From assembly GCA_049287205.1 (NCBI GenBank), contig JBAQFJ010000001.1, positions 511,041-575,040 of the forward strand: a DNA stretch of 64,000 nucleotides. Reading direction: 5' to 3'. This DNA comes from Microgenomates group bacterium (GTDB lineage Bacteria > Patescibacteriota > Microgenomatia > UBA10105 > UBA927). The notes below the pieces were generated by a model. The model was given only the letters and a program-made list of their open reading frames with translations, was not told the DNA's origin and searched no databases. The translations under genes and the position numbers were made by a program. Below are positions 1-64,000 of the stretch, one piece after another (position 1 is the stretch's first letter; every line of letters begins with the position of its first letter).

Positions 1-144
1 GTTTGGCTGTGTCTGTATTGTCCACCGGAGGCCGGCAAACGCGTCTTTAAATGAGTCCTTATGTGTCCGTTGTTCGTTGATCATAGTACGTGTGTTGCTT
101 TTAAGTATACCCTTTTAGGTACAATTCATACAAGTTTCCTCTTC

Positions 145-786
145 TTATACATGGCCAATCTCATACAGCGTTGTGCTTTCCCCATGTCCGGGAAATACGA
201 TTGTTTTTTCATCCAATGCGCGTAACATTGCTACTGATTTCTGAAGCTCTGATGTACTGCTGTAGCTATGATTTGTATCACCGACGAGGCCTCCTGCAAA
301 AAGCGTGTCTCCTGTAAATACAACAGGAAACCCAACAATCTGAAGTGACACACTTCCCGGCGTATGCCCCGGTGTAAAGACTATTTGGATCATCTGACCA
401 CTTACCTGCGAGTCCTCATAAAACAATAGTGGCTTCGGCGGAATGTCATGGACTTCATACCCTAAAAAATGTTCCGCTGTTTTCTGCATGCGTTCAATCA
501 AAAACAGATCTTCTTTTTTCAGATATGTACCAATGCCAAAGGCCATACCCACCTCAAATGCGGCAAGAACATGGTCAAAATGCCCGTGTGTCAACAAAAT
601 TGCCTGAGGCGTTATATGAAGTCGTTGTACTGTCGTAGCGATATAGTCACCTTCATCACCCGGATCAATGATATATCCTATCTCTCCGAGAGCCACAATA
701 TAACAGTTTGTCTGTAATTGACCGACGGGAAGCGTATACACAACTATTTCCTGGTTGTCGTTATTTCGTATATGTTGCTTTATCAT
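145..786 (-). CDS. MBL-fold metallo-hydrolase (glyoxalase II / beta-lactamase-like)
   Basis: 213 aa; canonical metal-binding HxHxDH motif (LTHGHFDH) and downstream His/Asp ligands; last gene of the dcw run. Confidence 0.8.
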   Translation of the reverse strand: MIKQHIRNNDNQEIVVYTLPVGQLQTNCYIVALGEIGYIIDPGDEGDYIATTVQRLHITPQAILLTHGHFDHVLAAFEVGMAFGIGTYLKKEDLFLIERMQKTAEHFLGYEVHDIPPKPLLFYEDSQVSGQMIQIVFTPGHTPGSVSLQIVGFPVVFTGDTLFAGGLVGDTNHSYSSTSELQKSVAMLRALDEKTIVFPGHGESTTLYEIGHV

Positions 787-2152
787 ATAACGTGTTCGGA
801 TGCTGATAAAAAAACTTTCTCCTCACTTCCTGCCAATATGCCGATTGACGGCACAACAGATGGATATCTGTTTCATCACGCAATAAATCTTTTACAATTG
901 TTTCCAAAAATATGGTATTTTGTGAACCTTTTACCAAAATTACATCATTTGGTCGTAACAATGACGCTATCACCAAACCCACATCTTCAGAAGTTTCGTA
1001 CACCTTTATCTGTGCCGGATCAAATCCCACGCGGACAAGCTCCGGAACAGCGAATTGACGCATCAATGAACCGACACAAACAATCAGGTCAGCTGATTTT
1101 GCCGCCGCCTCAGCAATTTCCTTGTGCTTTTTTTCCGCAAGCGGCCCAAGCTCCCGCATGTCACCAAGCACTGCAATTCGTTTTCCTTTTTTTATCTCAA
1201 GCGATCGTAGAAACAAAAGAGCCGCTTTCATTGATTCCGGTGAAGCGTTATAACTTCCATCAATAATTGTTGTCTGTTTTTTCCCACGCAAAATAGAAAA
1301 CCTGCCCGGAGGCAACCGGGATATTTTTTCTATTGTTTTGATACTCTCTGCAACCGAAATAGAAAGTAGTGTTGTTGCTGCGATAACGGAAACAATAATT
1401 GACGCGCTTTCTGGAAAAACAACCATATGGGGAAATGCCATCTGATATGTTTTTTTGTCATGAACAAATGTAATTGATGATCCCTCATTCAACGCGGCAT
1501 GCACATCCAGTATTTGATAATGAGATGTTGTTTTGGTTCCGACAGTGATCAACGGCGCATGCAAAGCGTTCGCTTCCTTCATAATATACGATGAATCACC
1601 TTGAACAATTACATATCCATCTTTCCGCACTGCTTGCGCAAGCAGCATTTTTTCTTTTGCGATTCTCGAAAGAAGTATATCCTCATTTGTTTTTTCACTT
1701 TCTGATAATCCGTCAGAAAATTGTTCGGTATGTACAGCTGCAACAGACAATACCATCGCAATATCCGGATGCGGAATTACGGATAATAAATAAGACATAT
1801 TCTTCGGAGGATGCGGACTATCAATACCAAATTCAGCAATTAATACTTCATATGTATCCGTATCACCGAACAAACCAATAACTAACGCATGGAGCAGCAC
1901 TCGAATCCAAGTTATATATCGATAATCAGTAAGTTCTTCTCGAATTCCAAGGATTTCGAGCGGCAATCCGCTTTCACTGTTTCCTTTTTTTGTTGTCCGC
2001 GTTTTTCTGTTGGGTGAAATAACTCCATCAAGCAAGGTTAAACATGTAGATTTTCCCACACTTCCGGTAACCGCAATAACGAAAGGATGCAGTCTTTTCA
2101 GTTTTCTTTTCGCGGCCCACCTCAAAAGAAATAAAAAAATATTTTGTTTCAT
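761..2152 (-). CDS. murF: Mur ligase, MurF-like UDP-MurNAc-tripeptide--D-Ala-D-Ala ligase (N-terminal domain absent)
   Basis: P-loop TGSVGKST at residues ~28-35; C-terminal DGSYNASP and VLGDMRELG motifs typical of MurF; directly downstream of ddl. The GKT motif sits near the N-terminus, so the usual N-terminal domain is missing. Confidence 0.7.
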   Translation of the reverse strand: MKQNIFLFLLRWAAKRKLKRLHPFVIAVTGSVGKSTCLTLLDGVISPNRKTRTTKKGNSESGLPLEILGIREELTDYRYITWIRVLLHALVIGLFGDTDTYEVLIAEFGIDSPHPPKNMSYLLSVIPHPDIAMVLSVAAVHTEQFSDGLSESEKTNEDILLSRIAKEKMLLAQAVRKDGYVIVQGDSSYIMKEANALHAPLITVGTKTTSHYQILDVHAALNEGSSITFVHDKKTYQMAFPHMVVFPESASIIVSVIAATTLLSISVAESIKTIEKISRLPPGRFSILRGKKQTTIIDGSYNASPESMKAALLFLRSLEIKKGKRIAVLGDMRELGPLAEKKHKEIAEAAAKSADLIVCVGSLMRQFAVPELVRVGFDPAQIKVYETSEDVGLVIASLLRPNDVILVKGSQNTIFLETIVKDLLRDETDIHLLCRQSAYWQEVRRKFFYQHPNTLYDKATYTK

Positions 2153-3198
2153 GGCGTCATTTTTATAGATTGCTTAATTTTCCACGATTCCTGCGCAAGT
2201 CTGATCAGTTTTGTGCAAAGCTCTGTAAATGGCACACCTGTTGCCTCCCACAATTTTGGATACATACTGATTGCGGTAAATCCCGGCATTGTATTAATTT
2301 CATTCACATATATCACATTACCTGACACTAAAAAATCAACTCTTGCAAGACCGGCACAACCAAGGAGCGTATATGCTTGTACTGCTTGTTTGCGTATCTC
2401 ATTCTTAATATGCAAATCTAAATCATCTGGATCAATACGGGTTATTGTTTTACTCGTACTGCTATATTTTGATTCATAATCATAAAAGCCATGATCAACA
2501 ACGATCTCACCCACAACAGATGCTTCAGGCTGATCATTCCCGAGTACTGCAACTTCCAGTTCACGAAGAGGAGCAATACCCTGTTCGACAATAACTTCAT
2601 TATCAAACTGAAATGCATGAATCATTGCCTGCTTTAGCTCTTTGGTGTTTGAAACTTTTGAAATGCCGACGCTTGATCCTGTGCATATCGGCTTCACAAA
2701 AAAAGGAAAATGATTTTTTAAAGATGATGCGATACGACCTACAGTTTCATCATTATTCTTTTCCCACTCAAACCGTTTTACCGCAATCCACGGAGACACA
2801 CGCAAACCGTGATGTGCAAATAATTCTTTTTGCGTACCTTTATGCATGCCGAGCGCTGACGCACGAACACCGCAACCGACATACGGTATATTTGCTAATT
2901 CAAAAAAACCCTGAATTGTTCCGTCTTCGCCGTACGGGCCGTGCAATACCGGAAAAACAACGAGGGTCTGTTCAGTGATATTCGTATCATGCTGATCCGG
3001 AGACATAAGAAATTTTTGTCCGTCCGCCAATACATCTCCTGTCAGCGTCCCCCAAGCGCCATTCCGTTCTATCTCAATCATTGCAACTGAAAAACCCGCT
3101 TTTTTAAGGGCACTTTCAATATTTTTTGCCGAACGGAGAGAGACTTCATTTTCCGCAGACCGACCCCCTTTTATAATAAGAACATTCGGTTGTTTCAT
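2149..3198 (-). CDS. ddl: D-alanine--D-alanine ligase
   Basis: 349 aa ATP-grasp; N-terminus VLIIKGGRSAENEVSLRSA, EVAVLG, C-terminal ARVDF...NEINTMPGFT typical of Ddl. Confidence 0.9.
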   Translation of the reverse strand: MKQPNVLIIKGGRSAENEVSLRSAKNIESALKKAGFSVAMIEIERNGAWGTLTGDVLADGQKFLMSPDQHDTNITEQTLVVFPVLHGPYGEDGTIQGFFELANIPYVGCGVRASALGMHKGTQKELFAHHGLRVSPWIAVKRFEWEKNNDETVGRIASSLKNHFPFFVKPICTGSSVGISKVSNTKELKQAMIHAFQFDNEVIVEQGIAPLRELEVAVLGNDQPEASVVGEIVVDHGFYDYESKYSSTSKTITRIDPDDLDLHIKNEIRKQAVQAYTLLGCAGLARVDFLVSGNVIYVNEINTMPGFTAISMYPKLWEATGVPFTELCTKLIRLAQESWKIKQSIKMTP

Positions 3199-4505
3199 AA
3201 GGCTTTCCGAAAACCCTCTCTTGAAGTGGCGGCAATTTTTGTATTTTCTTTTACCACAAACCCCGTGTTTACCGGTCTCACAAATGATCCGGCGGGAATA
3301 TCTTGGGTAAGCACAATGCCAGCGGCGATAAACGAATCACTGCCGATTTTAATTCCCGGCATTGTGCTTGCTTGCACGCCGATACGTACGTTATCCCCAA
3401 TCATTGCGCCCAGTTTGGTTTTTCCGGTGTTTACTTTTTCTTCCTTAATAACGCTCTGAATTTCCCCATCATCAAGCCGCAAATTTGCAGCTACCGTCCC
3501 TGATCCCATGCTGACATTATTTCCGATCACACTGTCTCCGACATAATTCGTATGAAACCAACAATTATTTCCTATGACACTTCGGGTGATGTCGGAATTA
3601 AATCCCGTGACACAATCTTCGCCGATACTTGAAGATCTGATGATATTATTATTTCCGATAATTGTATTTTTGCCAATAAATACGGGACCGACAATCTTGG
3701 TCCCTTCAAAGATCCGAACGCCGGATTCAATCACAACAGATCCTTCAATAATGACGTTTTGTTTTATGACAGCGCTTGCATCAATTTGCTGACCCTCCAT
3801 TTGTGAAAGCAACCGATCCGCAACGGCGAGAATATGCCACGGATATTTTATCGGCTGCCAATTTTCCGTTTTTGTCACAACAGCTTTTGCCCCGATTGAC
3901 AGACATGCGTTTAGTGCTTCTTCATATCCGCTCCCCTCATTCTCGGCATGTTTTTTTGCACTCGCGATAAATGCTTGAACATCAGGAATATAATCAACAA
4001 GAATGCGAACGACATCACTTGGCTCTTCTCCCACTTTCGGTTTTTCAACAATTTTCTCTACATTGCCCGTCGGATTCATTTTTAGATAGCCGCCCGGAAA
4101 ATATGTTGGTGTTTGTATCGCACCAAGCAGAACATGTTTCCCGTCCGTCTCTTTTATCACTGCAGAAATACATATATCAGCATAATAATCAGATGCGTTT
4201 AGAAAAAGAGCTGATCCTTTGTCCCATACCTGTTCTAGTGCTATCACTGCCTGCACTTGTCCTTTTTTCTGTTGAACGACATACGATACGTGAAGATTTT
4301 TTGGTGTTTTGATTTCCCTGATGAGCGCGTCATTTGTTTGATTAGTCACAACGACAACCCGTTCTATGCCAACACGAAGCAGTTGTTCATAATGCCACAA
4401 TAAAAATGGTTTTCCTATGAAAGAAAATGTGCTTTTTTCAGCAAATGGCTCAAACCTTGTTGACTGCCCTCCTGCTAGGAGTACGGCTGTTATTGCGGAA
4501 TTCAT
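3195..4505 (-). CDS. Bifunctional sugar-1-phosphate nucleotidyltransferase / left-handed beta-helix acyltransferase (GlmU-like)
   Basis: N-terminal LLAGGQSTRF nucleotidyltransferase motif; C-terminal half made of hexapeptide repeats (IGxNxxIGxNxxI...); sits among mur genes. Confidence 0.5.
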   Translation of the reverse strand: MNSAITAVLLAGGQSTRFEPFAEKSTFSFIGKPFLLWHYEQLLRVGIERVVVVTNQTNDALIREIKTPKNLHVSYVVQQKKGQVQAVIALEQVWDKGSALFLNASDYYADICISAVIKETDGKHVLLGAIQTPTYFPGGYLKMNPTGNVEKIVEKPKVGEEPSDVVRILVDYIPDVQAFIASAKKHAENEGSGYEEALNACLSIGAKAVVTKTENWQPIKYPWHILAVADRLLSQMEGQQIDASAVIKQNVIIEGSVVIESGVRIFEGTKIVGPVFIGKNTIIGNNNIIRSSSIGEDCVTGFNSDITRSVIGNNCWFHTNYVGDSVIGNNVSMGSGTVAANLRLDDGEIQSVIKEEKVNTGKTKLGAMIGDNVRIGVQASTMPGIKIGSDSFIAAGIVLTQDIPAGSFVRPVNTGFVVKENTKIAATSREGFRKAL

Positions 4506-4519
4506 ACGACCTCCTTTTT

Positions 4520-5857
4520 TTAGACTGTGTCTTCTTCAATGCGCGTAATATTCGCACCAAGTGACTGTAATCGTGTGTCTATATGTTCATATCCACGGTC
4601 AATCTGCTCAACTCCATGAATATAACTTTTTCCGTCAGCGATAATTGCGGCAAGTACGACCGTCGCCCCCGCGCGCAAATCACTCATTGAGGTAATGGCA
4701 TTATGCAGTGGTGTCGGACCGATAATTTTGATCGCTTGATGTGTATCACCTGTTTTATCTTCCCAGTTGAAATTGTAAAAATCCTTTGGACTTTCAACAA
4801 CTGGATCAAAATAAACGATATCTGCACCCATCTTTTTTAATTCTTCAACATAACTGAATCGATTTTCGAAAACGGTTTCATGAATGGTAGAAATACCAGT
4901 TGCCTGCGTCATCAAAATTGCCCATGGTGCCTGCCAGTCCGTCATAAACCCAGGATGTTGTCCTGTCGTCACGTCGACTGCTACCAAAGGGCCGTCATAA
5001 AAATATTCTGTCGTTATATCATCAATTTCTTTATATTTCCCCCCTGCTTTTTCAAATAGACTCAAAAATGTTTTTAATTGTTTCCGCTCTGAATGATGGA
5101 CAGTAATACGACCTTTGGAAATAACAGCAGCTATCGCAAATGTCACCTCTTCATTTCGATCTGACATGATTGTATATTCCGTCCCATGCAATGCCTGCAC
5201 CCCGATAATTGTTATTTCGCGTGAATCAGTACGTTTAATATTTGCACCCATAGAATTTAACAGAGCAATAAGGTCATCAATTTCGACTTCCTCCGCGGCA
5301 TTATGAAGCACTGTTGTCCCATCAGCGAGGACTGCTGCAAGAATGAGTGTTTCCGTTCCGGTATGGGTATTTTTCTCAAATGTAATATCTGCCCCATGTA
5401 AATGTTTTGCTTCCGCATGAAAAAATCCATCTGTAGAATTATAATCAATCGTCGCACCCATGCTTTTTAATCCTTCAACATGCCTGTCTATCGGTCTGGC
5501 TCCGATTCTGCATCCGCCTGGATTTGGAATCATCGCACGCCCGTACCGGGAAAGCATCGGTCCCAATACCATCGATGACGTACGAAGCCGAGCACCGATT
5601 TCCAGTGGCACCGTTGTATTTCGCGATTTTCCATCTTCAATTTTGACCGTATTTCCTTCAAATGTCGCAACAGCGCCTAAACTTCTGACGACATCAAGCA
5701 TCAGCATCACGTCGCGTATATGCGGCATATTGTGTAAGACAACTGGTTCGTCAGTGAGAAGAGAGACAACGATTGCTTTCAGCGCGACATTTTTTGCTCC
5801 CGCACTCGTTACATCACCGCGTAGTACAGTGGGGCCGGTTATCACAAATTTATCCAT
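4520..5857 (-). CDS. murA: UDP-N-acetylglucosamine 1-carboxyvinyltransferase
   Basis: 445 aa; N-terminus FVITGPTVLRGDVTSAGAKNVALK; EPSP-synthase-like fold signatures throughout. Confidence 0.92.
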   Translation of the reverse strand: MDKFVITGPTVLRGDVTSAGAKNVALKAIVVSLLTDEPVVLHNMPHIRDVMLMLDVVRSLGAVATFEGNTVKIEDGKSRNTTVPLEIGARLRTSSMVLGPMLSRYGRAMIPNPGGCRIGARPIDRHVEGLKSMGATIDYNSTDGFFHAEAKHLHGADITFEKNTHTGTETLILAAVLADGTTVLHNAAEEVEIDDLIALLNSMGANIKRTDSREITIIGVQALHGTEYTIMSDRNEEVTFAIAAVISKGRITVHHSERKQLKTFLSLFEKAGGKYKEIDDITTEYFYDGPLVAVDVTTGQHPGFMTDWQAPWAILMTQATGISTIHETVFENRFSYVEELKKMGADIVYFDPVVESPKDFYNFNWEDKTGDTHQAIKIIGPTPLHNAITSMSDLRAGATVVLAAIIADGKSYIHGVEQIDRGYEHIDTRLQSLGANITRIEEDTV

Positions 5858-5858
5858 A

Positions 5859-6839
5859 TTAAAAATCTCCTATGCGTTGAATTTCTTCAACAAGTGTAAT
5901 ACCAAATTTTTCCTTCACTTTTTCCTTCATAGTTTCGATTAATTGTACCATATCAGTAGCTGTTGCCGAGCCCGTATTAACAACAAAATTTGCATGAATT
6001 TGTGAGACAGCTGCACCTCCAACCGTCATAGTCTTCCCTCCTGATTTATCAATTAAGTATCCCGTGGAAGTTGTATGATTCGGCGTTCCCGTGGCAACCG
6101 CTTCAACGAATGAGATATTTTTAAACACACATCCTGCCGTCTTAACCCCCTGCGGTTGTGAAACTCGCCGATATTCCATACTTTCGTTTGCTGTGCTCCA
6201 TAATGCTTCTTTCTCCGCCCGTTTTAATGCAAACAACACAGATAACACAATATCACCGGATTTTTGAATAAAGGAAGATCCATAGGCAAAACGAAAATAA
6301 TCATTTGTTACATTTTTTACCTCTCCCGCGGGCGTCAAAATTGTCGCCTGATATACCATATCCCCGATAAACGAGGGAGGCTTCATCCATTTGGAATTCA
6401 TGAATATCGCACCGCCCACAGAACCGGGGAGTCCCAGATGCATTTCAAGGCCAGCGAGCCCCTCTTCAATGGTATATCTGACAAGCGCGTTAAATGGAAC
6501 ACCGGACTCTGCTTCCACATAGACACTTCCATCGGCTATTCCTTTTGTTATTGCACCTTTCATCCCACGCACTGTAATGGCTTTTGTTGCGTTTCTGATA
6601 ACCAGTCCTCGAAATCCTTTGTCCCCGATAAGTATGTTTGATCCTCCGCCTAAGATAAAAAATGGTATAGCGAATTTTCTCGCCGTTGTAACTGCTGCAA
6701 CAATATGTTCAACAGAACGGGCTTCAATGAATAGATCAGCGGGTCCTCCCACTTTATATGTGCTATATGGCGCAAGCGGTTCCTGCTCTTTTACAGGAAT
6801 TCCTATTGTTTCGATAAATTTTTTATAGATATCAATCAT
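5859..6839 (-). CDS. murB: UDP-N-acetylenolpyruvoylglucosamine reductase
   Basis: FAD-binding STYKVGGPADLF...ILGGGSNILI motif. The ORF track extends to 7013, but the internal Met (MIDIYKK) at 6839 lies 4 nt after the murC stop, so that start is preferred. Confidence 0.85.
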   Translation of the reverse strand: MIDIYKKFIETIGIPVKEQEPLAPYSTYKVGGPADLFIEARSVEHIVAAVTTARKFAIPFFILGGGSNILIGDKGFRGLVIRNATKAITVRGMKGAITKGIADGSVYVEAESGVPFNALVRYTIEEGLAGLEMHLGLPGSVGGAIFMNSKWMKPPSFIGDMVYQATILTPAGEVKNVTNDYFRFAYGSSFIQKSGDIVLSVLFALKRAEKEALWSTANESMEYRRVSQPQGVKTAGCVFKNISFVEAVATGTPNHTTSTGYLIDKSGGKTMTVGGAAVSQIHANFVVNTGSATATDMVQLIETMKEKVKEKFGITLVEEIQRIGDF

Positions 6840-6843
6840 AGAC

Positions 6844-8253
6844 TTACAGTTTTTTAATACCGTGTACAATATCCTGCCCCCATTCGTAAATATCTCCTGC
6901 ACCCATAACGATAATAACAGCACCCGGCAAAACATTTTTTTCGATATACGCCAGCGTCCCTGCTTTATCTTTTGTGTAATGCACATTCTTGTGATATGTC
7001 GCTGTTTGCTCAACCAGTTTTTTTGTTGTAATTCCTAAGGTATCTGTTTCCCTTGCGGAGCCGAAAATATCCGTAAGAAGCACAACGTCGCTTGTTTCAA
7101 AACTTTTTGCAAAATCATCGAACAACGCTTTTGTCCTTGAATATGTATGCGGTTGGAATATTGTAATAATCGTTCTATTTGGAAACCACGCGCGGGCTGC
7201 GTTAAGCGACGCGGTAATTTCTTTTGGGTGGTGTGCATAATCATCGTACACAACAATGTTGTTTGCTTCTCCAATTTTCTCAAATCGTCTTTTCGTGCCA
7301 TAAAAAGCCGCAAGTCCTTTTTTAATATCTTCCCATGACAATCCATACGAAAGTGCACATACTGCAGCAGCTGTTGCGTTCAGCACGTTATGACGCCCTG
7401 GAACATGTAATATAAATTCACCAACATCCGTGCCATCCATAGAAAGCGTAAAAAAGGTTTGTTCTTCTCCAAATCCTACATGCGTAATCTGCGCATTTGC
7501 ACGTGGTGAAAATCCATACAATAACACATTCGGTGCATCAGTTAATACCGAACTTTCCTTATCATCTGCATTGAGAATCGTTATTTTTCTCCCTTGTTGT
7601 TGGGACGCAAGTGTCACAAACGCAGCCTGAACTTCTGCAAGTGAGCCGTATGCATCTGGATGATCATAATCAATATTTGTCACAACCAAAATATCGGGGT
7701 GTTGCCATAAAAATCTTGGCTTTGGATCATGATGCGGATCAGTAATATATTCATCTGCTTCTGCTATAAATACATTGCCAGGTCCGAAATGCCCTGAGGC
7801 ACCAAGTCCCTGTATGTCGCCACAGCCAATTGCATAGGAAGGGTCACGTCCTGCAACAGAAAAAATTGTTGCAATCATGGCGCTAGTCGTTGTTTTTCCG
7901 TGACTTCCCGCAACAGAAATTTGTTCATGACCTTGCATAAAAAATCCGAGCGCCTCCCCGTGAGACATGACGTTAATGTTGAGCTCCATTGCTGTTTTCA
8001 CTTCAACATTTTCTTTTCCGTTATGTGCACCGGTAAAAATAACCAAGTCAATATTCTTCGTTACGTGTTCTGAAGTAAATCCGTCAGTCACCGTAATACC
8101 GGCAAGTTGTAAAGAATGACGTGTAGGGAAAACACCGTTTACATCTGATCCTGTTACCGTTAACCCTCGCTCTTTTGCGTACACCGCAAGTGCGGTCATC
8201 GCTACCCCTGCGATACCAACAAAATGTACTGTATGAATGTCTTGTATCTCCAT
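6844..8253 (-). CDS. murC: UDP-N-acetylmuramate--L-alanine ligase
   Basis: VHFVGIAGVAMTALAVYAKERGLTVTGSD Rossmann N-domain, AGSHGKTTT P-loop, Mur ligase C-domain. Start placed at the Met (MEIQDIH) 1 nt after the pgeF stop; the longer ORF to 8355 is probably a 5' over-extension. Confidence 0.88.
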   Translation of the reverse strand: MEIQDIHTVHFVGIAGVAMTALAVYAKERGLTVTGSDVNGVFPTRHSLQLAGITVTDGFTSEHVTKNIDLVIFTGAHNGKENVEVKTAMELNINVMSHGEALGFFMQGHEQISVAGSHGKTTTSAMIATIFSVAGRDPSYAIGCGDIQGLGASGHFGPGNVFIAEADEYITDPHHDPKPRFLWQHPDILVVTNIDYDHPDAYGSLAEVQAAFVTLASQQQGRKITILNADDKESSVLTDAPNVLLYGFSPRANAQITHVGFGEEQTFFTLSMDGTDVGEFILHVPGRHNVLNATAAAVCALSYGLSWEDIKKGLAAFYGTKRRFEKIGEANNIVVYDDYAHHPKEITASLNAARAWFPNRTIITIFQPHTYSRTKALFDDFAKSFETSDVVLLTDIFGSARETDTLGITTKKLVEQTATYHKNVHYTKDKAGTLAYIEKNVLPGAVIIVMGAGDIYEWGQDIVHGIKKL

Positions 8254-8254
8254 A

Positions 8255-8995
8255 TTATTTATATCCGATAAATCCGAGTATTTCACCAAACGGTTCCGTT
8301 GTCCTTCTGTATGAAAAAAACTCAAGCGGGGTATCGTAGGTGCACAACTGATCATTCATTTCAATGTTTTTTTCGAGTACCCCTCCCCGTTTTAAATCCA
8401 TGATATTTGCAATTCCTAGATCTATAAACCATGATACACCCGAGCGGTTCACAATACCCCTGCCTCCAGGAAACTCCCGTTCAAACACCATTGCCCGATC
8501 CTCATCGACTTTATAACAACATGCATGAATATACGGCCCAATAACCACATGAATATGCACCGGATCCGAACCGTTTCTCACGAACTCCTGTAATACATTC
8601 CGCATAATATGATCTTTTGTTCCTTTCCATCCCGCATGTGCCACGCCGATAATTTTTGCAATCGGATCAATCAACATAATTGGTACACAATCACCAACGT
8701 GCACCACAAGCACTGGGTGTGTCACACTCGTATCTGATTTTTTGTATACAAATCCATCAACACCTTCAAAACGTTTCCCCGCGTCTTCCGGCGTCACAAC
8801 ACGGATATCCACACCATGCGTCTGATGCGCAGAAATAACAGACTCAGGATTAATTCCAAGCGTTAGAAAAAACTTTTGTTGATTCTCACTTTCCAACATA
8901 GATCCATGGATTTTTGCAGTGAATCCATGAATAACTCCGGGTATACGACTTATTATTGAGGACTGATACAGTCCATGATCGGTTTTATGCACCAT
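8255..8995 (-). CDS. pgeF: YfiH/PgeF family (DUF152) peptidoglycan-editing / purine-nucleoside phosphorylase-like protein
   Basis: Conserved AHQTHGVDIRVV, VGDCVPIML, GVAHAGWKGT and HACCYKV blocks characteristic of YfiH/PgeF. Confidence 0.75.
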   Translation of the reverse strand: MVHKTDHGLYQSSIISRIPGVIHGFTAKIHGSMLESENQQKFFLTLGINPESVISAHQTHGVDIRVVTPEDAGKRFEGVDGFVYKKSDTSVTHPVLVVHVGDCVPIMLIDPIAKIIGVAHAGWKGTKDHIMRNVLQEFVRNGSDPVHIHVVIGPYIHACCYKVDEDRAMVFEREFPGGRGIVNRSGVSWFIDLGIANIMDLKRGGVLEKNIEMNDQLCTYDTPLEFFSYRRTTEPFGEILGFIGYK

Positions 8996-9005
8996 AAAAA
9001 GAGGT

Positions 9006-10175
9006 TCACTTTTTCAAAAGTTTTTTCACTGCTTCCTGATCACTCCACGGATATTCTGTCACGCCGCGGCATAAACTTTTTTCGTGTCCTTTTCCTGTAA
9101 TAATGACTGTATCTTCTTTTTTCACGTCGGAAAGCGCAAATTGAATCGCGTCAAGTCGACTTGCAAACCGATGCACATCTTTGTACACAGGGATGCCAGA
9201 CGCAATTTCATCCATGATTGTTTCCACACTTTCTGTTCTGTAATCCTCTTCCGTTAAAATAATGGTGTCTGCATACTCGGCGGAAGCTTTACCCATATAC
9301 GGCCGTTTCGTTCGATCCCTAAGTCCTGCACTGCCAAACACATGAATAAGCCTGCCACTCGTCATATCCCGTGCAGTTTTTAAGGCCTTATCAATTGCAT
9401 TTGGCGTATGTGCAAAATCCACAATGACCCTGCACGGTTTCATTGTCATTATTTCCATACGGCCGGAAATTCCTGTAAACCCTTTGATCGCTTTTTTTAT
9501 TCCTTCTTTTGAAACACCGAGTAAACTGGTCGCAGCTATTGCAGCAAGACAGTTGTACTGATTAAAATCACCCGGCATGGACGTCTCAAAAGGATGCGTT
9601 TCAGGAGTTATCGTTGCCTGACGTCTGAGTCCATACGTCACTAATTTATGACGTCTGAGGAGCGGCGCAATGCGGGCATATAATTCCCCTTCATCTTTAT
9701 TAATTACTGCAATATCACTTGCAAACAGAAGTTTCATTTTTGCCATCAGATACCTGTCATATGTTTTGTGCCAATCCAGATGTTCATGCGTCACATTGGT
9801 GAGCACCCCAACGGCAAAATGAATGCCATATACACGGAATTGGGCAAGTGCGTGTGAGGTTGTTTCCAAAACAACATGTGTGTCTCCATGATCAACAGCC
9901 TCTCTGAGATATTTTTGCACAAAAAACGCATTTGGCGTTGTCACATGGAAGCCAGTATCGTAAGATTTTCCTGCAATAACAGCGTGAACCGTGGTGATAA
10001 CTGATGTTTTATACCCTGCAGCCTTCAAAATCTCAAAGATAAGGGTGCTTGTGGTGGTTTTCCCGTCCGTACCGGTCACTCCAATGACCGTAAGATGGCG
10101 CGCAGGGAACCTGAAGTAAAAAAGTGCGGCTACTGCGACAACCCAATGGTATAGGCTCTTCAGCCAAGAAATCAT
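9006..10175 (-). CDS. murE: Mur ligase, MurE-like (UDP-MurNAc-L-Ala-D-Glu--diamino acid ligase), N-terminal domain absent
   Basis: IGVTGTDGKTTTS P-loop at residue ~30; DFAHTPNAIDKAL and FGSAGLRDRTKRPYMG match the MurE signature (DYAHTPDAL, GGDRDKGKRP); only 389 aa. Confidence 0.7.
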   Translation of the reverse strand: MISWLKSLYHWVVAVAALFYFRFPARHLTVIGVTGTDGKTTTSTLIFEILKAAGYKTSVITTVHAVIAGKSYDTGFHVTTPNAFFVQKYLREAVDHGDTHVVLETTSHALAQFRVYGIHFAVGVLTNVTHEHLDWHKTYDRYLMAKMKLLFASDIAVINKDEGELYARIAPLLRRHKLVTYGLRRQATITPETHPFETSMPGDFNQYNCLAAIAATSLLGVSKEGIKKAIKGFTGISGRMEIMTMKPCRVIVDFAHTPNAIDKALKTARDMTSGRLIHVFGSAGLRDRTKRPYMGKASAEYADTIILTEEDYRTESVETIMDEIASGIPVYKDVHRFASRLDAIQFALSDVKKEDTVIITGKGHEKSLCRGVTEYPWSDQEAVKKLLKK

Positions 10176-10237
10176 GGACTCTATTATACCAAAAACAGGG
10201 ATAAAAAGGCTATTTTTGAAGCTAAATACGCCAAAAT

Positions 10238-10597
10238 TTACAAAGATATCGTTTGCTGCTTATCAAGATCAAAAATCTCAGTAATTTCCACTAAAATCGC
10301 CGCTGTTGGCATTGGCGGATTACTTTTGCTCAAAGCCGTATCTAAATACTTTCCTGACGTACTAATCTCTACTGATCCCACTAAACGATAATATTCACCA
10401 TTTGCCTTGGTAATAAGCACGATTTTATTGTTATTTTTCAGATTTTCTAGCGTGGTTTTCATCAACGCCGCGCCCAAGAGCAATTTGCCATCAATAAGTC
10501 CCAAAGAAACAGCGATAATTGCATGAGGTACACCAACTGGTGAACTTGTAACGATTGTTACTTCTTGTCGCTCTTCAACTGTTTGTTGCCAACTCAT
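10238..10597 (-). CDS. Small protein with pyridoxamine-5'-phosphate-oxidase-like (FMN-binding split-barrel) features
   Basis: 119 aa; pattern VGVPHAIIAVSLGLIDGKLLLGAALMKTTLENLKNNNKIVLIT resembles PNPOx/HugZ-type split barrels; assignment tentative. Confidence 0.35.
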   Translation of the reverse strand: MSWQQTVEERQEVTIVTSSPVGVPHAIIAVSLGLIDGKLLLGAALMKTTLENLKNNNKIVLITKANGEYYRLVGSVEISTSGKYLDTALSKSNPPMPTAAILVEITEIFDLDKQQTISL

Positions 10598-10601
10598 ACC
10601 A

Positions 10602-11084
10602 TTATTCTCCTTTCAAGATTTCAAGTACTGGTTTGTAATGAAACTTTACTTGTGTTGCATCACTAAGTTTCAGTTTAATCATGGGAAACATCAGTTGATT
10701 AACCGCTGTTGTATCCCAAGAAACATTCGGGTATTTAGTCATAAATGAATCGAAACTTTCCTTCAAAACAAATTCGACGTGCTCAAGACCTGATGGACAT
10801 ACTTGCCCCTCTTTTGGAGCAACAAGCTCAATAGCTTCATTCACGTACTGCTCATATCGAAGCGGAATTTTTAATTTATAAATACCGACTCTTCTTCCGC
10901 CGACTATTTTTTCTGAAACCAAATCACCAATCGTATCAAACTCCTTTTTTGAAAAATCATAGTCTTCATTTGAAGACGCTTGATACCCGATATGATCCAT
11001 ATTCAAATCTGAAACATCAATACCAAAACTTTTAATTCCCGTTAAAATTCCTGAAATAAATGGATGATATGCATCTAAAATCAT
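10602..11084 (-). CDS. YecM-family (VOC-like) protein
   Basis: 160 aa; blocks MDHIGYQ, GGRRVGIYKLKIPL, SGLEHVEFVL and TQVKFHYKPVLEIL parallel the recalled E. coli YecM blocks DHISLRCHQ, GRPICLFKLHEPV, EGWEHIEIVL and TTIKFHPWSIEEIV. Confidence 0.6.
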   Translation of the reverse strand: MILDAYHPFISGILTGIKSFGIDVSDLNMDHIGYQASSNEDYDFSKKEFDTIGDLVSEKIVGGRRVGIYKLKIPLRYEQYVNEAIELVAPKEGQVCPSGLEHVEFVLKESFDSFMTKYPNVSWDTTAVNQLMFPMIKLKLSDATQVKFHYKPVLEILKGE

Positions 11085-11089
11085 AGGTG

Positions 11090-11461
11090 TTATGAAAAAT
11101 AATCTGTTTCACTATTTCTGTCAATGAGTTTATGCGCGATTTTCATTTCTTCGGGTGTGTTGATATAGAGTATCTTAAATTTTCCCGAGGTTATTTGATT
11201 AACCGTATCATGAGTAATTTCAATGATGTGAATAAGTCCCCAATAGAGCCACTTTCCTTGTATATTTTGCACGAGAAAATTTCTCACTGGTGGCATGTGA
11301 TATATTCGCACCTTTGGTTTATTTTTAAATTCAAATACTCTTCCTTCAAAATCTTTCGCGCTCAAAGGAGTGAGCACGTGTTTGGAATAATCCAATTCTT
11401 TTGGAAATCCTTGTTCAGGAGTAAGCTGCAATGTGTCATTTGTTTCAATAAAACTACCCAT
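11090..11461 (-). CDS. Hypothetical protein
   Basis: 123 aa ORF filling the gap between ftsI and the YecM-like gene; no recognised motif. Confidence 0.4.
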   Translation of the reverse strand: MGSFIETNDTLQLTPEQGFPKELDYSKHVLTPLSAKDFEGRVFEFKNKPKVRIYHMPPVRNFLVQNIQGKWLYWGLIHIIEITHDTVNQITSGKFKILYINTPEEMKIAHKLIDRNSETDYFS

Positions 11462-11490
11462 ATCTATATCCCCTCATGCGATTATATCAC

Positions 11491-13167
11491 TCAAGACTTT
11501 GCAGGAATCCCTAAATAAAGGAATATGTCTTTTGCTATGTTAAAAAAGAGCGGTGCCGCTGTTTCTGAACCCCATTGGGAAGACGATGGTTCACGGAGCG
11601 TGACTAACATCACAAACTTCGGATCATCAACCGGCCCAAAACCAACAAAAGAGGCAATTGTTTTTTTATCGTCATAATGCCCTGCGACAGGAATCTGCGC
11701 CGTTCCTGTTTTTCCAGCAATTCGATATCCTTTTGGTTTTGCCCATTTAGCTTCCCCGTTATCAACAGCTGAGACCATCATTTCCGCAACGATCTCTGCA
11801 GTTCCTGCACTAAATAATTGCCGTACTTTTTTCGGCAGAATTTCAGTCTTTTTTCCGCCTTCTGATTCAATAGTTTTTACCATATGCGGTTCCATAAGCC
11901 ACCCACCGTTTGCAATTGCCGCAGTTGCCCGAACCATCTGGAGCGGCGTTACCGCAATTCCCTGACCAAATGATGCAGTTGCAAGATCAATTTCTTTCCA
12001 ATCATCATCGTCTCTTAACTCCGGACTTGCCTCATCTTCCAAATCAATATTGGTGAGATTTCCAAATCCTACATCTTTAAGAAACTTAACGAATTTTTCT
12101 TCACCAAGCTTTTTTCCTGCGAATACCATACCAACATTCGAAGAATGCTCAAGCACTTTTGTCATAGTAATAGGACCAAGATATTCATTGTTCCAAGTAC
12201 GAATCGAATATCCGCTGACTTCAACAGGTCCTGTTTCGTCAAAAATGGTATCAGCTTTTATCACGCCTGCGTCAATTGCCGCTGCAAGAACCAGCGCCTT
12301 AAACGTAGATCCCGGTTCATATGTTGAAGCAACGATGGGATTTTTATATAACTCCCTGTCATACTCGCCGTACTTGGCAGGATCATACGAAGGACTTGAT
12401 GCCATCGCTAAAATGCCACCGGTTTTTGGATCCATAATAACAACGCTTCCTTCTTTCGCACCGTATTTTTCAATTCCCTGCGTGAGTCTTATTTCTGCAA
12501 TATGTTGAATTGTTCGATCCACCCATAAATGGAGTGTGCTCCCGTTGGCGGGTTCCACGCGCAAACTTTCTCCAATAAGAATTGGCGCGCCGGAGACATC
12601 TTTTTCAATGGTCATGCTGCCGGTTTTCCCCTGAAGTTCTCTATTATAATATCCTTCCAATCCAAAATATCCTTGATCATTGCCATTTTGATCCTGACCC
12701 ACAAACCCCAAAAGATTGGCAGCCATCGACGCTTCCGGATAATACCGTTTTGGTTCCTTTTCAAATCCAATACCTGCAATATCAAGCGCCTTTAATTGCT
12801 CTACCTTATCATTATCTATTTTGTGTGCAATCGGTATCCACACACGATTAGGTATCGTCACCATGGCTGAAATGGTCGCTTCCGGAATATCCAATATCTG
12901 ACCGACTGTTTTGAAATACACAGGCAAATTTGTGATATTTTTTGGCTCAGCATACACTAAATACGCTGCTTTATTCATCACAAGCGAATACCCGTCCGCA
13001 GTTTTAATCACACCTCGCTCCGCGGGAAGTGACAGCTCCAAAAAATGCTGTGAGGCGGCCTCTGCTTTAAGTCTAGGACCTGAAATAATCTGCCAATAAA
13101 AAAGCCTACCTATAATTAGAAGGAAACAAAATGAAAATAATGAGAAAACAGACCAAATACGCCACAT
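11491..13167 (-). CDS. ftsI: Penicillin-binding protein 2/3-type peptidoglycan D,D-transpeptidase
   Basis: N-terminal TM anchor, dimerisation domain, and transpeptidase motifs STFK (YEPGSTFKAL), SSN (LEHSSNVG) and KTGT (IAGKTGTAQ). Confidence 0.9.
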   Translation of the reverse strand: MWRIWSVFSLFSFCFLLIIGRLFYWQIISGPRLKAEAASQHFLELSLPAERGVIKTADGYSLVMNKAAYLVYAEPKNITNLPVYFKTVGQILDIPEATISAMVTIPNRVWIPIAHKIDNDKVEQLKALDIAGIGFEKEPKRYYPEASMAANLLGFVGQDQNGNDQGYFGLEGYYNRELQGKTGSMTIEKDVSGAPILIGESLRVEPANGSTLHLWVDRTIQHIAEIRLTQGIEKYGAKEGSVVIMDPKTGGILAMASSPSYDPAKYGEYDRELYKNPIVASTYEPGSTFKALVLAAAIDAGVIKADTIFDETGPVEVSGYSIRTWNNEYLGPITMTKVLEHSSNVGMVFAGKKLGEEKFVKFLKDVGFGNLTNIDLEDEASPELRDDDDWKEIDLATASFGQGIAVTPLQMVRATAAIANGGWLMEPHMVKTIESEGGKKTEILPKKVRQLFSAGTAEIVAEMMVSAVDNGEAKWAKPKGYRIAGKTGTAQIPVAGHYDDKKTIASFVGFGPVDDPKFVMLVTLREPSSSQWGSETAAPLFFNIAKDIFLYLGIPAKS

Positions 13168-13187
13168 AAGTACTGCTTATGGTTATT

Positions 13188-13481
13188 TTATCTGCTTTGA
13201 CCGAAGGCTACAACAAGACTATCAGCATTCATTGTGACCACTTTTGGAGCAGATTCAAAACCCATGGCAACAGATTTTTCTCTAATCGTTGTAAGTGATG
13301 ATGCTGAAGCAACCTGCTCTTCCGAAAGTAATACTTGCTGTCGTACTTGATCGATTTGTGTGTCAATTGCCTTAATTTCTTTTCCATCTCCAACCAACTG
13401 GCAAGAATACATGATTTGCGCAGTCAACAGAAGAACAAACAAGAGAGCGGTTGGAAGTAGTATTTTTGTTACTGTTTTCAT
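13188..13481 (-). CDS. ftsL: Cell division protein FtsL-like
   Basis: 97 aa, single N-terminal TM helix followed by a coiled-coil-like segment; located between rsmH and ftsI. Confidence 0.6.
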   Translation of the reverse strand: MKTVTKILLPTALLFVLLLTAQIMYSCQLVGDGKEIKAIDTQIDQVRQQVLLSEEQVASASSLTTIREKSVAMGFESAPKVVTMNADSLVVAFGQSR

Positions 13482-13489
13482 AGTGTTGT

Positions 13490-14347
13490 CTACGGTTTTT
13501 CAACAACCCGAAGCTTTGCGCTTCGTGATCGAGGATTATCTGTTTCCTCAATTTCAGTTGCTAAAATCGGCTTTTTTGTTATTTCAATATATCTTGATGC
13601 TCTAAATAATCGCTTTACTATCCTGTCTTCGAGAGAATGAAAGCTTATAATTGCTATTCTTCCCCCCGGTTTGACTACATGCATCGCGCCGATAATTCCT
13701 TCTTCGAGCGCCTGCATCTCGTCATTTACCACAATCCGAATTGCCTGAAATATGCGCGCAATTGTGCCAATGCTCTGTTTTCCTGTACCAACCACCTCTT
13801 CTATCACACCCCGTAAGTCTCCTGCCGTTTTAATCCCCCTCACCTGACGGGCACGGATAAGATGAACAGCAATTGTCCGAGCACGCTCTTCTTCACCATA
13901 TTTCGCAAATATTTCATACAATTCATCTTCACTTGCAAGTGCAATGAGTTCCCTCGCACTTTTTAAATTTTTAATGTTGAAGCGCATATCAAGCGGCGCT
14001 TCTCCAAACCTGAATGTAAATCCTCTGCTTGGTGTATTGATTTGATGACTGGAAACTCCCAAGTCAAACAAAATTCCGTCAACTTGTTCAAATCCTTCTT
14101 TTTTGGCAATTGTTTCGATATTTCGAAAATTACCTTCAACAATCCGAAGGTGTGGATCTGTATTTGCTTTATTCTCTTCGATTGCGTCTGTATCTTCATC
14201 AATGGCAAGTACTTCGGCTCCCTTTTCAAGCATTGCTCTTGTATGTCCACCGCCTCCCAATGTCGCGTCTATATATCGTTTTCCAGTCTCAACATCAAGT
14301 CCTTGTAACACCTCTTGCATCAGTACTGGTGTGTGATAATAGCTCAT
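13490..14347 (-). CDS. rsmH: 16S rRNA (cytosine1402-N4)-methyltransferase
   Basis: MSYYHTPVLMQEVLQGL...IDATLGGGGHTRAML; canonical RsmH/MraW N-terminus and SAM fold. Confidence 0.93.
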   Translation of the reverse strand: MSYYHTPVLMQEVLQGLDVETGKRYIDATLGGGGHTRAMLEKGAEVLAIDEDTDAIEENKANTDPHLRIVEGNFRNIETIAKKEGFEQVDGILFDLGVSSHQINTPSRGFTFRFGEAPLDMRFNIKNLKSARELIALASEDELYEIFAKYGEEERARTIAVHLIRARQVRGIKTAGDLRGVIEEVVGTGKQSIGTIARIFQAIRIVVNDEMQALEEGIIGAMHVVKPGGRIAIISFHSLEDRIVKRLFRASRYIEITKKPILATEIEETDNPRSRSAKLRVVEKP

Positions 14348-14352
14348 ACGTA

Positions 14353-14748
14353 TTATTTCTTCCCCTTCGTAAATTCATTCCACTGTTTCGTGTCCCAGAT
14401 TTCAAAATGATCACCAGCGCCAATCACTTTTACTTCTGAATCGACCCTTGCGTATTCCTTGAGGTGGGTAGGCAATATAACCCGTCCAAGCTTATCTGTT
14501 TCGACCTTCTCTGCTGCAGAAAACACATACCGCCTCAGTGCTCTTCCCTCATCTGTTGTGACCGATGTTTCCAGCTGCTTTGTCGCTTCTTTCTCCCACG
14601 CTGCCAAATCATATCCAAAAATACATGTATCAAACCCTCGCGTTAACACTAATTCCCTCTCCCCTAACTCACTCCGCACCTTCTTAGGTAGCGTCACTCT
14701 GCCCCGTTCGTCTAATGTGTGGTTATATTCCCCAAGGAATAGTTTCAT
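14353..14748 (-). CDS. mraZ: Transcriptional regulator MraZ
   Basis: 131 aa; FLGEYNHTLDERGRVTLPKKVR and second GRVILP repeat (duplicated MraZ DXXXR domains). Confidence 0.9.
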   Translation of the reverse strand: MKLFLGEYNHTLDERGRVTLPKKVRSELGERELVLTRGFDTCIFGYDLAAWEKEATKQLETSVTTDEGRALRRYVFSAAEKVETDKLGRVILPTHLKEYARVDSEVKVIGAGDHFEIWDTKQWNEFTKGKK

Positions 14749-14812
14749 ACCCTAAAGTTTACCACTTTTCCCCATCTATATCCATAATCACCCATTTTTC
14801 ACGCTATGTCAA
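14749..14812 (-). promoter_or_regulatory. mraZ promoter with putative MraZ operator repeats
   Basis: On the minus strand: TTGACA (14807-14812), 17-nt spacer, GATTAT (14784-14789). TGGGT / TGGGG / TGGTA / AGGGT direct repeats at roughly 10- and 20-nt spacing (14790-14794, 14770-14774, 14760-14764, 14749-14753) lie between the -10 element and the ATG, resembling the TGGGN repeats bound by MraZ. Confidence 0.45.
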
Positions 14813-14870
14813 GAGGTATTTCACAACCGTAATCCCAGAGGAATTCTCTTTATGTCACTCTGTTCGTGAT

Positions 14871-14912
14871 GGCAAAAAAACCAAAAAAATAGAGGCTAAT
14901 TAGCCTCTATTT
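14871..14912 (-). terminator. Rho-independent terminator of the upstream gene (14938..15396)
   Basis: Near-perfect palindrome AATAGAGGCTA-AT-TAGCCTCTATT (14888-14911), followed on the minus strand by TTTTTTTGGTTTTTTT. It sits between the stop at 14938 and the mraZ promoter. Confidence 0.6.
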
Positions 14913-14937
14913 TCGTTTATACACGTACTTGTTTTTA

Positions 14938-15396
14938 TTACAGATCGAAATCTTTGGACAATTGACTCTTTTTTCCGCTGATATCCGTAAATTCCAAAAC
15001 GAGTGATACCTTTTTCACCCCTGTATGTGGTTTACACACATTTCTTGAGCAGGTACCGAGATAAATATCATCACGGGTAAACGTGTCTTTCCCTGCCACT
15101 TCAAGCGGTCTGCTGGTCACCCCTTGTACGACACCCTGTGTTTCATAGCTCACTTCGTACGTGACTGTTTTATATCCGCTCTTCAATCCTGAGATGGATA
15201 GTACAACTGTGTTATCTTTCACCTTGCTCCATGCAACATCAGCAACAAGGCTTGCGTCTGCAGGAACCACAACTTCTTCCTCTATCACTTCTTCCACCGG
15301 TGCTACTGACTGGCTTCCTTTATATAAAGCGTATCCAATAACAGCGGCGCCGACCACAATAAGTCCAATAAGAATCCAAACCAAACTTTTTTTCAT
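14938..15396 (-). CDS. Membrane-anchored hypothetical protein
   Basis: 152 aa, N-terminal TM helix (LVWILIGLIVVGAAVIGYALY), beta-rich extracytoplasmic domain; ends at the intrinsic terminator. Confidence 0.5.
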   Translation of the reverse strand: MKKSLVWILIGLIVVGAAVIGYALYKGSQSVAPVEEVIEEEVVVPADASLVADVAWSKVKDNTVVLSISGLKSGYKTVTYEVSYETQGVVQGVTSRPLEVAGKDTFTRDDIYLGTCSRNVCKPHTGVKKVSLVLEFTDISGKKSQLSKDFDL

Positions 15397-15405
15397 ATAT
15401 CCTCC

Positions 15406-16731
15406 TTATGACAACTGTTTATTAGTATGAATATAGTCAATGAGTGCACTCACTCCAACACGTTCCTGTTTCGTTGTATCACGATTTCTGATTGTTACAG
15501 CGCCGTCCTCAAGTGTCGTAAAATCGATTGTTACACACCATGGCGTGCCTATTTCGTCCTGAGCAAGATACCGTTTTCCAATGTTTCCACGGTCATCCCA
15601 CGTTGTTTGAAATACTTCTTTTACCATGTGATACACTTCACGCGCTTTTGTCACCAGTTCCGGCTTATTGGGTAGCAGTGGAAATACGGCCACCATATAT
15701 GGCGCAAGACTTGGCTTTAACTTTAACACAGCCCGCTCACCATCTTTGGTAAATGCCTCAAACAACAGTGCAAGCATCAGCCGAGACACCCCGACAGATG
15801 GTTCAATGACGTACGGATAATAGCTCTCTTTTGTTTCTTGATTGGTGACTTTCAATTCCTTACCGCTCCATGTGCTGTGCGTTTTTAAATCATAATCTGT
15901 TCGGTTTGCAATTCCTTCTAGCTCCTTATATCCCCATTCAGGAAAATTATATTCGATGTCCCATGAGTCAGCAGCGTAATGTGCGCGTTCGGTTGCTTCA
16001 TGTTGCCGGAATCTGATATTTTCCTTGGAAATACCTAAAGAAAGATGCCACGCCATCCGTTTTTCCTTCCATGTTTCAAATGCAGCGTCCGCATCCTTTG
16101 GCTCTACAAAATATTCCAGTTCCATTTGTTCAAATTCCCGAACGCGGAATAAAAATTTTCCGGGTGTTACTTCATTTCGAAATGCTTTTCCGATTTGCGC
16201 AATACCAAAAGGAATTTTTACCCGATTTGAGGTCATCACATTATCAAAATTAGAAAAGATTCCCTGACAAGTTTCTCCCCGAAGATATGCGACGCTTTTG
16301 GAATCTTCAACGGGACCCACAAACGTCTTAAACAGCAAATTGAATTGTCGAGGTTCTGTAAATGTGACTTCTTTTTCACCTTTTGCCTTATGTGAGGCAA
16401 CGTGTGCCGCTATTTCATCTTCCTGATCAGCTCTAAGCCTGCTGTGACACACTTTACATTCAATCAGAGGATCGGTAAATGCCGCCACATGTCCTGATGC
16501 TTCCCACGTCTTCGGATTTAAAATAATTGAAGAATCAAGTCCAACAACATCATCTCTCGATGTCACCATTTCTTTCCACCATGCCTCTTTAATATTGCGT
16601 GCTAAGGCCACTCCCTGCGGCCCTAAATCATAAAATCCCCCGATTCCGCCATAGATATCGCTTGTCGGATACACAAATCCGCGTCGCTTACACAGTGCAA
16701 TAATTTCTTCAAGTTTGGTCATAGATACCAT
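15406..16731 (-). CDS. glyQS: Glycine--tRNA ligase (alpha2 dimeric type)
   Basis: 441 aa; N-terminus RGFVYPTSDIYGGIGGFYDLGPQG, class II aaRS motifs, C-terminal anticodon-binding domain. Confidence 0.9.
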   Translation of the reverse strand: MVSMTKLEEIIALCKRRGFVYPTSDIYGGIGGFYDLGPQGVALARNIKEAWWKEMVTSRDDVVGLDSSIILNPKTWEASGHVAAFTDPLIECKVCHSRLRADQEDEIAAHVASHKAKGEKEVTFTEPRQFNLLFKTFVGPVEDSKSVAYLRGETCQGIFSNFDNVMTSNRVKIPFGIAQIGKAFRNEVTPGKFLFRVREFEQMELEYFVEPKDADAAFETWKEKRMAWHLSLGISKENIRFRQHEATERAHYAADSWDIEYNFPEWGYKELEGIANRTDYDLKTHSTWSGKELKVTNQETKESYYPYVIEPSVGVSRLMLALLFEAFTKDGERAVLKLKPSLAPYMVAVFPLLPNKPELVTKAREVYHMVKEVFQTTWDDRGNIGKRYLAQDEIGTPWCVTIDFTTLEDGAVTIRNRDTTKQERVGVSALIDYIHTNKQLS

Positions 16732-16764
16732 TGTACCAAATTTTATACGGGAAGGTTATGTATT

Positions 16765-17322
16765 TTACGATAAGAAGAATTTCATGCTTCGAATCTTCCG
16801 TTCCGATATCCGCTCAATATACCCGATCAACTCTCCAAATTCGCTGTACTTTTTATCCGGAGCCAGATACCCGAGCTCCTCAAGCAGCGCATTGAAAAAA
16901 GACACCAGTAGCGGAGTGATCTCGCTGTCGCTCGCTGTACCGATCGCAACCAGTATTGCGCCCAATTTGTCATATATCGCGCGCTGTGGCTCGTTATCAG
17001 GTAGAAGCTTATCTATCGCCTCAACGATCACATATGCCGCCCGCATACGCATCCATGTGGTGTAGGCGTTCCTTCTTGAAACCAACATATCCACCTCCGA
17101 CACCGTGTCCCAAGACTTACCCTGATGGAGCGTAATTTTAATTTCATTGAAGATATCTAAGTACGGCCCTCTGCGGCTGGTTATCTTTCTAACCCCTTTG
17201 GCAACCACTCTGACTTTTCCCGTTGTTTTGGTAAATAACGTCAATACTTTATCTGAATCACCGACGTTCTTGCGTTTCAATATAAACGCATTGACTGTTG
17301 TTATCCGTGAAGGATGCGTCAT
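16765..17322 (-). CDS. recO: DNA repair protein RecO (short form)
   Basis: 185 aa; N-terminal OB-fold pattern ITTVNAFILKRKNVGDSDKVLTLFTKTTGKVRVVAKGVRK typical of RecO. Confidence 0.6.
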   Translation of the reverse strand: MTHPSRITTVNAFILKRKNVGDSDKVLTLFTKTTGKVRVVAKGVRKITSRRGPYLDIFNEIKITLHQGKSWDTVSEVDMLVSRRNAYTTWMRMRAAYVIVEAIDKLLPDNEPQRAIYDKLGAILVAIGTASDSEITPLLVSFFNALLEELGYLAPDKKYSEFGELIGYIERISERKIRSMKFFLS

Positions 17323-17328
17323 CTCGAT

Positions 17329-19302
17329 TTAAAATGTAAACTCGGTGTCACCGACAAGAGGCAGATCTTTTCGTTGTTTTCCGTTTAATTTTAATATGTA
17401 TTCTTCACCATCTGTGCCGCCCTGTTTTTGAATAAGCAATTTATATTGTCCGGCAACCTCCACCGGTGATGTGTACGTCAGTTCTAATTTCGCGGTCCCC
17501 ATCGGGTTAACAATTAAAAACCCTTCGAACATGGTTTTTCCCAGACTTTGATATGTTTCCATAGACGCGGCTGCACTATCCTTTGGCGATATGGAGCCCT
17601 TGCTTTCAGCAAGTGTACTGCCTGCCGGTACATACACACGCACCCAGTTTCGAAGCGGTGCATTCAAACACAAACCGCCACTTTCCAGTCCGCAGTCACT
17701 CCCTGGATACGGATTTTTATAATCAATCGTCAATTTTGTCGTCAATGTTTTTCCCGACACGGTTGTATCCTTTGTCACTTTACTGGATACGAACATATTG
17801 GATTTCGCGCCAGCCATATTACTGTTTACGAGATAGAGATAATCCCATCCTTTTCCCTCTTCATATTTTAGAATTGCCGCGCTTTCTGATGCGGTCATCA
17901 CGCGTCCCGCCATATTAAAATCTTCCGCGGCTTTCTGCGTGGTCGTATCCATGAAATATGCAAGTACGTGTTTCTGATTAATTTCATCAATCAGTACTTG
18001 GAACAAATTTCCCCAGTATTTTGACGGGGAAACGCCAAGTGCCATCTGTAATATCTGTTGCAGCAGTACACCGATAATGTCTTTTCTGGCGTCTCTCACG
18101 TATCCGACAGGACGTGTGGAATAGTCTTCCAACTCATATACCGCCTTTGGACAATCACATCGTTTATCAATCACGGCACTAAATTCCCTACCGTACACAT
18201 TGATTGGCCCTAACACTTTCAACATTTCCACAAGTACATGCGTATCCACAGCCAAAACTCCATCAATTTTTTCCTTTCCACTGGTTTGGTTGTACATTTC
18301 CATAAATTGCTGCATGGAAACTTTAAAATCCGGGGACAAATTGCTGTCCCTGATATTCAAATTGTATACACCTTTATGAAACGTCAGAATTTCCCGGGGA
18401 GCTGCGAATTTTTTTGTTAAGGCCGCATCAAGCGCGTAGATATCATCCGCTTTTTCAAGGATTGGTTTTCCTTTCACCATCCGAAACTGCGCGTATGCGG
18501 TGATAAACCCGCCGGTTGACCTAAGCTCCTTATCATTTTGGAATATCACTAAATACCGTTTGTCTGACGGATCCCCCAATAGCGATGGAAGGTTCATTAA
18601 CAACGGTTGTGCATTCACAAACAAATTTGCCATTTCATTAATCACGGCAAATCCGCCCGCCATTTTAGACCTGATAACTGTTTTGCCGATTTTTTCCGGA
18701 TACCTATTTGGATCAATTGCTTCTAGCTCTGTCTGCATCGTTTCCACACTTGCCGCTATCTCATTTATTTTTGGCAAAAGTGCGCTCATTGTTTTCACTG
18801 CAAATTGCAATCGTTCTTCAGCGGTGCCCTCAAGGAAAGAACTCTTGCTCCCGCCTTTGAGCCCTAAAAGGTCTGCGTTCGGCTCAATTGCTTCAATTGC
18901 TTTGTCTCCCGCTGTTAGCGCTGCAAATCCTGCATTGATTCCGTGTTCACCGTCTGCGATATACAACCCTAGGAATGGAACTATTTTTAATGGCAGTACT
19001 TTTTTGTATTCCACCTGCAGTTCTGTTAATTTTGTCCGTGTTTCATTCAGTTTTGTTTTCACGAGCGCCAAATCTTTGTCTTTGACTGCCTGCATTGCTT
19101 CCTGCCCGACCGTTGTCATTCCTTTTGCTTTTGCGACAACTCCACGAAGAGGAAGGAGCATGACGCCGATAATAACAAGGAGTACTACAAGTACGCCAAC
19201 AGGAATACCAATAGCTTTCCAAGGAAATTTCTTTTTCTTTTTTGCTTCCGTTTGCATAATAGGGGTTGCGACATCAACAGTAATTTTTTTGAGTTCTTCC
19301 AT
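17329..19302 (-). CDS. DUF4012 domain membrane protein
   Basis: 657 aa; N-terminal TM, coiled-coil, and RYLVIFQNDKELRSTGGFITAYAQ block matching the DUF4012 core; typically linked to envelope polysaccharide loci. Confidence 0.6.
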   Translation of the reverse strand: MEELKKITVDVATPIMQTEAKKKKKFPWKAIGIPVGVLVVLLVIIGVMLLPLRGVVAKAKGMTTVGQEAMQAVKDKDLALVKTKLNETRTKLTELQVEYKKVLPLKIVPFLGLYIADGEHGINAGFAALTAGDKAIEAIEPNADLLGLKGGSKSSFLEGTAEERLQFAVKTMSALLPKINEIAASVETMQTELEAIDPNRYPEKIGKTVIRSKMAGGFAVINEMANLFVNAQPLLMNLPSLLGDPSDKRYLVIFQNDKELRSTGGFITAYAQFRMVKGKPILEKADDIYALDAALTKKFAAPREILTFHKGVYNLNIRDSNLSPDFKVSMQQFMEMYNQTSGKEKIDGVLAVDTHVLVEMLKVLGPINVYGREFSAVIDKRCDCPKAVYELEDYSTRPVGYVRDARKDIIGVLLQQILQMALGVSPSKYWGNLFQVLIDEINQKHVLAYFMDTTTQKAAEDFNMAGRVMTASESAAILKYEEGKGWDYLYLVNSNMAGAKSNMFVSSKVTKDTTVSGKTLTTKLTIDYKNPYPGSDCGLESGGLCLNAPLRNWVRVYVPAGSTLAESKGSISPKDSAAASMETYQSLGKTMFEGFLIVNPMGTAKLELTYTSPVEVAGQYKLLIQKQGGTDGEEYILKLNGKQRKDLPLVGDTEFTF

Positions 19303-19359
19303 AGACTTCTATTGTTCCAATTTATTGGGAAGTTGTCAACCTAAGAATAGCTAAGGTGG

Positions 19360-20019
19360 TTATACTGCGCCTTTTCCTGTAATCATCGCAAGAGGGCTCT
19401 TCAGTATAATAAGCATATCAAACAATAATGAGCGCTTAGTCACATAATCCGCGTCCATCTGAATACGCTTGTCAAAATTTACCTCACTTCTCCCTGAGAC
19501 CTGCCAGTAACCGGTTACTCCTGGTTTGGCGGACAACACCACCTTCACCAATTGTTTTGTATGCGGATATTTCTTTTGCTGTTCCCGAAGTTCATCTTGA
19601 TAATATGGCCGCGGACCGACAAGACTCATATCACCCTTAAGTACATTAAATAACTGAGGAATTTCGTCAATGCTGTGCTTTCTGATAAATCTTCCAACTC
19701 TTGTAACGCGGGGGTCATGCACCAGTTTATAACTGTTGTGCCGGTATTCTTCATACAGTTTTGCCATATTTGGATCACTCCGCAACATTTGATGTGCGTT
19801 TATCACCATTGAACGAAATTTAAAGAGTTTAAATAATTTTCCATTTTTTCCAACACGATTGGGAGTATCAGCAAGTATCGGGCCCGGCGTATCCAAAAAA
19901 ATTGCAATAGATGTGACAAGAATAATCGGAGAAAAAACAATGATAATAAGAATGCTTGCAACAATATCAATCAATCGTTTTGTAACTGTATACCACATAG
20001 TATTAGGTAAGCGATTCAT
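19360..20019 (-). CDS. Polyprenyl-phosphate sugar phosphotransferase (Bac_transf family; WbaP/PglC-like initiating transferase)
   Basis: 219 aa, one N-terminal hydrophobic helix; KLFKFRSM, DEIPQLFNVLKGDMSLVGPRP and PGVTGYWQVSGRS motifs. Confidence 0.85.
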   Translation of the reverse strand: MNRLPNTMWYTVTKRLIDIVASILIIIVFSPIILVTSIAIFLDTPGPILADTPNRVGKNGKLFKLFKFRSMVINAHQMLRSDPNMAKLYEEYRHNSYKLVHDPRVTRVGRFIRKHSIDEIPQLFNVLKGDMSLVGPRPYYQDELREQQKKYPHTKQLVKVVLSAKPGVTGYWQVSGRSEVNFDKRIQMDADYVTKRSLLFDMLIILKSPLAMITGKGAV

Positions 20020-21085
20020 GTTCAGTTCCTGTAAATCCTTCTACAATCTTTTTAATTTTTGGGACGGAGGTTTTTTTACATACCATCAGCACGTCGTCAG
20101 TATTGACGATAAGAAGTTCAGATACATCGATACCGACAACCAGCTGTTTCCCGTAGTTATACACCAGACAATCATCCACATCTTTCAAAAATACTTTTCC
20201 CTGTATCACATTTTTATCCGATGAACCTTCCAGTGATTCTTTTAATGCCTCCCACGCGCCGATATCACTCCATTCAATATTTTCTGAAACAACGAGCGCA
20301 CTCGCAGGATCCAGTTTTTCAAGAATAGCATTATCAAAACTGATTTTTTCAAGTGTCGGGTATACTTTTTCCAGAACAATTTCGTACTTGTCCGTATGCC
20401 ATGCGGCAGCTATTTCCTGCAGCCCTTCATACACATTCGGGACGAACTTCTTATATTGGGACAACAGAAATCTCGGAGTCGTCACAAAATATCCAAGATT
20501 CCATGCATGATGCCCGCTCTCAAAATATTTTTTTGCCGTTGCCTCATCAGGACGGTATTGAAAATCAACAAATGCATGCATTGCAACGCCATCTTCAGTT
20601 TCCACCGTTTCTCCAAAATCAATCCACCCCAAATTTTCACTGGCAAACCGAGGCTTCTGGGAAACAAACACGATCTTATCCTGATCCCTAGAAACGACAG
20701 TTCCCGCCGCTTTCAGTATCTTCCGAAATAGTACTTCATTCTTCACAAGATGATCGCTCCACAAAATAACCATCGGTTCATCAGGAGAAACGGTTGCAAA
20801 CAACGCCGTTACGAGTCCTACCGCGGGCCCGACATCCCGCATAACCGGCTCACCGATCACATGGCCTTTGGGAAGCTCCGTCAGCTGACTCTCGACAATT
20901 TCAACATATTGTTTTCCGGTTGAAACATAAATATCATTCCAGGTGAAATCTGGTTGCACCCGACCGACCGCAAGTTGAAGTGTTGATTTGTCACCGATAA
21001 TTTTCTCAAATTGTTTCGGTGACTTTTTTCTTGAAAGAGGCCACAATCTCGTACCGACTCCGCCTGCAAAGACAATTGCTTTCAT
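20003..21085 (-). CDS. manC: Mannose-1-phosphate guanylyltransferase
   Basis: MKAIVFAGGVGTRLWPLSRKKSPKQF; NTP_transferase fold without the PMI cupin domain. Confidence 0.8.
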   Translation of the reverse strand: MKAIVFAGGVGTRLWPLSRKKSPKQFEKIIGDKSTLQLAVGRVQPDFTWNDIYVSTGKQYVEIVESQLTELPKGHVIGEPVMRDVGPAVGLVTALFATVSPDEPMVILWSDHLVKNEVLFRKILKAAGTVVSRDQDKIVFVSQKPRFASENLGWIDFGETVETEDGVAMHAFVDFQYRPDEATAKKYFESGHHAWNLGYFVTTPRFLLSQYKKFVPNVYEGLQEIAAAWHTDKYEIVLEKVYPTLEKISFDNAILEKLDPASALVVSENIEWSDIGAWEALKESLEGSSDKNVIQGKVFLKDVDDCLVYNYGKQLVVGIDVSELLIVNTDDVLMVCKKTSVPKIKKIVEGFTGTEHESLT

Positions 21086-21094
21086 AGAGTTTAA

Positions 21095-22186
21095 TTATAC
21101 TTGATTTACCATTTTGTTTATATATGCCGTCATTTCTTCCTTAAATCGCTTAACACTGAATTTCTCCGCCTGCCTTCGACACGCCGACTCTGTAATACCT
21201 AACGTTTCAAATTTTGTAATAGCTCTCATGAGTCCATCGGGCGTTTGCTCGTCATATAACACACCGGTCTTTCCATCTACAACAATTTCAGCAACTCCAC
21301 TTTCCCTGTATGCAATCACCGGTTTCCCTGCACTTTGTGCTTCTGCTGCAACAATACCGAAATCTTCATCCCCTGCAAAAAGAAATGCACGACAATTTTG
21401 ATAATACCCAAGCAGTTCACTGTCTGTCAAATACTTTGTAATGAATTGCACGGATGGTGACGCCATCTTCTGTAACGACTGATATTCACTGCCGCAGCCG
21501 ATGACAACGAGCGGCAGATGCAATCTGTTACACGCCGCAATAACAATATCAGCCCGTTTGTATGGAACAAGCCGAGATACAAATAAATAGTATGTTCCTT
21601 TTTTTGTTTGTTTCTTCTTCGTAAATTTGGATGTTTCAACCGGCGGGTATATCACGCAATCCGCTTTGCGCATATAGTAAGTTTCTATCCTCTGACGTAC
21701 GCGGTTTGATATTGCAACATAACGGTCGGGTCTTCGTGCTGCGTTCAGATCCCAGTGCTTTAATACCGGAGCCCAAAGTCTGAAAAAAAATGACAACATT
21801 GCGTGATCACGCGCATAGGTGGCAAACCCGCTCCATAAATATCGTGTGGGAGTCAAACAATAACACAGATGCACGGTCGGCGGCGGCGTATGAATATTTT
21901 TTGCTTCGGCACTCGTCACAGAAATAACCAAATCGAACGCAGAAAAATCAAATGACTGAAACGCCAGTGGAGTAAGCCAAGGGAAAAATTCATGATGTCT
22001 GCGGGCAAATGGAATACGATTTATAAATGAAGGAATCACATGAAATACCCGTGCCCATGGTGCTCCTTTAGGGTCATAGACTGCGGTATACAATGGCGCA
22101 TTGGGAAATAACTCATGAAGCGTGCCGAGTACCCGCTCCGCACCGCCTATTTTATTTACCCGATCATAGACGAGTGCAACCTTCAT
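21095..22186 (-). CDS. Glycosyltransferase family 4
   Basis: GT-B fold, EX7E-region GDEDFGIVAAEAQSAGKPVIAYRESGVAE; start at the MKVALVYD Met, which forms an ATGA overlap with the upstream stop. Confidence 0.8.
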   Translation of the reverse strand: MKVALVYDRVNKIGGAERVLGTLHELFPNAPLYTAVYDPKGAPWARVFHVIPSFINRIPFARRHHEFFPWLTPLAFQSFDFSAFDLVISVTSAEAKNIHTPPPTVHLCYCLTPTRYLWSGFATYARDHAMLSFFFRLWAPVLKHWDLNAARRPDRYVAISNRVRQRIETYYMRKADCVIYPPVETSKFTKKKQTKKGTYYLFVSRLVPYKRADIVIAACNRLHLPLVVIGCGSEYQSLQKMASPSVQFITKYLTDSELLGYYQNCRAFLFAGDEDFGIVAAEAQSAGKPVIAYRESGVAEIVVDGKTGVLYDEQTPDGLMRAITKFETLGITESACRRQAEKFSVKRFKEEMTAYINKMVNQV

Positions 22187-23271
22187 AGTGCAGTATAGAC
22201 ACGAAGTGTCTCTTTGGCAGTGTTCTCCCATTGGTACTTGGAAATCAGTTTTTTCTCCAAATCACTTATCTTTTTTTTCTTGCCCGCAGTTATCGCTTCC
22301 ATTACGGCAATAAGTGATTCCTCTTTGCTCGGATCAAAATAGAGAGGGATTGTGGCAAATAACTCATGAAACACGGGAATATCCGAAACAGCAACCGGAG
22401 TGCCGAATCCAATCGCTTCCAGTGCAGGGAGTCCGAATCCTTCCATATGTGAAGGAAATACAAATGCGGCAGCATGTGTATAATACGCCGCAAGCTGCTC
22501 GTCACTGACAGACTCCACAAATACGATTTGTGAAGCCCACGGAAATTGCAGAACCCATTTTTTAAGCCGACTGTAGAAAAAATCATTTTTTCCGACTAAA
22601 ACCAATTGATAATTGGGGTGACGAATAATAAATGTGCCGAAACTGCGGATAAGAAATTCCAGATTTTTATGCGGATACGCATTACCTACATACAAAAAAT
22701 ACGGTTTCTTATTTGGAGACGCTGTGTTGGCAGACATAATCTGTTTATCAACACCTTCATACGTTACACTGATTTTCTTGGGGTTAGTTCCTAAACTTTT
22801 AACAATGTCATCTTTCGTACTTTTTGAAACTGCAATAACGTGCTTGGCTCGCATGATTCCCAACCGCACAATAATTTGATATCCGATTTTTCTTAAAAAG
22901 TAGAGTGGACGCGGCAATGTGGTTGCCTTTCCTGTAGTCACATGTAAAATCGTCAGGTCGTGAATCGTAATGATATATGGTTTTGGATAAAATATCGGCG
23001 CGTTAAAATAGGGAACATGCAAAAGATCAAGATGTTCAGATAAAAATATCCAAGGCATCACCAATTGTTCTTGGAGCGTATGCCAATGAACAGCACATAC
23101 ACGCTTCTTCCAACGGATATTTGGAGGGATAAATGTATCGAAGCCATCTTTCGGCAGAAAAATGACATAGGTATTGGTTTGATCAATGGCTGCAAGTTCC
23201 GTAATAAGATTACGGATATACCGTCCAATCCCAGTTTCTCCGATAAGGCGAGCGTCAATACCTATGTTCAT
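22183..23271 (-). CDS. Glycosyltransferase family 4
   Basis: MNIGIDARLIGETGIGRY N-domain; FPSHMEGFGLPALEAIGFGTPVAVSD C-domain. Confidence 0.8.
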   Translation of the reverse strand: MNIGIDARLIGETGIGRYIRNLITELAAIDQTNTYVIFLPKDGFDTFIPPNIRWKKRVCAVHWHTLQEQLVMPWIFLSEHLDLLHVPYFNAPIFYPKPYIITIHDLTILHVTTGKATTLPRPLYFLRKIGYQIIVRLGIMRAKHVIAVSKSTKDDIVKSLGTNPKKISVTYEGVDKQIMSANTASPNKKPYFLYVGNAYPHKNLEFLIRSFGTFIIRHPNYQLVLVGKNDFFYSRLKKWVLQFPWASQIVFVESVSDEQLAAYYTHAAAFVFPSHMEGFGLPALEAIGFGTPVAVSDIPVFHELFATIPLYFDPSKEESLIAVMEAITAGKKKKISDLEKKLISKYQWENTAKETLRVYTAL

Positions 23272-24146
23272 AAGCCAAATAATTTTAGTCCAACAAGCTG
23301 TAAATCAAATGCTGTATATACAAGCCACGTAATAATCGGATTATATTTTTTTTCGTAATGTTTGGTATAAAACAACTTGTTATAGGTGATGAACATCGTC
23401 TGTGTTTTTATTCTGCGTTCACGGTTTGCATGCGATCGTCCGCTTTGTTTCTTTTTGTGCAGTATTGTCACCGTCGGGTTATACCAAATCTGCCATCCCG
23501 CCTCTTTTATTCTGTACGCCCAATCAATATCTTCCCCATACATGAAATAGGCTTCATCGAGCATACCAACCTTGTCTATCACCTCACGACGCACCAAAAA
23601 GAATGCGCCGCTGATACAATCAACCTCATGAATGGTCGTCAAATCCTTATATAGCTGATGATATCCGCTAAAGCATCGGACGTTCGGAAACAGTTTTTCC
23701 ATTTTTAAATAATACGTCAACGCATTCCATGGAGTAGGCATTCCTCTGTGACATGCAGGGTCAATAGAGCCGTCCATCAAAAGCAATTTGCAGGTAGAAG
23801 CACCGCACTGAGGATGCGCATCCATAAATTTGATCATGGTTGCGATGGCGTCCTCTGCAACCTCGGTATCGGAATTGAGAAGCAACACATATCTGCCTTT
23901 GGCTATTTTTATCCCCGGATTATTCCCTGCGGCAAATCCGACGTTTCCGCCATTCTGAATAAAGGTGACTTGGGGAAATTCTTTTTTGATCATTATGTCT
24001 GTGCCATCTGTTGATGCATTGTCACAAACAATAATTTCCATTGAAATGTTGGGTAACGCTGATGCAAGTAATTTTTCAATTGCAATTTTCGTAAGTTCCA
24101 AGGTGTTAAAATTTAAGATTATGACGGACACATCTATGTGTTTCAT
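23268..24146 (-). CDS. Glycosyltransferase family 2
   Basis: VSVIILNFNTLELTKIAIEKL...VCDNASTDGT, DXD region; start at MKHID, overlapping the upstream stop (ATGA). Confidence 0.8.
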   Translation of the reverse strand: MKHIDVSVIILNFNTLELTKIAIEKLLASALPNISMEIIVCDNASTDGTDIMIKKEFPQVTFIQNGGNVGFAAGNNPGIKIAKGRYVLLLNSDTEVAEDAIATMIKFMDAHPQCGASTCKLLLMDGSIDPACHRGMPTPWNALTYYLKMEKLFPNVRCFSGYHQLYKDLTTIHEVDCISGAFFLVRREVIDKVGMLDEAYFMYGEDIDWAYRIKEAGWQIWYNPTVTILHKKKQSGRSHANRERRIKTQTMFITYNKLFYTKHYEKKYNPIITWLVYTAFDLQLVGLKLFGL

Positions 24147-25315
24147 ACGGCACCTTTCCAAACTACATCTAGTTTTTCTGCAATTGCCTGCCAGTCATAC
24201 ATTGTTTCGACCATTTTCCGCGCGTTTTTCGTTATAGTTTTTGCCGTTTCCGGATGCGCATAAATAGTATTAACCGCGCTTCCAAATTCCTCCGGTGTTG
24301 CAGCTTCATAAAATTCTTTCCCGCTCGTTCCAACGATGCCCATCCGTCCTTCTTTTGTCGTCACGACAAGTGTCCCTGTTGCCATGGCTTCAAGAATCTT
24401 AAACTTTGTTCCCCCGCCAATCCCCATTGGGGCAAGCAGTACGTCAGATGCTGCAAAAGCATCCCGAATATCCTCTACATATTCTTCAAGATGAACAGAC
24501 GGAAGAATATATTTTCTAAGACCGCTCGGAAAATGTTTTCCTACAATAGTAAGTTTCGCCTCGGGATACACAAGTAAAATTTTCAGCCAAATCGTTGTCA
24601 GCAATTGTCGCACTGCCTCTAAATTTGGCGCCCAAAGAAAATTTCCCACAAATAAAAATGTCGGATTTTTTTTATCAAATTTTTTCCCAACATACGTAAA
24701 CGTTTTTGTATCGACTCCGTTTGGAATAACTGGTGTTTCTTTTTTCGTAGATGCTGAAATTATTTTTGCATCATCTTCCGATACTGCTGTCACGATGCGC
24801 GCCCGTTGCCAAACAATTTCTTCCCAAATTTTAATCTTTACGGCGTCAAAATAAGCAAGCGGTTTCAAAAGCGGAAACCGAATTTTTTCGGCATTCTTCA
24901 GATAAATAGCATATTCCACATTATGCTCCGATACGATCATAGGAACAGATAACGGCGGTAATGACGGAAACACATAAAACGGCTCTATATGTACAAGATC
25001 ATATTTTTTCCGTGCCAGTTCTTCTTTTATTTTTTGCTGCATCATGCGGTTATCATACGTTGCCAAAAGGAGCGGGAAATTACCGAGCGCTTTAAAAATA
25101 TATTTTGCCTGCCTTCCCTTGCCGCGCATGATCATATGCACATCTTTGACAAATGAAATATGTGTTGCCAGAGCACGCTCTTCCTCATTCCTGATAAATG
25201 ACATGAGCGTAATATCATGTTTTTTTGAAAGCGCTTTCAACAGATTATACATACGCACCTGACCGCCGGAATGAAGCGGATATGGCAGGAGTGCGCTGAC
25301 AAATAAAATATTCAT
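24143..25315 (-). CDS. Glycosyltransferase family 4
   Basis: MNILFVSALLPYPLHSGGQVRMYNL; C-terminal APMGIGGGTKFKILEAMATGTLVVTT. Confidence 0.8.
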   Translation of the reverse strand: MNILFVSALLPYPLHSGGQVRMYNLLKALSKKHDITLMSFIRNEEERALATHISFVKDVHMIMRGKGRQAKYIFKALGNFPLLLATYDNRMMQQKIKEELARKKYDLVHIEPFYVFPSLPPLSVPMIVSEHNVEYAIYLKNAEKIRFPLLKPLAYFDAVKIKIWEEIVWQRARIVTAVSEDDAKIISASTKKETPVIPNGVDTKTFTYVGKKFDKKNPTFLFVGNFLWAPNLEAVRQLLTTIWLKILLVYPEAKLTIVGKHFPSGLRKYILPSVHLEEYVEDIRDAFAASDVLLAPMGIGGGTKFKILEAMATGTLVVTTKEGRMGIVGTSGKEFYEAATPEEFGSAVNTIYAHPETAKTITKNARKMVETMYDWQAIAEKLDVVWKGAV

Positions 25316-25321
25316 GAGTAC

Positions 25322-26806
25322 TTATTTTTTCTTCGTTAAATCAATAATTGCGAATTTGTCGTTTCGGAGAAGTACGGTATACATATTGGCAAGATCCCGC
25401 GTTTCAAGATCAGTATCTGTCGGAGAGACCGTCACATAATGTGTTGCGCCCATTTGAATTTTTTTATCGATATCAAACCCCAATGGCCAACCCTGATGTC
25501 CTGTCTGATAGAGAAATGTCGTATCTCCATTATATGGCGCAATAACTTTGGCGTTGGCAGGAAGCAGCGCTCGGGCAGCAGTACCTGCCTCAATAATTTC
25601 AATCCTATTTACCCAATAGTACGTTCTCACGGTATACCAAGAAAAAAAGATGGTAAAGGCAAATACAACGAATCCTACGGCAATACCTGTTATTTTCTGT
25701 AAACCCTTTGCCTCCCAGTTTTTCTTTATCATCCACGCAATTCCCTTGGCACTATACACAACAATTGCGGGCAAAATAAGAATCTGATAATAATCATGCT
25801 GCACATTTCCGGTTGCAAGAATAGTCATGTAGAGTAATGCGCCAAACCCTAATAAATGACTCAAGAGTCGTTCCTTCTTTTCAGTTTTTTCAATGAGACC
25901 CAATCCTAAAAACAGAACGCCCCAATACCCCAAGATAAGCTTGCTGATCCTCTCGGCAAATAACCAATAAAACCATGCACCTTTAAACCGGATAGCATTG
26001 CTGTTAAATAACCATAAAAACACCGGAATCCCTTCCGGATACTGCGCAATCCATTGCCGCCAAATATAAAACGGCAGCAGTGTCATCACGCTAAAAAGGA
26101 CAAGTCGAAAAAATGTTGTCCCGATCGTTTTCCTGTTGGTTAACAGTATTCCTATGACAGGTAACAGAACAAATCCTGCGACAGGTTTCACAAGAAGCGC
26201 GGTTCCTGCAACGATCGCCGCAAGAAGGGTGAGTATCCATGTACCCGTTTTTTTCTTTATGTCACTGGCAATATCAAATAACAAGATGCTGACCACTGCC
26301 AAACAAACAGAAATCCCATCCGGTAATATGGCACGTCCGTAAAATATGCTGTATGGAAGTACCGCATACAAAAATGCAGTAAGTACTCCTGTAATCGCAT
26401 TGATTCTTCTCCATACGAGAATTCCTAAGGAAATTCCTGTAATCGTAGAAGCGGCTATTGCCAATATGCGAAGCCAAAGTTCAATCGAAAATATACCAAA
26501 TGTGGTGAAACACCATGCAGCGGCTCCTTGATACAGAGGAAATTCCACCATGCGATACCCCTCAGGATTATCATACCCAGTTTGAATATTTGAAAGATCA
26601 TCATATCTCGGATGTAAGAGATCAATGCCATTTTGCACATAATTCCTTGCAACCGCCGCGGTGTCTGCCTGCCGCCAACTATGCCAATCCGCGATTGCTC
26701 CATTCACTTTATACAAACGCACGAAGATTCCCAGTATTGCAATCAACAATAAACTGACGATGGTAAATGCTTTTGCTTTCATATCACTGTATGTTCTGCA
26801 CTTCAC
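25322..26806 (-). CDS. Polytopic membrane protein, GT-C-type (PMT_2/ArnT-like) glycosyltransferase candidate
   Basis: 494 aa, about 11 predicted TM helices, first extracytoplasmic loop WHSWRQADTAAVARNY, soluble C-terminal domain; alternative start at 26782. Confidence 0.45.
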   Translation of the reverse strand: MKCRTYSDMKAKAFTIVSLLLIAILGIFVRLYKVNGAIADWHSWRQADTAAVARNYVQNGIDLLHPRYDDLSNIQTGYDNPEGYRMVEFPLYQGAAAWCFTTFGIFSIELWLRILAIAASTITGISLGILVWRRINAITGVLTAFLYAVLPYSIFYGRAILPDGISVCLAVVSILLFDIASDIKKKTGTWILTLLAAIVAGTALLVKPVAGFVLLPVIGILLTNRKTIGTTFFRLVLFSVMTLLPFYIWRQWIAQYPEGIPVFLWLFNSNAIRFKGAWFYWLFAERISKLILGYWGVLFLGLGLIEKTEKKERLLSHLLGFGALLYMTILATGNVQHDYYQILILPAIVVYSAKGIAWMIKKNWEAKGLQKITGIAVGFVVFAFTIFFSWYTVRTYYWVNRIEIIEAGTAARALLPANAKVIAPYNGDTTFLYQTGHQGWPLGFDIDKKIQMGATHYVTVSPTDTDLETRDLANMYTVLLRNDKFAIIDLTKKK

Positions 26807-29771
26807 GAACGCCGCGTTTTAACTCATAGTTGTCAAATACAAATACTTCCCGATCTCCGAGGTTCATTTGAAAATTATATGCATCTTCAATCGACGGCAT
26901 AGTAAACACCCTGTATGGACTTGTCCTGTACATATGCCAGATAGCATCATTTATCCCTGTCGGGAAAATCCAAGCGCTTCCATATCTGATTGGCATATCG
27001 ACAAAAAAGAATGTTTTCACATCTTTAGGCGGATATGTTTCTTTCTTAATCACCTGTAATGCGTGCTCTGCTGATTTGCTTGCAAAGAGCCAGTCGCCAC
27101 CGAGACGCTTCACTTCCATGACATTCCAGACAAAATATCCGACACACACGATACATATAAGAATTTTTACAAATTTACTCCGTGTTGTTTGCCAAAGTTT
27201 GCTTATTCCAATAACAAGTCCAACAACCAAAAACATGGATGGAATATACACATATCTGTCTGCCATACCCCCTAGGGGCGCGTATGCAGTAAAACTGACA
27301 AGATAGGCCAAAAACCATATCCACACATCTGTATGCTTGCGTATCACATCCCGTTTTTTCCATGCCCACATGATCACGGCAACACCAAAGACGGCAAATA
27401 CACCAGTCATTGGTTTTAACAACGGTCGAGACAACACACGTAATTGATTCCATTTTTCAACGACAGACGGGCCGCCAAAAAATGACACGGTGTATCCTAA
27501 GAGATTACTGATAGTATTGATAAAAAATGTGCTAACTTTATATCCATAATCCCCTGCAGGAGCAAGAGCCATGGCGCCTTGCCTCATAAAAAGATATACA
27601 GGAATACACAAAAGTGGCACGTATGTCCAGAAAGATTTTTTCTGTTTAAAAAATGAAAGCAGCGTCACGACAACCGGTGCGATAACCATCCCGTCATACG
27701 AAAACATGGATGCAATCGTCAACATCCATACGACTATCGCCGTTACCCATACAGGCACCCGCTTCAACAGTGCGCGTGATTCAAATTGTATATACACAGC
27801 AGCCATCAGGAAAAATCCTGCGAGCAAACTGCTTTGACCGGATATCCAATACACATTTTCATGGTGTACAGCTGCGACAGCAAATACGAGTGCGCCAATC
27901 CATGCAAACATCCTTTGTTTCATACACAACAAAAGTAAGCGATAGATAAAAAATGACGTACCAAACAACAGGAATAACGACGCTGCATGATAAATTGCAG
28001 GCTTCAACCAAACGACAGAAAACAATGTGTAATACCAAAGTTTTGGAATCGGACGATACCAAAATCCTTCAGACTGGGTAAAAAATCTGCCAACATCAGA
28101 AATGTTACTTTCCGCAGCCCACCGGAGCCAGGTAAAGTCATCTCCCAAAAAATAAAGCTGCGTTGCTATTCCCCAAATAACGAAGACGCTGATGAACAAA
28201 TAGAATACGTAGGCAAGTGGGCGTGTCGCGATATGTTTTAGCAATGCAAGATATTTCGTTGCTACCTGTTTTTCACCAACAAGCATAGCTACAGCCATGC
28301 CCAACAGCGACCACATGGTAAATGCAACTTTTGAAGCTTCAAACACATCGATAAGTACTGCATTAACCAAGAGTCCGACAATACCTGAAAAAAGCCCGAT
28401 CACAAATGCGCGCTTGACCGGTTCGAGTGTTTCTTTGTATTTCAAAAACAACTGGAATGCGGCGGCAAAAATACCAAGGAATGCAATTGCACCAAGTATC
28501 CCGGTTTCCCCCAACATACGGTGATAATCTCCGTCGACCGCGACAGAAAGTGATGAATAGCCGCTTCCCAAAAGGTAATTTCTTTTAAACGCTTCCATTG
28601 CCTTCGGCCATTGCCCCTGAAACCTCGTAGTAATGGAAATGTCATACACCAGTGCTTTCTGGATCAGAAAACTGCCGGAAAAAGTTGCGATATCACCAGC
28701 GCCGTCCACATCAATACTCTTGTAATACAACACTTCGGAAATCTGACCTGAAGTTGAGCTGTCAGCAGTACCCAAATTAATAAATTCACTCCCCCGTGGC
28801 AACGTATCCTCCGCAGGAGACGCAATAGGCTCTAGGGTCGCGCTTGATCCGCTTGTGGAATTTAATGTACCGATAGGTTTACCTGTGGAAAGATCGACGA
28901 TAACGTCACTGACAGAAAATGTTTTATAAAACCGTTCAGACGCGCCGCTTGTTAGGGTCATCATCAGCATACTTAAAACGATCATCGGAATAATAAGCCG
29001 TATTTTTTTCTGCCAAAACAACATGAATGACATACAGACGAGGTAGACGCCAAACGATACACGGGATGCAGTAAACAAGAGCATTTCAAAACCCAAAAGT
29101 GTCAGAAAAAGAAACACGAGTTTATGCCACACTTTTTTCGCGCTGAAAATCAAACTTCCTATGATTGGAATGACTAAGATAAGATACGCAGCCAAATCAT
29201 AATGTCCGCCGAATGTCGAAGGAAACCGTGCTGTTGGAGGCAGTTTTAGCGGCACTCCTTTGGCAAATTCTTCATTCATGGTTAAAAACGCAGGGAATCC
29301 CAAAAATTTCTGACCGAACCCATACAAAATAATCAGCACATAGGATCCGATCAGTGTCCACAACAACGGTTTAATAAGCGGTTTGTTTTTAAATGCCTCA
29401 TACGCCACAAAAAATAGCATCATGTATTCAAGACGCCTCACATAATGCAGGACTGCCAAGTGTGGGAATAACACACCTGATAAATTCGGGAAAATAAATA
29501 ACAAGGCGTTTGCCAATGAAATCAGTCCGACAATCCAGTACACACCAATTGGACGCGTCAGTGGTGATTTTGGCAATTTCCTGTCGCGAATAAGCGTTGC
29601 AAGGAGCGCAACTGCAACAAACCCCACCAAAATATCTTCAAATCGGACAGACACCCATGTCTGCGTAATATCAAGAAGTGGAATTTTCGGATACAACGGA
29701 ATAAACGCCAATAAAAACAGCGTCATTATGTACAATCCGTATTGATTACACCAACTTATAAGCTTCCGCAT
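26784..29771 (-). CDS. Very large polytopic membrane protein (995 aa), O-antigen ligase/polymerase-like N-terminal region fused to a second multi-TM module
   Basis: More than 20 hydrophobic helices; GGHYDLAAYLILVIPIIG and LLFTASRVSFGVYL resemble Wzy_C-type motifs; large central extracytoplasmic region (roughly residues 280-400) and a second TM bundle. Confidence 0.4.
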   Translation of the reverse strand: MRKLISWCNQYGLYIMTLFLLAFIPLYPKIPLLDITQTWVSVRFEDILVGFVAVALLATLIRDRKLPKSPLTRPIGVYWIVGLISLANALLFIFPNLSGVLFPHLAVLHYVRRLEYMMLFFVAYEAFKNKPLIKPLLWTLIGSYVLIILYGFGQKFLGFPAFLTMNEEFAKGVPLKLPPTARFPSTFGGHYDLAAYLILVIPIIGSLIFSAKKVWHKLVFLFLTLLGFEMLLFTASRVSFGVYLVCMSFMLFWQKKIRLIIPMIVLSMLMMTLTSGASERFYKTFSVSDVIVDLSTGKPIGTLNSTSGSSATLEPIASPAEDTLPRGSEFINLGTADSSTSGQISEVLYYKSIDVDGAGDIATFSGSFLIQKALVYDISITTRFQGQWPKAMEAFKRNYLLGSGYSSLSVAVDGDYHRMLGETGILGAIAFLGIFAAAFQLFLKYKETLEPVKRAFVIGLFSGIVGLLVNAVLIDVFEASKVAFTMWSLLGMAVAMLVGEKQVATKYLALLKHIATRPLAYVFYLFISVFVIWGIATQLYFLGDDFTWLRWAAESNISDVGRFFTQSEGFWYRPIPKLWYYTLFSVVWLKPAIYHAASLFLLFGTSFFIYRLLLLCMKQRMFAWIGALVFAVAAVHHENVYWISGQSSLLAGFFLMAAVYIQFESRALLKRVPVWVTAIVVWMLTIASMFSYDGMVIAPVVVTLLSFFKQKKSFWTYVPLLCIPVYLFMRQGAMALAPAGDYGYKVSTFFINTISNLLGYTVSFFGGPSVVEKWNQLRVLSRPLLKPMTGVFAVFGVAVIMWAWKKRDVIRKHTDVWIWFLAYLVSFTAYAPLGGMADRYVYIPSMFLVVGLVIGISKLWQTTRSKFVKILICIVCVGYFVWNVMEVKRLGGDWLFASKSAEHALQVIKKETYPPKDVKTFFFVDMPIRYGSAWIFPTGINDAIWHMYRTSPYRVFTMPSIEDAYNFQMNLGDREVFVFDNYELKRGVREVQNIQ

Positions 29772-30612
29772 ACGTTTTTTTCAGATACTCGCTTCCTGTG
29801 ATATACCCGATGCCGATCGAAATACTGGCTTTCATTTTTAACATCTGTCTCAGACAAAACAGTGATAATTTGGAATAATGTTTTTTGTACACAAACAACA
29901 ATCCTTTGTAGATATTTAATACCGGTCCGGTCCGTTTATTGGTCGAACTTGCGCCCCCCAGATGCACAATCTGACTGCCGGGGTAAAAATATGTCCGGTA
30001 TCCCTTTTTCCGTGCGCGCATCAAAAGATCAATTTCTTCCATATACATAAATATATTTTCGTCAAACAACAGATCGTCCATAAACAATTTACGAGGTCCG
30101 ATCATACATGCGCCGGATACCCAATCTACAGTTTTTAATTTGTTTGGTGACCATCTGGTAATTCCAAGTACATCCCCTTTCAAAAACAGTGCCGCAAATA
30201 CCACACCTGTTGTTAAAAACGGGCCGCACGACGTCTGCGCAGACCTATCCATGTTGAGAAGCTTTGGACCCGCAAAAGACCTTGGATGATTATGCGCAAA
30301 TTCATATAATTTTGGAATTGCATTCTTAATGGCGACAGTATCGGAATTGATGAGCAAAAAATATGCGCCTTTTGCTTTTCTCATTCCCTGATTATTTGCT
30401 CTGCCAAATCCCACATTTTCATCATTCAAGATGGTGATGACGTCAGGATATTTTTTGGCAAACATCTCACGAGACCCGTCAGTTGAAACATTATCAACAA
30501 CAATAATCTCACTTGAAACAAATGATCCGGATAAACTTTTTTTTATCGATGCCAAACAATCATCAGTGATCGTTTTGGTATTGTAGCTGACAATAATAAT
30601 TGATAAATCCAT
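29746..30612 (-). CDS. Glycosyltransferase family 2
   Basis: MDLSIIIVSYNTKTITDDCLASI...VVDNVSTDGS. Confidence 0.8.
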   Translation of the reverse strand: MDLSIIIVSYNTKTITDDCLASIKKSLSGSFVSSEIIVVDNVSTDGSREMFAKKYPDVITILNDENVGFGRANNQGMRKAKGAYFLLINSDTVAIKNAIPKLYEFAHNHPRSFAGPKLLNMDRSAQTSCGPFLTTGVVFAALFLKGDVLGITRWSPNKLKTVDWVSGACMIGPRKLFMDDLLFDENIFMYMEEIDLLMRARKKGYRTYFYPGSQIVHLGGASSTNKRTGPVLNIYKGLLFVYKKHYSKLSLFCLRQMLKMKASISIGIGYITGSEYLKKTYAEAYKLV

Positions 30613-30638
30613 AATCTTCCCTTTGTGTGTTCTACCCC

Positions 30639-31226
30639 TTATTGAAACAAACGGGCAAATTTGAGTGTATACCGGAGATCTTTAGAGCGTTCTTTAATAA
30701 ATTTGGCTGGAACTCCTCCCACAACTGCGTACGGGGCGACATCTTTTGTAACAACTGCCCCTGACGCCACAACTGCACCTTTACCAATGGTGACTCCGGG
30801 AAGAATCGTGACACGTGATCCGATCACCACATAATCTTCGATTGTAACGGGAGCTCCGATTGCCGCAAAATCCGGTGAATCAATGTCATGTTCCATCGTA
30901 TAGATACGTACTTCCCCGGCAATTGACACATTGTTGCCAATACGAAGTGGCCTAACCCCTGACCCAAAGAAACGTTGTATATAATTTTTCTTTTCTCCAC
31001 TCACAACCGGTGCACGACCGTCAAGGAATGCGTCGTTACCGATAATGGTATTGTGTCCTATCTCAACTCCAGCTGGGTTATCAAACTCCGCCCGCCAATG
31101 TATGGAGGAATTTTTACCGACTTTTACCCGATAGATAGTACGGTAAAAAAACAATCGCACTGTATGACTTAAAACATAGCCGTTCAGCGTACAAAGGTAT
31201 ACCCAAAAATCAATCAGTCCTCTCAT
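30639..31226 (-). CDS. Hexapeptide-repeat O-acetyltransferase (WcaF/WbbJ-like)
   Basis: 195 aa; LbH repeats ([15 protein letters not shown]..., [25 protein letters not shown]) with an N-terminal hydrophobic segment as in WcaF. Confidence 0.7.
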
Positions 31227-32377
31227 GATTTTTTTCCTTTCCTTGCAACTTGTTCAAGAACAGTTATGGTTTGTTTTGCGGCTTCTTCCCATGTGAATTT
31301 CTTTACCTGTTCCAGACCTTTTTTAATTCGAGATCGTCCCTGAATCAGGTTTCGTTGCCTGACAGCAGTCAGAAGTCCTTGGGTAATGCTTTCTGTATCC
31401 TCAGGCGTCACATAAATGCCTGCTTTCCCCGCAATCTCAGGCAAACTCGAAGTAGAACTGACCACCACTGGGCAACCTTCTGCCATAGCCTCAAGAACAG
31501 GCAGTCCAAAGCCTTCGTAGAGGCTCGGAAGCGCAAAACAAAGAGCATTTTTGTAAAGCGTCGGCAAGTCCTCGTCAGGCACGAAATCCAAAAATTTCAC
31601 CCTGTCTTCCACCCCATATTTTTTAGGTGCTTGAAGAATTTCCTCATATAACCAACCCTTTTTGCCAACAATCACGAGATCAATGAGGCCAAATTTCTGC
31701 TTATTGAGCTTCAAAAACGAGGCAAAAGCCTCAATGAGCCGAGTATAGTTTTTTCGTGGCTGAATCGTACCTACAGAGAGGATATAGTGTTTTGCTATAT
31801 GATATTTCTCGATCGTTCCCATAGATTGTAGTGCGCTCAATCCTGGATAGGTCACAAAAACCTTGCTCTCAGGAACATGATATGTGTCAATTATAGCATT
31901 TCTGCTAAATTCACTGATGGTCAAAACCGCAGTCACCTGAGACGCGGAATATTGTGTCCAATGCACCAATTTGTGCAAATCTTTTCGTTTAAACAGTTCA
32001 GGAAATTTCAAATACGAAAGATCCATGATAGACATAACGCGAGGAGTGGCAATAAACCGAGGAATATAGTGTGTTGGAGAGAACACAACGTCCGCTTTCG
32101 GCACATCTTTTCGAATGGCCATAGGTAGTCCGATGAACGTCCAAAACTTTTTCGGTCCAGAAATGCGATACTGCCACCACGGAGAGGCTTTCGGCATGTC
32201 AGGAAGCGGAGCATCCGGAAGATAAATGCGATAGACATCAGACAAAGCTCCCGCGATATATCGCTCACGAAGCTCAGCGTACATATACACAAGGATTTCA
32301 TACGCATATCTGCCAATTCCCACTCGGGTTGTCACGTTTGCTTCATAACCGTCAATTGCAATAATCATATTTTTCAA
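31223..32377 (-). CDS. Glycosyltransferase family 4
   Basis: [23 protein letters not shown]-domain; [33 protein letters not shown]-domain. Confidence 0.8.
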
Positions 32378-32922
32378 GATACTCCCGGATACACAACAAG
32401 TAATTTGCTTTCTTTAATCCCAATGTATTCTGCCACATCTTTTTTCGTCGCCTCAGAGTCACATAAAAACAATGCACATTCATGGAGTGTTCGAAGAATT
32501 CGTCGTCTTTGCACGTGCAGTATTTCTTTTGGGAAGCTTTCCGGAAAATGCAGGAACGAAACATCATGAATCGTTGTAATGCCAATTGTTTTTTTTGAAA
32601 GTGGCGGCTGTGTCCAATCGCTCGACCAAAATACATCAACGTGTCCGATAAACCAATCAATCGGAATGATATGCAGGACATTCCATAAGACATCCAATAA
32701 TTTTGGAGGGACGGGAACAATCTTTACTTCGACATTCTTCGAGGTCTTGAGAATCGGGCGAACAAACGCGTCAATTTTGTTTTTCCGGCGGAGAGATCCC
32801 GCAAACAAAATAAACGTGTGTTCGGGAGATGCGGCAATGACTCGTGGAATGAGTTCTCTGACATATCTTCCCACTCCGGTTCCCTCATAGACAACTTGGC
32901 TGATATCGATACCAATGCGCAT
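32374..32922 (-). CDS. GT4-type N-terminal domain only (truncated glycosyltransferase / possible gene remnant)
   Basis: 182 aa; MRIGIDISQVVYEGTGVGRYVRELI is a classic GT4 N-domain start, but the ORF stops before any C-terminal EX7E domain. Its stop overlaps the next GT4 start (ATGA). It is the first gene of the long minus-strand run. Confidence 0.55.
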   Translation of the reverse strand: MRIGIDISQVVYEGTGVGRYVRELIPRVIAASPEHTFILFAGSLRRKNKIDAFVRPILKTSKNVEVKIVPVPPKLLDVLWNVLHIIPIDWFIGHVDVFWSSDWTQPPLSKKTIGITTIHDVSFLHFPESFPKEILHVQRRRILRTLHECALFLCDSEATKKDVAEYIGIKESKLLVVYPGVS

Positions 32923-33043
32923 AATGTTAGTATAGCGTATTTTATATACATTACTCTATATCTCTCCGCACTTTCCTTCCAAGAAAGTAATCTAGCTTTT
33001 TTACTAAATAGTATGTATTATTCGAATCACTGCCGAAACACGA

Positions 33044-33979
33044 ATGAAACCGCTAATTCATACCACTGCACTCGTACAGTCAAAACATATCGGCGCCAAT
33101 ACAAAAATCTGGGCGTATTGTAATATTCTTGAATCCGCTTCCATCGGCAAAAACTGCAATATTTGCGATCATGTATATATAGAAAATAACGTCAGCGTTG
33201 ACGATAATGTAACAGTTAAATGCGGCGTCCAACTGTGGGACGGCATTACCATCGAACATGATGTGTTTATCGGTCCGAACGCGACATTTGCAAATGATAA
33301 ATTCCCCCGTAGCAAACACCATCAACAAGCGCCACTGAAAACCACAGTAAAACACCACGCTTCCATAGGCGCAAACGCAACCATTCTTCCGGGAATTACC
33401 ATCAGTGCATATGCGATGGTTGGAGCAGGAGCTGTCGTCACAAAAGATGTGCCGCCCTATGCGATTGTTGTTGGCAACCCCGCACGAATCACAGGGTATG
33501 TCACAACGAACAAAACAAAAAAGAGCAAAGAAATTACTTCCACTGTCGATGCAAAACCAAAAAAACTCCATGTAAAAAATGTATGGATGAACGCACTCCA
33601 GAAAGCATCTGATCTGCGGGGAAATCTATCGTATGTTGAATATCAAAAATATATTCCTTTTCTTATAAAACGGGTATTTTTTGTTTACCATGTACCAGGG
33701 CAAGACGTGAGAGGTGAGCATGCACATAAAAAATGCCAGCAATATCTGGTCTGCATCAAAGGGTCGGTGCACGTCATCGTTGACGATGGCATACACAGAG
33801 AAGAAATAGAATTAAAGGAAATGACTATGGGTGTATATATACCGCCAATGATTTGGGGCACTCAGTATAAATACAGTGATGATGCCATTCTCGCCGTATT
33901 TGCCTCTGATATCTATAATGCATCTGATTATATCCGTGATTATCAACATTTTTTAACACTGGTCAAACGGAAAAAATAA
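33044..33979 (+). CDS. Bifunctional WxcM-like protein: LbH N-acetyltransferase (FdtC-like) fused to sugar 3,4-ketoisomerase cupin (FdtA-like)
   Basis: N-terminal hexapeptide repeats (IGANTKIWAYCNI..., IGANATILPGITISAYAMVGAGAVV); C-terminal cupin with VRGEHAHKKCQQYLVCIKGSVHVIVDDG (FdtA His-pair signature). Confidence 0.7.
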   Translation: MKPLIHTTALVQSKHIGANTKIWAYCNILESASIGKNCNICDHVYIENNVSVDDNVTVKCGVQLWDGITIEHDVFIGPNATFANDKFPRSKHHQQAPLKTTVKHHASIGANATILPGITISAYAMVGAGAVVTKDVPPYAIVVGNPARITGYVTTNKTKKSKEITSTVDAKPKKLHVKNVWMNALQKASDLRGNLSYVEYQKYIPFLIKRVFFVYHVPGQDVRGEHAHKKCQQYLVCIKGSVHVIVDDGIHREEIELKEMTMGVYIPPMIWGTQYKYSDDAILAVFASDIYNASDYIRDYQHFLTLVKRKK

Positions 33980-33980
33980 T

Positions 33981-35087
33981 ATGCGAGTCCCCTATTTAAA
34001 TCTGCGACAAAATTATCATGGGATTGAAGACGCCCTCGTTCGCTCATTCACCCGAGTCCTACAAAGCGGCAGAGTCATATTGGGCCCCGAAGTGCAGACT
34101 TTTGAAAAACAATATGCCACATTTTCAAAAACGAAGTATTGCGTTGGGGTCGCAAACGGTCTTGATGCTCTTATTTTATCTCTTAGCGCACTTGGCATCG
34201 GCAAGAACGATGAAGTGATTGTTCCATCAAACACGTATATCGCGACGCTCGTTGCTGTCTCTCGAGTCGGCGCAACACCTATCCTTGTTGAACCAAAAAT
34301 CAATACCTATAACATTGATCCAAAAAATATTGCAGCAGCTATAACAAAAAAAACGAAAGTAATTATTCCTGTGCATCTGTTTGGTCAGGCCTGTCAGATG
34401 GATGAAATCATGAGGATCGCAAATAAACACCATCTGTTTATTGTGGAAGACAACGCGCAATCCCACGGCGCGACATTTAACAAAAAAATGACCGGTAGTT
34501 TTGGAGATGTGAATGCAACCAGTTTTTATCCGGGAAAAAACCTCGGTGCCATTGGCGACGCGGGTGCGATCACCACTGGTAACCAAAGACTGGCAAATAT
34601 CATACGGAGCATCAGAAATTATGGAGAATCAAAACGCTATGTCAATGAATATATCGGCTTTAATTCAAGACTCGACGAACTGCAGGCGGCGATCCTACGC
34701 GTCAGATTATCTCATCTTGCAACGTACACGAAACAAAAACAACGTATCGCGAAAAAATACACTGCTGAACTCGCTGGAGTTGGAGATATCATCTTGCCTA
34801 TAACTGAAACAGGGTCAACACATGTTTATCATGTCTATCTGATACGCACGAACAAACGGAATGCCCTACAAAAATACTTGGAATCAAAATCCATAACAAC
34901 GTTGATACACTATCCCATTCCCCCGCATTTACAAGCCGCATATAAGGAATTGCATTTCAAAAAAGGATCCTTTCCTATCGCTGAAGAATTAGCGGCAACA
35001 TCGTTGAGTCTCCCGATTTTTCCGGATATGACAAACAACCAAGTTGAATACGTAGTAAAAATGATCAAACAGTTTTTCCAAAACTAA
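33981..35087 (+). CDS. DegT/DnrJ/EryC1/StrS PLP-dependent sugar aminotransferase (FdtB/QdtB-like)
   Basis: 368 aa; N-terminus LNLRQNYHGIEDAL...; catalytic Lys retained (TSFYPGKNLGAIGDAGA). Confidence 0.8.
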   Translation: MRVPYLNLRQNYHGIEDALVRSFTRVLQSGRVILGPEVQTFEKQYATFSKTKYCVGVANGLDALILSLSALGIGKNDEVIVPSNTYIATLVAVSRVGATPILVEPKINTYNIDPKNIAAAITKKTKVIIPVHLFGQACQMDEIMRIANKHHLFIVEDNAQSHGATFNKKMTGSFGDVNATSFYPGKNLGAIGDAGAITTGNQRLANIIRSIRNYGESKRYVNEYIGFNSRLDELQAAILRVRLSHLATYTKQKQRIAKKYTAELAGVGDIILPITETGSTHVYHVYLIRTNKRNALQKYLESKSITTLIHYPIPPHLQAAYKELHFKKGSFPIAEELAATSLSLPIFPDMTNNQVEYVVKMIKQFFQN

Positions 35088-35089
35088 TT

Positions 35090-36076
35090 CTATTTTGATC
35101 CGTAGCCTTGGGGGTGCGATTCATGCCACTTCCAAGCAGTTTCAATGATTGCCTCAGGTGTTATATATTTTGGCTCCCATCCAAGCTTGGTGCGCGCTAA
35201 ACTATTGTCCGCATAAATTGCATCAGGGTCACCCCAACGTCTCTCTTTATCCTGAATATTGAGTTTCTTTCCCGTCACGGTTTCAATGGCATGCAGTATT
35301 TCCATATTGGAATACCCTTTTCCAACACCAAGATTCACCGTAAGCGATTTGTCCTCACGGGCAATATATTCAGCAGCTTTCAAATGTGCGCTAGCTAAAT
35401 CTGAAACGTGGATGTAATCACGAACACATGTTCCATCTGGGGTATGATAATCACGACCGAATACATAAAACGGTTCACTTTTCATCAGCGCATTGATTGC
35501 AACGGGAATGATATGTGTTTCAGGACTGTGATCTTCCCCAAGACTTCCGTCCTCTAGTGCTCCACAGGCATTAAAATACCGAAGTCGTGCAAACCGAAGT
35601 CCATGAATTTTTTCATACCATTCAAGGATCTCTTCAAAATTTCGTTTTGATGCACCGTACACAGATGTTGGTGCAATTGGTGATTGTTCTGTCACCGGCA
35701 GATCTTTGGGAAACCCATACACTGCACAGGTGGAAGAAAAAATAATTCGTTTACATTCGTGTGTCCGCATGGCTTCAAGTAAATTGAGTCCCCCGTCAAT
35801 ATTATTGTGGAAATACTCATACGGTTTTTGCATGGATTCTCCGGGAAGTGTAAATGCCGCGAAATGAATAACTGCATCAAATGCGTTACCTGCAAATGCT
35901 GCTTCAATATCTTCTTTTTTCCTGAGGTCTCCAACAATAAGTTTTGTATCACCCACTGCTTCTTTATGCCCCATGGTCATATTATCGAAGACTACTGTTT
36001 CATGTCCCTCAGCCTTCAGAAGCGCGTTTGTGATTGATCCGATATATCCTGCTCCGCCCGTAACTAAAAACCTCAT
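35090..36076 (-). CDS. galE: UDP-glucose 4-epimerase
   Basis: MRFLVTGGAGYIGS...; SVYGASKRNFE (YxxxK); start set at MRFLV, with an ATGA overlap to the upstream small ORF; the longer ORF to 36142 is unlikely. Confidence 0.85.
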   Translation of the reverse strand: MRFLVTGGAGYIGSITNALLKAEGHETVVFDNMTMGHKEAVGDTKLIVGDLRKKEDIEAAFAGNAFDAVIHFAAFTLPGESMQKPYEYFHNNIDGGLNLLEAMRTHECKRIIFSSTCAVYGFPKDLPVTEQSPIAPTSVYGASKRNFEEILEWYEKIHGLRFARLRYFNACGALEDGSLGEDHSPETHIIPVAINALMKSEPFYVFGRDYHTPDGTCVRDYIHVSDLASAHLKAAEYIAREDKSLTVNLGVGKGYSNMEILHAIETVTGKKLNIQDKERRWGDPDAIYADNSLARTKLGWEPKYITPEAIIETAWKWHESHPQGYGSK

Positions 36077-36294
36077 AGTTTTTTCTCCTTTGTTAACAAC
36101 ATATACAGTATACCAATTGTGACAAATGCGGCGCCATACCAAACCAACCGTTCACCCGTAAAGAAAATCCATTTCGCAAATAGTGGAATTGCCAACAAAA
36201 AACAGAAAAGTCCTGCAATAACGAATAATTTTTCTCGCCGAAGCAATAAAAGAATACACAATAGAACGAAAAATCCTATATCTTGTGGCTTCAT
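36073..36294 (-). CDS. Small two-TM membrane protein
   Basis: 73 aa, two hydrophobic helices; translationally coupled on both sides by ATGA overlaps (with the UXS stop and the galE start). Confidence 0.45.
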   Translation of the reverse strand: MKPQDIGFFVLLCILLLLRREKLFVIAGLFCFLLAIPLFAKWIFFTGERLVWYGAAFVTIGILYMLLTKEKKL

Positions 36295-37241
36295 GAATGT
36301 TTGTAGTATTCGATTGTTTTTTGAAGACCAACGTCAGCGTTCACTTTTGGCTCCCATCCAAGGATAGTTTTTGCCTTCGTGATATCAGGACACCTCTGCA
36401 TTGGATCATCCGCAGGTAACGGTTCAAATACAATTTCTGATTTCGTTCCAGTCATTTTTTGAATTTTTTTGGCAAGATCAATCATGGTATATTCTTCCGG
36501 ATTTCCAAGGTTAATCACTTCTCCTTTTGTTTTATCCGAAAACATCATTTTCATAAGCCCGTCCACAAGGTCTGACACAAAACAGATTGACCGTGTCTGC
36601 ATGCCGTCGCCATAAACCGTAAGCGGCTTTTCCTCAAGTGCTTGGTTGATGAAATTGGAAATAACACGTCCGTCATCTTTCCGCATGTTTGGTCCGTAGG
36701 TATTGAAAATTCGGACAATCCTTCCATCCACGCTCCTGCCTCTGACATACAGCATCGTCATCATTTCCCCGAAGCGTTTGGATTCATCGTAACAAGACCG
36801 AACCCCATTTGGATTCACATTTCCCCAATACGTTTCCTTTTGCGGATTTTCAAGCGGATTGCCGTACACTTCTGAAGTTGAGGTAAACAAAAATTTCGCT
36901 TTGTAGGCTTTGGCAACTTTGAGCATATGGCGGGTACCCACGGAATTGACGAGTGCAGTCTCTTCATCATATTTCTGGTAGTCTGGTACGGATGCGGGCG
37001 ATGCAAGATGAAAAACATAATCAATCTTCGGCAGCACCGGGAATTCATTAATCACGTCCCATTTGATGAACGTAAAATCCGGATTGTTTTTTAGGCTTTC
37101 AATATTTTTTTCTGATCCCGTTACAAGATTATCAACACAAAAAACAGTATGACCAATTTTAAGAAGTGCTTCACAAAGATTTGATCCGATGAACCCCGCA
37201 CCCCCAGTTACTACACTTACCTGTTTTTCATTAGTTCCCAT
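36291..37241 (-). CDS. UDP-glucuronate decarboxylase (UDP-xylose synthase)-like SDR
   Basis: VVTGGAGFIGSNL...VDNLVTGSEKNI; TSEVYGNPLENPQKETYWGNVNPNGVRSCYDESKRFGE closely parallels the UXS/ArnA-C catalytic block. Confidence 0.8.
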   Translation of the reverse strand: MGTNEKQVSVVTGGAGFIGSNLCEALLKIGHTVFCVDNLVTGSEKNIESLKNNPDFTFIKWDVINEFPVLPKIDYVFHLASPASVPDYQKYDEETALVNSVGTRHMLKVAKAYKAKFLFTSTSEVYGNPLENPQKETYWGNVNPNGVRSCYDESKRFGEMMTMLYVRGRSVDGRIVRIFNTYGPNMRKDDGRVISNFINQALEEKPLTVYGDGMQTRSICFVSDLVDGLMKMMFSDKTKGEVINLGNPEEYTMIDLAKKIQKMTGTKSEIVFEPLPADDPMQRCPDITKAKTILGWEPKVNADVGLQKTIEYYKHS

Positions 37242-37246
37242 ATTCG

Positions 37247-39100
37247 TTATTTTATCACAGTAGTATAAATACTATACCGTTCATCTTCATACACCTTCAT
37301 ATTATGTTCCTCAAAATACTGAGTATCTGCTCTATACGGAAAATCATTTTTATCCCATCTTGGTACAAGAATGTACATAATGCCAAGCTTTCGAGTTAAA
37401 GCAAGATCCCCTGTATACACCTGCCTAACATCAGATGATCTGTCAGTTGTACCGACGTTTCCGAAAAATCCAAAATAATTTTTCCTTCCAGCGAGTACTA
37501 CAGGGTCAATCATGTCCGAGTAGGATACAAACACTGCACTTTTTTCTGTATGCGTTTGCATCCAAGTAATGACTGGAAGTATCTTATGATCAACAAGTGG
37601 ATAGGCAAATTCATTCTTAATGGGAATAAGATCAATAACCCCTGAAATTGCCAAAACACTGAGTCCTGTAACAGCAACACATTTCCATAGAATTTGTTTC
37701 TTTTCCCAAAGCCACACAACCCCGATTGCCGTAATACAATTTACGAGTAGGATAAGGAATGAATAAAACTTCTGATCAAATCCATGGTGATTCATCACGG
37801 CATACGCACACTCAATGATAAACAAGAATATGAAGAACAAAGCGATATTTCGTCTCTGTTTCGGAATTGCAAAACACCCGACAATCATTCCTATCGGCAG
37901 CAGTCCAATATTCTGCCACAAGTACTCTATGGCAGTCCATGTTTGTATATTTCGGACACCCAAACCGACAAGAGGCGCCATTTGCTGTACTACACCCAGA
38001 TACGGCATACACGAAACAATACTGACAATAAGTACAGACATACTGAATATACCTGCATAGCTCCATTGTTTTTTCACTAAAAGTACACCACCGATCAACA
38101 CAAATGTCATACACAGAATAAACACATTCCAATACAACAAAAGGCCTGTCAACAATCCAAAAAACACCATTTTCCAACCCGTCAGTCGTTTTTGGATTAT
38201 GGTGGTATCAACCAGTATGAATAAAAAAAGTCCAAAGGCAATCGCAAGCGCCAGATGCCTTTGGTTCACATAATTGTTCAGCGTCGTAAATATTGAAATA
38301 GTCGATCCGTCAAATGGTCCTGCAAACGGATAAGTCGGCAGCTGCCACAATGATTTAATGGTGGTGAGTGATATACCTTTCTGAATAAAAATCTGCCAAA
38401 ATGTGAGTGTGCTGTTTGTTATGGACAATAGTACTGCAATCCAGCCAACAAGCGGTTTTTGTTTAAAAATGAGCTGCGGAAGATAATAGATAATGACGAG
38501 GAGGGACGTCATCGACAGAATACTCGGGATATTCATCGCCCAGATAATCGGAACGCCGAGATATTCCCAAATAGCGACATAAAAGTAAAACAAAAAATGA
38601 TACAAAAACGGCAACCCCGATTGAAACGGCGACATGAACGGAATGTTTGAACCATATGAAAACGAGCGAATGATCCCTAATGCGTGAGAAAAATCAAACA
38701 CATTGTTGCTTCCGACATACAAAACACCAAACATTTCTCCATGAAAAGTTTTCATCATCATCCAACTACTGAATACAATAGAAAAAAGAACGAGCAATAT
38801 ATCAGAAATGAACAAAGGTTTTGATTCAATCTTTTCTTTATTGCGTAAGAACATAAACGAAATGAAACTAATCGTCGTTGTTGCTGCCACCCCAAAAAGA
38901 ATTGGCTCACTAGTATGAGCAAACAAACAGGAAACAAGATACGTAACAGGGACGCCAATGACCGTTCCCAAAAGCCAAGACGCAATGCCAGTAAGAAGCG
39001 TGGGCAACCCGCCAAACCATCTCTTCACTATCACCCATCCAAAAACAAACAAGGAAATACAATAGAACACTAGCAAACAAAGATGCAATATATACTCCAT
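37247..39100 (-). CDS. Polytopic membrane protein, GT-C-like glycosyltransferase candidate
   Basis: 617 aa, at least 13 TM helices, C-terminal soluble domain (VFVSYSDMIDPVVLAGRKNYFGF...) as in ArnT/PMT-type enzymes. Confidence 0.4.
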   Translation of the reverse strand: MEYILHLCLLVFYCISLFVFGWVIVKRWFGGLPTLLTGIASWLLGTVIGVPVTYLVSCLFAHTSEPILFGVAATTTISFISFMFLRNKEKIESKPLFISDILLVLFSIVFSSWMMMKTFHGEMFGVLYVGSNNVFDFSHALGIIRSFSYGSNIPFMSPFQSGLPFLYHFLFYFYVAIWEYLGVPIIWAMNIPSILSMTSLLVIIYYLPQLIFKQKPLVGWIAVLLSITNSTLTFWQIFIQKGISLTTIKSLWQLPTYPFAGPFDGSTISIFTTLNNYVNQRHLALAIAFGLFLFILVDTTIIQKRLTGWKMVFFGLLTGLLLYWNVFILCMTFVLIGGVLLVKKQWSYAGIFSMSVLIVSIVSCMPYLGVVQQMAPLVGLGVRNIQTWTAIEYLWQNIGLLPIGMIVGCFAIPKQRRNIALFFIFLFIIECAYAVMNHHGFDQKFYSFLILLVNCITAIGVVWLWEKKQILWKCVAVTGLSVLAISGVIDLIPIKNEFAYPLVDHKILPVITWMQTHTEKSAVFVSYSDMIDPVVLAGRKNYFGFFGNVGTTDRSSDVRQVYTGDLALTRKLGIMYILVPRWDKNDFPYRADTQYFEEHNMKVYEDERYSIYTTVIK

Positions 39101-39103
39101 AGG

Positions 39104-40738
39104 TCAATATGACGGTTTTCGTTTTTTTATCATAATAAATACAAAGATAACAAATGCTACTGCTCCAGCGATAAGTCCTATTTTTGACCAATATTCTTGG
39201 CTTTCCACAACTGTGGGTATTTCCGAGTGAAATGAAAATTGATCGTTCTCAAAAACAGCAATCTGTTGATATTCCGCGCGCCGTGTTAGTGGTGTTTCCT
39301 CCAACACGGAAATCACTTGTTCACGAAGCGCTGTATCCGTTTGATAGTCTGTCATAAACATTTTTCCTTCAATGTCTGTTGGAACGATGACGTATCGCAC
39401 ACCGCTTTCGGAAAGCTTCGGCAAAAACGCCGAAGACGTCGCTATCTCTAAAACTTGTGAGAGTGATGTGTTTGGATACAGGGTAGCTACAGACAACATC
39501 GGATGGGTATCAGACGAATACACAAATTTTTCAGCTGTCGGTATCCATAACGTACGCGATGGTGTTTTATCAGAAACAAGCATATCTTTTACCTGTATAT
39601 ATTCCTGAGGAATGGATTGGGGTTTAAAATTTCCACTCAGAGTCCCTAAAAATAACGGGCGGATAGTAAAGCACCAAAAAATGATAAAGGCTCCATAAAA
39701 AACCCATCTTAACTTTTTACTTTTTTTACTCAATCGTTCCAATGTATATGGAATAAGGACTGCATATCCAATTGCAGTAAACAAGTAAAATTTCGTCGGA
39801 TCACGAAACATAACAAACCCTGGAATATACCTAAAACACCAATTAAATATACTTCCAAATGGCGGATTTACGCCTTTTGCAAAAAACGCGCCTAGCAGAG
39901 CAAGTAATCCGAAAAATAGTATGTGTTTTTTATTCTTTGCTTGTTTAACAAAAACCATGGAACAAAATGCGATAAAAGGAATTACAAGAAATTCCGGCTG
40001 CAAAAAATATACTTTTCCAAACAGATTTTCCGGCCAATTCGGGTGAAGTAGTGATAGTGAATGGGAAAAATCAGCAACGCTTAAAAACTTGAGCATCCCC
40101 GGATTAGTAAAGTCCTCCCCAAGTGCTGACGAACCGACGCCTGTCAGAAGCGTTGGCAGAATCCAAAATGCATGGAGCACCGCTGCGGCAAACAGAGAAA
40201 TACCCATGTTTCTAATACGAAACGTTCTTGCAATACCCTGATATAAAACAATTGCCGCGAGCACTACATACGCGAGCCTAAGATCAAACAGGATAAGGAG
40301 AGCAAACCATAAGCCGTTTTGTATATCCTTTTTTTCATACCGAATAAATTTCAATAACACAAGTGGAGCTAAACCATACGCAAGTGCAACACCCAACTGA
40401 CCCCCACCAAATAAAAATAACGAATAGGTGTTTGTTATATACAATATAACTGCCAAATATGCCGCATTCCTCCCAACGACAAATTTTGTCAGTTTATATA
40501 TTCCAACTACGCCGATGGCGATGGCGATCAACCACAACATTTTTTCAATCACTCCCCATCCTAGTCCCAAACTGGCAAGTATCTTAACGATCAAACGGAA
40601 TGGATAGTCTATCCATAATCTTGGAAGCACATTTTCTCCAAACCCTTTGAAGGACTCCCATACTTTCGGCAACCATGAGAGCGCTGATATTTCTTCTTGA
40701 TAAAAAAATGGACCGTCTCCTGATGAAAAGAACATCAT
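39104..40738 (-). CDS. Polytopic membrane protein, paralog of the 40735..43713 product (shorter member)
   Basis: 544 aa; shares the block G(V)NPPFGSIFNWCFRYIPGFVMFRDPTKF with the neighbour's GSHPPFGFLFTWAMRHIPGFAIFRSSFYKF. Confidence 0.4.
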   Translation of the reverse strand: MMFFSSGDGPFFYQEEISALSWLPKVWESFKGFGENVLPRLWIDYPFRLIVKILASLGLGWGVIEKMLWLIAIAIGVVGIYKLTKFVVGRNAAYLAVILYITNTYSLFLFGGGQLGVALAYGLAPLVLLKFIRYEKKDIQNGLWFALLILFDLRLAYVVLAAIVLYQGIARTFRIRNMGISLFAAAVLHAFWILPTLLTGVGSSALGEDFTNPGMLKFLSVADFSHSLSLLHPNWPENLFGKVYFLQPEFLVIPFIAFCSMVFVKQAKNKKHILFFGLLALLGAFFAKGVNPPFGSIFNWCFRYIPGFVMFRDPTKFYLFTAIGYAVLIPYTLERLSKKSKKLRWVFYGAFIIFWCFTIRPLFLGTLSGNFKPQSIPQEYIQVKDMLVSDKTPSRTLWIPTAEKFVYSSDTHPMLSVATLYPNTSLSQVLEIATSSAFLPKLSESGVRYVIVPTDIEGKMFMTDYQTDTALREQVISVLEETPLTRRAEYQQIAVFENDQFSFHSEIPTVVESQEYWSKIGLIAGAVAFVIFVFIMIKKRKPSY

Positions 40739-43713
40739 AATGAATTTGTATGTTTTCTTTGTATGTATACAATCAATCCAACGCCACCCAATAAACCCAA
40801 CATTGTTACCATGCCACCGATATAAAACGTCCGTTGCGGTTCATAAACAATGGAAAACGTATGTGTGTCCTGTAGCTCCAATACCCAAGCGTTTGCATAC
40901 CCGTTTGCCCGAATATGATATTCTTCAGGAATTGCTTTTCCGTCAACTAACAATTTCCATCGGACATCAAACTGCTCATTAAACACTATTGTTGAAGGAC
41001 TTGAGGACGCCATTATTTCACCTGAATAGCTACTTGGATGTATCTCAGTAAAACGTACTTGACCACTTGATTTTGTACTCGGTTTCTCCCTGACAAAATA
41101 TATATTTTCAATTGTTGGAAGCAGGGCGTCTTGATTAAGAACAGTAATTTTATGGTATCCCTCAGTTAGACTAACTGTGCCGGATGAAGTCGATTGTGAG
41201 TCTATAAAAACCCTATGTAACGGTATCGCGCTATGAACCGTATATGCATCGGTTTGCGGTATTTCTACCTCAATTTTATACGTGGTTGTATCTGTCGTCA
41301 GCCAAGATTCCGCGCGAAGTGTTTTTTCAAACGCAACTATATTTTTACTGACTTCCTTTTGATTTTCATCAATTCCCATGGTGGCAACATAATGCTTTTG
41401 TGCTTGTACAAACGACAGGATTCGTATCACATAATCATTTTTTATTTTGCCGGTCAAACTACTGATTTCCTCAATCACAGTTTTCATCAGAACTGTATAG
41501 TCTTCAAAATTAACGGCGGACTCCGACAGATTATTTTGAAGAGTATTCCATTTCGCCTTCTGCAAATTCGTGTTTGCAATCATTATTTGCGCATCTATTG
41601 TTGACTGTATCGATGTTGCTGTTTCCAAGGAAGTTTTTTCGAAGTATTCTTTTCGTTTGAACAATATCGATCCTGGGGCATACGTTAAATCCGTTATTGA
41701 AAGACCGTTATCAATAGCATCTCGTTCCTTTTGGCTACATGCCACACATGTTGCCTGCGTCACATCCATCGTTGAGACAGTATCCAGTAGTGTAGCGGCA
41801 GAGGCGTGAATAGTATCAACGACTATTGTTTCCTTATTTTGTGCAAACGCCATAAAGACATCTGCGTGTGACACATCTTTTCCGTGCGCAGTAATGATAT
41901 CCGATCCAATATATATTTTGGATACGGCGACGGACGCCGGAATTTTGTACAAAGTCCATAAACCGATATTCTTAACCTCAACAAATGACCACGAAAGAAA
42001 ATTCTTCTTTTGCCAAACGATTGACCGATTATCCTGATACTCATTTTTATATACTGCATCATCTCTCCATAATATATATGTGATGCCTAACGTTTCAGCG
42101 ATCCGTATAAACCGATCTCTATCGTTTGTTCGAAGTGACTCATATAAACGAGTTATCATTTGGTTTGCGTCATTGTCATTTGCAATGAGCCCTCGTGACA
42201 TAACGCTTCGCGGTAATATATCCAGACTAAAATACCCCCATGACGATGTATCGAGAAGCACGTTGTAATATCCCGAATCTAAGGCGGGTAAAATCGCAAT
42301 CCGTGCATCCTTCTCAGTTGTTGTATTAACGAATTGCCCCATATCGTTCACATAGGAAGGGACAGACACGCGAGTACTAAACGGATTCATAAACGTAAAT
42401 ACATCCTTAGTAAAAAATGGATAATGATACGCAAGTATATATCCAAGGAGCACACTGCTTATCAGAAGTGCAAGAGTTTTTGACCGTATAGAAAGAATAC
42501 ATCGATGTAACGTATATCCCGATAACATAATGATGGGAATCCACACCATAGGCGCAAACTTATAAAAACTTGATCTAAAAATCGCGAACCCTGGTATATG
42601 CCGCATAGCCCATGTAAAAAGAAAGCCAAACGGCGGGTGTGAACCAGCGGCCAACACCAACCCAACCAACAACACAAGGAACAAACCAATGAGAAGCTGA
42701 TAGTTCTTTTCGACTTTCTGGGTAACCATTCCTCTGACAAAAAATATGGAGCCTACAAATGTAATGAACGCTGGGACGAAACTCAGAAAAACAAGTAAAG
42801 GATTTGTCAAAAAAGGCTTCGCAAACAAATTATTCGTATTATCATACCAATCCGGTATTCCCTGTAATCGAAGCAGATTTATAAAACTTGCATTCTTACT
42901 GATTCCCTGTTCCCATGCAATCAGCCCTTCCATTCCCCCGTTGTCACCAAGAGCCTGCGCATAGGTAGTCAGATACAAATGCATTTGAGGAAAAATCCAG
43001 TAGAAATTCAACACAATAAATGAGAGCAAGAATGCGCAACCAACAGTGAGACATCGTTTTATTTCGGTTCGTCCATTTTTTCTTATCGCGTATATTGAAA
43101 ACCAGACATAACAAATGAATAACGTCATTACAGTCGATCCATACAAGGGAGGCGATCCGCCGCCATTAAGTAAAAAATATAAGACTCCAAAATAGAGCGC
43201 GTTTATACCAATCGACTTTCTTTGTATGATTGACCGATAGAAAAGTGCAATTGCTATAGGCAAGGCCGCAAAGAGTGAAAACTTGGCACGTTCTCCAATA
43301 AACCACCCTTGAAAAACATAGAAGTTGAACATGGCAAATATGGATGACCATAAACGCAGGAAACGATATTTTTGATCAGAAAATAGAATATACACACCCA
43401 GCCACATACCAAACCCAAGGGTAAAAAACCAACCTATTAGGGCGAGCCGTTGTCCCCATAGCACTGACCCCGTAATTGCAGAAAAAAGCGTTTCAGGAAA
43501 TTGTGTTATAAGAAACGCTTTATATAACGACCAATCCTTTCCTATATTAATATAGGGATTCCAGGAATAAAAAATATTTTTCAGATGTTCAAGAGGAGCC
43601 AATCGGAAACCGCTATCGTGCCCCAACAACATCTGACCATCACGAAACCACAAGAGAGGAACTAATGAAAGGAGAAGTAGGAGTACGATCTCTCCCCAGA
43701 CTTTTTTTCTCAT
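40735..43713 (-). CDS. Very large polytopic membrane protein (992 aa), YfhO/AftD-like GT-C or polymerase candidate with a long C-terminal extracytoplasmic domain
   Basis: About 14 N-terminal TM helices; conserved PPFG...IPGF.IFR..FYKF block; roughly 550-aa soluble region; final TM helix (GGMVTMLGLLGGVGLIVYI) near the C-terminus. Confidence 0.4.
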   Translation of the reverse strand: MRKKVWGEIVLLLLLSLVPLLWFRDGQMLLGHDSGFRLAPLEHLKNIFYSWNPYINIGKDWSLYKAFLITQFPETLFSAITGSVLWGQRLALIGWFFTLGFGMWLGVYILFSDQKYRFLRLWSSIFAMFNFYVFQGWFIGERAKFSLFAALPIAIALFYRSIIQRKSIGINALYFGVLYFLLNGGGSPPLYGSTVMTLFICYVWFSIYAIRKNGRTEIKRCLTVGCAFLLSFIVLNFYWIFPQMHLYLTTYAQALGDNGGMEGLIAWEQGISKNASFINLLRLQGIPDWYDNTNNLFAKPFLTNPLLVFLSFVPAFITFVGSIFFVRGMVTQKVEKNYQLLIGLFLVLLVGLVLAAGSHPPFGFLFTWAMRHIPGFAIFRSSFYKFAPMVWIPIIMLSGYTLHRCILSIRSKTLALLISSVLLGYILAYHYPFFTKDVFTFMNPFSTRVSVPSYVNDMGQFVNTTTEKDARIAILPALDSGYYNVLLDTSSWGYFSLDILPRSVMSRGLIANDNDANQMITRLYESLRTNDRDRFIRIAETLGITYILWRDDAVYKNEYQDNRSIVWQKKNFLSWSFVEVKNIGLWTLYKIPASVAVSKIYIGSDIITAHGKDVSHADVFMAFAQNKETIVVDTIHASAATLLDTVSTMDVTQATCVACSQKERDAIDNGLSITDLTYAPGSILFKRKEYFEKTSLETATSIQSTIDAQIMIANTNLQKAKWNTLQNNLSESAVNFEDYTVLMKTVIEEISSLTGKIKNDYVIRILSFVQAQKHYVATMGIDENQKEVSKNIVAFEKTLRAESWLTTDTTTYKIEVEIPQTDAYTVHSAIPLHRVFIDSQSTSSGTVSLTEGYHKITVLNQDALLPTIENIYFVREKPSTKSSGQVRFTEIHPSSYSGEIMASSSPSTIVFNEQFDVRWKLLVDGKAIPEEYHIRANGYANAWVLELQDTHTFSIVYEPQRTFYIGGMVTMLGLLGGVGLIVYIQRKHTNSL

Positions 43714-43728
43714 ACTAGTATTATACCG

Positions 43729-44391
43729 TTATCTCCAAGCAACGAGAAGCGTTGTCGACACGAATCCTGGAACAGAGATATAAAAAGGTAACGGAATATT
43801 TAACGACCGATGAATTCTCCACAATAGCGGGAAGAATGACATGGGTTTACACACAATGTGCGTAAATCCCGCTTTCATAAACATCTTTTTCCATTCTTCA
43901 GGATATTTCACATTCAGGTGTGTCGGATCCGCTAAATTTTTCTGAAACGGAAATGGCGATGAGCCAATAAACTTTCCTCCAGGCTTTAATGCTTTATATA
44001 TATTTGACACTCCTTCAGATGGGTACGGCAGATGCTCTAGAACCTCAAAGCCAATGATGTAATCGTATTTAATTTTTGTGGGAATACTTTTTTGTATATC
44101 ACAGTAGATGAACGGAATATTGCCAATGAAGGTATGAGCATTCTTAATCATCATTTTTGAAACATCGCTACCGGTAATATCAGCGCCTTGGTTTTTTAAC
44201 AGATAACATACTCCCCCAGCCCCGCTACCTATCTCAATAACTTTCTTGCCCGCAAATTGAATATTGTATGTTGCCTGAATGTACGTTATCCAACCCCAAT
44301 ACCAGTTGGCGTATTTCAACACATCATGTTTCGTCCATGATGTGGCAATCGGTCGAAGATAGGTTTGAAAATATTGATCCCACTTTGACAT
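43729..44391 (-). CDS. Class I SAM-dependent methyltransferase
   Basis: VIEIGSGAGGVCYLL (motif I), ...GSDVS (post-I acidic), IIGFEVLEHLPYP, LKPGGKFIGSSP. Confidence 0.7.
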   Translation of the reverse strand: MSKWDQYFQTYLRPIATSWTKHDVLKYANWYWGWITYIQATYNIQFAGKKVIEIGSGAGGVCYLLKNQGADITGSDVSKMMIKNAHTFIGNIPFIYCDIQKSIPTKIKYDYIIGFEVLEHLPYPSEGVSNIYKALKPGGKFIGSSPFPFQKNLADPTHLNVKYPEEWKKMFMKAGFTHIVCKPMSFFPLLWRIHRSLNIPLPFYISVPGFVSTTLLVAWR

Positions 44392-44393
44392 AA

Positions 44394-45638
44394 TTATGTA
44401 TATTGAAGAAAAAATTTACTACATGTTCGTTTCATGTAGTTAATCATTTCAACGGTAATTCCCGGCCAGACCCCAACCCAAAATCCGTTATTCATAATGA
44501 TATCTGAATTATTCAGCTTGCCCACAATCCTGATATCTTTTCTGTTCATATAGGCGGGATGTTTCAATAAATTCCCTGCAAAAAGAGGACGCGTCCCAAT
44601 GTTATTATTTTCCAAAAATTCCACAAGTTGAGATTTAGTAAATGGGGCATCCTTTTTAACAATCAGCATAAATCCAAACCAACAGGGATCAGCTTCTTTC
44701 TCCCATGTTGGCAAAATAAAATATTTTTCATACTTTTTAAAAAAGGCGTATAATTTTTTAAAATTATCCTTACGCTTTTTGATAAATGTCGGAAGTTTTT
44801 TGAGTTGCGCGACCCCAATGGCCGCCTGAAAATCTGTAAGTTTCAGATTATATCCAATCTGTGAATACGTATATTTATGGTCATATCCATACGGTAAATC
44901 ACCTAATTGCCATGTAAAGCGTTTACCGCACGTGTTATCTTTTCCGGTATCACACCAGCAATCACGTCCCCAATCTCGAAATTGTCGAATAGCACGATGA
45001 ATAAGCGAATTATCAGTCACTATTGCACCACCCTCACCCATTGTTATCTGATGAGCAGGATAAAAGGAAAATGTGGAAATGTGTCCAAAAGTACCAGCCA
45101 ATTTCCCATTATATGTACCTCCTAAAGCATCGCAACAATCCTCAATCAACCAAAGATCATATTTTTTCACTAAACCAAGAATTTCATCCATTGGCATAAC
45201 ATTCCCTAATGCATGAGCCAACATGATAGCTTTGGTCTTTTTGGAAATCGCTTTTTCAATAGATTGAGCAGTTACATTACGTGATCCAAGATCAACATCG
45301 ATAAATACAGGGACAAGTTTATTTTGAATAATTGGATTCACTGTTGTCGGAAAAGCGCACGCAGTTGTAATCACTTCGTCGCCTGGTTGTAAAGCCTTTT
45401 TCCCAAACACAGATGAAGTGAGTGCCGTTAACGCAACAAGATTAGCTGAAGAACCTGAATTGAAGAGCGTGACACATTTTCTTCCTAAATACGAAGAAAA
45501 ATTCTTTTCAAAAATTTTAGAAAATTCCCCTTCAGTCCACCAACCATCACGTGCGACTTTAATAGCATTATTTATCTCTGCTTGATCGAATACTTTACCT
45601 GAAGCCGGTATATACTTAATCTTTGTTACATTTTTCAT
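44394..45638 (-). CDS. ddhC: CDP-6-deoxy-D-xylo-4-hexulose-3-dehydrase (E1; RfbH/DdhC)
   Basis: DGWWTEGEF, SGSSANLVALTALTS, LWLIEDCCDALGG, FSFYPAHQITMGEGG (His in place of the aminotransferase Lys), FRDWGRDCWCDTGKDNTCGKRF and GYDHKYTYS. Cys169-X57-Cys227-X1-Cys229-X7-Cys237 reproduces the E1 [2Fe-2S] motif. Confidence 0.9.
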   Translation of the reverse strand: MKNVTKIKYIPASGKVFDQAEINNAIKVARDGWWTEGEFSKIFEKNFSSYLGRKCVTLFNSGSSANLVALTALTSSVFGKKALQPGDEVITTACAFPTTVNPIIQNKLVPVFIDVDLGSRNVTAQSIEKAISKKTKAIMLAHALGNVMPMDEILGLVKKYDLWLIEDCCDALGGTYNGKLAGTFGHISTFSFYPAHQITMGEGGAIVTDNSLIHRAIRQFRDWGRDCWCDTGKDNTCGKRFTWQLGDLPYGYDHKYTYSQIGYNLKLTDFQAAIGVAQLKKLPTFIKKRKDNFKKLYAFFKKYEKYFILPTWEKEADPCWFGFMLIVKKDAPFTKSQLVEFLENNNIGTRPLFAGNLLKHPAYMNRKDIRIVGKLNNSDIIMNNGFWVGVWPGITVEMINYMKRTCSKFFLQYT

Positions 45639-45675
45639 AATAAGAACACATCTATATTGCTCATTCTAAGCGACA

Positions 45676-46563
45676 TTAAATTAATGATAAAATTTCAGTT
45701 CTTTTTATAAGCGGGAGTCTTCCCACATACCAATCTGCCAAAACTCTAATTGTCTTATCAAAATTTGTATATTGAAAATTAGGAATTTCTTTATTCAACC
45801 TTTTTATTGAGCATGTATATTCGAAATTCGATTCTTTATCTAGTACCGTAATCTTTTGTGGTTTATTCATAACAAACAAAATGCGCTTTGCCATGGTTAA
45901 AAAATCCCTAGGCTTACCAGATCCGATATTATATGTAGAATACTTTGGTTTGTTGTTAATAAAGTGCTCAAGTATTCTAACAAAATCATTTATATATAAA
46001 TAATCAAATTTCGCGTTGTGACGTATAGTTATAGGAATATCTAATAGGGCTTGGCAAATTATATTTGATACAAATCTGAAACGATATTCTTCATATTTTC
46101 CATAAACCCCAAAAAGTCTTAAATTATATATAGGTAATTTTGTTTCTTCTATAAAGGAGGCAACAGTATATTTATATAAGCCAAAATCATCTGAAGGCAT
46201 TCGTTTCCCAAAGTCTTTTTCTTCAGCTTTATGAATGGATGCTTGTTTACCAAATTCAGCACCAGATCCAAAATAGATCATACGTTTAAAATATTGTTTA
46301 CATCTTACAAAATTTAAAAAAATACGAATATTTGATGAAATTATATTTGTACACTCAGCCTCACTTTTTTTACCCCCAATATTGGCCGCGTGAATAATGA
46401 TATCTGAAGGATGATTTCTTAAACATTTTTCTACTTCATTTTCATCTAATAAATTTAATTCTTGATGGGTAGGAGCATAAATATGATATCTAGATGCTAA
46501 CTGCTCAACAATATTATGTCCGATAAAACCACTTCCACCAGTAAGAAATATTGTTTTTGACAT
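45676..46563 (-). CDS. NAD(P)-dependent sugar epimerase/reductase (CDP-abequose/paratose-synthase- or YerF-like 4-ketoreductase candidate)
   Basis: MSKTIFLTGGSGFIGHNIVEQL Rossmann start; 295 aa extended SDR; adjacent to ddhC and the TPP enzyme. Confidence 0.6.
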   Translation of the reverse strand: MSKTIFLTGGSGFIGHNIVEQLASRYHIYAPTHQELNLLDENEVEKCLRNHPSDIIIHAANIGGKKSEAECTNIISSNIRIFLNFVRCKQYFKRMIYFGSGAEFGKQASIHKAEEKDFGKRMPSDDFGLYKYTVASFIEETKLPIYNLRLFGVYGKYEEYRFRFVSNIICQALLDIPITIRHNAKFDYLYINDFVRILEHFINNKPKYSTYNIGSGKPRDFLTMAKRILFVMNKPQKITVLDKESNFEYTCSIKRLNKEIPNFQYTNFDKTIRVLADWYVGRLPLIKRTEILSLI

Positions 46564-46583
46564 GACTAATTATTTGAATACTT

Positions 46584-48407
46584 TTAACCCTCTTTAAGAG
46601 GTTCAATAATCATATTCTCATGAAATTCATCTCTGGGCAAAAACGGGTACATATCTTCTAATGGTTTCGATATAATCTTTCCATTAGAGTCTCTCATAGA
46701 ACTTACTTTTGGAAGAAATGGCTGATGCGGATCTAAAATGACCTCAATCAACATTGGTCCTTTTCTTGACAAAATAGTAAAAATTTTTTTCTTCAACTCA
46801 TTATGAGTTTGAATTCTATCTGTCGCAATTCCGTATGCTTTAGCTATCTTAATAAAATCAGGACATGACACTCCACTTTTAGGGTCACTTCCAACCAAGA
46901 AGCCTTCAAAATAAGCCGATTGAGTATGTTTAATACTTAGATATCCTTGATTGTTAAAAACAAATAACTTAATAGGTAAATTATGAAAAACCATTGTTTG
47001 CAGCTCTTGAAGATTCATTTCTAATCCTCCATCTCCGTGAACACAAATCACTTGTTTATTTAAATCAGCAAAACATGAACCAATTGCTGCAGGTAAACCG
47101 TATCCCATCGGTGCACAACCACCATTAGTAAAATATCTTTGACCCCTCTTCAACTTCAATGCTTGAGAGGAACTATAGAAAGTCGCACCTTGATCAGTGA
47201 TAACAGTATCATTTGGAGAAAGATAATCCGACAATATATCAAAAAAATAATATGAATTAACATACCTTTTTGATTTATCTTCTTTCATCTCAACTAAAGG
47301 AAATCGATCTCTCCAAGTTTTACATCTGTCAACCCATACGTTAGTTTGTAGACGTTGGCGACCCAATTCTCTACCCAATCTTTGAAAAAAATCTTTTAGA
47401 TCCGCATGTATTACAACGTCTGTGTTAATAAGTGGATGTTTTAATTGGGCTTCGTCAATATCAACAACTATTTTCTTTGCTTCTCTTGCAAATAATTTAG
47501 TTTCGTATCCAACCACCGTCAAAGGCAAACTGGATCCTAATGAAAGCACCAAATCGGCATTCTGCACAGCGAAATTCGCGGCACGTTGCCCATTAATACC
47601 TATACTACCAACACGGAGAGGGTGCTTATAATAAATAAGGTCAAAACCATTTTTTGTCGTGACTACTGGAATTTGATATTTCTCTATAAATTTTAAAAAC
47701 TTATCTTCTGAATGTGAGAGTCTAATGCCATTTCCGGCAATTATAATTGGTCTGTCGGATTTCTTTAATAATTTAACCAAAATTTTTATTTTTTTCGTCT
47801 CATTTTTATGACCAGCTTTAATACCCACTATTTCCTTTTGTGGAAAATATCTAGGCAACATTCTTTCATCTATCATCTTTGCTTGAATATCCAACGGTAT
47901 GGCTATCCAAACTGGACCTGGACGACCAGTTTTAGCTAAAAATACAGACTTTTCTAAATGATATCTAATGGTTGTTTCATCTGTTATTGTCACAGCATAT
48001 TTCGTAATACTCTCGACTAATTTCGTGATATCAACTTCCTGCACGCCTCTTTGTCTTCTCCCAGTATTTCCGATAAGTAATTTTGAATTAGCTTGTCCTG
48101 ATATAAATATAACTGGAATCGAATCATCCCAAGAACACATAACCCCAGTTATAGTGTTTGTTCCACCAGGACCCGTTGTTACCATGGCTACTCCAAGATT
48201 ATTGGTTGTCCGTTGATATCCCTCTGCAGATATTGCACACGCCTGTTCGTGATGATTACATATATACTTAATATCTTTACTTCTTCCCAAAGAATCAAAT
48301 AAATACATGCCACCTCCACCTGATACCATAAATATATGTTTAACGCCTTGTTGAGCAATAAACTTCATAACGTAATCAGATAAGCGAATTAGTTTTTTTC
48401 CATTCAT
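46584..48407 (-). CDS. Thiamine-diphosphate-dependent enzyme, acetolactate-synthase-like (YerE-like branched-chain sugar synthase candidate)
   Basis: 607 aa; TPP N-domain (GVKHIFMVSGGGGMY...GVAMVTTGPGGTN), central domain, TPP C-domain with the GDG...N Mg-binding motif (ICVHGDGGLEMNLQELQT). Confidence 0.8.
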   Translation of the reverse strand: MNGKKLIRLSDYVMKFIAQQGVKHIFMVSGGGGMYLFDSLGRSKDIKYICNHHEQACAISAEGYQRTTNNLGVAMVTTGPGGTNTITGVMCSWDDSIPVIFISGQANSKLLIGNTGRRQRGVQEVDITKLVESITKYAVTITDETTIRYHLEKSVFLAKTGRPGPVWIAIPLDIQAKMIDERMLPRYFPQKEIVGIKAGHKNETKKIKILVKLLKKSDRPIIIAGNGIRLSHSEDKFLKFIEKYQIPVVTTKNGFDLIYYKHPLRVGSIGINGQRAANFAVQNADLVLSLGSSLPLTVVGYETKLFAREAKKIVVDIDEAQLKHPLINTDVVIHADLKDFFQRLGRELGRQRLQTNVWVDRCKTWRDRFPLVEMKEDKSKRYVNSYYFFDILSDYLSPNDTVITDQGATFYSSSQALKLKRGQRYFTNGGCAPMGYGLPAAIGSCFADLNKQVICVHGDGGLEMNLQELQTMVFHNLPIKLFVFNNQGYLSIKHTQSAYFEGFLVGSDPKSGVSCPDFIKIAKAYGIATDRIQTHNELKKKIFTILSRKGPMLIEVILDPHQPFLPKVSSMRDSNGKIISKPLEDMYPFLPRDEFHENMIIEPLKEG

Positions 48408-50134
48408 AATTTATTATTTATTTTTAATAAATTCTTATAAAATTTTATGTGCGATGTCGGTGTAATTATAAATAAAGGTATACCTTTAACAACTAAATAA
48501 TCCGATAATAAATCCAATTGAACACTAAAATTTTCGTACTTTTTTGATGACACTTCTTTGTCTTCCTTTAATCCATCTTCATTATAGAAGTATTGAATTT
48601 CCTTTGTCTTTTTATCTTTATAACCATCCATTCCTACAACTAAAATTTCTTTCGCGCCCATTTGAATCGCAGTTAATATCGCGGCAACACCCACGTTCAA
48701 GTAAGCATGATTCTGCACTATGTCACTTATCAACGAATGTTCTGACCTATCAACCAATGCAATCTCAATATATTCTCGTTTCCCGATAAAATTTTCATTT
48801 ACTAAGTTCTTTCCAAAATATGAAGGTATTAATAAAATACTTCGATTATCTACTGTTGAAGAATATCTAAGAAATCTTTTCTTGCTTACGAATATATGAT
48901 AATTTGGTTTATATAGACCCTCTAGATAATTACAACCTATAGTTACAAGCTTTTCTTTTTTTATTAATTTGTTGATTGTTTTTTTATATTTTTTTATAGT
49001 AGGGCCATTGGCTATAATTAAAAATCTTTTATTTTTGTGTTTATTTGTAAAAACAACATCTTTCAAATGAAATGCATCTTTCGATGGAAACAGTTTAACT
49101 TGTTCCTCAATTTCTTCAACCACTGTTTTAGCGCTATCACGGGAAGGAACATAGAGGCGTTGTTGTAATGATGTGTCTAATTTATTTTTATTAAATGAAA
49201 TTGGACAGTCTTGTTTAATATGATCCAAAACATTCCATATCTCTTCGATAGTAAAATTTCCAGTTTTAATCAATTCATCAACATAATAGGGATGAATATT
49301 TCTACCTCCACTCAGTAAAGTTTTTAATGAGTATCCCCATTTTAATTCATCTTTTAATTTTAGATAAAAACGATCAATGACATCTAGATATGGAACTACG
49401 TTGTATTTTACATCACCCTTAGTTTGTAAATAATTTAGCAATATTTCGATCGGGAGATTTCCCGCCCCTCTACCCATACCGTATATCGATGCATCAACAT
49501 AACCTACACCATCGTTTATGGCTTGCAAGGCATTAGCGAAAGCCATTTGTAAATTGTTATGAGAATGAAATCCAATATTTTTAAAACCAATATGTTTCAA
49601 TTTTCTAATATACTTTGAAATATCTGATGGAATATAAGAACCAAAACTATCTGCGAAGTATACCGCCTCCAAAAATTTTCTATTCTTCCAATTTTCAATT
49701 ATATTCATCTCTAAATTTTTCCACTCTGATGAAGCCATCAGTTGCAAAAATACTAAGTATCCTTTATCAAACAGTTTTTCAATAAGATTGATTGCTTGCT
49801 TAGCTTCATATGGATATGCAGCGACTCTTATCCCCACAAAAGGCGTCAACTCTTTTCTGCATTTAGGAATTTTATAATTTGTATACTTACCCGCATCTAT
49901 CATGCAAAGTAATTTACAGTCCGTTAACGATTTAAATAAGGAATTAATATATTCTTCACGACAATATCCAAATTCTCCTAATCCAATTATGTTATTATCA
50001 TTTTTGTAACCAATTTCAAAATAATCGACTTGGGCATTTGAAGCAGCAAAATAGGAAGCCTTTACCAATGACTCATCAAAATGCCATTTGTTTATATGAC
50101 CACCATCTCTTATTGAACAATCGATTATCTTCAT
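48404..50134 (-). CDS. Fusion protein: DmpG-type class II pyruvate aldolase (HMGL-like TIM barrel) + GT42/Maf(DUF115)-like nucleotide-sugar transferase-like domain
   Basis: N-terminal IIDCSIRDGGH (D-x-x-x-RDG-xH), GFHSHNNLQMAFANALQAINDGVGYVDASIYGMGRGAGNLPIEILL (near-identical to the DmpG metal-site block). C-terminal LIIANGPTIKKY, VTIGCNYL and NVGVAAILTAIQMGAKEILVVGMDGY parallel the Cst-II/Maf motifs (GNGPS, RCNQFY, GYKEIYLSGIDFY). Confidence 0.6.
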   Translation of the reverse strand: MKIIDCSIRDGGHINKWHFDESLVKASYFAASNAQVDYFEIGYKNDNNIIGLGEFGYCREEYINSLFKSLTDCKLLCMIDAGKYTNYKIPKCRKELTPFVGIRVAAYPYEAKQAINLIEKLFDKGYLVFLQLMASSEWKNLEMNIIENWKNRKFLEAVYFADSFGSYIPSDISKYIRKLKHIGFKNIGFHSHNNLQMAFANALQAINDGVGYVDASIYGMGRGAGNLPIEILLNYLQTKGDVKYNVVPYLDVIDRFYLKLKDELKWGYSLKTLLSGGRNIHPYYVDELIKTGNFTIEEIWNVLDHIKQDCPISFNKNKLDTSLQQRLYVPSRDSAKTVVEEIEEQVKLFPSKDAFHLKDVVFTNKHKNKRFLIIANGPTIKKYKKTINKLIKKEKLVTIGCNYLEGLYKPNYHIFVSKKRFLRYSSTVDNRSILLIPSYFGKNLVNENFIGKREYIEIALVDRSEHSLISDIVQNHAYLNVGVAAILTAIQMGAKEILVVGMDGYKDKKTKEIQYFYNEDGLKEDKEVSSKKYENFSVQLDLLSDYLVVKGIPLFIITPTSHIKFYKNLLKINNKL

Positions 50135-50145
50135 TTTGCAATACC

Positions 50146-50901
50146 CTAACGTATATTTAGTTCATCATATGAATGAATAATATAATTACTGTATTTTGAT
50201 AACTCTTGAAACGATGTTTGACCCAAAGTAACACCTATTCCTGCTTTTAATCCTCCTTTAGCTGCCATAATCAAATCCATAGGAGCATCACCTAAACAAA
50301 TTGATTTATCTGCTGTTGATCCTAACATATCTAAAGCAATTTTTACATGCACCCCTGAAGCTTTCGGCAAAACTGATTGCTCTCTGCCAATATATGCGTC
50401 GATATAACTATTAAGCTTTAATAAGCTCATGCATTTCTTTGCGTTTACCACACTATCAGAAGTCACAATGGCTATTTTTATGTTCCTACTCTTTAATTTC
50501 TTCATTAAATTCTTAATTCCTGGCAATATTACAACGTAATTATCCATTTTATTTAAAAAATCTTTATGAACTTGTTCAAATAGGTTTTGAATTTCAATTT
50601 TAGATATTGTGATATTGTTATTCTTTAACTTTCTGAATAATATATCTATAATTTCTTCCCTAGATAGAATACCTACAGGACCAAATTCTAATAATTTTTG
50701 CTTAGACAAGTCGTATCCCATCCATAAACATATTTTATTAAAGAATTGTGAATTTAATTTGTAATCTTTAACGAATGCGCTACTTCGCATTTTAATAATC
50801 TCACCCCAATAAATGTGTAAGTCTTGTATAGTTCCATCTTTATCAAACAAAACAGTCTCAACGTCCTTAATACACCAATTGAGAGCACTAAAATTTATCA
50901 T
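50146..50901 (-). CDS. HAD-superfamily phosphatase (subfamily IA-like)
   Basis: Motif I LFDKDGTI, motif II IVTSD, motif IV LGDAPMD. Confidence 0.75.
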   Translation of the reverse strand: MINFSALNWCIKDVETVLFDKDGTIQDLHIYWGEIIKMRSSAFVKDYKLNSQFFNKICLWMGYDLSKQKLLEFGPVGILSREEIIDILFRKLKNNNITISKIEIQNLFEQVHKDFLNKMDNYVVILPGIKNLMKKLKSRNIKIAIVTSDSVVNAKKCMSLLKLNSYIDAYIGREQSVLPKASGVHVKIALDMLGSTADKSICLGDAPMDLIMAAKGGLKAGIGVTLGQTSFQELSKYSNYIIHSYDELNIR

Positions 50902-51938
50902 ACTAAGTACTTCAAGGTTTCATTAACTAATTCCTTTGCCTTTTTATAAGCTGAATTGAAGATAGTTTTGTTTTCAAAAAAATCTTCGTTATTTAATTCC
51001 TCTTTAATAATTTTTCGTGCAAACGATCCCAAAGACACACCGTTTGCTTGAACTTCAAATAATTTCGCCAATTTTGACGTCTTACTATTTGTTCCACCCG
51101 ACATTAGCACCCAAACAGGTAGTCTTGCCTTTTGTACGATATCAGCTGTAGCGATTGTTTGAAGTGTGGTGTTGTTGTTGTCATTTGAACCGCTCATTGG
51201 AGATCCGTCTGCCTGAACAATTGTCGTAAAATCCTTTCTGTCTTTAATAAATAATTTGATCCTGTTAATAAGTTGTTTATCGCTTAAATGAGATCTGTCT
51301 AAACAAACACTCAATATTCCCGGAAAAGCTTTGTTCATTGTTCTCCAAATGCTATATGATTCGTCATCATCTTCTGTAATAGCATGTAGTTCAATTGAAG
51401 AAACGCCTAAATCAATTAATGGTGGTAAAATTTTACGTAAATTTCTTTCTTTATACTGAAAATCAATGGCTCCAAATTTACAAACTTTTGCGCACGCGTT
51501 GCACCCTATACATTTGCTATCAATTACTAGGTATTTTTTTATACCTTTTGAATCAACTGCATTTTGAATAGCATTTTGTAAACATACAACTGAACAGGCA
51601 CCGCACGCGCGACATTTTTCCAAATTAATTCTAGCTTTCATTGCATGTGGATCCCCATTAACTCCCACGCTTACACAATAAAAATATTCCTTCCTTTTAT
51701 TCTTTGGAACTACTCGTTCGATTCCTTTTTTAGCTGCTAACACTGATTCTTTGTTTGGTGATAAATCAAAATAATGTACCCCTGCTTTTGCGTAAACAGC
51801 AACTAACCTCTCGATCATTTTATAATCCTCGTTACCAGCGCCACAAATTAGCTTGAAGCATTTCTTTTGATTGAGCAAATCTGATAATTTCATATTGTAT
51901 TTAATATTGAATAGCATGTATATGTTATCAAACAGCAT
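50898..51938 (-). CDS. TIM-barrel-like protein with an embedded 2x[4Fe-4S] ferredoxin domain
   Basis: Two CxxCxxCxxxC motifs (CRACGACSVVC and CIGCNACAKVC) at residues ~108-150. The flanks (LICGAGNEDY...VAVYAKAGVHYFDLS and C-terminal VWVLMSGGTNS...ANGVSLGS) resemble a phosphate-binding (beta/alpha)8 barrel. Confidence 0.55.
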   Translation of the reverse strand: MLFDNIYMLFNIKYNMKLSDLLNQKKCFKLICGAGNEDYKMIERLVAVYAKAGVHYFDLSPNKESVLAAKKGIERVVPKNKRKEYFYCVSVGVNGDPHAMKARINLEKCRACGACSVVCLQNAIQNAVDSKGIKKYLVIDSKCIGCNACAKVCKFGAIDFQYKERNLRKILPPLIDLGVSSIELHAITEDDDESYSIWRTMNKAFPGILSVCLDRSHLSDKQLINRIKLFIKDRKDFTTIVQADGSPMSGSNDNNNTTLQTIATADIVQKARLPVWVLMSGGTNSKTSKLAKLFEVQANGVSLGSFARKIIKEELNNEDFFENKTIFNSAYKKAKELVNETLKYLV

Positions 51939-51979
51939 TACAAAAAACCATTTGATAATCTACAATATCAATGTATTCT

Positions 51980-52930
51980 TTATTCCCTCTTAAAATATTC
52001 CTGATACCATCGAAAGACCTGCACTATCTTTTTATTAATATTATATTTCGATTTCCAACCTAATCTTCGTATTTTACGATCCTCAAGATGCTGATACGGT
52101 ATTTCATTTTTTGCTGTATTTTGTATGTCATACGCAATATGCTTTTTTAACGTTTTTTCTGCTTTTTTTATTAATTCCAAAACAGAACACGTGTCATCAG
52201 AAGAAAAATTATATGCTTCGCCTGTTATATCTTTTTTTATTTCTATAAGCTTCATATATCCTAGAGCAACGTCTTTTACATAAAGATAATCGCGAATGTA
52301 AGTACCGTCACTTCGAAGTTGTAATGGCTTACCTACAATAATGGATTGGCAGATACCTGGAATAATTCTGTCAAAATGCATATCTCCTTCGCCGTACACA
52401 TTCCCAAATCGTGTAATAACGACAGGCAATCCATAAGTTTTAAAAAACGTCTGTGCTATCAGGTCCGCACATGACTTGGATACGTCATATGGATGATCTC
52501 CTTGAAGAGGTGATGTTTCTGTATAAGCGACCTTCGTCTTTCCATATGCCTTATCTGACGAAGCAATGAGAATACGTTTGATATTTTTATCTTTCCTACA
52601 TGCTTCTAATATATTTACTGTTCCCATAATATTTGTTTCAAATGCATCATAGGGATTATCGTATGCATCTTGAACAATTGGTTGAGCTGCTAAATGTATT
52701 ACATAGGTGGGATGAATTAAGGAAAAAAATGCAGTTACCTGCTTTTTCTTTCTAATATCTACATTTCGATAAGATACTTTCTTCTCAAGGTGTTTTTCAA
52801 AAAAATAGGATTTACAGGACTTCTGAATATCGATGACAACCACCTTAAATTTTTTCTTCAAAAGAAGTTCAACAAGATGTGCACCTATAAATCCTGCTCC
52901 GCCTGTAACAACAACTGTTTCTTTTACCAT
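51980..52930 (-). CDS. NAD-dependent sugar dehydratase/epimerase, CDP-glucose 4,6-dehydratase candidate
   Basis: VVVTGGAGFIGAHL, YDVSKSCADL (YxxxK); immediately downstream of ddhA. Start set at Met10 (MVKET), 1 nt after the ddhA stop; ORF-track start is 52957. Confidence 0.55.
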   Translation of the reverse strand: MVKETVVVTGGAGFIGAHLVELLLKKKFKVVVIDIQKSCKSYFFEKHLEKKVSYRNVDIRKKKQVTAFFSLIHPTYVIHLAAQPIVQDAYDNPYDAFETNIMGTVNILEACRKDKNIKRILIASSDKAYGKTKVAYTETSPLQGDHPYDVSKSCADLIAQTFFKTYGLPVVITRFGNVYGEGDMHFDRIIPGICQSIIVGKPLQLRSDGTYIRDYLYVKDVALGYMKLIEIKKDITGEAYNFSSDDTCSVLELIKKAEKTLKKHIAYDIQNTAKNEIPYQHLEDRKIRRLGWKSKYNINKKIVQVFRWYQEYFKRE

Positions 52931-53700
52931 ACTTTCCACTCGGGGTTTTCTTTCCACTCAGTATTTAAGCGTTCAACATCTGCGTATGTATCCATGCATT
53001 GCCAATAGCCTTTATGGATGTACATAGAAAGCTGTTTTTTTTCAATAAGCCGCTTTAATGCCGGATGCTCCAATTCATTTAGCCGTAAATAATTAAAAAA
53101 AGCATATTTACAAACCATAAATCCCCCATTGACCCAATCTTGAAGAACTGGTTTCTCCACAAATGCGGTTACTCGATTATGTGTGTCTGCGCTCATTAAT
53201 CCGTATTTACTTCTTGGATATACACCTGTAACTGTTCCTATTGTTTTGTTTTTTTTATGAAAAGCGACTAATTTTTTAATATCGACATTTGCAACACCGT
53301 CACCATATGTAACCATAAAACTTTCATTTTTTGGAATGTATTTCTTCACTCGAATTATTCGTTCTCCCGGTAATGTGTCAAGTCCGGTATCAACGAAAGT
53401 TATTTTAAAATCGTCAACAAGTTTTTCATTATTCTTATCAGTGTGGATTTTTGCATTACCTGACTTTGTCGAGAGTGTAAAATCGTGTTGAAGATATTTT
53501 TGATTAAGAAAATAATCCTTTATGTAATCGCCTTTATATCCCAAAGCAATAACAAATTCATTAAAACCATAATGGCTATATATTTTCATAATATGCCATA
53601 GTATGGGCTTATTACCAATCAATACCATTGGTTTTGGTTTAAACTCAGTCTCTTCTTTAAGACGATACCCAATACCACCGCAAAGAATTACCGTTTTCAT
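52924..53700 (-). CDS. ddhA: Glucose-1-phosphate cytidylyltransferase
   Basis: MKTVILCGGIGYRLKEETEFKPKPMVLIGNKPILWHIMKIYSHYGFNEFVIALGYKGDYIKDYF closely follows the RfbF/DdhA consensus. Confidence 0.85.
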   Translation of the reverse strand: MKTVILCGGIGYRLKEETEFKPKPMVLIGNKPILWHIMKIYSHYGFNEFVIALGYKGDYIKDYFLNQKYLQHDFTLSTKSGNAKIHTDKNNEKLVDDFKITFVDTGLDTLPGERIIRVKKYIPKNESFMVTYGDGVANVDIKKLVAFHKKNKTIGTVTGVYPRSKYGLMSADTHNRVTAFVEKPVLQDWVNGGFMVCKYAFFNYLRLNELEHPALKRLIEKKQLSMYIHKGYWQCMDTYADVERLNTEWKENPEWKVW

Positions 53701-53763
53701 AATGTATGGGCATTATATACCAAATGTTAAAAATTAAAAGTTTAAATAGTTACATTATGCGAT

Positions 53764-54879
53764 TCAATCGCGAAGAGCTACAAAATTTGTATCATAATAT
53801 TTATCAAACTTATATTGGTTGACCAGCTTATTAATTCCCATTTGATACCATGAATAATTTTGCTTTATTTTATTTATGTGATATTCCAGAGAATGCTTTA
53901 TGATGACTTCACCACAGTGAAGCGAAGCAATGTCCTTTGCAATTAGGGACGTATCGGTCATAATAACCGGTAAACCAAATTCTAAATACGTTTTTATTTT
54001 CCCTGGATCTGTATACCAGGTAAATTGTGATCTATCACTCTTATACAACGCTAATCCAATAAAACAATCTTCTAATTCCTTTCCAAGCTGATCTTCCGGG
54101 ACAAACGAATTTGGAAACCAAACCCTATCTTCAAGTTTATCTCGTTTTATTATTGACTGTAGAGTCTTTACATATGCATGTTCACACACACCAATCAATT
54201 TTAGCTTATATTGTGGATGCTCATGTATGTATTTCAATATTACTTCAATATTTTGACTGGGCTTCATAACGCCAACAAAAGCTAATGTCTGTTGATTTAT
54301 TGTTTTTTTCTTTACATATTGTGGTTTCATTCCCCATGCTACCGTCCGCCTCTTCACGCTACGACTGAGATAGCCTTTATTCATACATCTATTGATACGG
54401 TCAGATAGATAATAGGTTGTTGCAATCCTATCATGATAATATTTCTTTAATTTCTCATATAGACGTATTTTCCAGTCATTCCCCGGAAAATAATCACCTA
54501 TCCAATAGGCAAATCGAATACTCAAAAAAATTCGTTGAAAGAACATAAAGAAAAAAAATATCGGATGACCTGCAAAAACAGTCCATGTACTTTTTCTATC
54601 ACGTAACTTCAATAAAACGTACCAGTACGTCATAAACCAATAGACGTAATAGAGAAATACACTGGTAGAGTTTCGTGTGTGAATAACGTTTATACGTGTA
54701 CCGTTTTCATATATATGAATCTCATTCGTATGCCCCTGCATACGCGGCATAGTATAAATAATTATCAGATTCAGTGTTCTCTGGATAAAATATTCATCAA
54801 CGTGTCCAACACTCTGGAAGCTTGCGGATAAAATAATATTGTTGTACAAATTAATTTTTCTTCGATACGTATGGCGCAT
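53764..54879 (-). CDS. GT-B fold glycosyltransferase, member of a three-gene paralog family in this locus
   Basis: 371 aa with an N-terminal TM region; C-domain motif TDPGKIKTYLEFGLPVIMTD shared with 55979..57136 (SDPSKIKKYIEVGLPVITTD) and 61091..62251 (TEPGKVKRYLACGIPVMMTD). Confidence 0.55.
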   Translation of the reverse strand: MRHTYRRKINLYNNIILSASFQSVGHVDEYFIQRTLNLIIIYTMPRMQGHTNEIHIYENGTRINVIHTRNSTSVFLYYVYWFMTYWYVLLKLRDRKSTWTVFAGHPIFFFFMFFQRIFLSIRFAYWIGDYFPGNDWKIRLYEKLKKYYHDRIATTYYLSDRINRCMNKGYLSRSVKRRTVAWGMKPQYVKKKTINQQTLAFVGVMKPSQNIEVILKYIHEHPQYKLKLIGVCEHAYVKTLQSIIKRDKLEDRVWFPNSFVPEDQLGKELEDCFIGLALYKSDRSQFTWYTDPGKIKTYLEFGLPVIMTDTSLIAKDIASLHCGEVIIKHSLEYHINKIKQNYSWYQMGINKLVNQYKFDKYYDTNFVALRD

Positions 54880-54951
54880 ATAGAATCAGAAAGTCCTATT
54901 CATGTATAATATGCATATCATTTTACTGCATATAGTGAAATTGACGAAATT
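54880..54951 (+). promoter_or_regulatory. Candidate promoter for the plus-strand GT2/GT-B pair
   Basis: Extended -10 element TGTATAAT at 54903-54910 in a 72-bp divergent intergenic region; -35 not well defined. Confidence 0.3.
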
Positions 54952-55971
54952 ATGAAAGTGAATAAGGTCGATACTCATCCTAAAGTTACTTTTATCATTC
55001 CAACTCTCAACGCTGAAAAAGATTTGCCTATTTGTTTATCATCTATACGAAAACAAAATTATCCCCAAGAAAAAATTGAAATTATTGTTGCAGATGGAGG
55101 CTCAACAGATCAAACGAGAAACATTGCTAAAAAGTTTCATTCCAAATTACTACATAATAAAAAAATCTATCAGGAATATGGCAAAACTGAAGCCTCAAAG
55201 ATTGCTACTGGTAATCTCCTGTTTTACGTTGATGCGGATAATGTACTCGCAACAAATACCTTCGTGACTTCAGTCGTCCATGTATATCTAGCACACCCTG
55301 AGGTTATGGGGTTTCTCCCACAAACCATACCGGCTCCAGATTCAAATCCCATTGATCGTTATCTCGGATATCTGTTTACCGAACCTTTTACCTGGTTTGT
55401 ATACAAGAATTCAGTTAATCCAATGGATTTTCGAAAAACGTATACTCCAATCAAGTCACTTCCGGAATTTGAACTATATCGATTTCCGAAAAGTAACATT
55501 CCTCTTTTTGGCTTAGCTCAAGGTGTTGCGACGAACAAAAAATTTTACAGGGGAACGTTTGATTATGCAGATGATATATTGTCGGGAATTAAGCTTATTC
55601 AACAGAGCGGAATAGTTGCATACATACCTAACGCTACAATATTTCATTACCACATAAAAAGCTTTTCTCAATTTATTAAAAAATATAGCTGGAGAACGCG
55701 CAACAACTTTACCAAAACCATTAAAGATACAGGACTTATCTCTCGATTATCATATTTATCTATAAAACAAAAAATACGAATTTTTCTTTTTCTTCCGTAT
55801 GCATTATCAATTATTTTTCCGCTTATCGATGGACTCAGCCTTTCGATACGTTATAACGATTTAGTTATGTTGTATCATCCAATTATTTCCTATACACTTG
55901 CGTGGATCATCATTATAGAACGTATACGTTCTATACTATGGCCAAAATCGGTAATCGGTCATTACAGATAA
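54952..55971 (+). CDS. Glycosyltransferase family 2 with C-terminal TM helices (polyprenyl-phosphate sugar synthase, GtrB/ArnC/DPM1-like)
   Basis: VTFIIPTLNAEKDLPICLSSI...IIVADGGSTDQT, DAD motif (YVDADN), two C-terminal hydrophobic helices. Confidence 0.75.
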   Translation: MKVNKVDTHPKVTFIIPTLNAEKDLPICLSSIRKQNYPQEKIEIIVADGGSTDQTRNIAKKFHSKLLHNKKIYQEYGKTEASKIATGNLLFYVDADNVLATNTFVTSVVHVYLAHPEVMGFLPQTIPAPDSNPIDRYLGYLFTEPFTWFVYKNSVNPMDFRKTYTPIKSLPEFELYRFPKSNIPLFGLAQGVATNKKFYRGTFDYADDILSGIKLIQQSGIVAYIPNATIFHYHIKSFSQFIKKYSWRTRNNFTKTIKDTGLISRLSYLSIKQKIRIFLFLPYALSIIFPLIDGLSLSIRYNDLVMLYHPIISYTLAWIIIIERIRSILWPKSVIGHYR

Positions 55972-55978
55972 TAATCCT

Positions 55979-57136
55979 ATGGCACTACATAAAACGATTA
56001 TTTATGTTAATTTTTCCCCATACGAAAACGCGGGAAACATACTGGACTACGTATTGGATTGCTATGCGACGGTATTATCTTTTACCTTCAATTTTCATAA
56101 AATATCAACCAAACAACAACAAAGTAGACTTCGTGTCTACAAAAACAAACACATTGTCTATGAATGCAGGTTATTTCAGACTCCAACTAATTCATCCGTA
56201 GCTTTTATACTGCTCCCTATTCGTTCATTGATAATCCTAGCTCAACTTTTCTACCATCTTCTTCGGTTAAAAAACCAATTTGGACCATATTCGGTATACT
56301 TTACTGTAAATGCGTTTACAGCTTGGTCCGGTAATTTACTTCGCTCTTTAGGACTTGTTAAAAAAACCATTTTTTGGGTCTGGGATTACTACCCTCCAGA
56401 ACATAATAATTTGATAGTACGGTTCATGCGTTTTCTCTATTGGCAATTTGATATTCCTGCAACGAAACAGACTGATCATTTGGTTTTTTTAAACAAAAGG
56501 TTAGCTACATTAAGAAAAGATCTGGGAATTCTACCAAAAAACATAAATTATAAGGTAGTCGGCATAGGAACAAACCCGATAAACACAATTCATCCTGTCA
56601 TTAAACAGCCTATTACTCTCGCGTTTATTGGTGTTCTTAAGAAATCTCAAGGATTAGATTTGATATATAGATGTGGAGATATGCTTACTAAAAGGAATCC
56701 AAACATTACTCTTCACATTATCGGCGGGGGTCCTGATGAAACATATTACCGTAAGTTGGCGTCCAATTCACCAATACGCACAATCTTTCATGGATATATT
56801 AAAGATACCAACCAAGTAAACGACATATTAATGCATTGTCACATCGGTATAGCACCATATGTTCCGGATAAAACAAATGTCGCATTTTATAGCGATCCTT
56901 CAAAAATCAAAAAATATATTGAGGTGGGATTACCTGTTATAACAACGGACGTTTTTGACTTTTCTAACGAAATTCTGAGTAATGACGCGGGTATTGTCAT
57001 CCCTTATTCCACAAGTGAATTTGTTCGGGCCATAGAAAAAATTATCAAAAGGCATTCGTATTATCAAAAACAATCACTGTTACTCGCAAAACGATTTGAA
57101 TATAAAAACTATTACAAAAATCTTATAGCTGTTTAA
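55979..57136 (+). CDS. GT-B fold glycosyltransferase (paralog family)
   Basis: 385 aa; FYSDPSKIKKYIEVGLPVITTDV motif; LAFIGVLKKSQGLD as in the paralogs. Confidence 0.55.
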   Translation: MALHKTIIYVNFSPYENAGNILDYVLDCYATVLSFTFNFHKISTKQQQSRLRVYKNKHIVYECRLFQTPTNSSVAFILLPIRSLIILAQLFYHLLRLKNQFGPYSVYFTVNAFTAWSGNLLRSLGLVKKTIFWVWDYYPPEHNNLIVRFMRFLYWQFDIPATKQTDHLVFLNKRLATLRKDLGILPKNINYKVVGIGTNPINTIHPVIKQPITLAFIGVLKKSQGLDLIYRCGDMLTKRNPNITLHIIGGGPDETYYRKLASNSPIRTIFHGYIKDTNQVNDILMHCHIGIAPYVPDKTNVAFYSDPSKIKKYIEVGLPVITTDVFDFSNEILSNDAGIVIPYSTSEFVRAIEKIIKRHSYYQKQSLLLAKRFEYKNYYKNLIAV

Positions 57137-58113
57137 CGCGTGGCAATTGAACGATAATAATCGATGGTTTTTTTAAGTCCATCATCAAATGAAGTCGATG
57201 CCATAAAATGAATTTTTTCTTTTGCTTTGGTGTTGTCACTATTTCTTCTTAAGCTACCGTCCGGTTTTGTGGTGTCAAAAATAATCCTTGTTTTCACACC
57301 TGAAAATTTTACTATCTTTTCAACTAGTTCTTTAATGGTGATTTCTTCGTCTGTGCCTAGATTAATCGGGTCTGGCACCGGATAGTTTTCTACTGCTTTC
57401 ATCATTCCCTCAACCAGATCATCAACAAACAGGAACGCCCTTGTTTGTTTACCGCTTCCCCATACGATCACCGGATTTTCACCGTCAACAACACGTTTAA
57501 TTAATGCCGGTATTACATGTGACGATGCAGGATCAAATTGATCCCTTGGTCCATATGCGTTATACGGTCGCACTATTCCAATTTTCATCTTAAATTCCTG
57601 AGCGTAATAAAACCCAAGTTTCTCAGCTACCCTTTTTGCCCATCCGTACCCCCCATTAGTCGGTTCCGGTTCGTTTTTGTATCCCTCTGTCTCAGATGTC
57701 GGAATTACTGCGTCGCTGGGATATATACAAGCACTGGAAACCACCAAAAAACGTTCGACATTAGTCACCCTAGCTGCTTCTAGCATAGTTGAGGCAATAA
57801 GAAGGTTATCTCTAAGCATGGTTGCCTGATGAAACCGATTATATTCAATGCCCCCAACATGAGCGGCTAAATTCATAACGATATCTTGAGATTTACACGC
57901 CTTCTGTGCATCCATTAGATTGGTGCAATCACCCTGAATAAATTGAACTTTGTCTTTAAGATGGGATATAAATTTAATTTTTCCTCCTGTCATTTTATCA
58001 AACACAGTCACAACAGCTCCTCGCTCAAGAAGTTTTTCAACCAAATGGCTTCCTATAAAACCAGTTCCGCCTGTTACTAAAACTTTTTTACCCTCAAAAA
58101 AATTCTTATTCAT
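57133..58113 (-). CDS. NAD-dependent epimerase/dehydratase family protein
   Basis: KVLVTGGTGFIGSHLVEKLLERG, GYGWAKRVAE (YxxxK); extended SDR. Confidence 0.75.
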   Translation of the reverse strand: MNKNFFEGKKVLVTGGTGFIGSHLVEKLLERGAVVTVFDKMTGGKIKFISHLKDKVQFIQGDCTNLMDAQKACKSQDIVMNLAAHVGGIEYNRFHQATMLRDNLLIASTMLEAARVTNVERFLVVSSACIYPSDAVIPTSETEGYKNEPEPTNGGYGWAKRVAEKLGFYYAQEFKMKIGIVRPYNAYGPRDQFDPASSHVIPALIKRVVDGENPVIVWGSGKQTRAFLFVDDLVEGMMKAVENYPVPDPINLGTDEEITIKELVEKIVKFSGVKTRIIFDTTKPDGSLRRNSDNTKAKEKIHFMASTSFDDGLKKTIDYYRSIATR

Positions 58114-58160
58114 TTTTCAAGTATAACATATCAAATAAATTCGATATAATACGTTATCTT

Positions 58161-59096
58161 ATGAAAATGCCATTGGTTAGTATAGGTTTACCTACGTATA
58201 ACCGCGCCTCTGATTTAGATGCATGTCTTGCTAATCTTACAAAATTGAACTACAAAAATATCGAAATTATCATTTCGGATAATAATTCATCAGATAATAC
58301 TAAAAATGTGTGTAACGTTTTTTGTCAAAAAGACAAACGCATTCGTTATTATAGGCAAAAGATCAATATCGGCGTTCATAAAAACTCAAACTTTGTACTA
58401 GCAAAGGCAACAGGAAAATATTTCTTCTGGGCTTCAGATGACGATTTTCGTAGTGAACAGTATATCTCAAAATTAGTTCCTTTACTTGAAAAAAATCCGC
58501 AGGCAACACTAGCCATTACAGACACAAAGTTGTTTACAAAAGATCAGTCTGCACAGATACCTATTTTTTTAAAATCCAATTCTCACGCCCCAATGCAATT
58601 ATTGACATATCTACTGCATCCGGAGTGTGTATCGGTACTTTTATACGGATTACATCGCCTTGATAAAAAATTTGTCCAACAGCACAACAATATAATTCAG
58701 GAAAAACGTTTTTTTAATATAAAAGGATACGATAACTCATTTGCTGTATATGTGCTTTTACGCGGTGATCTCATCTATTTACCTCAACATCTTTTCTCTA
58801 TTCGTGATAATGGCATGTATTTATCTGTATATCACGATATTTCTAATCTTAAGCTTTCAAAACTGTTTTTTGAAAGAGTACGACGCTATGCACTATTTCC
58901 CATCATGTTCTTTTATGATTGGCTGTACGGAACTTTGCATATTTTTAAATCATCGTTATCAATATCCTTAAAATCATTATGTGTCATATTTATATTTCTC
59001 AAATTAATCTATGACTTTATTTTATATATCTATTCAATAGTTAAAGGAATAATAGTATTGCTTCTGGGGCTTATCAAAAAAGTAATCCGTTTTTAA
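58161..59096 (+). CDS. Glycosyltransferase family 2 with C-terminal TM helices
   Basis: VSIGLPTYNRASDLDACLANL...IIISDNNSSDNT, DDD region; C-terminal hydrophobic helices. Confidence 0.75.
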   Translation: MKMPLVSIGLPTYNRASDLDACLANLTKLNYKNIEIIISDNNSSDNTKNVCNVFCQKDKRIRYYRQKINIGVHKNSNFVLAKATGKYFFWASDDDFRSEQYISKLVPLLEKNPQATLAITDTKLFTKDQSAQIPIFLKSNSHAPMQLLTYLLHPECVSVLLYGLHRLDKKFVQQHNNIIQEKRFFNIKGYDNSFAVYVLLRGDLIYLPQHLFSIRDNGMYLSVYHDISNLKLSKLFFERVRRYALFPIMFFYDWLYGTLHIFKSSLSISLKSLCVIFIFLKLIYDFILYIYSIVKGIIVLLLGLIKKVIRF

Positions 59097-59881
59097 TATC
59101 TCTTCCTATTCTTTTTAAATAGAAACAGGCCACAACCATAATGAAGCGTACTGTAATTTCGCCAGTCTACTTTTTCATTAAAATGACCTTCGTCATCGAT
59201 AACAGAAAATTCAATTAACTGACATCCATTAAATGCTTTAATAATCATCTCGGGTGTGTGAATCCGATGCGCATTAAAACACATTCGATACTTACCCACA
59301 GGTAAAGATACATAGATGCGTCCGTTCGGTTTTACAACGCGTATCATTTCCTTGATAGCTTTCTTTGTACCATTCGGATCAATGCTATCCCCGTATCTGC
59401 CCAATCCGATATGTTCAATAACGTGCAGGCTTGATAAAGAAGATATGGAATTAGTCTTATACGGAAGACGAAGTATATTAGCTTTAACAATTGTTAATCC
59501 GGACAATTTCGCTTTAATCGGTCGTAGATCAACAAAATCAACCGGTAAAAATATCGAAAGGTAGCCGCTAAAATTGTATTTAGATGCCAAATCTACATGT
59601 CTTTCCGGTTTTTGCTGAACAATGCGCTTCAATGCCCATATTTCCTGATAATAATAATGCGCATCGAACGGCGTTAACGAAACCTTTTCATCTACTATCG
59701 GAAAAAGATTCATTCCAGCAATTTTTTCGTTTGGTGCACCTCTTTTATACTGAATCCAATCACGAAAAAACCATATATATCCGGTTAAACCAAAGAAAAA
59801 CTTAACCGGATCAAATAACGGAGCTATCAAACGGTATCCAAAGTATCCGACATTCTTTATTGGTGATGAAAAGACTCTCAC
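59093..59881 (-). CDS. Hypothetical protein with weak SAM-methyltransferase-like features
   Basis: 262 aa; LHVIEHIGLGRYGD and VKPNGRIYVSLP resemble Methyltransf_11-type blocks, but no clear GxGxG motif. Confidence 0.3.
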   Translation of the reverse strand: MRVFSSPIKNVGYFGYRLIAPLFDPVKFFFGLTGYIWFFRDWIQYKRGAPNEKIAGMNLFPIVDEKVSLTPFDAHYYYQEIWALKRIVQQKPERHVDLASKYNFSGYLSIFLPVDFVDLRPIKAKLSGLTIVKANILRLPYKTNSISSLSSLHVIEHIGLGRYGDSIDPNGTKKAIKEMIRVVKPNGRIYVSLPVGKYRMCFNAHRIHTPEMIIKAFNGCQLIEFSVIDDEGHFNEKVDWRNYSTLHYGCGLFLFKKNRKRY

Positions 59882-59894
59882 AATAAAAACCTTA

Positions 59895-61073
59895 TTAACT
59901 GGTAAAAATATTTATAATTGTTTTGATTTCTTTTTTTGTTAATTCGGGATTATTCCCAAAATAGAGCCCTTGATCATGCGCAATTGATGCATTTGTTTTC
60001 TTTTTGCTTTTTCCCACTTTAACATACTTTTTGTAAAACGGCTGTTTAGTCATATCACCGCCAACTATTGGTCTTATTTCGACTACTCCGTCACATTTTT
60101 TAACTAATGCATCTCGTATAGCTTTTGTTCTACATACCACTGGTACGGCAAAATTTGATACCACATCTATATGGTCGTATCTCATTGGAAAGTATCTGTC
60201 TGTCATACTATAAATCGCTTTTGCAAACATCATAAAATTCTCTTCTCTCTTTCTTACTATCTCCGGCAAATACTTCAACTGAATATTTCCTATGCAACCC
60301 TGTATTTCCATAGTTCGAAGATTATATCCAAGATCGTAGAACGTATACCGTGAATAAAAAGTCTCGTTTACGTGATTTTTAATACGAATCTTTAGCTGTC
60401 TATCTTCAGTTAAATTTCTATCCCATCCGTGTGCTCGAACAAATTGAAGCATAGTGTCCAACTCCTGATTATCAGTGCACACAGCTCCTCCTTCTATTGT
60501 GGACATATGATGTCCAACGTAGAAAGAAAATGTGCTTGCTAACCCAAAATTACCTAGTTTTTTACCCTTATATACAGTCCCCAATGATTCACAGTTATCT
60601 TCTATCAACAATATATTATTCTTTTTACAAATTCTTGCTATCTCATCTATTTCGTCACAGAATCCTAAAAGATTGGTCAAAAAAAGCATCTTTATACGCT
60701 TTTTATTTATTACCCCTTTTAACGTTCTGGGTGACACATTTAATGTATCCAATTCACAATCAATAGGAACCGGAGTAAGACCTAATTCAATAAGAGGCAT
60801 TACGTTTGTTGACCATGTCAATGCGGAAAAACCGATGGCATCACCTTTTTTTAACTTCCCCAGGTTTAAAAGTGCCTGAATTATCGCTAAATCTGCGCTG
60901 CTCCCACTATTTAAATAAATACAATGTTTTCGATTCTGATATTCTGCAAAATTATTTTCAAATTTTCTACATTCATTTCCTATACTTAACTGTTTTGCAT
61001 TAGTAATAAACGCACAAAGTTTTTTCTTTGTGTCAACCTCATTCATAAACGTTGATTTAATAAGCTTAATCAT
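59895..61073 (-). CDS. DegT-family PLP/PMP-dependent sugar 3-dehydratase-like enzyme (ColD/E1-type, active-site Lys replaced by His)
   Basis: NSGSSADLAIIQALLNL, ILLIEDNCESLG, STFSFYVGHHMSTIEGGAVCTDN (His at the Lys position); no Cys cluster, 392 aa, i.e. ColD-like rather than E1-like. Confidence 0.65.
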   Translation of the reverse strand: MIKLIKSTFMNEVDTKKKLCAFITNAKQLSIGNECRKFENNFAEYQNRKHCIYLNSGSSADLAIIQALLNLGKLKKGDAIGFSALTWSTNVMPLIELGLTPVPIDCELDTLNVSPRTLKGVINKKRIKMLFLTNLLGFCDEIDEIARICKKNNILLIEDNCESLGTVYKGKKLGNFGLASTFSFYVGHHMSTIEGGAVCTDNQELDTMLQFVRAHGWDRNLTEDRQLKIRIKNHVNETFYSRYTFYDLGYNLRTMEIQGCIGNIQLKYLPEIVRKREENFMMFAKAIYSMTDRYFPMRYDHIDVVSNFAVPVVCRTKAIRDALVKKCDGVVEIRPIVGGDMTKQPFYKKYVKVGKSKKKTNASIAHDQGLYFGNNPELTKKEIKTIINIFTS

Positions 61074-61090
61074 AATGACGCCATTATAAG

Positions 61091-62251
61091 CTATTTCTCT
61101 ATACTTTCAAATGCCTTTCTGAATATGGTATTCCATTGAAAATCTTTTGCATACTGAAAAGCATTTTTTCTATAAAGATTCATTAGTTTCTCATTTCCGA
61201 AAAAATTAATTATTGTACTCGTTATTGTTTTCAGGTCGTTTGAGATAACGAACCCACATGTACCTTGAATACCTTTTGCAATTGGCGAAACATCTGTCAT
61301 CATTACGGGTATTCCGCACGCTAAATATCGTTTAACCTTCCCGGGCTCTGTGGTAAACACTAAGGGATGACTTGTGTCATAACACGCAACTCCTAATGAA
61401 GCGTGTGCAATTCTTTGTTCCATTTCTCTCGGGTCTTCAATAAAACCTAAAAAATTAACTACGTTAATTACTTTAAGTTTTTTTGCCAACGTTTTAAGTT
61501 GTATTTTATCTTTTCCATCACCAATAATTGTAAATACTGTGTCCGGATAAATTTCACGAATTCTAGGCAAGGCCTTAATCACCATATCAACCCCCTGAAA
61601 ACCCGCTAATGTCCCCATATATACAATTTCATGCTTGTTGCATAATTTATATGGAACAATAATATCGAGACGATGACGAATACCATTCGGTACTACTATT
61701 TGATTACGAAATACGTGATTCCATTTAACATTTCTTTTATCAATCATTGTAGCTGCGTAATTCCAAGTACTATTGGAGTATTGTGCGCATATTTTATCGA
61801 GTAAATGGTAAACAAAGTTCAACATACCATTACTAAATCTCATAATGGCGTAATCAATTACGTAGTATATTGATACGTTTGTCTTATGTAGAAGCATCAA
61901 TACTAAACCCATTAACGCGTTGAGATTACCGACACCAATATAAATATCAATGGCCTTTAACTTGGTAACTGACCAATAGAAAGAATAATAACTGTCAACC
62001 ACGTATGATAAAATTTCCGGTAATTTCAGCTTTAATGCTAAGTATTTATTTTGACATTTGCCTTTAATCCAGTGTTCACAATAGGATTGTGATAGAAAAT
62101 TTTTGGACACATATCTATTTACATGACCTATAAAAAGTAGCTCTGTAATCCCTTCTGAAATCATAAAGTCACGCAGCTCATGGGGAGGCCCATAAATAAA
62201 ATCATGACATACTATCACCGCTGATTTATATGGTATTGTATTCGATTTCAT
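61091..62251 (-). CDS. GT-B fold glycosyltransferase (paralog family)
   Basis: 386 aa; TTEPGKVKRYLACGIPVMMTDVSPIAKGI motif. Confidence 0.55.
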   Translation of the reverse strand: MKSNTIPYKSAVIVCHDFIYGPPHELRDFMISEGITELLFIGHVNRYVSKNFLSQSYCEHWIKGKCQNKYLALKLKLPEILSYVVDSYYSFYWSVTKLKAIDIYIGVGNLNALMGLVLMLLHKTNVSIYYVIDYAIMRFSNGMLNFVYHLLDKICAQYSNSTWNYAATMIDKRNVKWNHVFRNQIVVPNGIRHRLDIIVPYKLCNKHEIVYMGTLAGFQGVDMVIKALPRIREIYPDTVFTIIGDGKDKIQLKTLAKKLKVINVVNFLGFIEDPREMEQRIAHASLGVACYDTSHPLVFTTEPGKVKRYLACGIPVMMTDVSPIAKGIQGTCGFVISNDLKTITSTIINFFGNEKLMNLYRKNAFQYAKDFQWNTIFRKAFESIEK

Positions 62252-63924
62252 TAATAACGTTGATGTAAAATGATTTCGTTTTGTATTTCTTGTGTTATAT
62301 TATGCACTCGTTTGTCATCGCCATAATAATAGATTCCGATAACCTGTTCTACTGATAGATCTTTGTTTGCTTTAAACAGCTCAAATAAATCTTTCTTGTT
62401 CCAGTAGTATCCAAACCCTTTATCTCCAATTTCTTTGTATCCTTGATCAAAAAACTTGGATAAATAATTCTCTCCTATCAGATCAATAGAAATTTGAGGG
62501 TAATTCTGAAATATTAGCAGTAACATATAGCCGGAACCTAACTTAAATGGTAAAACGTTATTATCAAAAAAATATTTTCTATCCCCTTCAACGTAGAATA
62601 TCGGTTTATTTGGAATTGTACTGTATGTGTTTCTTATGGCAGACATAGCAACCTTTATTTCATTGCCATAAGCTATATTTTCATTAATACTACGTTGTAT
62701 TAATTGTGTCTGTTTGTAAATAAATATTGCCAAAAGGACATACATAATAGCATAGGTGATAGATCGTCTTTTAATATAAACTTCTAAATATATTCTTATT
62801 TCATTCACAATGTACCCGATCATCATAGCCACAGGAAAATATGAATAATACAAATATCTCGATTCTATATACGACGTGCCTCTTTGATACGTAAAAACAG
62901 CCATCGGGGCAAAACTAATAACATACCAACCGGCGATAAATATGATTTCTTTTCTATAATTCGGTTTTCTTAAATATATGATCATGATGAAAATTAAAAA
63001 TATGAACGACAACGTTATTGAAACCAAGTCGGCTACAATAACCTTCGTAGCCAAATCATCCGCAGTGGTATTCACCATAAAGGTATAGTTAAACTTGGCA
63101 AATATTGGTGCAAACCGATGCATAAATTCAGATGGAATAAAAAATTGCCCTAATGAAACTAGCGGGAAATATCCCATCTGAAATACTGCTTTACTTACGA
63201 CAGTTGTCGTTTGAGGTGTAATTGAACCGACGTTATGGATACCGAAGTAATCAAATGCCTTATATACACCAAAAAATAAAACTACTATTGTTATGACGGC
63301 AAACTTTTTCCAATATATAGCTTCTACTTTTGTTTTAATCACATAGGGCAACAATAAAAGTAATGGAAAAACAAAAAAGCTGCTTTCTTTAAATAGAAAA
63401 GCGATATACGCAAAAAACCATGCTAGTATTCTTAACGATTGCTTTTTTTCGTTAATTCCTTGAATACCTAGAAGTAGGGCTAATAATACAAATGTCATCC
63501 CTCCTAAGGTTTGTGTTGTAGCACCAAACCAAGCGAAGGCTTGACTTGCAGCAGCTGGTACAGCAAAGACACAGGCTGTGATAAAGGCAATATTCTTGTT
63601 TTTTGTTAACTTCCAAGCAACAAGATATGCCAGATAGCTGTTCAGCGTATGAATAACAATAGTAAAAAATGCAAATGGAATGGCGCTATCCTTAAAAAAA
63701 TAAAAAAACAGGCCGTTTAACAAAGCGCCTAAAACCCGACCATTACCTAATAAAATCGAGCCGAGCGTTTTTACGTGAAGATAACCGGCTAAGATTCCAA
63801 ATTTTTGAACTGCTCCCATTTGCAGTAATTCATCGTTTAAAAAATAAAGTGAAAATACACCATGACAGGAAAATAGAACAAGGAAAATAATTATCGCAAT
63901 TATAAATAGCCGAGGTTTCTTCAT
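62251..63924 (-). CDS. Polytopic membrane protein, GT-C-type (PMT_2/ArnT-like) glycosyltransferase candidate
   Basis: 557 aa, about 12 TM helices, first-loop acidic motif (FLNDELLQMG), soluble C-terminal domain. Confidence 0.5.
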   Translation of the reverse strand: MKKPRLFIIAIIIFLVLFSCHGVFSLYFLNDELLQMGAVQKFGILAGYLHVKTLGSILLGNGRVLGALLNGLFFYFFKDSAIPFAFFTIVIHTLNSYLAYLVAWKLTKNKNIAFITACVFAVPAAASQAFAWFGATTQTLGGMTFVLLALLLGIQGINEKKQSLRILAWFFAYIAFLFKESSFFVFPLLLLLPYVIKTKVEAIYWKKFAVITIVVLFFGVYKAFDYFGIHNVGSITPQTTTVVSKAVFQMGYFPLVSLGQFFIPSEFMHRFAPIFAKFNYTFMVNTTADDLATKVIVADLVSITLSFIFLIFIMIIYLRKPNYRKEIIFIAGWYVISFAPMAVFTYQRGTSYIESRYLYYSYFPVAMMIGYIVNEIRIYLEVYIKRRSITYAIMYVLLAIFIYKQTQLIQRSINENIAYGNEIKVAMSAIRNTYSTIPNKPIFYVEGDRKYFFDNNVLPFKLGSGYMLLLIFQNYPQISIDLIGENYLSKFFDQGYKEIGDKGFGYYWNKKDLFELFKANKDLSVEQVIGIYYYGDDKRVHNITQEIQNEIILHQRY

Positions 63925-64000
63925 TTATCTTGATTAATTAATACATATTCCGTAATTGATGATGTTATATCACGTACTCGTTGGTCATTCCCGTAGTAAT
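63921..64000 (-). CDS. 3' end (C-terminus) of a tandem paralog of the 62251..63924 GT-C-like gene; 5' end lies beyond the window
   Basis: The minus-strand frame ending at TGA 63921-63923 translates ...YYGNDQRVRDITSSITEYVLINQDK*, paralleling the C-terminus YYYGDDKRVHNITQEIQNEIILHQRY* of the downstream gene. The stop overlaps the next ATG (ATGA). Confidence 0.5.
   Translation of the reverse strand, partial: YYGNDQRVRDITSSITEYVLINQDK

Follow-up and report, generated by a model that had tools for sequence, protein, structure and literature searches.

The Fe-S protein encoded at positions 50898-51893 (minus strand) is, judged from its sequence, a member of a non-cyanobacterial clade of the LdpA/DUF561 superfamily, and its gene lies in an operon that is predicted to encode the biosynthesis of an acyl-branched 3,6-dideoxyhexose. 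We tentatively propose that this LdpA-like protein, with a presumed chemistry, is an Fe-S oxidoreductase which helps to supply the aldehyde or 2-oxo-acid precursor of the sugar side chain, in the place of ErwJ; we regard this role as quite possible.

The longest form of the open reading frame (50898-51938, minus strand) reaches an upstream ATG at 51938 and encodes 346 amino acids. The true start is Met16 at base 51893, giving 331 amino acids plus the stop codon: alignments with homologues start at this methionine, and the 100% matching protein of a Microgenomates-group MAG (NCBI MFZ2025187.1) is 331 amino acids long. A motif scan located the sequences CRACGACSVVC (51582-51614, minus strand) and CIGCNACAKVC (51480-51512, minus strand), with 34 residues between their first cysteines, which bears out the original prediction of two complete CxxCxxCxxxC motifs about 30 residues apart. 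These are the sole matches to this motif in the window, i.e. the whole stretch of 64,000 nucleotides that was analysed (108 ORF segments of at least 100 amino acids, 27,974 amino acids), and the eight cysteines are invariant among 21 homologues. The stretch scored above the Pfam cutoffs for Fer4 (E-value 5.6e-11, 42.2 bits, cutoff 21.1) and Fer4_7 (1.1e-10, 42.3 bits, cutoff 27), and its sequence matches in the PDB are polyferredoxins and HdrA only. The motifs, the conserved cysteines and the Fer4-family scores identify it as a predicted 2x[4Fe-4S] dicluster ferredoxin domain.

The original prediction could not assign the protein to a known family. It is assignable: both LdpA_C (Pfam PF12617, 59.4 bits, cutoff 22.2; residues 177-339 on profile positions 5-183 of 184) and DUF561 (PF04481, 29.6 bits, cutoff 21.6, in two partial stretches) match above their cutoffs. 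The LdpA equivalog model NF045992 of NCBIfam gave 131.3 bits, below the curated cutoff of 450, but the match nonetheless covers the full length (residues 22-336 on profile positions 9-346 of 360). Cyanobacterial LdpA proteins are encoded in the gene order ndhN-ldpA-R3H; this order is absent from the window, and the host belongs to the Microgenomates group. A confident match to a well-characterised family unrelated to sugar metabolism had been named as evidence against the original proposal. A confident match was found with LdpA_C and DUF561, but it counts only by half, since this family is not biochemically characterised.

An AlphaFold2 model of the protein (pLDDT 89.6, pTM 0.86) shows eight β/α units. 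Strands 1-3 form the N-terminal barrel part (51642-51893, minus strand; AlphaFold2 secondary structure), which is followed by the dicluster ferredoxin domain (51444-51641, minus strand; residues ca. 85-150 of the 331-residue form, about 66 residues, from the model and the Fer4 matches) and by strands 4-8, which correspond to the LdpA_C domain (50901-51443, minus strand; Pfam and model). The predicted (β/α)8 barrel with an inserted 2x[4Fe-4S] ferredoxin is thus supported by both the model and Pfam. In the model, the ferredoxin domain is inserted between strand 3 and helix 3, which is the catalytic face of the barrel. In many barrels the standard phosphate-binding site is located after strands 7 and 8. 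The SGGT (51090-51101) and GVSLGS (51024-51041) sequences, which had drawn attention to a phosphate-binding barrel, follow strands 7 and 8 of the model, respectively, in agreement with a putative phosphate site.

Conservation in the distant family, including cyanobacterial LdpA, points to a functional site in the barrel. Invariant residues are K14, G18, A19, D43, S75, D81 and H83 in the N-terminal part and H170, Q227, D229, G266 and G289 in the C-terminal part, and E168 is conserved in at least 90% of the sequences. Fifteen residues that are invariant throughout the family, among them K14, D43, S75, D81, H83, H170, Q227 and D229, are located at strand ends, close to them, or in the linker after strand 3. 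This placement looks like that of an active site rather than that of a mere electron carrier. Cysteines C12, C17 and C197 are invariant in the non-cyanobacterial clade only; a third, catalytic cluster bound by these residues was considered and dropped, with C12 and C17 at opposite ends of strand 1 in the model.

The top Foldseek matches of the barrel are aldolases, Ru5P epimerase, TIM and TrpA. A family member that naturally has no insert was also modelled as a barrel, and its best PDB matches are again enzymes of phosphorylated sugars or trioses (sulfohexulose-1-P aldolase, Ru5P epimerase with a TM-score of 0.62, TIM with 0.61, and TrpA). With the insert removed, a PDB profile search found nothing significant (best match aldo-keto reductase 2E, E=0.025), and a Pfam scan of barrel-only sequences at E-values up to 10 found LdpA_C and DUF561 only. 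The FMN-barrel families (DHODH/DPD/OYE/NMO) gave no match to the barrel in Pfam and no significant one in the PDB profile search, and they are not among the top Foldseek matches; the protein has neither a Radical_SAM match in Pfam nor a CxxxCxxC motif. No informative domain fusions were present in the longer LdpA-family members.

The neighbouring genes, all on the minus strand, include those expected for a nucleotide-sugar pathway. A glucose-1-phosphate cytidylyltransferase-like protein (DdhA-like, 52924-53700) scored just below the cutoff of the NCBIfam model G1P_cyt_trans (264 bits, cutoff 300), and an NDP-hexose 4,6-dehydratase-like SDR protein (DdhB-like, 51980-52957; Pfam GDP_Man_Dehyd) scored below that of CDP_4_6_dhtase (192 bits, cutoff 278). 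The start codon of a HAD-family phosphatase gene (50146-50901; Pfam HAD_2/Hydrolase) overlaps the stop codon of the LdpA-like gene by 4 bases. It is followed by a DmpG-type, HMGL-like pyruvate aldolase fused to an MptE-like/DUF115 domain (48404-50134; Pfam and PDB matches), which carries RDGGH and HSH motifs and matches the 'putative aldolase' 3dxi (2.6e-65) and 4-hydroxy-2-oxovalerate aldolase 1nvm (1.5e-27). The next gene overlaps the aldolase gene by 4 bases and encodes a YerE-like ThDP-dependent carboligase (46584-48407) with three TPP_enzyme domains and a GDG-x26-NN motif; its best solved relative is JanthE (8rph, 3e-141, versus 2.3e-79 for the best acetolactate synthase). Further along are an SDR epimerase/reductase (45676-46563; Pfam Epimerase), which from the work on related clusters (PMC9306805) is a candidate branch ketoreductase of the YerF/ErwF type, the CDP-6-deoxy-4-hexulose 3-dehydrase E1 (RfbH/DdhC, 44394-45638; NCBIfam RfbH, 635 bits, cutoff 423) and a SAM-dependent methyltransferase (43729-44391; Pfam). 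In the E1 sequence the PLP lysine is replaced by His196, and the motif C169-x57-C227-x-C229-x7-C237 is present. The protein is thus a genuine E1 in the same operon as the LdpA-like gene, and its reductase E3 (AscD/DdhD) is absent from the window, as originally noted. A scan of the 43-55 kb region for promoters and terminators gave sites that were rarer than in shuffled sequence.

In the clusters for erwiniose, caryophyllose and gastriose, ddh genes occur together with a ThDP enzyme, a reductase, a pyruvate aldolase of the BphI-like or HpcH-like type and an aldehyde supplier (PMC9306805). The operon described here contains ddhA/B/C-type genes and, besides the pyruvate aldolase and a reductase, a YerE-like ThDP enzyme; it is thus a biosynthetic cluster for which an acyl-branched 3,6-dideoxyhexose is the predicted product.

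Gene linkage was surveyed in 80 genome loci with an LdpA-like gene, scoring E1 within a distance of 10 kb. The LdpA-like gene has an HMGL-type aldolase near it in 37 loci, a HAD gene after it in 20, a ThDP enzyme nearby in 15-16 and E1 nearby in 14 loci. Wherever E1 occurs, the aldolase is there as well. On the right the neighbour is constant, being HAD or aldolase; on the left it varies (DdhB, E1, an MBL-fold protein or unrelated genes). Five complete LdpA-HAD-aldolase-ThDP modules occur without ddh genes, and in Melainabacteria the LdpA-aldolase pair is kept in loci without sugar genes. Seen from the aldolase fusion, at least 27 of the 59 long contigs with its closest homologues were taken, on account of their identical length, to be the same contigs as those of the top LdpA-like matches, and two further contigs were confirmed directly to carry both genes. 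Since the LdpA-like gene is lacking from about one quarter, or more, of the clusters with the closest aldolase fusions, the protein is an optional module and not part of the core; the clusters that lack it carry two adh_short genes or a B12-radical SAM gene instead. The HAD gene is also kept in sister clusters without the LdpA-like gene and is therefore not a strict partner of the protein. The Clostridium botulinum cluster, which sits in a flagellin glycosylation island, has the LdpA-like gene and no HAD gene. In yersiniose-like loci with E1 and ThDP enzyme and without aldolase, the LdpA-like gene is absent (0 of 80).

According to the original prediction, the protein is a candidate alternative redox partner for E1. 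It would then replace E3, and its two [4Fe-4S] clusters would hand electrons one by one to E1's [2Fe-2S] cluster for deoxygenation at C-3. The host lineages of the LdpA-like gene are mostly ferredoxin-based anaerobes, which fits such a function, as do the direct upstream position of E1 in 10 of the surveyed loci, the absence of E3 from every LdpA-containing locus, and an LdpA-less sister cluster (L171) that has an FNR-like reductase two genes after E1. A genuine E1 indeed needs two one-electron transfers (PMC8987622). However, its homologue SpnQ is driven by general ferredoxin or flavodoxin systems (PMC8987622). Genes for 3-dehydrases of the E1 type usually have no E3 gene close by. The 80 closest E1 relatives all have the histidine, and 77 have the full cysteine motif, but none has an LdpA-like or E3-like neighbour; in the 23 E1 loci whose two flanks each extend over at least 5 kb, a ThDP enzyme occurs 17 times, and neither an LdpA-like gene nor E3 occurs in any of them. 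Clusters with E1, aldolase and ThDP enzyme but neither LdpA-like gene nor E3 do exist (L167 and L169), and the flagellin islands of C. butyricum have RfbF-G-H and neither of the two. Co-occurrence with E1 where E3 is missing, proposed as a check, was thus not found, which argues against this partnership. Conversely, E1 is missing from the surrounding 10 kb in 66 of the 80 loci with an LdpA-like gene, and the modules without ddh genes point in the same direction. A pure electron carrier would also need no conserved active site in the barrel. The LdpA-like protein has no plant-type C-x4-C-x2-C-x~29-C motif and no FAD_binding_6 or NAD_binding_1 match, and BLAST found no similarity to an AscD sequence. 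The sole E3 motif match among the loci, in L119, turned out to belong to a radical SAM protein. We consider replacement of E3 improbable.

It is also quite unlikely that the protein modifies the nucleotide sugar itself, as a tailoring oxidoreductase working after branch attachment or in its stead; the acyl side chain of the CDP-sugar, for instance, would then be reduced or deoxygenated. The gene shares its operon with all the CDP-sugar enzymes, and the adh_short and B12-radical SAM proteins at the variable position of the sister clusters are typical tailoring enzymes. The redox or radical step on the sugar that was originally suggested would also fit here. Against it, the Melainabacteria pairs are kept without nucleotide-sugar genes, the nearest structures of the barrel act on small phosphorylated sugars or trioses and not on nucleotide sugars, and the gene is located upstream of the aldolase, not adjoining the ThDP enzyme or the SDR gene. 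Very improbable, in our opinion, is a redox sensor without catalytic activity, such as cyanobacterial LdpA is proposed to be, that tunes glycan synthesis to the cell's redox conditions. The homology to LdpA, an Fe-S protein that has been described only in terms of redox sensing, and the invariant residues that are common to both agree with a sensor, but translational coupling in a biosynthetic operon and horizontal spread with the aldolase over many phyla are typical of enzymes. The family members examined have no fused DNA-binding or signalling domain, and the low equivalog score and the missing ndhN-ldpA-R3H synteny also speak against a sensor.

For the proposed supply of a side-chain precursor, the inserted 2x[4Fe-4S] domain would carry electrons one at a time from or to the pocket of the barrel, in exchange with the low-potential electron pool of the cell. 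The LdpA-like protein and the translationally coupled HAD protein would together convert a small carbonyl precursor, probably a phosphorylated one, in a redox step, which would yield an aldehyde, or tailor a hydroxy-keto acid, to be joined to pyruvate by the DmpG-type aldolase. The resulting 4-hydroxy-2-oxo acid would serve as the donor and be ligated by the YerE/JanthE-like ThDP enzyme to C4 of the CDP-3,6-dideoxy-4-keto-hexose formed by DdhA, DdhB and E1, after which the SDR protein and the methyltransferase would complete the sugar. Architecture, family, gene linkage and the identity of the neighbours rest on the data above, whereas we infer what the substrate is, in which direction electrons flow and in what order the LdpA-like and HAD proteins act. 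The stop/start overlaps that couple the LdpA-like gene to HAD and the aldolase gene to that of the ThDP enzyme argue for this role, as do the active-site-like conservation, the structural matches of the barrel, the linkage to the aldolase also in the absence of sugar genes, the precedent of the erwiniose-type clusters and the absence of the LdpA-like gene from the yersiniose-like loci. Gene adjacency is only a correlation, and no cofactor that handles hydride or radicals is visible in the barrel, where signatures of flavin families and of radical-SAM enzymes are missing. The two [4Fe-4S] clusters, bound by cysteines only, would supply electrons singly, which also counts against it, and so do the optional nature of the module, the loose association with HAD and the 10 loci with E1 directly upstream. 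The redox or radical step on the sugar that was originally put forward agrees with the supply of a side-chain precursor as far as a redox step in the pathway is concerned.

Among clock input proteins, LdpA has figured since 2003. It is treated as specific for cyanobacteria (PMC5520375), and its sensing of the plastoquinone pool's redox status and its effect on CikA/KaiA are known from experiments with Synechococcus alone; a 2026 review describes it as a redox-sensing Fe-S protein and still calls its mechanism unknown. A well-conserved sister clade from at least 493 non-photosynthetic species, with the same putative active-site residues and encoded beside a pyruvate aldolase, provides a concrete enzymatic hypothesis for LdpA. 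The superfamily could ancestrally be a metabolic Fe-S enzyme partnering a DmpG-type aldolase, as the ferredoxin-linked counterpart of acylating aldehyde dehydrogenases, with the clock LdpA being a derived sensor or still an enzyme whose metabolite feeds the clock. We regard this as somewhat unlikely; if true, the homologues from sugar clusters and Melainabacteria would be the first tractable biochemical handle on LdpA, and C. botulinum offers a cultivable test organism for an LdpA-like cluster. For glycobiology, the scheme that was recently put forward to unify the acyl-branched sugars would gain an Fe-S module.

Similar to the protein described here, cyanobacterial LdpA (NF045992; PF12617 LdpA_C plus PF25160) consists of an N-terminal barrel part, two CxxCxxCxxxC motifs and LdpA_C, and the two align from end to end with K14, D43, S75, D81, H83, H170, Q227 and D229 in common and E168 in at least 90%. 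The identity is ca. 26%, and the host here is a CPR bacterium that does not photosynthesise. In cyanobacteria the ldpA gene is flanked by ndhN and an R3H/AAA gene (loci L163 and L164), unlike the gene next to an aldolase in a sugar operon. The halves of the barrel also match the DUF561/Ycf23 barrels (PF04481), and some LdpA-family members naturally have no ferredoxin insert; Ycf23 differs in having no Fe-S domain. E3 is likewise an Fe-S protein of ddh-type clusters that could in principle pass single electrons to E1, but in E3 a [2Fe-2S] ferredoxin of the plant type is joined with an FNR-like FAD/NADH module, and the LdpA-like protein shares neither motif, fold nor homology with it. PreA of dihydropyrimidine dehydrogenase and IspG are similar in that [4Fe-4S] clusters supply a TIM-barrel active site, and the ferredoxin stretch matches the C-terminal dicluster domain of PreA (9.1e-10). 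The barrel here, however, gives no FMN-barrel or IspG signal, and its ferredoxin is inserted after strand 3, not appended. ErwJ of the erwiniose cluster is an NADH-dependent acetaldehyde dehydrogenase (PMC9306805). Although ErwJ, BphJ and DmpF have an unrelated fold and other cofactors (Rossmann, NAD, CoA), so that we infer the analogy from position only, these aldehyde dehydrogenases, with their BphI/DmpG aldolases, resemble the LdpA-like protein in being an oxidoreductase beside a DmpG-type aldolase (PMC9306805).

The LdpA-like gene lies in a longest ORF of 346 amino acids (50898-51938, minus strand); homologue starts and the public record place its start at Met16 (base 51893), which gives a polypeptide of 331 amino acids. 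The record (MFZ2025187.1, '4Fe-4S dicluster domain-containing protein') is from a Microgenomates-group MAG and a 1.02-Mb contig. A motif scan located two CxxCxxCxxxC motifs (51582-51614 and 51480-51512, minus strand), the only copies among the 27,974 residues of window ORF segments of at least 100 amino acids, and all eight motif cysteines are invariant in an alignment of 21 homologues. The AlphaFold2 model, for which an alignment of homologues served as input, is confident (pLDDT 89.6, pTM 0.86) and has eight strand-helix units, with SGGT following strand 7 and GVSLGS following strand 8. A ferredoxin-like domain of ca. 66 residues (51444-51641, minus strand) is inserted between strand 3 and helix 3 and is predicted to sit on the barrel face typical for TIM-barrel active sites. 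ORF, motif scan, invariant cysteines and model confirm the original prediction of a barrel with two such motifs.

That prediction could assign the protein to no known family. It is now placed by Pfam matches to LdpA_C (59 bits, cutoff 22), DUF561 (29.6 bits, cutoff 21.6) and several Fer4 models, and by an end-to-end alignment to the NCBIfam equivalog 'circadian clock protein LdpA', though at 131 bits, below the cutoff of 450. Searching 1.84 billion representatives with a profile gave 188 clusters at E<1e-30, among them bona fide cyanobacterial LdpA (ca. 26% identity); sequence and profile searches of the PDB found no solved relative outside the ferredoxin stretch. Residues K14, G18, A19, G38, D43, S75, D81, H83, H170, Q227, D229, G230, G266, G285 and G289 are invariant across the family including cyanobacterial LdpA, and E168 is kept in at least 90% of the sequences. 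In the model, the conserved residues are found close to or at the ends of strands, or in the linker into the ferredoxin domain, as is typical of enzyme pockets. Some family members lack any ferredoxin insert (P0140, P0141, P0171), so the barrel exists as a stand-alone unit; two others (P0142, P0152) have one Cys motif only. Modelling of an insert-less member gives a plain barrel. The PDB entries closest to it, all of them weak matches (TM ≤0.63), are enzymes that handle phosphorylated sugars and trioses: sulfohexulose-1-P aldolase, ribulose-5-P epimerase, triosephosphate isomerase, tryptophan synthase alpha and class I FBP aldolase.

In the literature, LdpA is treated as a redox-sensing Fe-S protein of unexplained mechanism that is unique to cyanobacteria; our search turned up no account of DUF561/Ycf23 function or of LdpA-like proteins outside cyanobacteria. 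A neighbour-joining tree separates a non-cyanobacterial clade from cyanobacterial LdpA and divides the sugar-cluster copies into a multi-phylum group, which includes the window, and a melainabacterial one, as would be expected if the module had spread horizontally. In two distant cyanobacteria (L163, L164), ldpA has ndhN upstream of it (at a distance of a few genes in L164) and an R3H/AAA (Spore_III_AA-like) gene immediately downstream; this association with the gene of an NDH-1 subunit may be relevant to the redox role of LdpA.

The LdpA-like gene is part of a tightly packed operon, running from 53700 to 43729 with every gene on the minus strand. It starts with genes for a glucose-1-P cytidylyltransferase-like protein (264 bits, cutoff 300) and an NDP-hexose 4,6-dehydratase-like SDR, followed by the LdpA-like gene, a HAD phosphatase gene with a 4-base overlap to it, a gene that joins an HMGL-like aldolase to an MptE-like domain (48404-50134), a ThDP enzyme gene with a 4-base overlap to the aldolase gene, an SDR, E1 (the CDP-6-deoxy-4-hexulose 3-dehydrase RfbH/DdhC) and a methyltransferase. 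The E1 protein scores 635 bits with the RfbH model (cutoff 423) and has His196 at the position of the aminotransferase PLP-lysine and the motif C169-x57-C227-x-C229-x7-C237; judged by its sequence, it is a genuine E1. The same Cys motif was reportedly described for the Yersinia E1 by Agnihotri in 2004. A second DegT-family gene (59895-61073, minus strand) reaches 218 bits with the RfbH model against the same cutoff of 423. The aldolase domain is related to PDB 3dxi (2.6e-65) and, at ca. 1e-27, to the 4-hydroxy-2-oxovalerate aldolases DmpG and BphI, and it keeps the RDGxH and HxH motifs. Together, the aldolase and MptE-like/DUF115 domains form a conserved architecture of ca. 575 amino acids; the C-terminal one, which has no solved sequence relative in the PDB, may be a kinase or bind nucleotides. 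For the ThDP enzyme, the closest relative of solved structure is JanthE (8rph, 3e-141), a characterised YerE-like ketone carboligase, which scores far above acetolactate synthases. The GC content falls from ca. 0.42 at 1-44 kb to 0.31-0.35 at 44-64 kb, making the glycan gene island markedly AT-richer than the remaining window. Five minus-strand ORFs of the window have no Pfam match: three large consecutive ones at 37247-43713 (617, 544 and 992 amino acids), and two flanking the sugar operon, at 53764-54879 (371 amino acids, no NCBIfam match either) and 62251-63924 (557 amino acids).

Relatives of the LdpA-like gene occur in at least 493 species, from which 80 genome loci around the closest genes were compared. 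An aldolase was found near the gene in 37, a HAD protein in 20 and a ThDP enzyme in 15-16; the left neighbour varies and the right one is HAD or aldolase. No ddh genes are within reach of five complete LdpA-HAD-aldolase-ThDP modules. Sugar genes are missing from about 50 loci of Gastranaerophilales and other Melainabacteria (within L010-L080), which show a conserved housekeeping synteny of a Beta-lactamase2-family gene, the LdpA-like gene, in some cases a short HMGL aldolase, and ClpB; a sugar-cluster copy and a housekeeping one occur together on contig CAKUTH010000002.1 (L011 and L073). In Clostridium botulinum (L081), two flagellin genes enclose the complete cluster (NTP transferase, SDR, LdpA-like, aldolase fusion, HpcH aldolase, ThDP enzyme, SDR, E1, Glyphos_transf), which implies a putative flagellin glycosylation with an acyl-branched dideoxyhexose.

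The aldolase fusion has 1819 relatives, and 59 long contigs carrying the closest ones were compared with the LdpA-like set. At least 27 of the 59 equal in length contigs with top LdpA-like matches and were taken to be identical with them. Among seven others inspected, LdpA-HAD-aldolase recurs in two (L165, L168), two adh_short genes and no LdpA-like gene are present in four (L166, L167, L170, L171), placed between aldolase and ThDP enzyme or, in L170, between aldolase and contig end, and a B12-binding radical SAM protein takes this position in one (L169). The LdpA-like gene behaves like a redox module that can be exchanged for others on an aldolase/ThDP core. This core is kept in the sister clusters (L166, L167, L169, L170, L171), where the LdpA-like gene and HpcH aldolase are replaced, and the swapped modules suggest a family of branched sugars with differing side chains.

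The original prediction regarded the LdpA-like protein as a possible electron supplier to E1 in place of the reductase E3 (AscD/DdhD), or else as catalyst of a redox or radical step on the sugar. E1 does occur in the window without E3, as borne out by searches in which neither a plant-type 2Fe-2S/FNR motif nor similarity to an AscD query came up. Frequent adjacency of E1 and LdpA-like genes would favor the substitution, as would L171, the only one of the clusters L167, L169 and L171 with an FNR-like reductase near E1. This 251-amino-acid protein (L171:3430-4185, two genes after E1) has weak FAD_binding_6 and NAD_binding_1 matches and no Fer2 (2Fe-2S) domain, and is the sole E3-like gene among ca. 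170 loci. However, just 14 of the 80 LdpA-like loci have E1 within 10 kb, and all 14 also have the aldolase, and L167, L169 and L171 contain a genuine E1 without an LdpA-like gene, showing that E1 works in homologous clusters lacking this protein. Moreover, in 80 metagenome loci compared for the nearest relatives of E1 (53-71% identity; His in all, full Cys motif in 77) there is no LdpA-like gene, contrary to the co-occurrence with E3-less E1 expected of a substitute. E3-like genes are likewise absent from all 80, so that E1 without a neighboring E3 is the norm; a ThDP enzyme is present in ca. 35, and a single weak aldolase-like match (27% identity) is on the opposite strand. The 23 loci with at least 5 kb on both flanks include DdhA in 20, DdhB in 20, a ThDP enzyme in 17, and no LdpA-like, aldolase or E3 gene. 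The flagellin islands of C. butyricum, which list RfbF-G-H, in some cases a ThDP enzyme, and no further genes of this type, agree with this norm, as does SpnQ, which runs on general ferredoxin or flavodoxin systems (PMC8987622). With LdpA-, E1- and aldolase-centred comparisons all arguing against it, we consider the substitution improbable.

We tentatively favor an Fe-S oxidoreductase of the side-chain branch, which would act on a probable small phosphorylated carbonyl compound in the barrel pocket, with electrons passing to or from this pocket via the two clusters. Together with the HAD protein it would supply its product to the aldolase or tailor the aldolase product; substrate, direction of electron flow and order of steps are what we infer. 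A weakness is that the barrel has no recognisable two-electron cofactor. Tailoring of the CDP-sugar by the LdpA-like protein is an unlikely alternative role, and a non-catalytic sensor function is considerably less probable still.

The LdpA family and the acyl-branched cluster type are already known, and the public annotation reads 'LdpA C-terminal domain-containing'. The conserved pairing of the LdpA-family barrel with a DmpG-type aldolase in such clusters, found in CPR bacteria, Omnitrophota, Planctomycetota, Elusimicrobiota, Melainabacteria, Geobacter and Clostridium, is described in none of the papers searched. This pairing is of value chiefly as a way into the biochemistry of the unexplained LdpA family. 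As shown by Steitz et al. 2022 (PMC9306805), the erwiniose, caryophyllose and gastriose clusters bring ddh genes together with a YerE-like enzyme, a reductase and a pyruvate aldolase, which makes the 4-hydroxy-2-oxo acid donor. The window operon fits this scheme. In the erwiniose cluster the aldehyde is supplied by the acetaldehyde dehydrogenase ErwJ; the window operon has the LdpA-like and HAD genes at the place expected for the aldehyde supplier.
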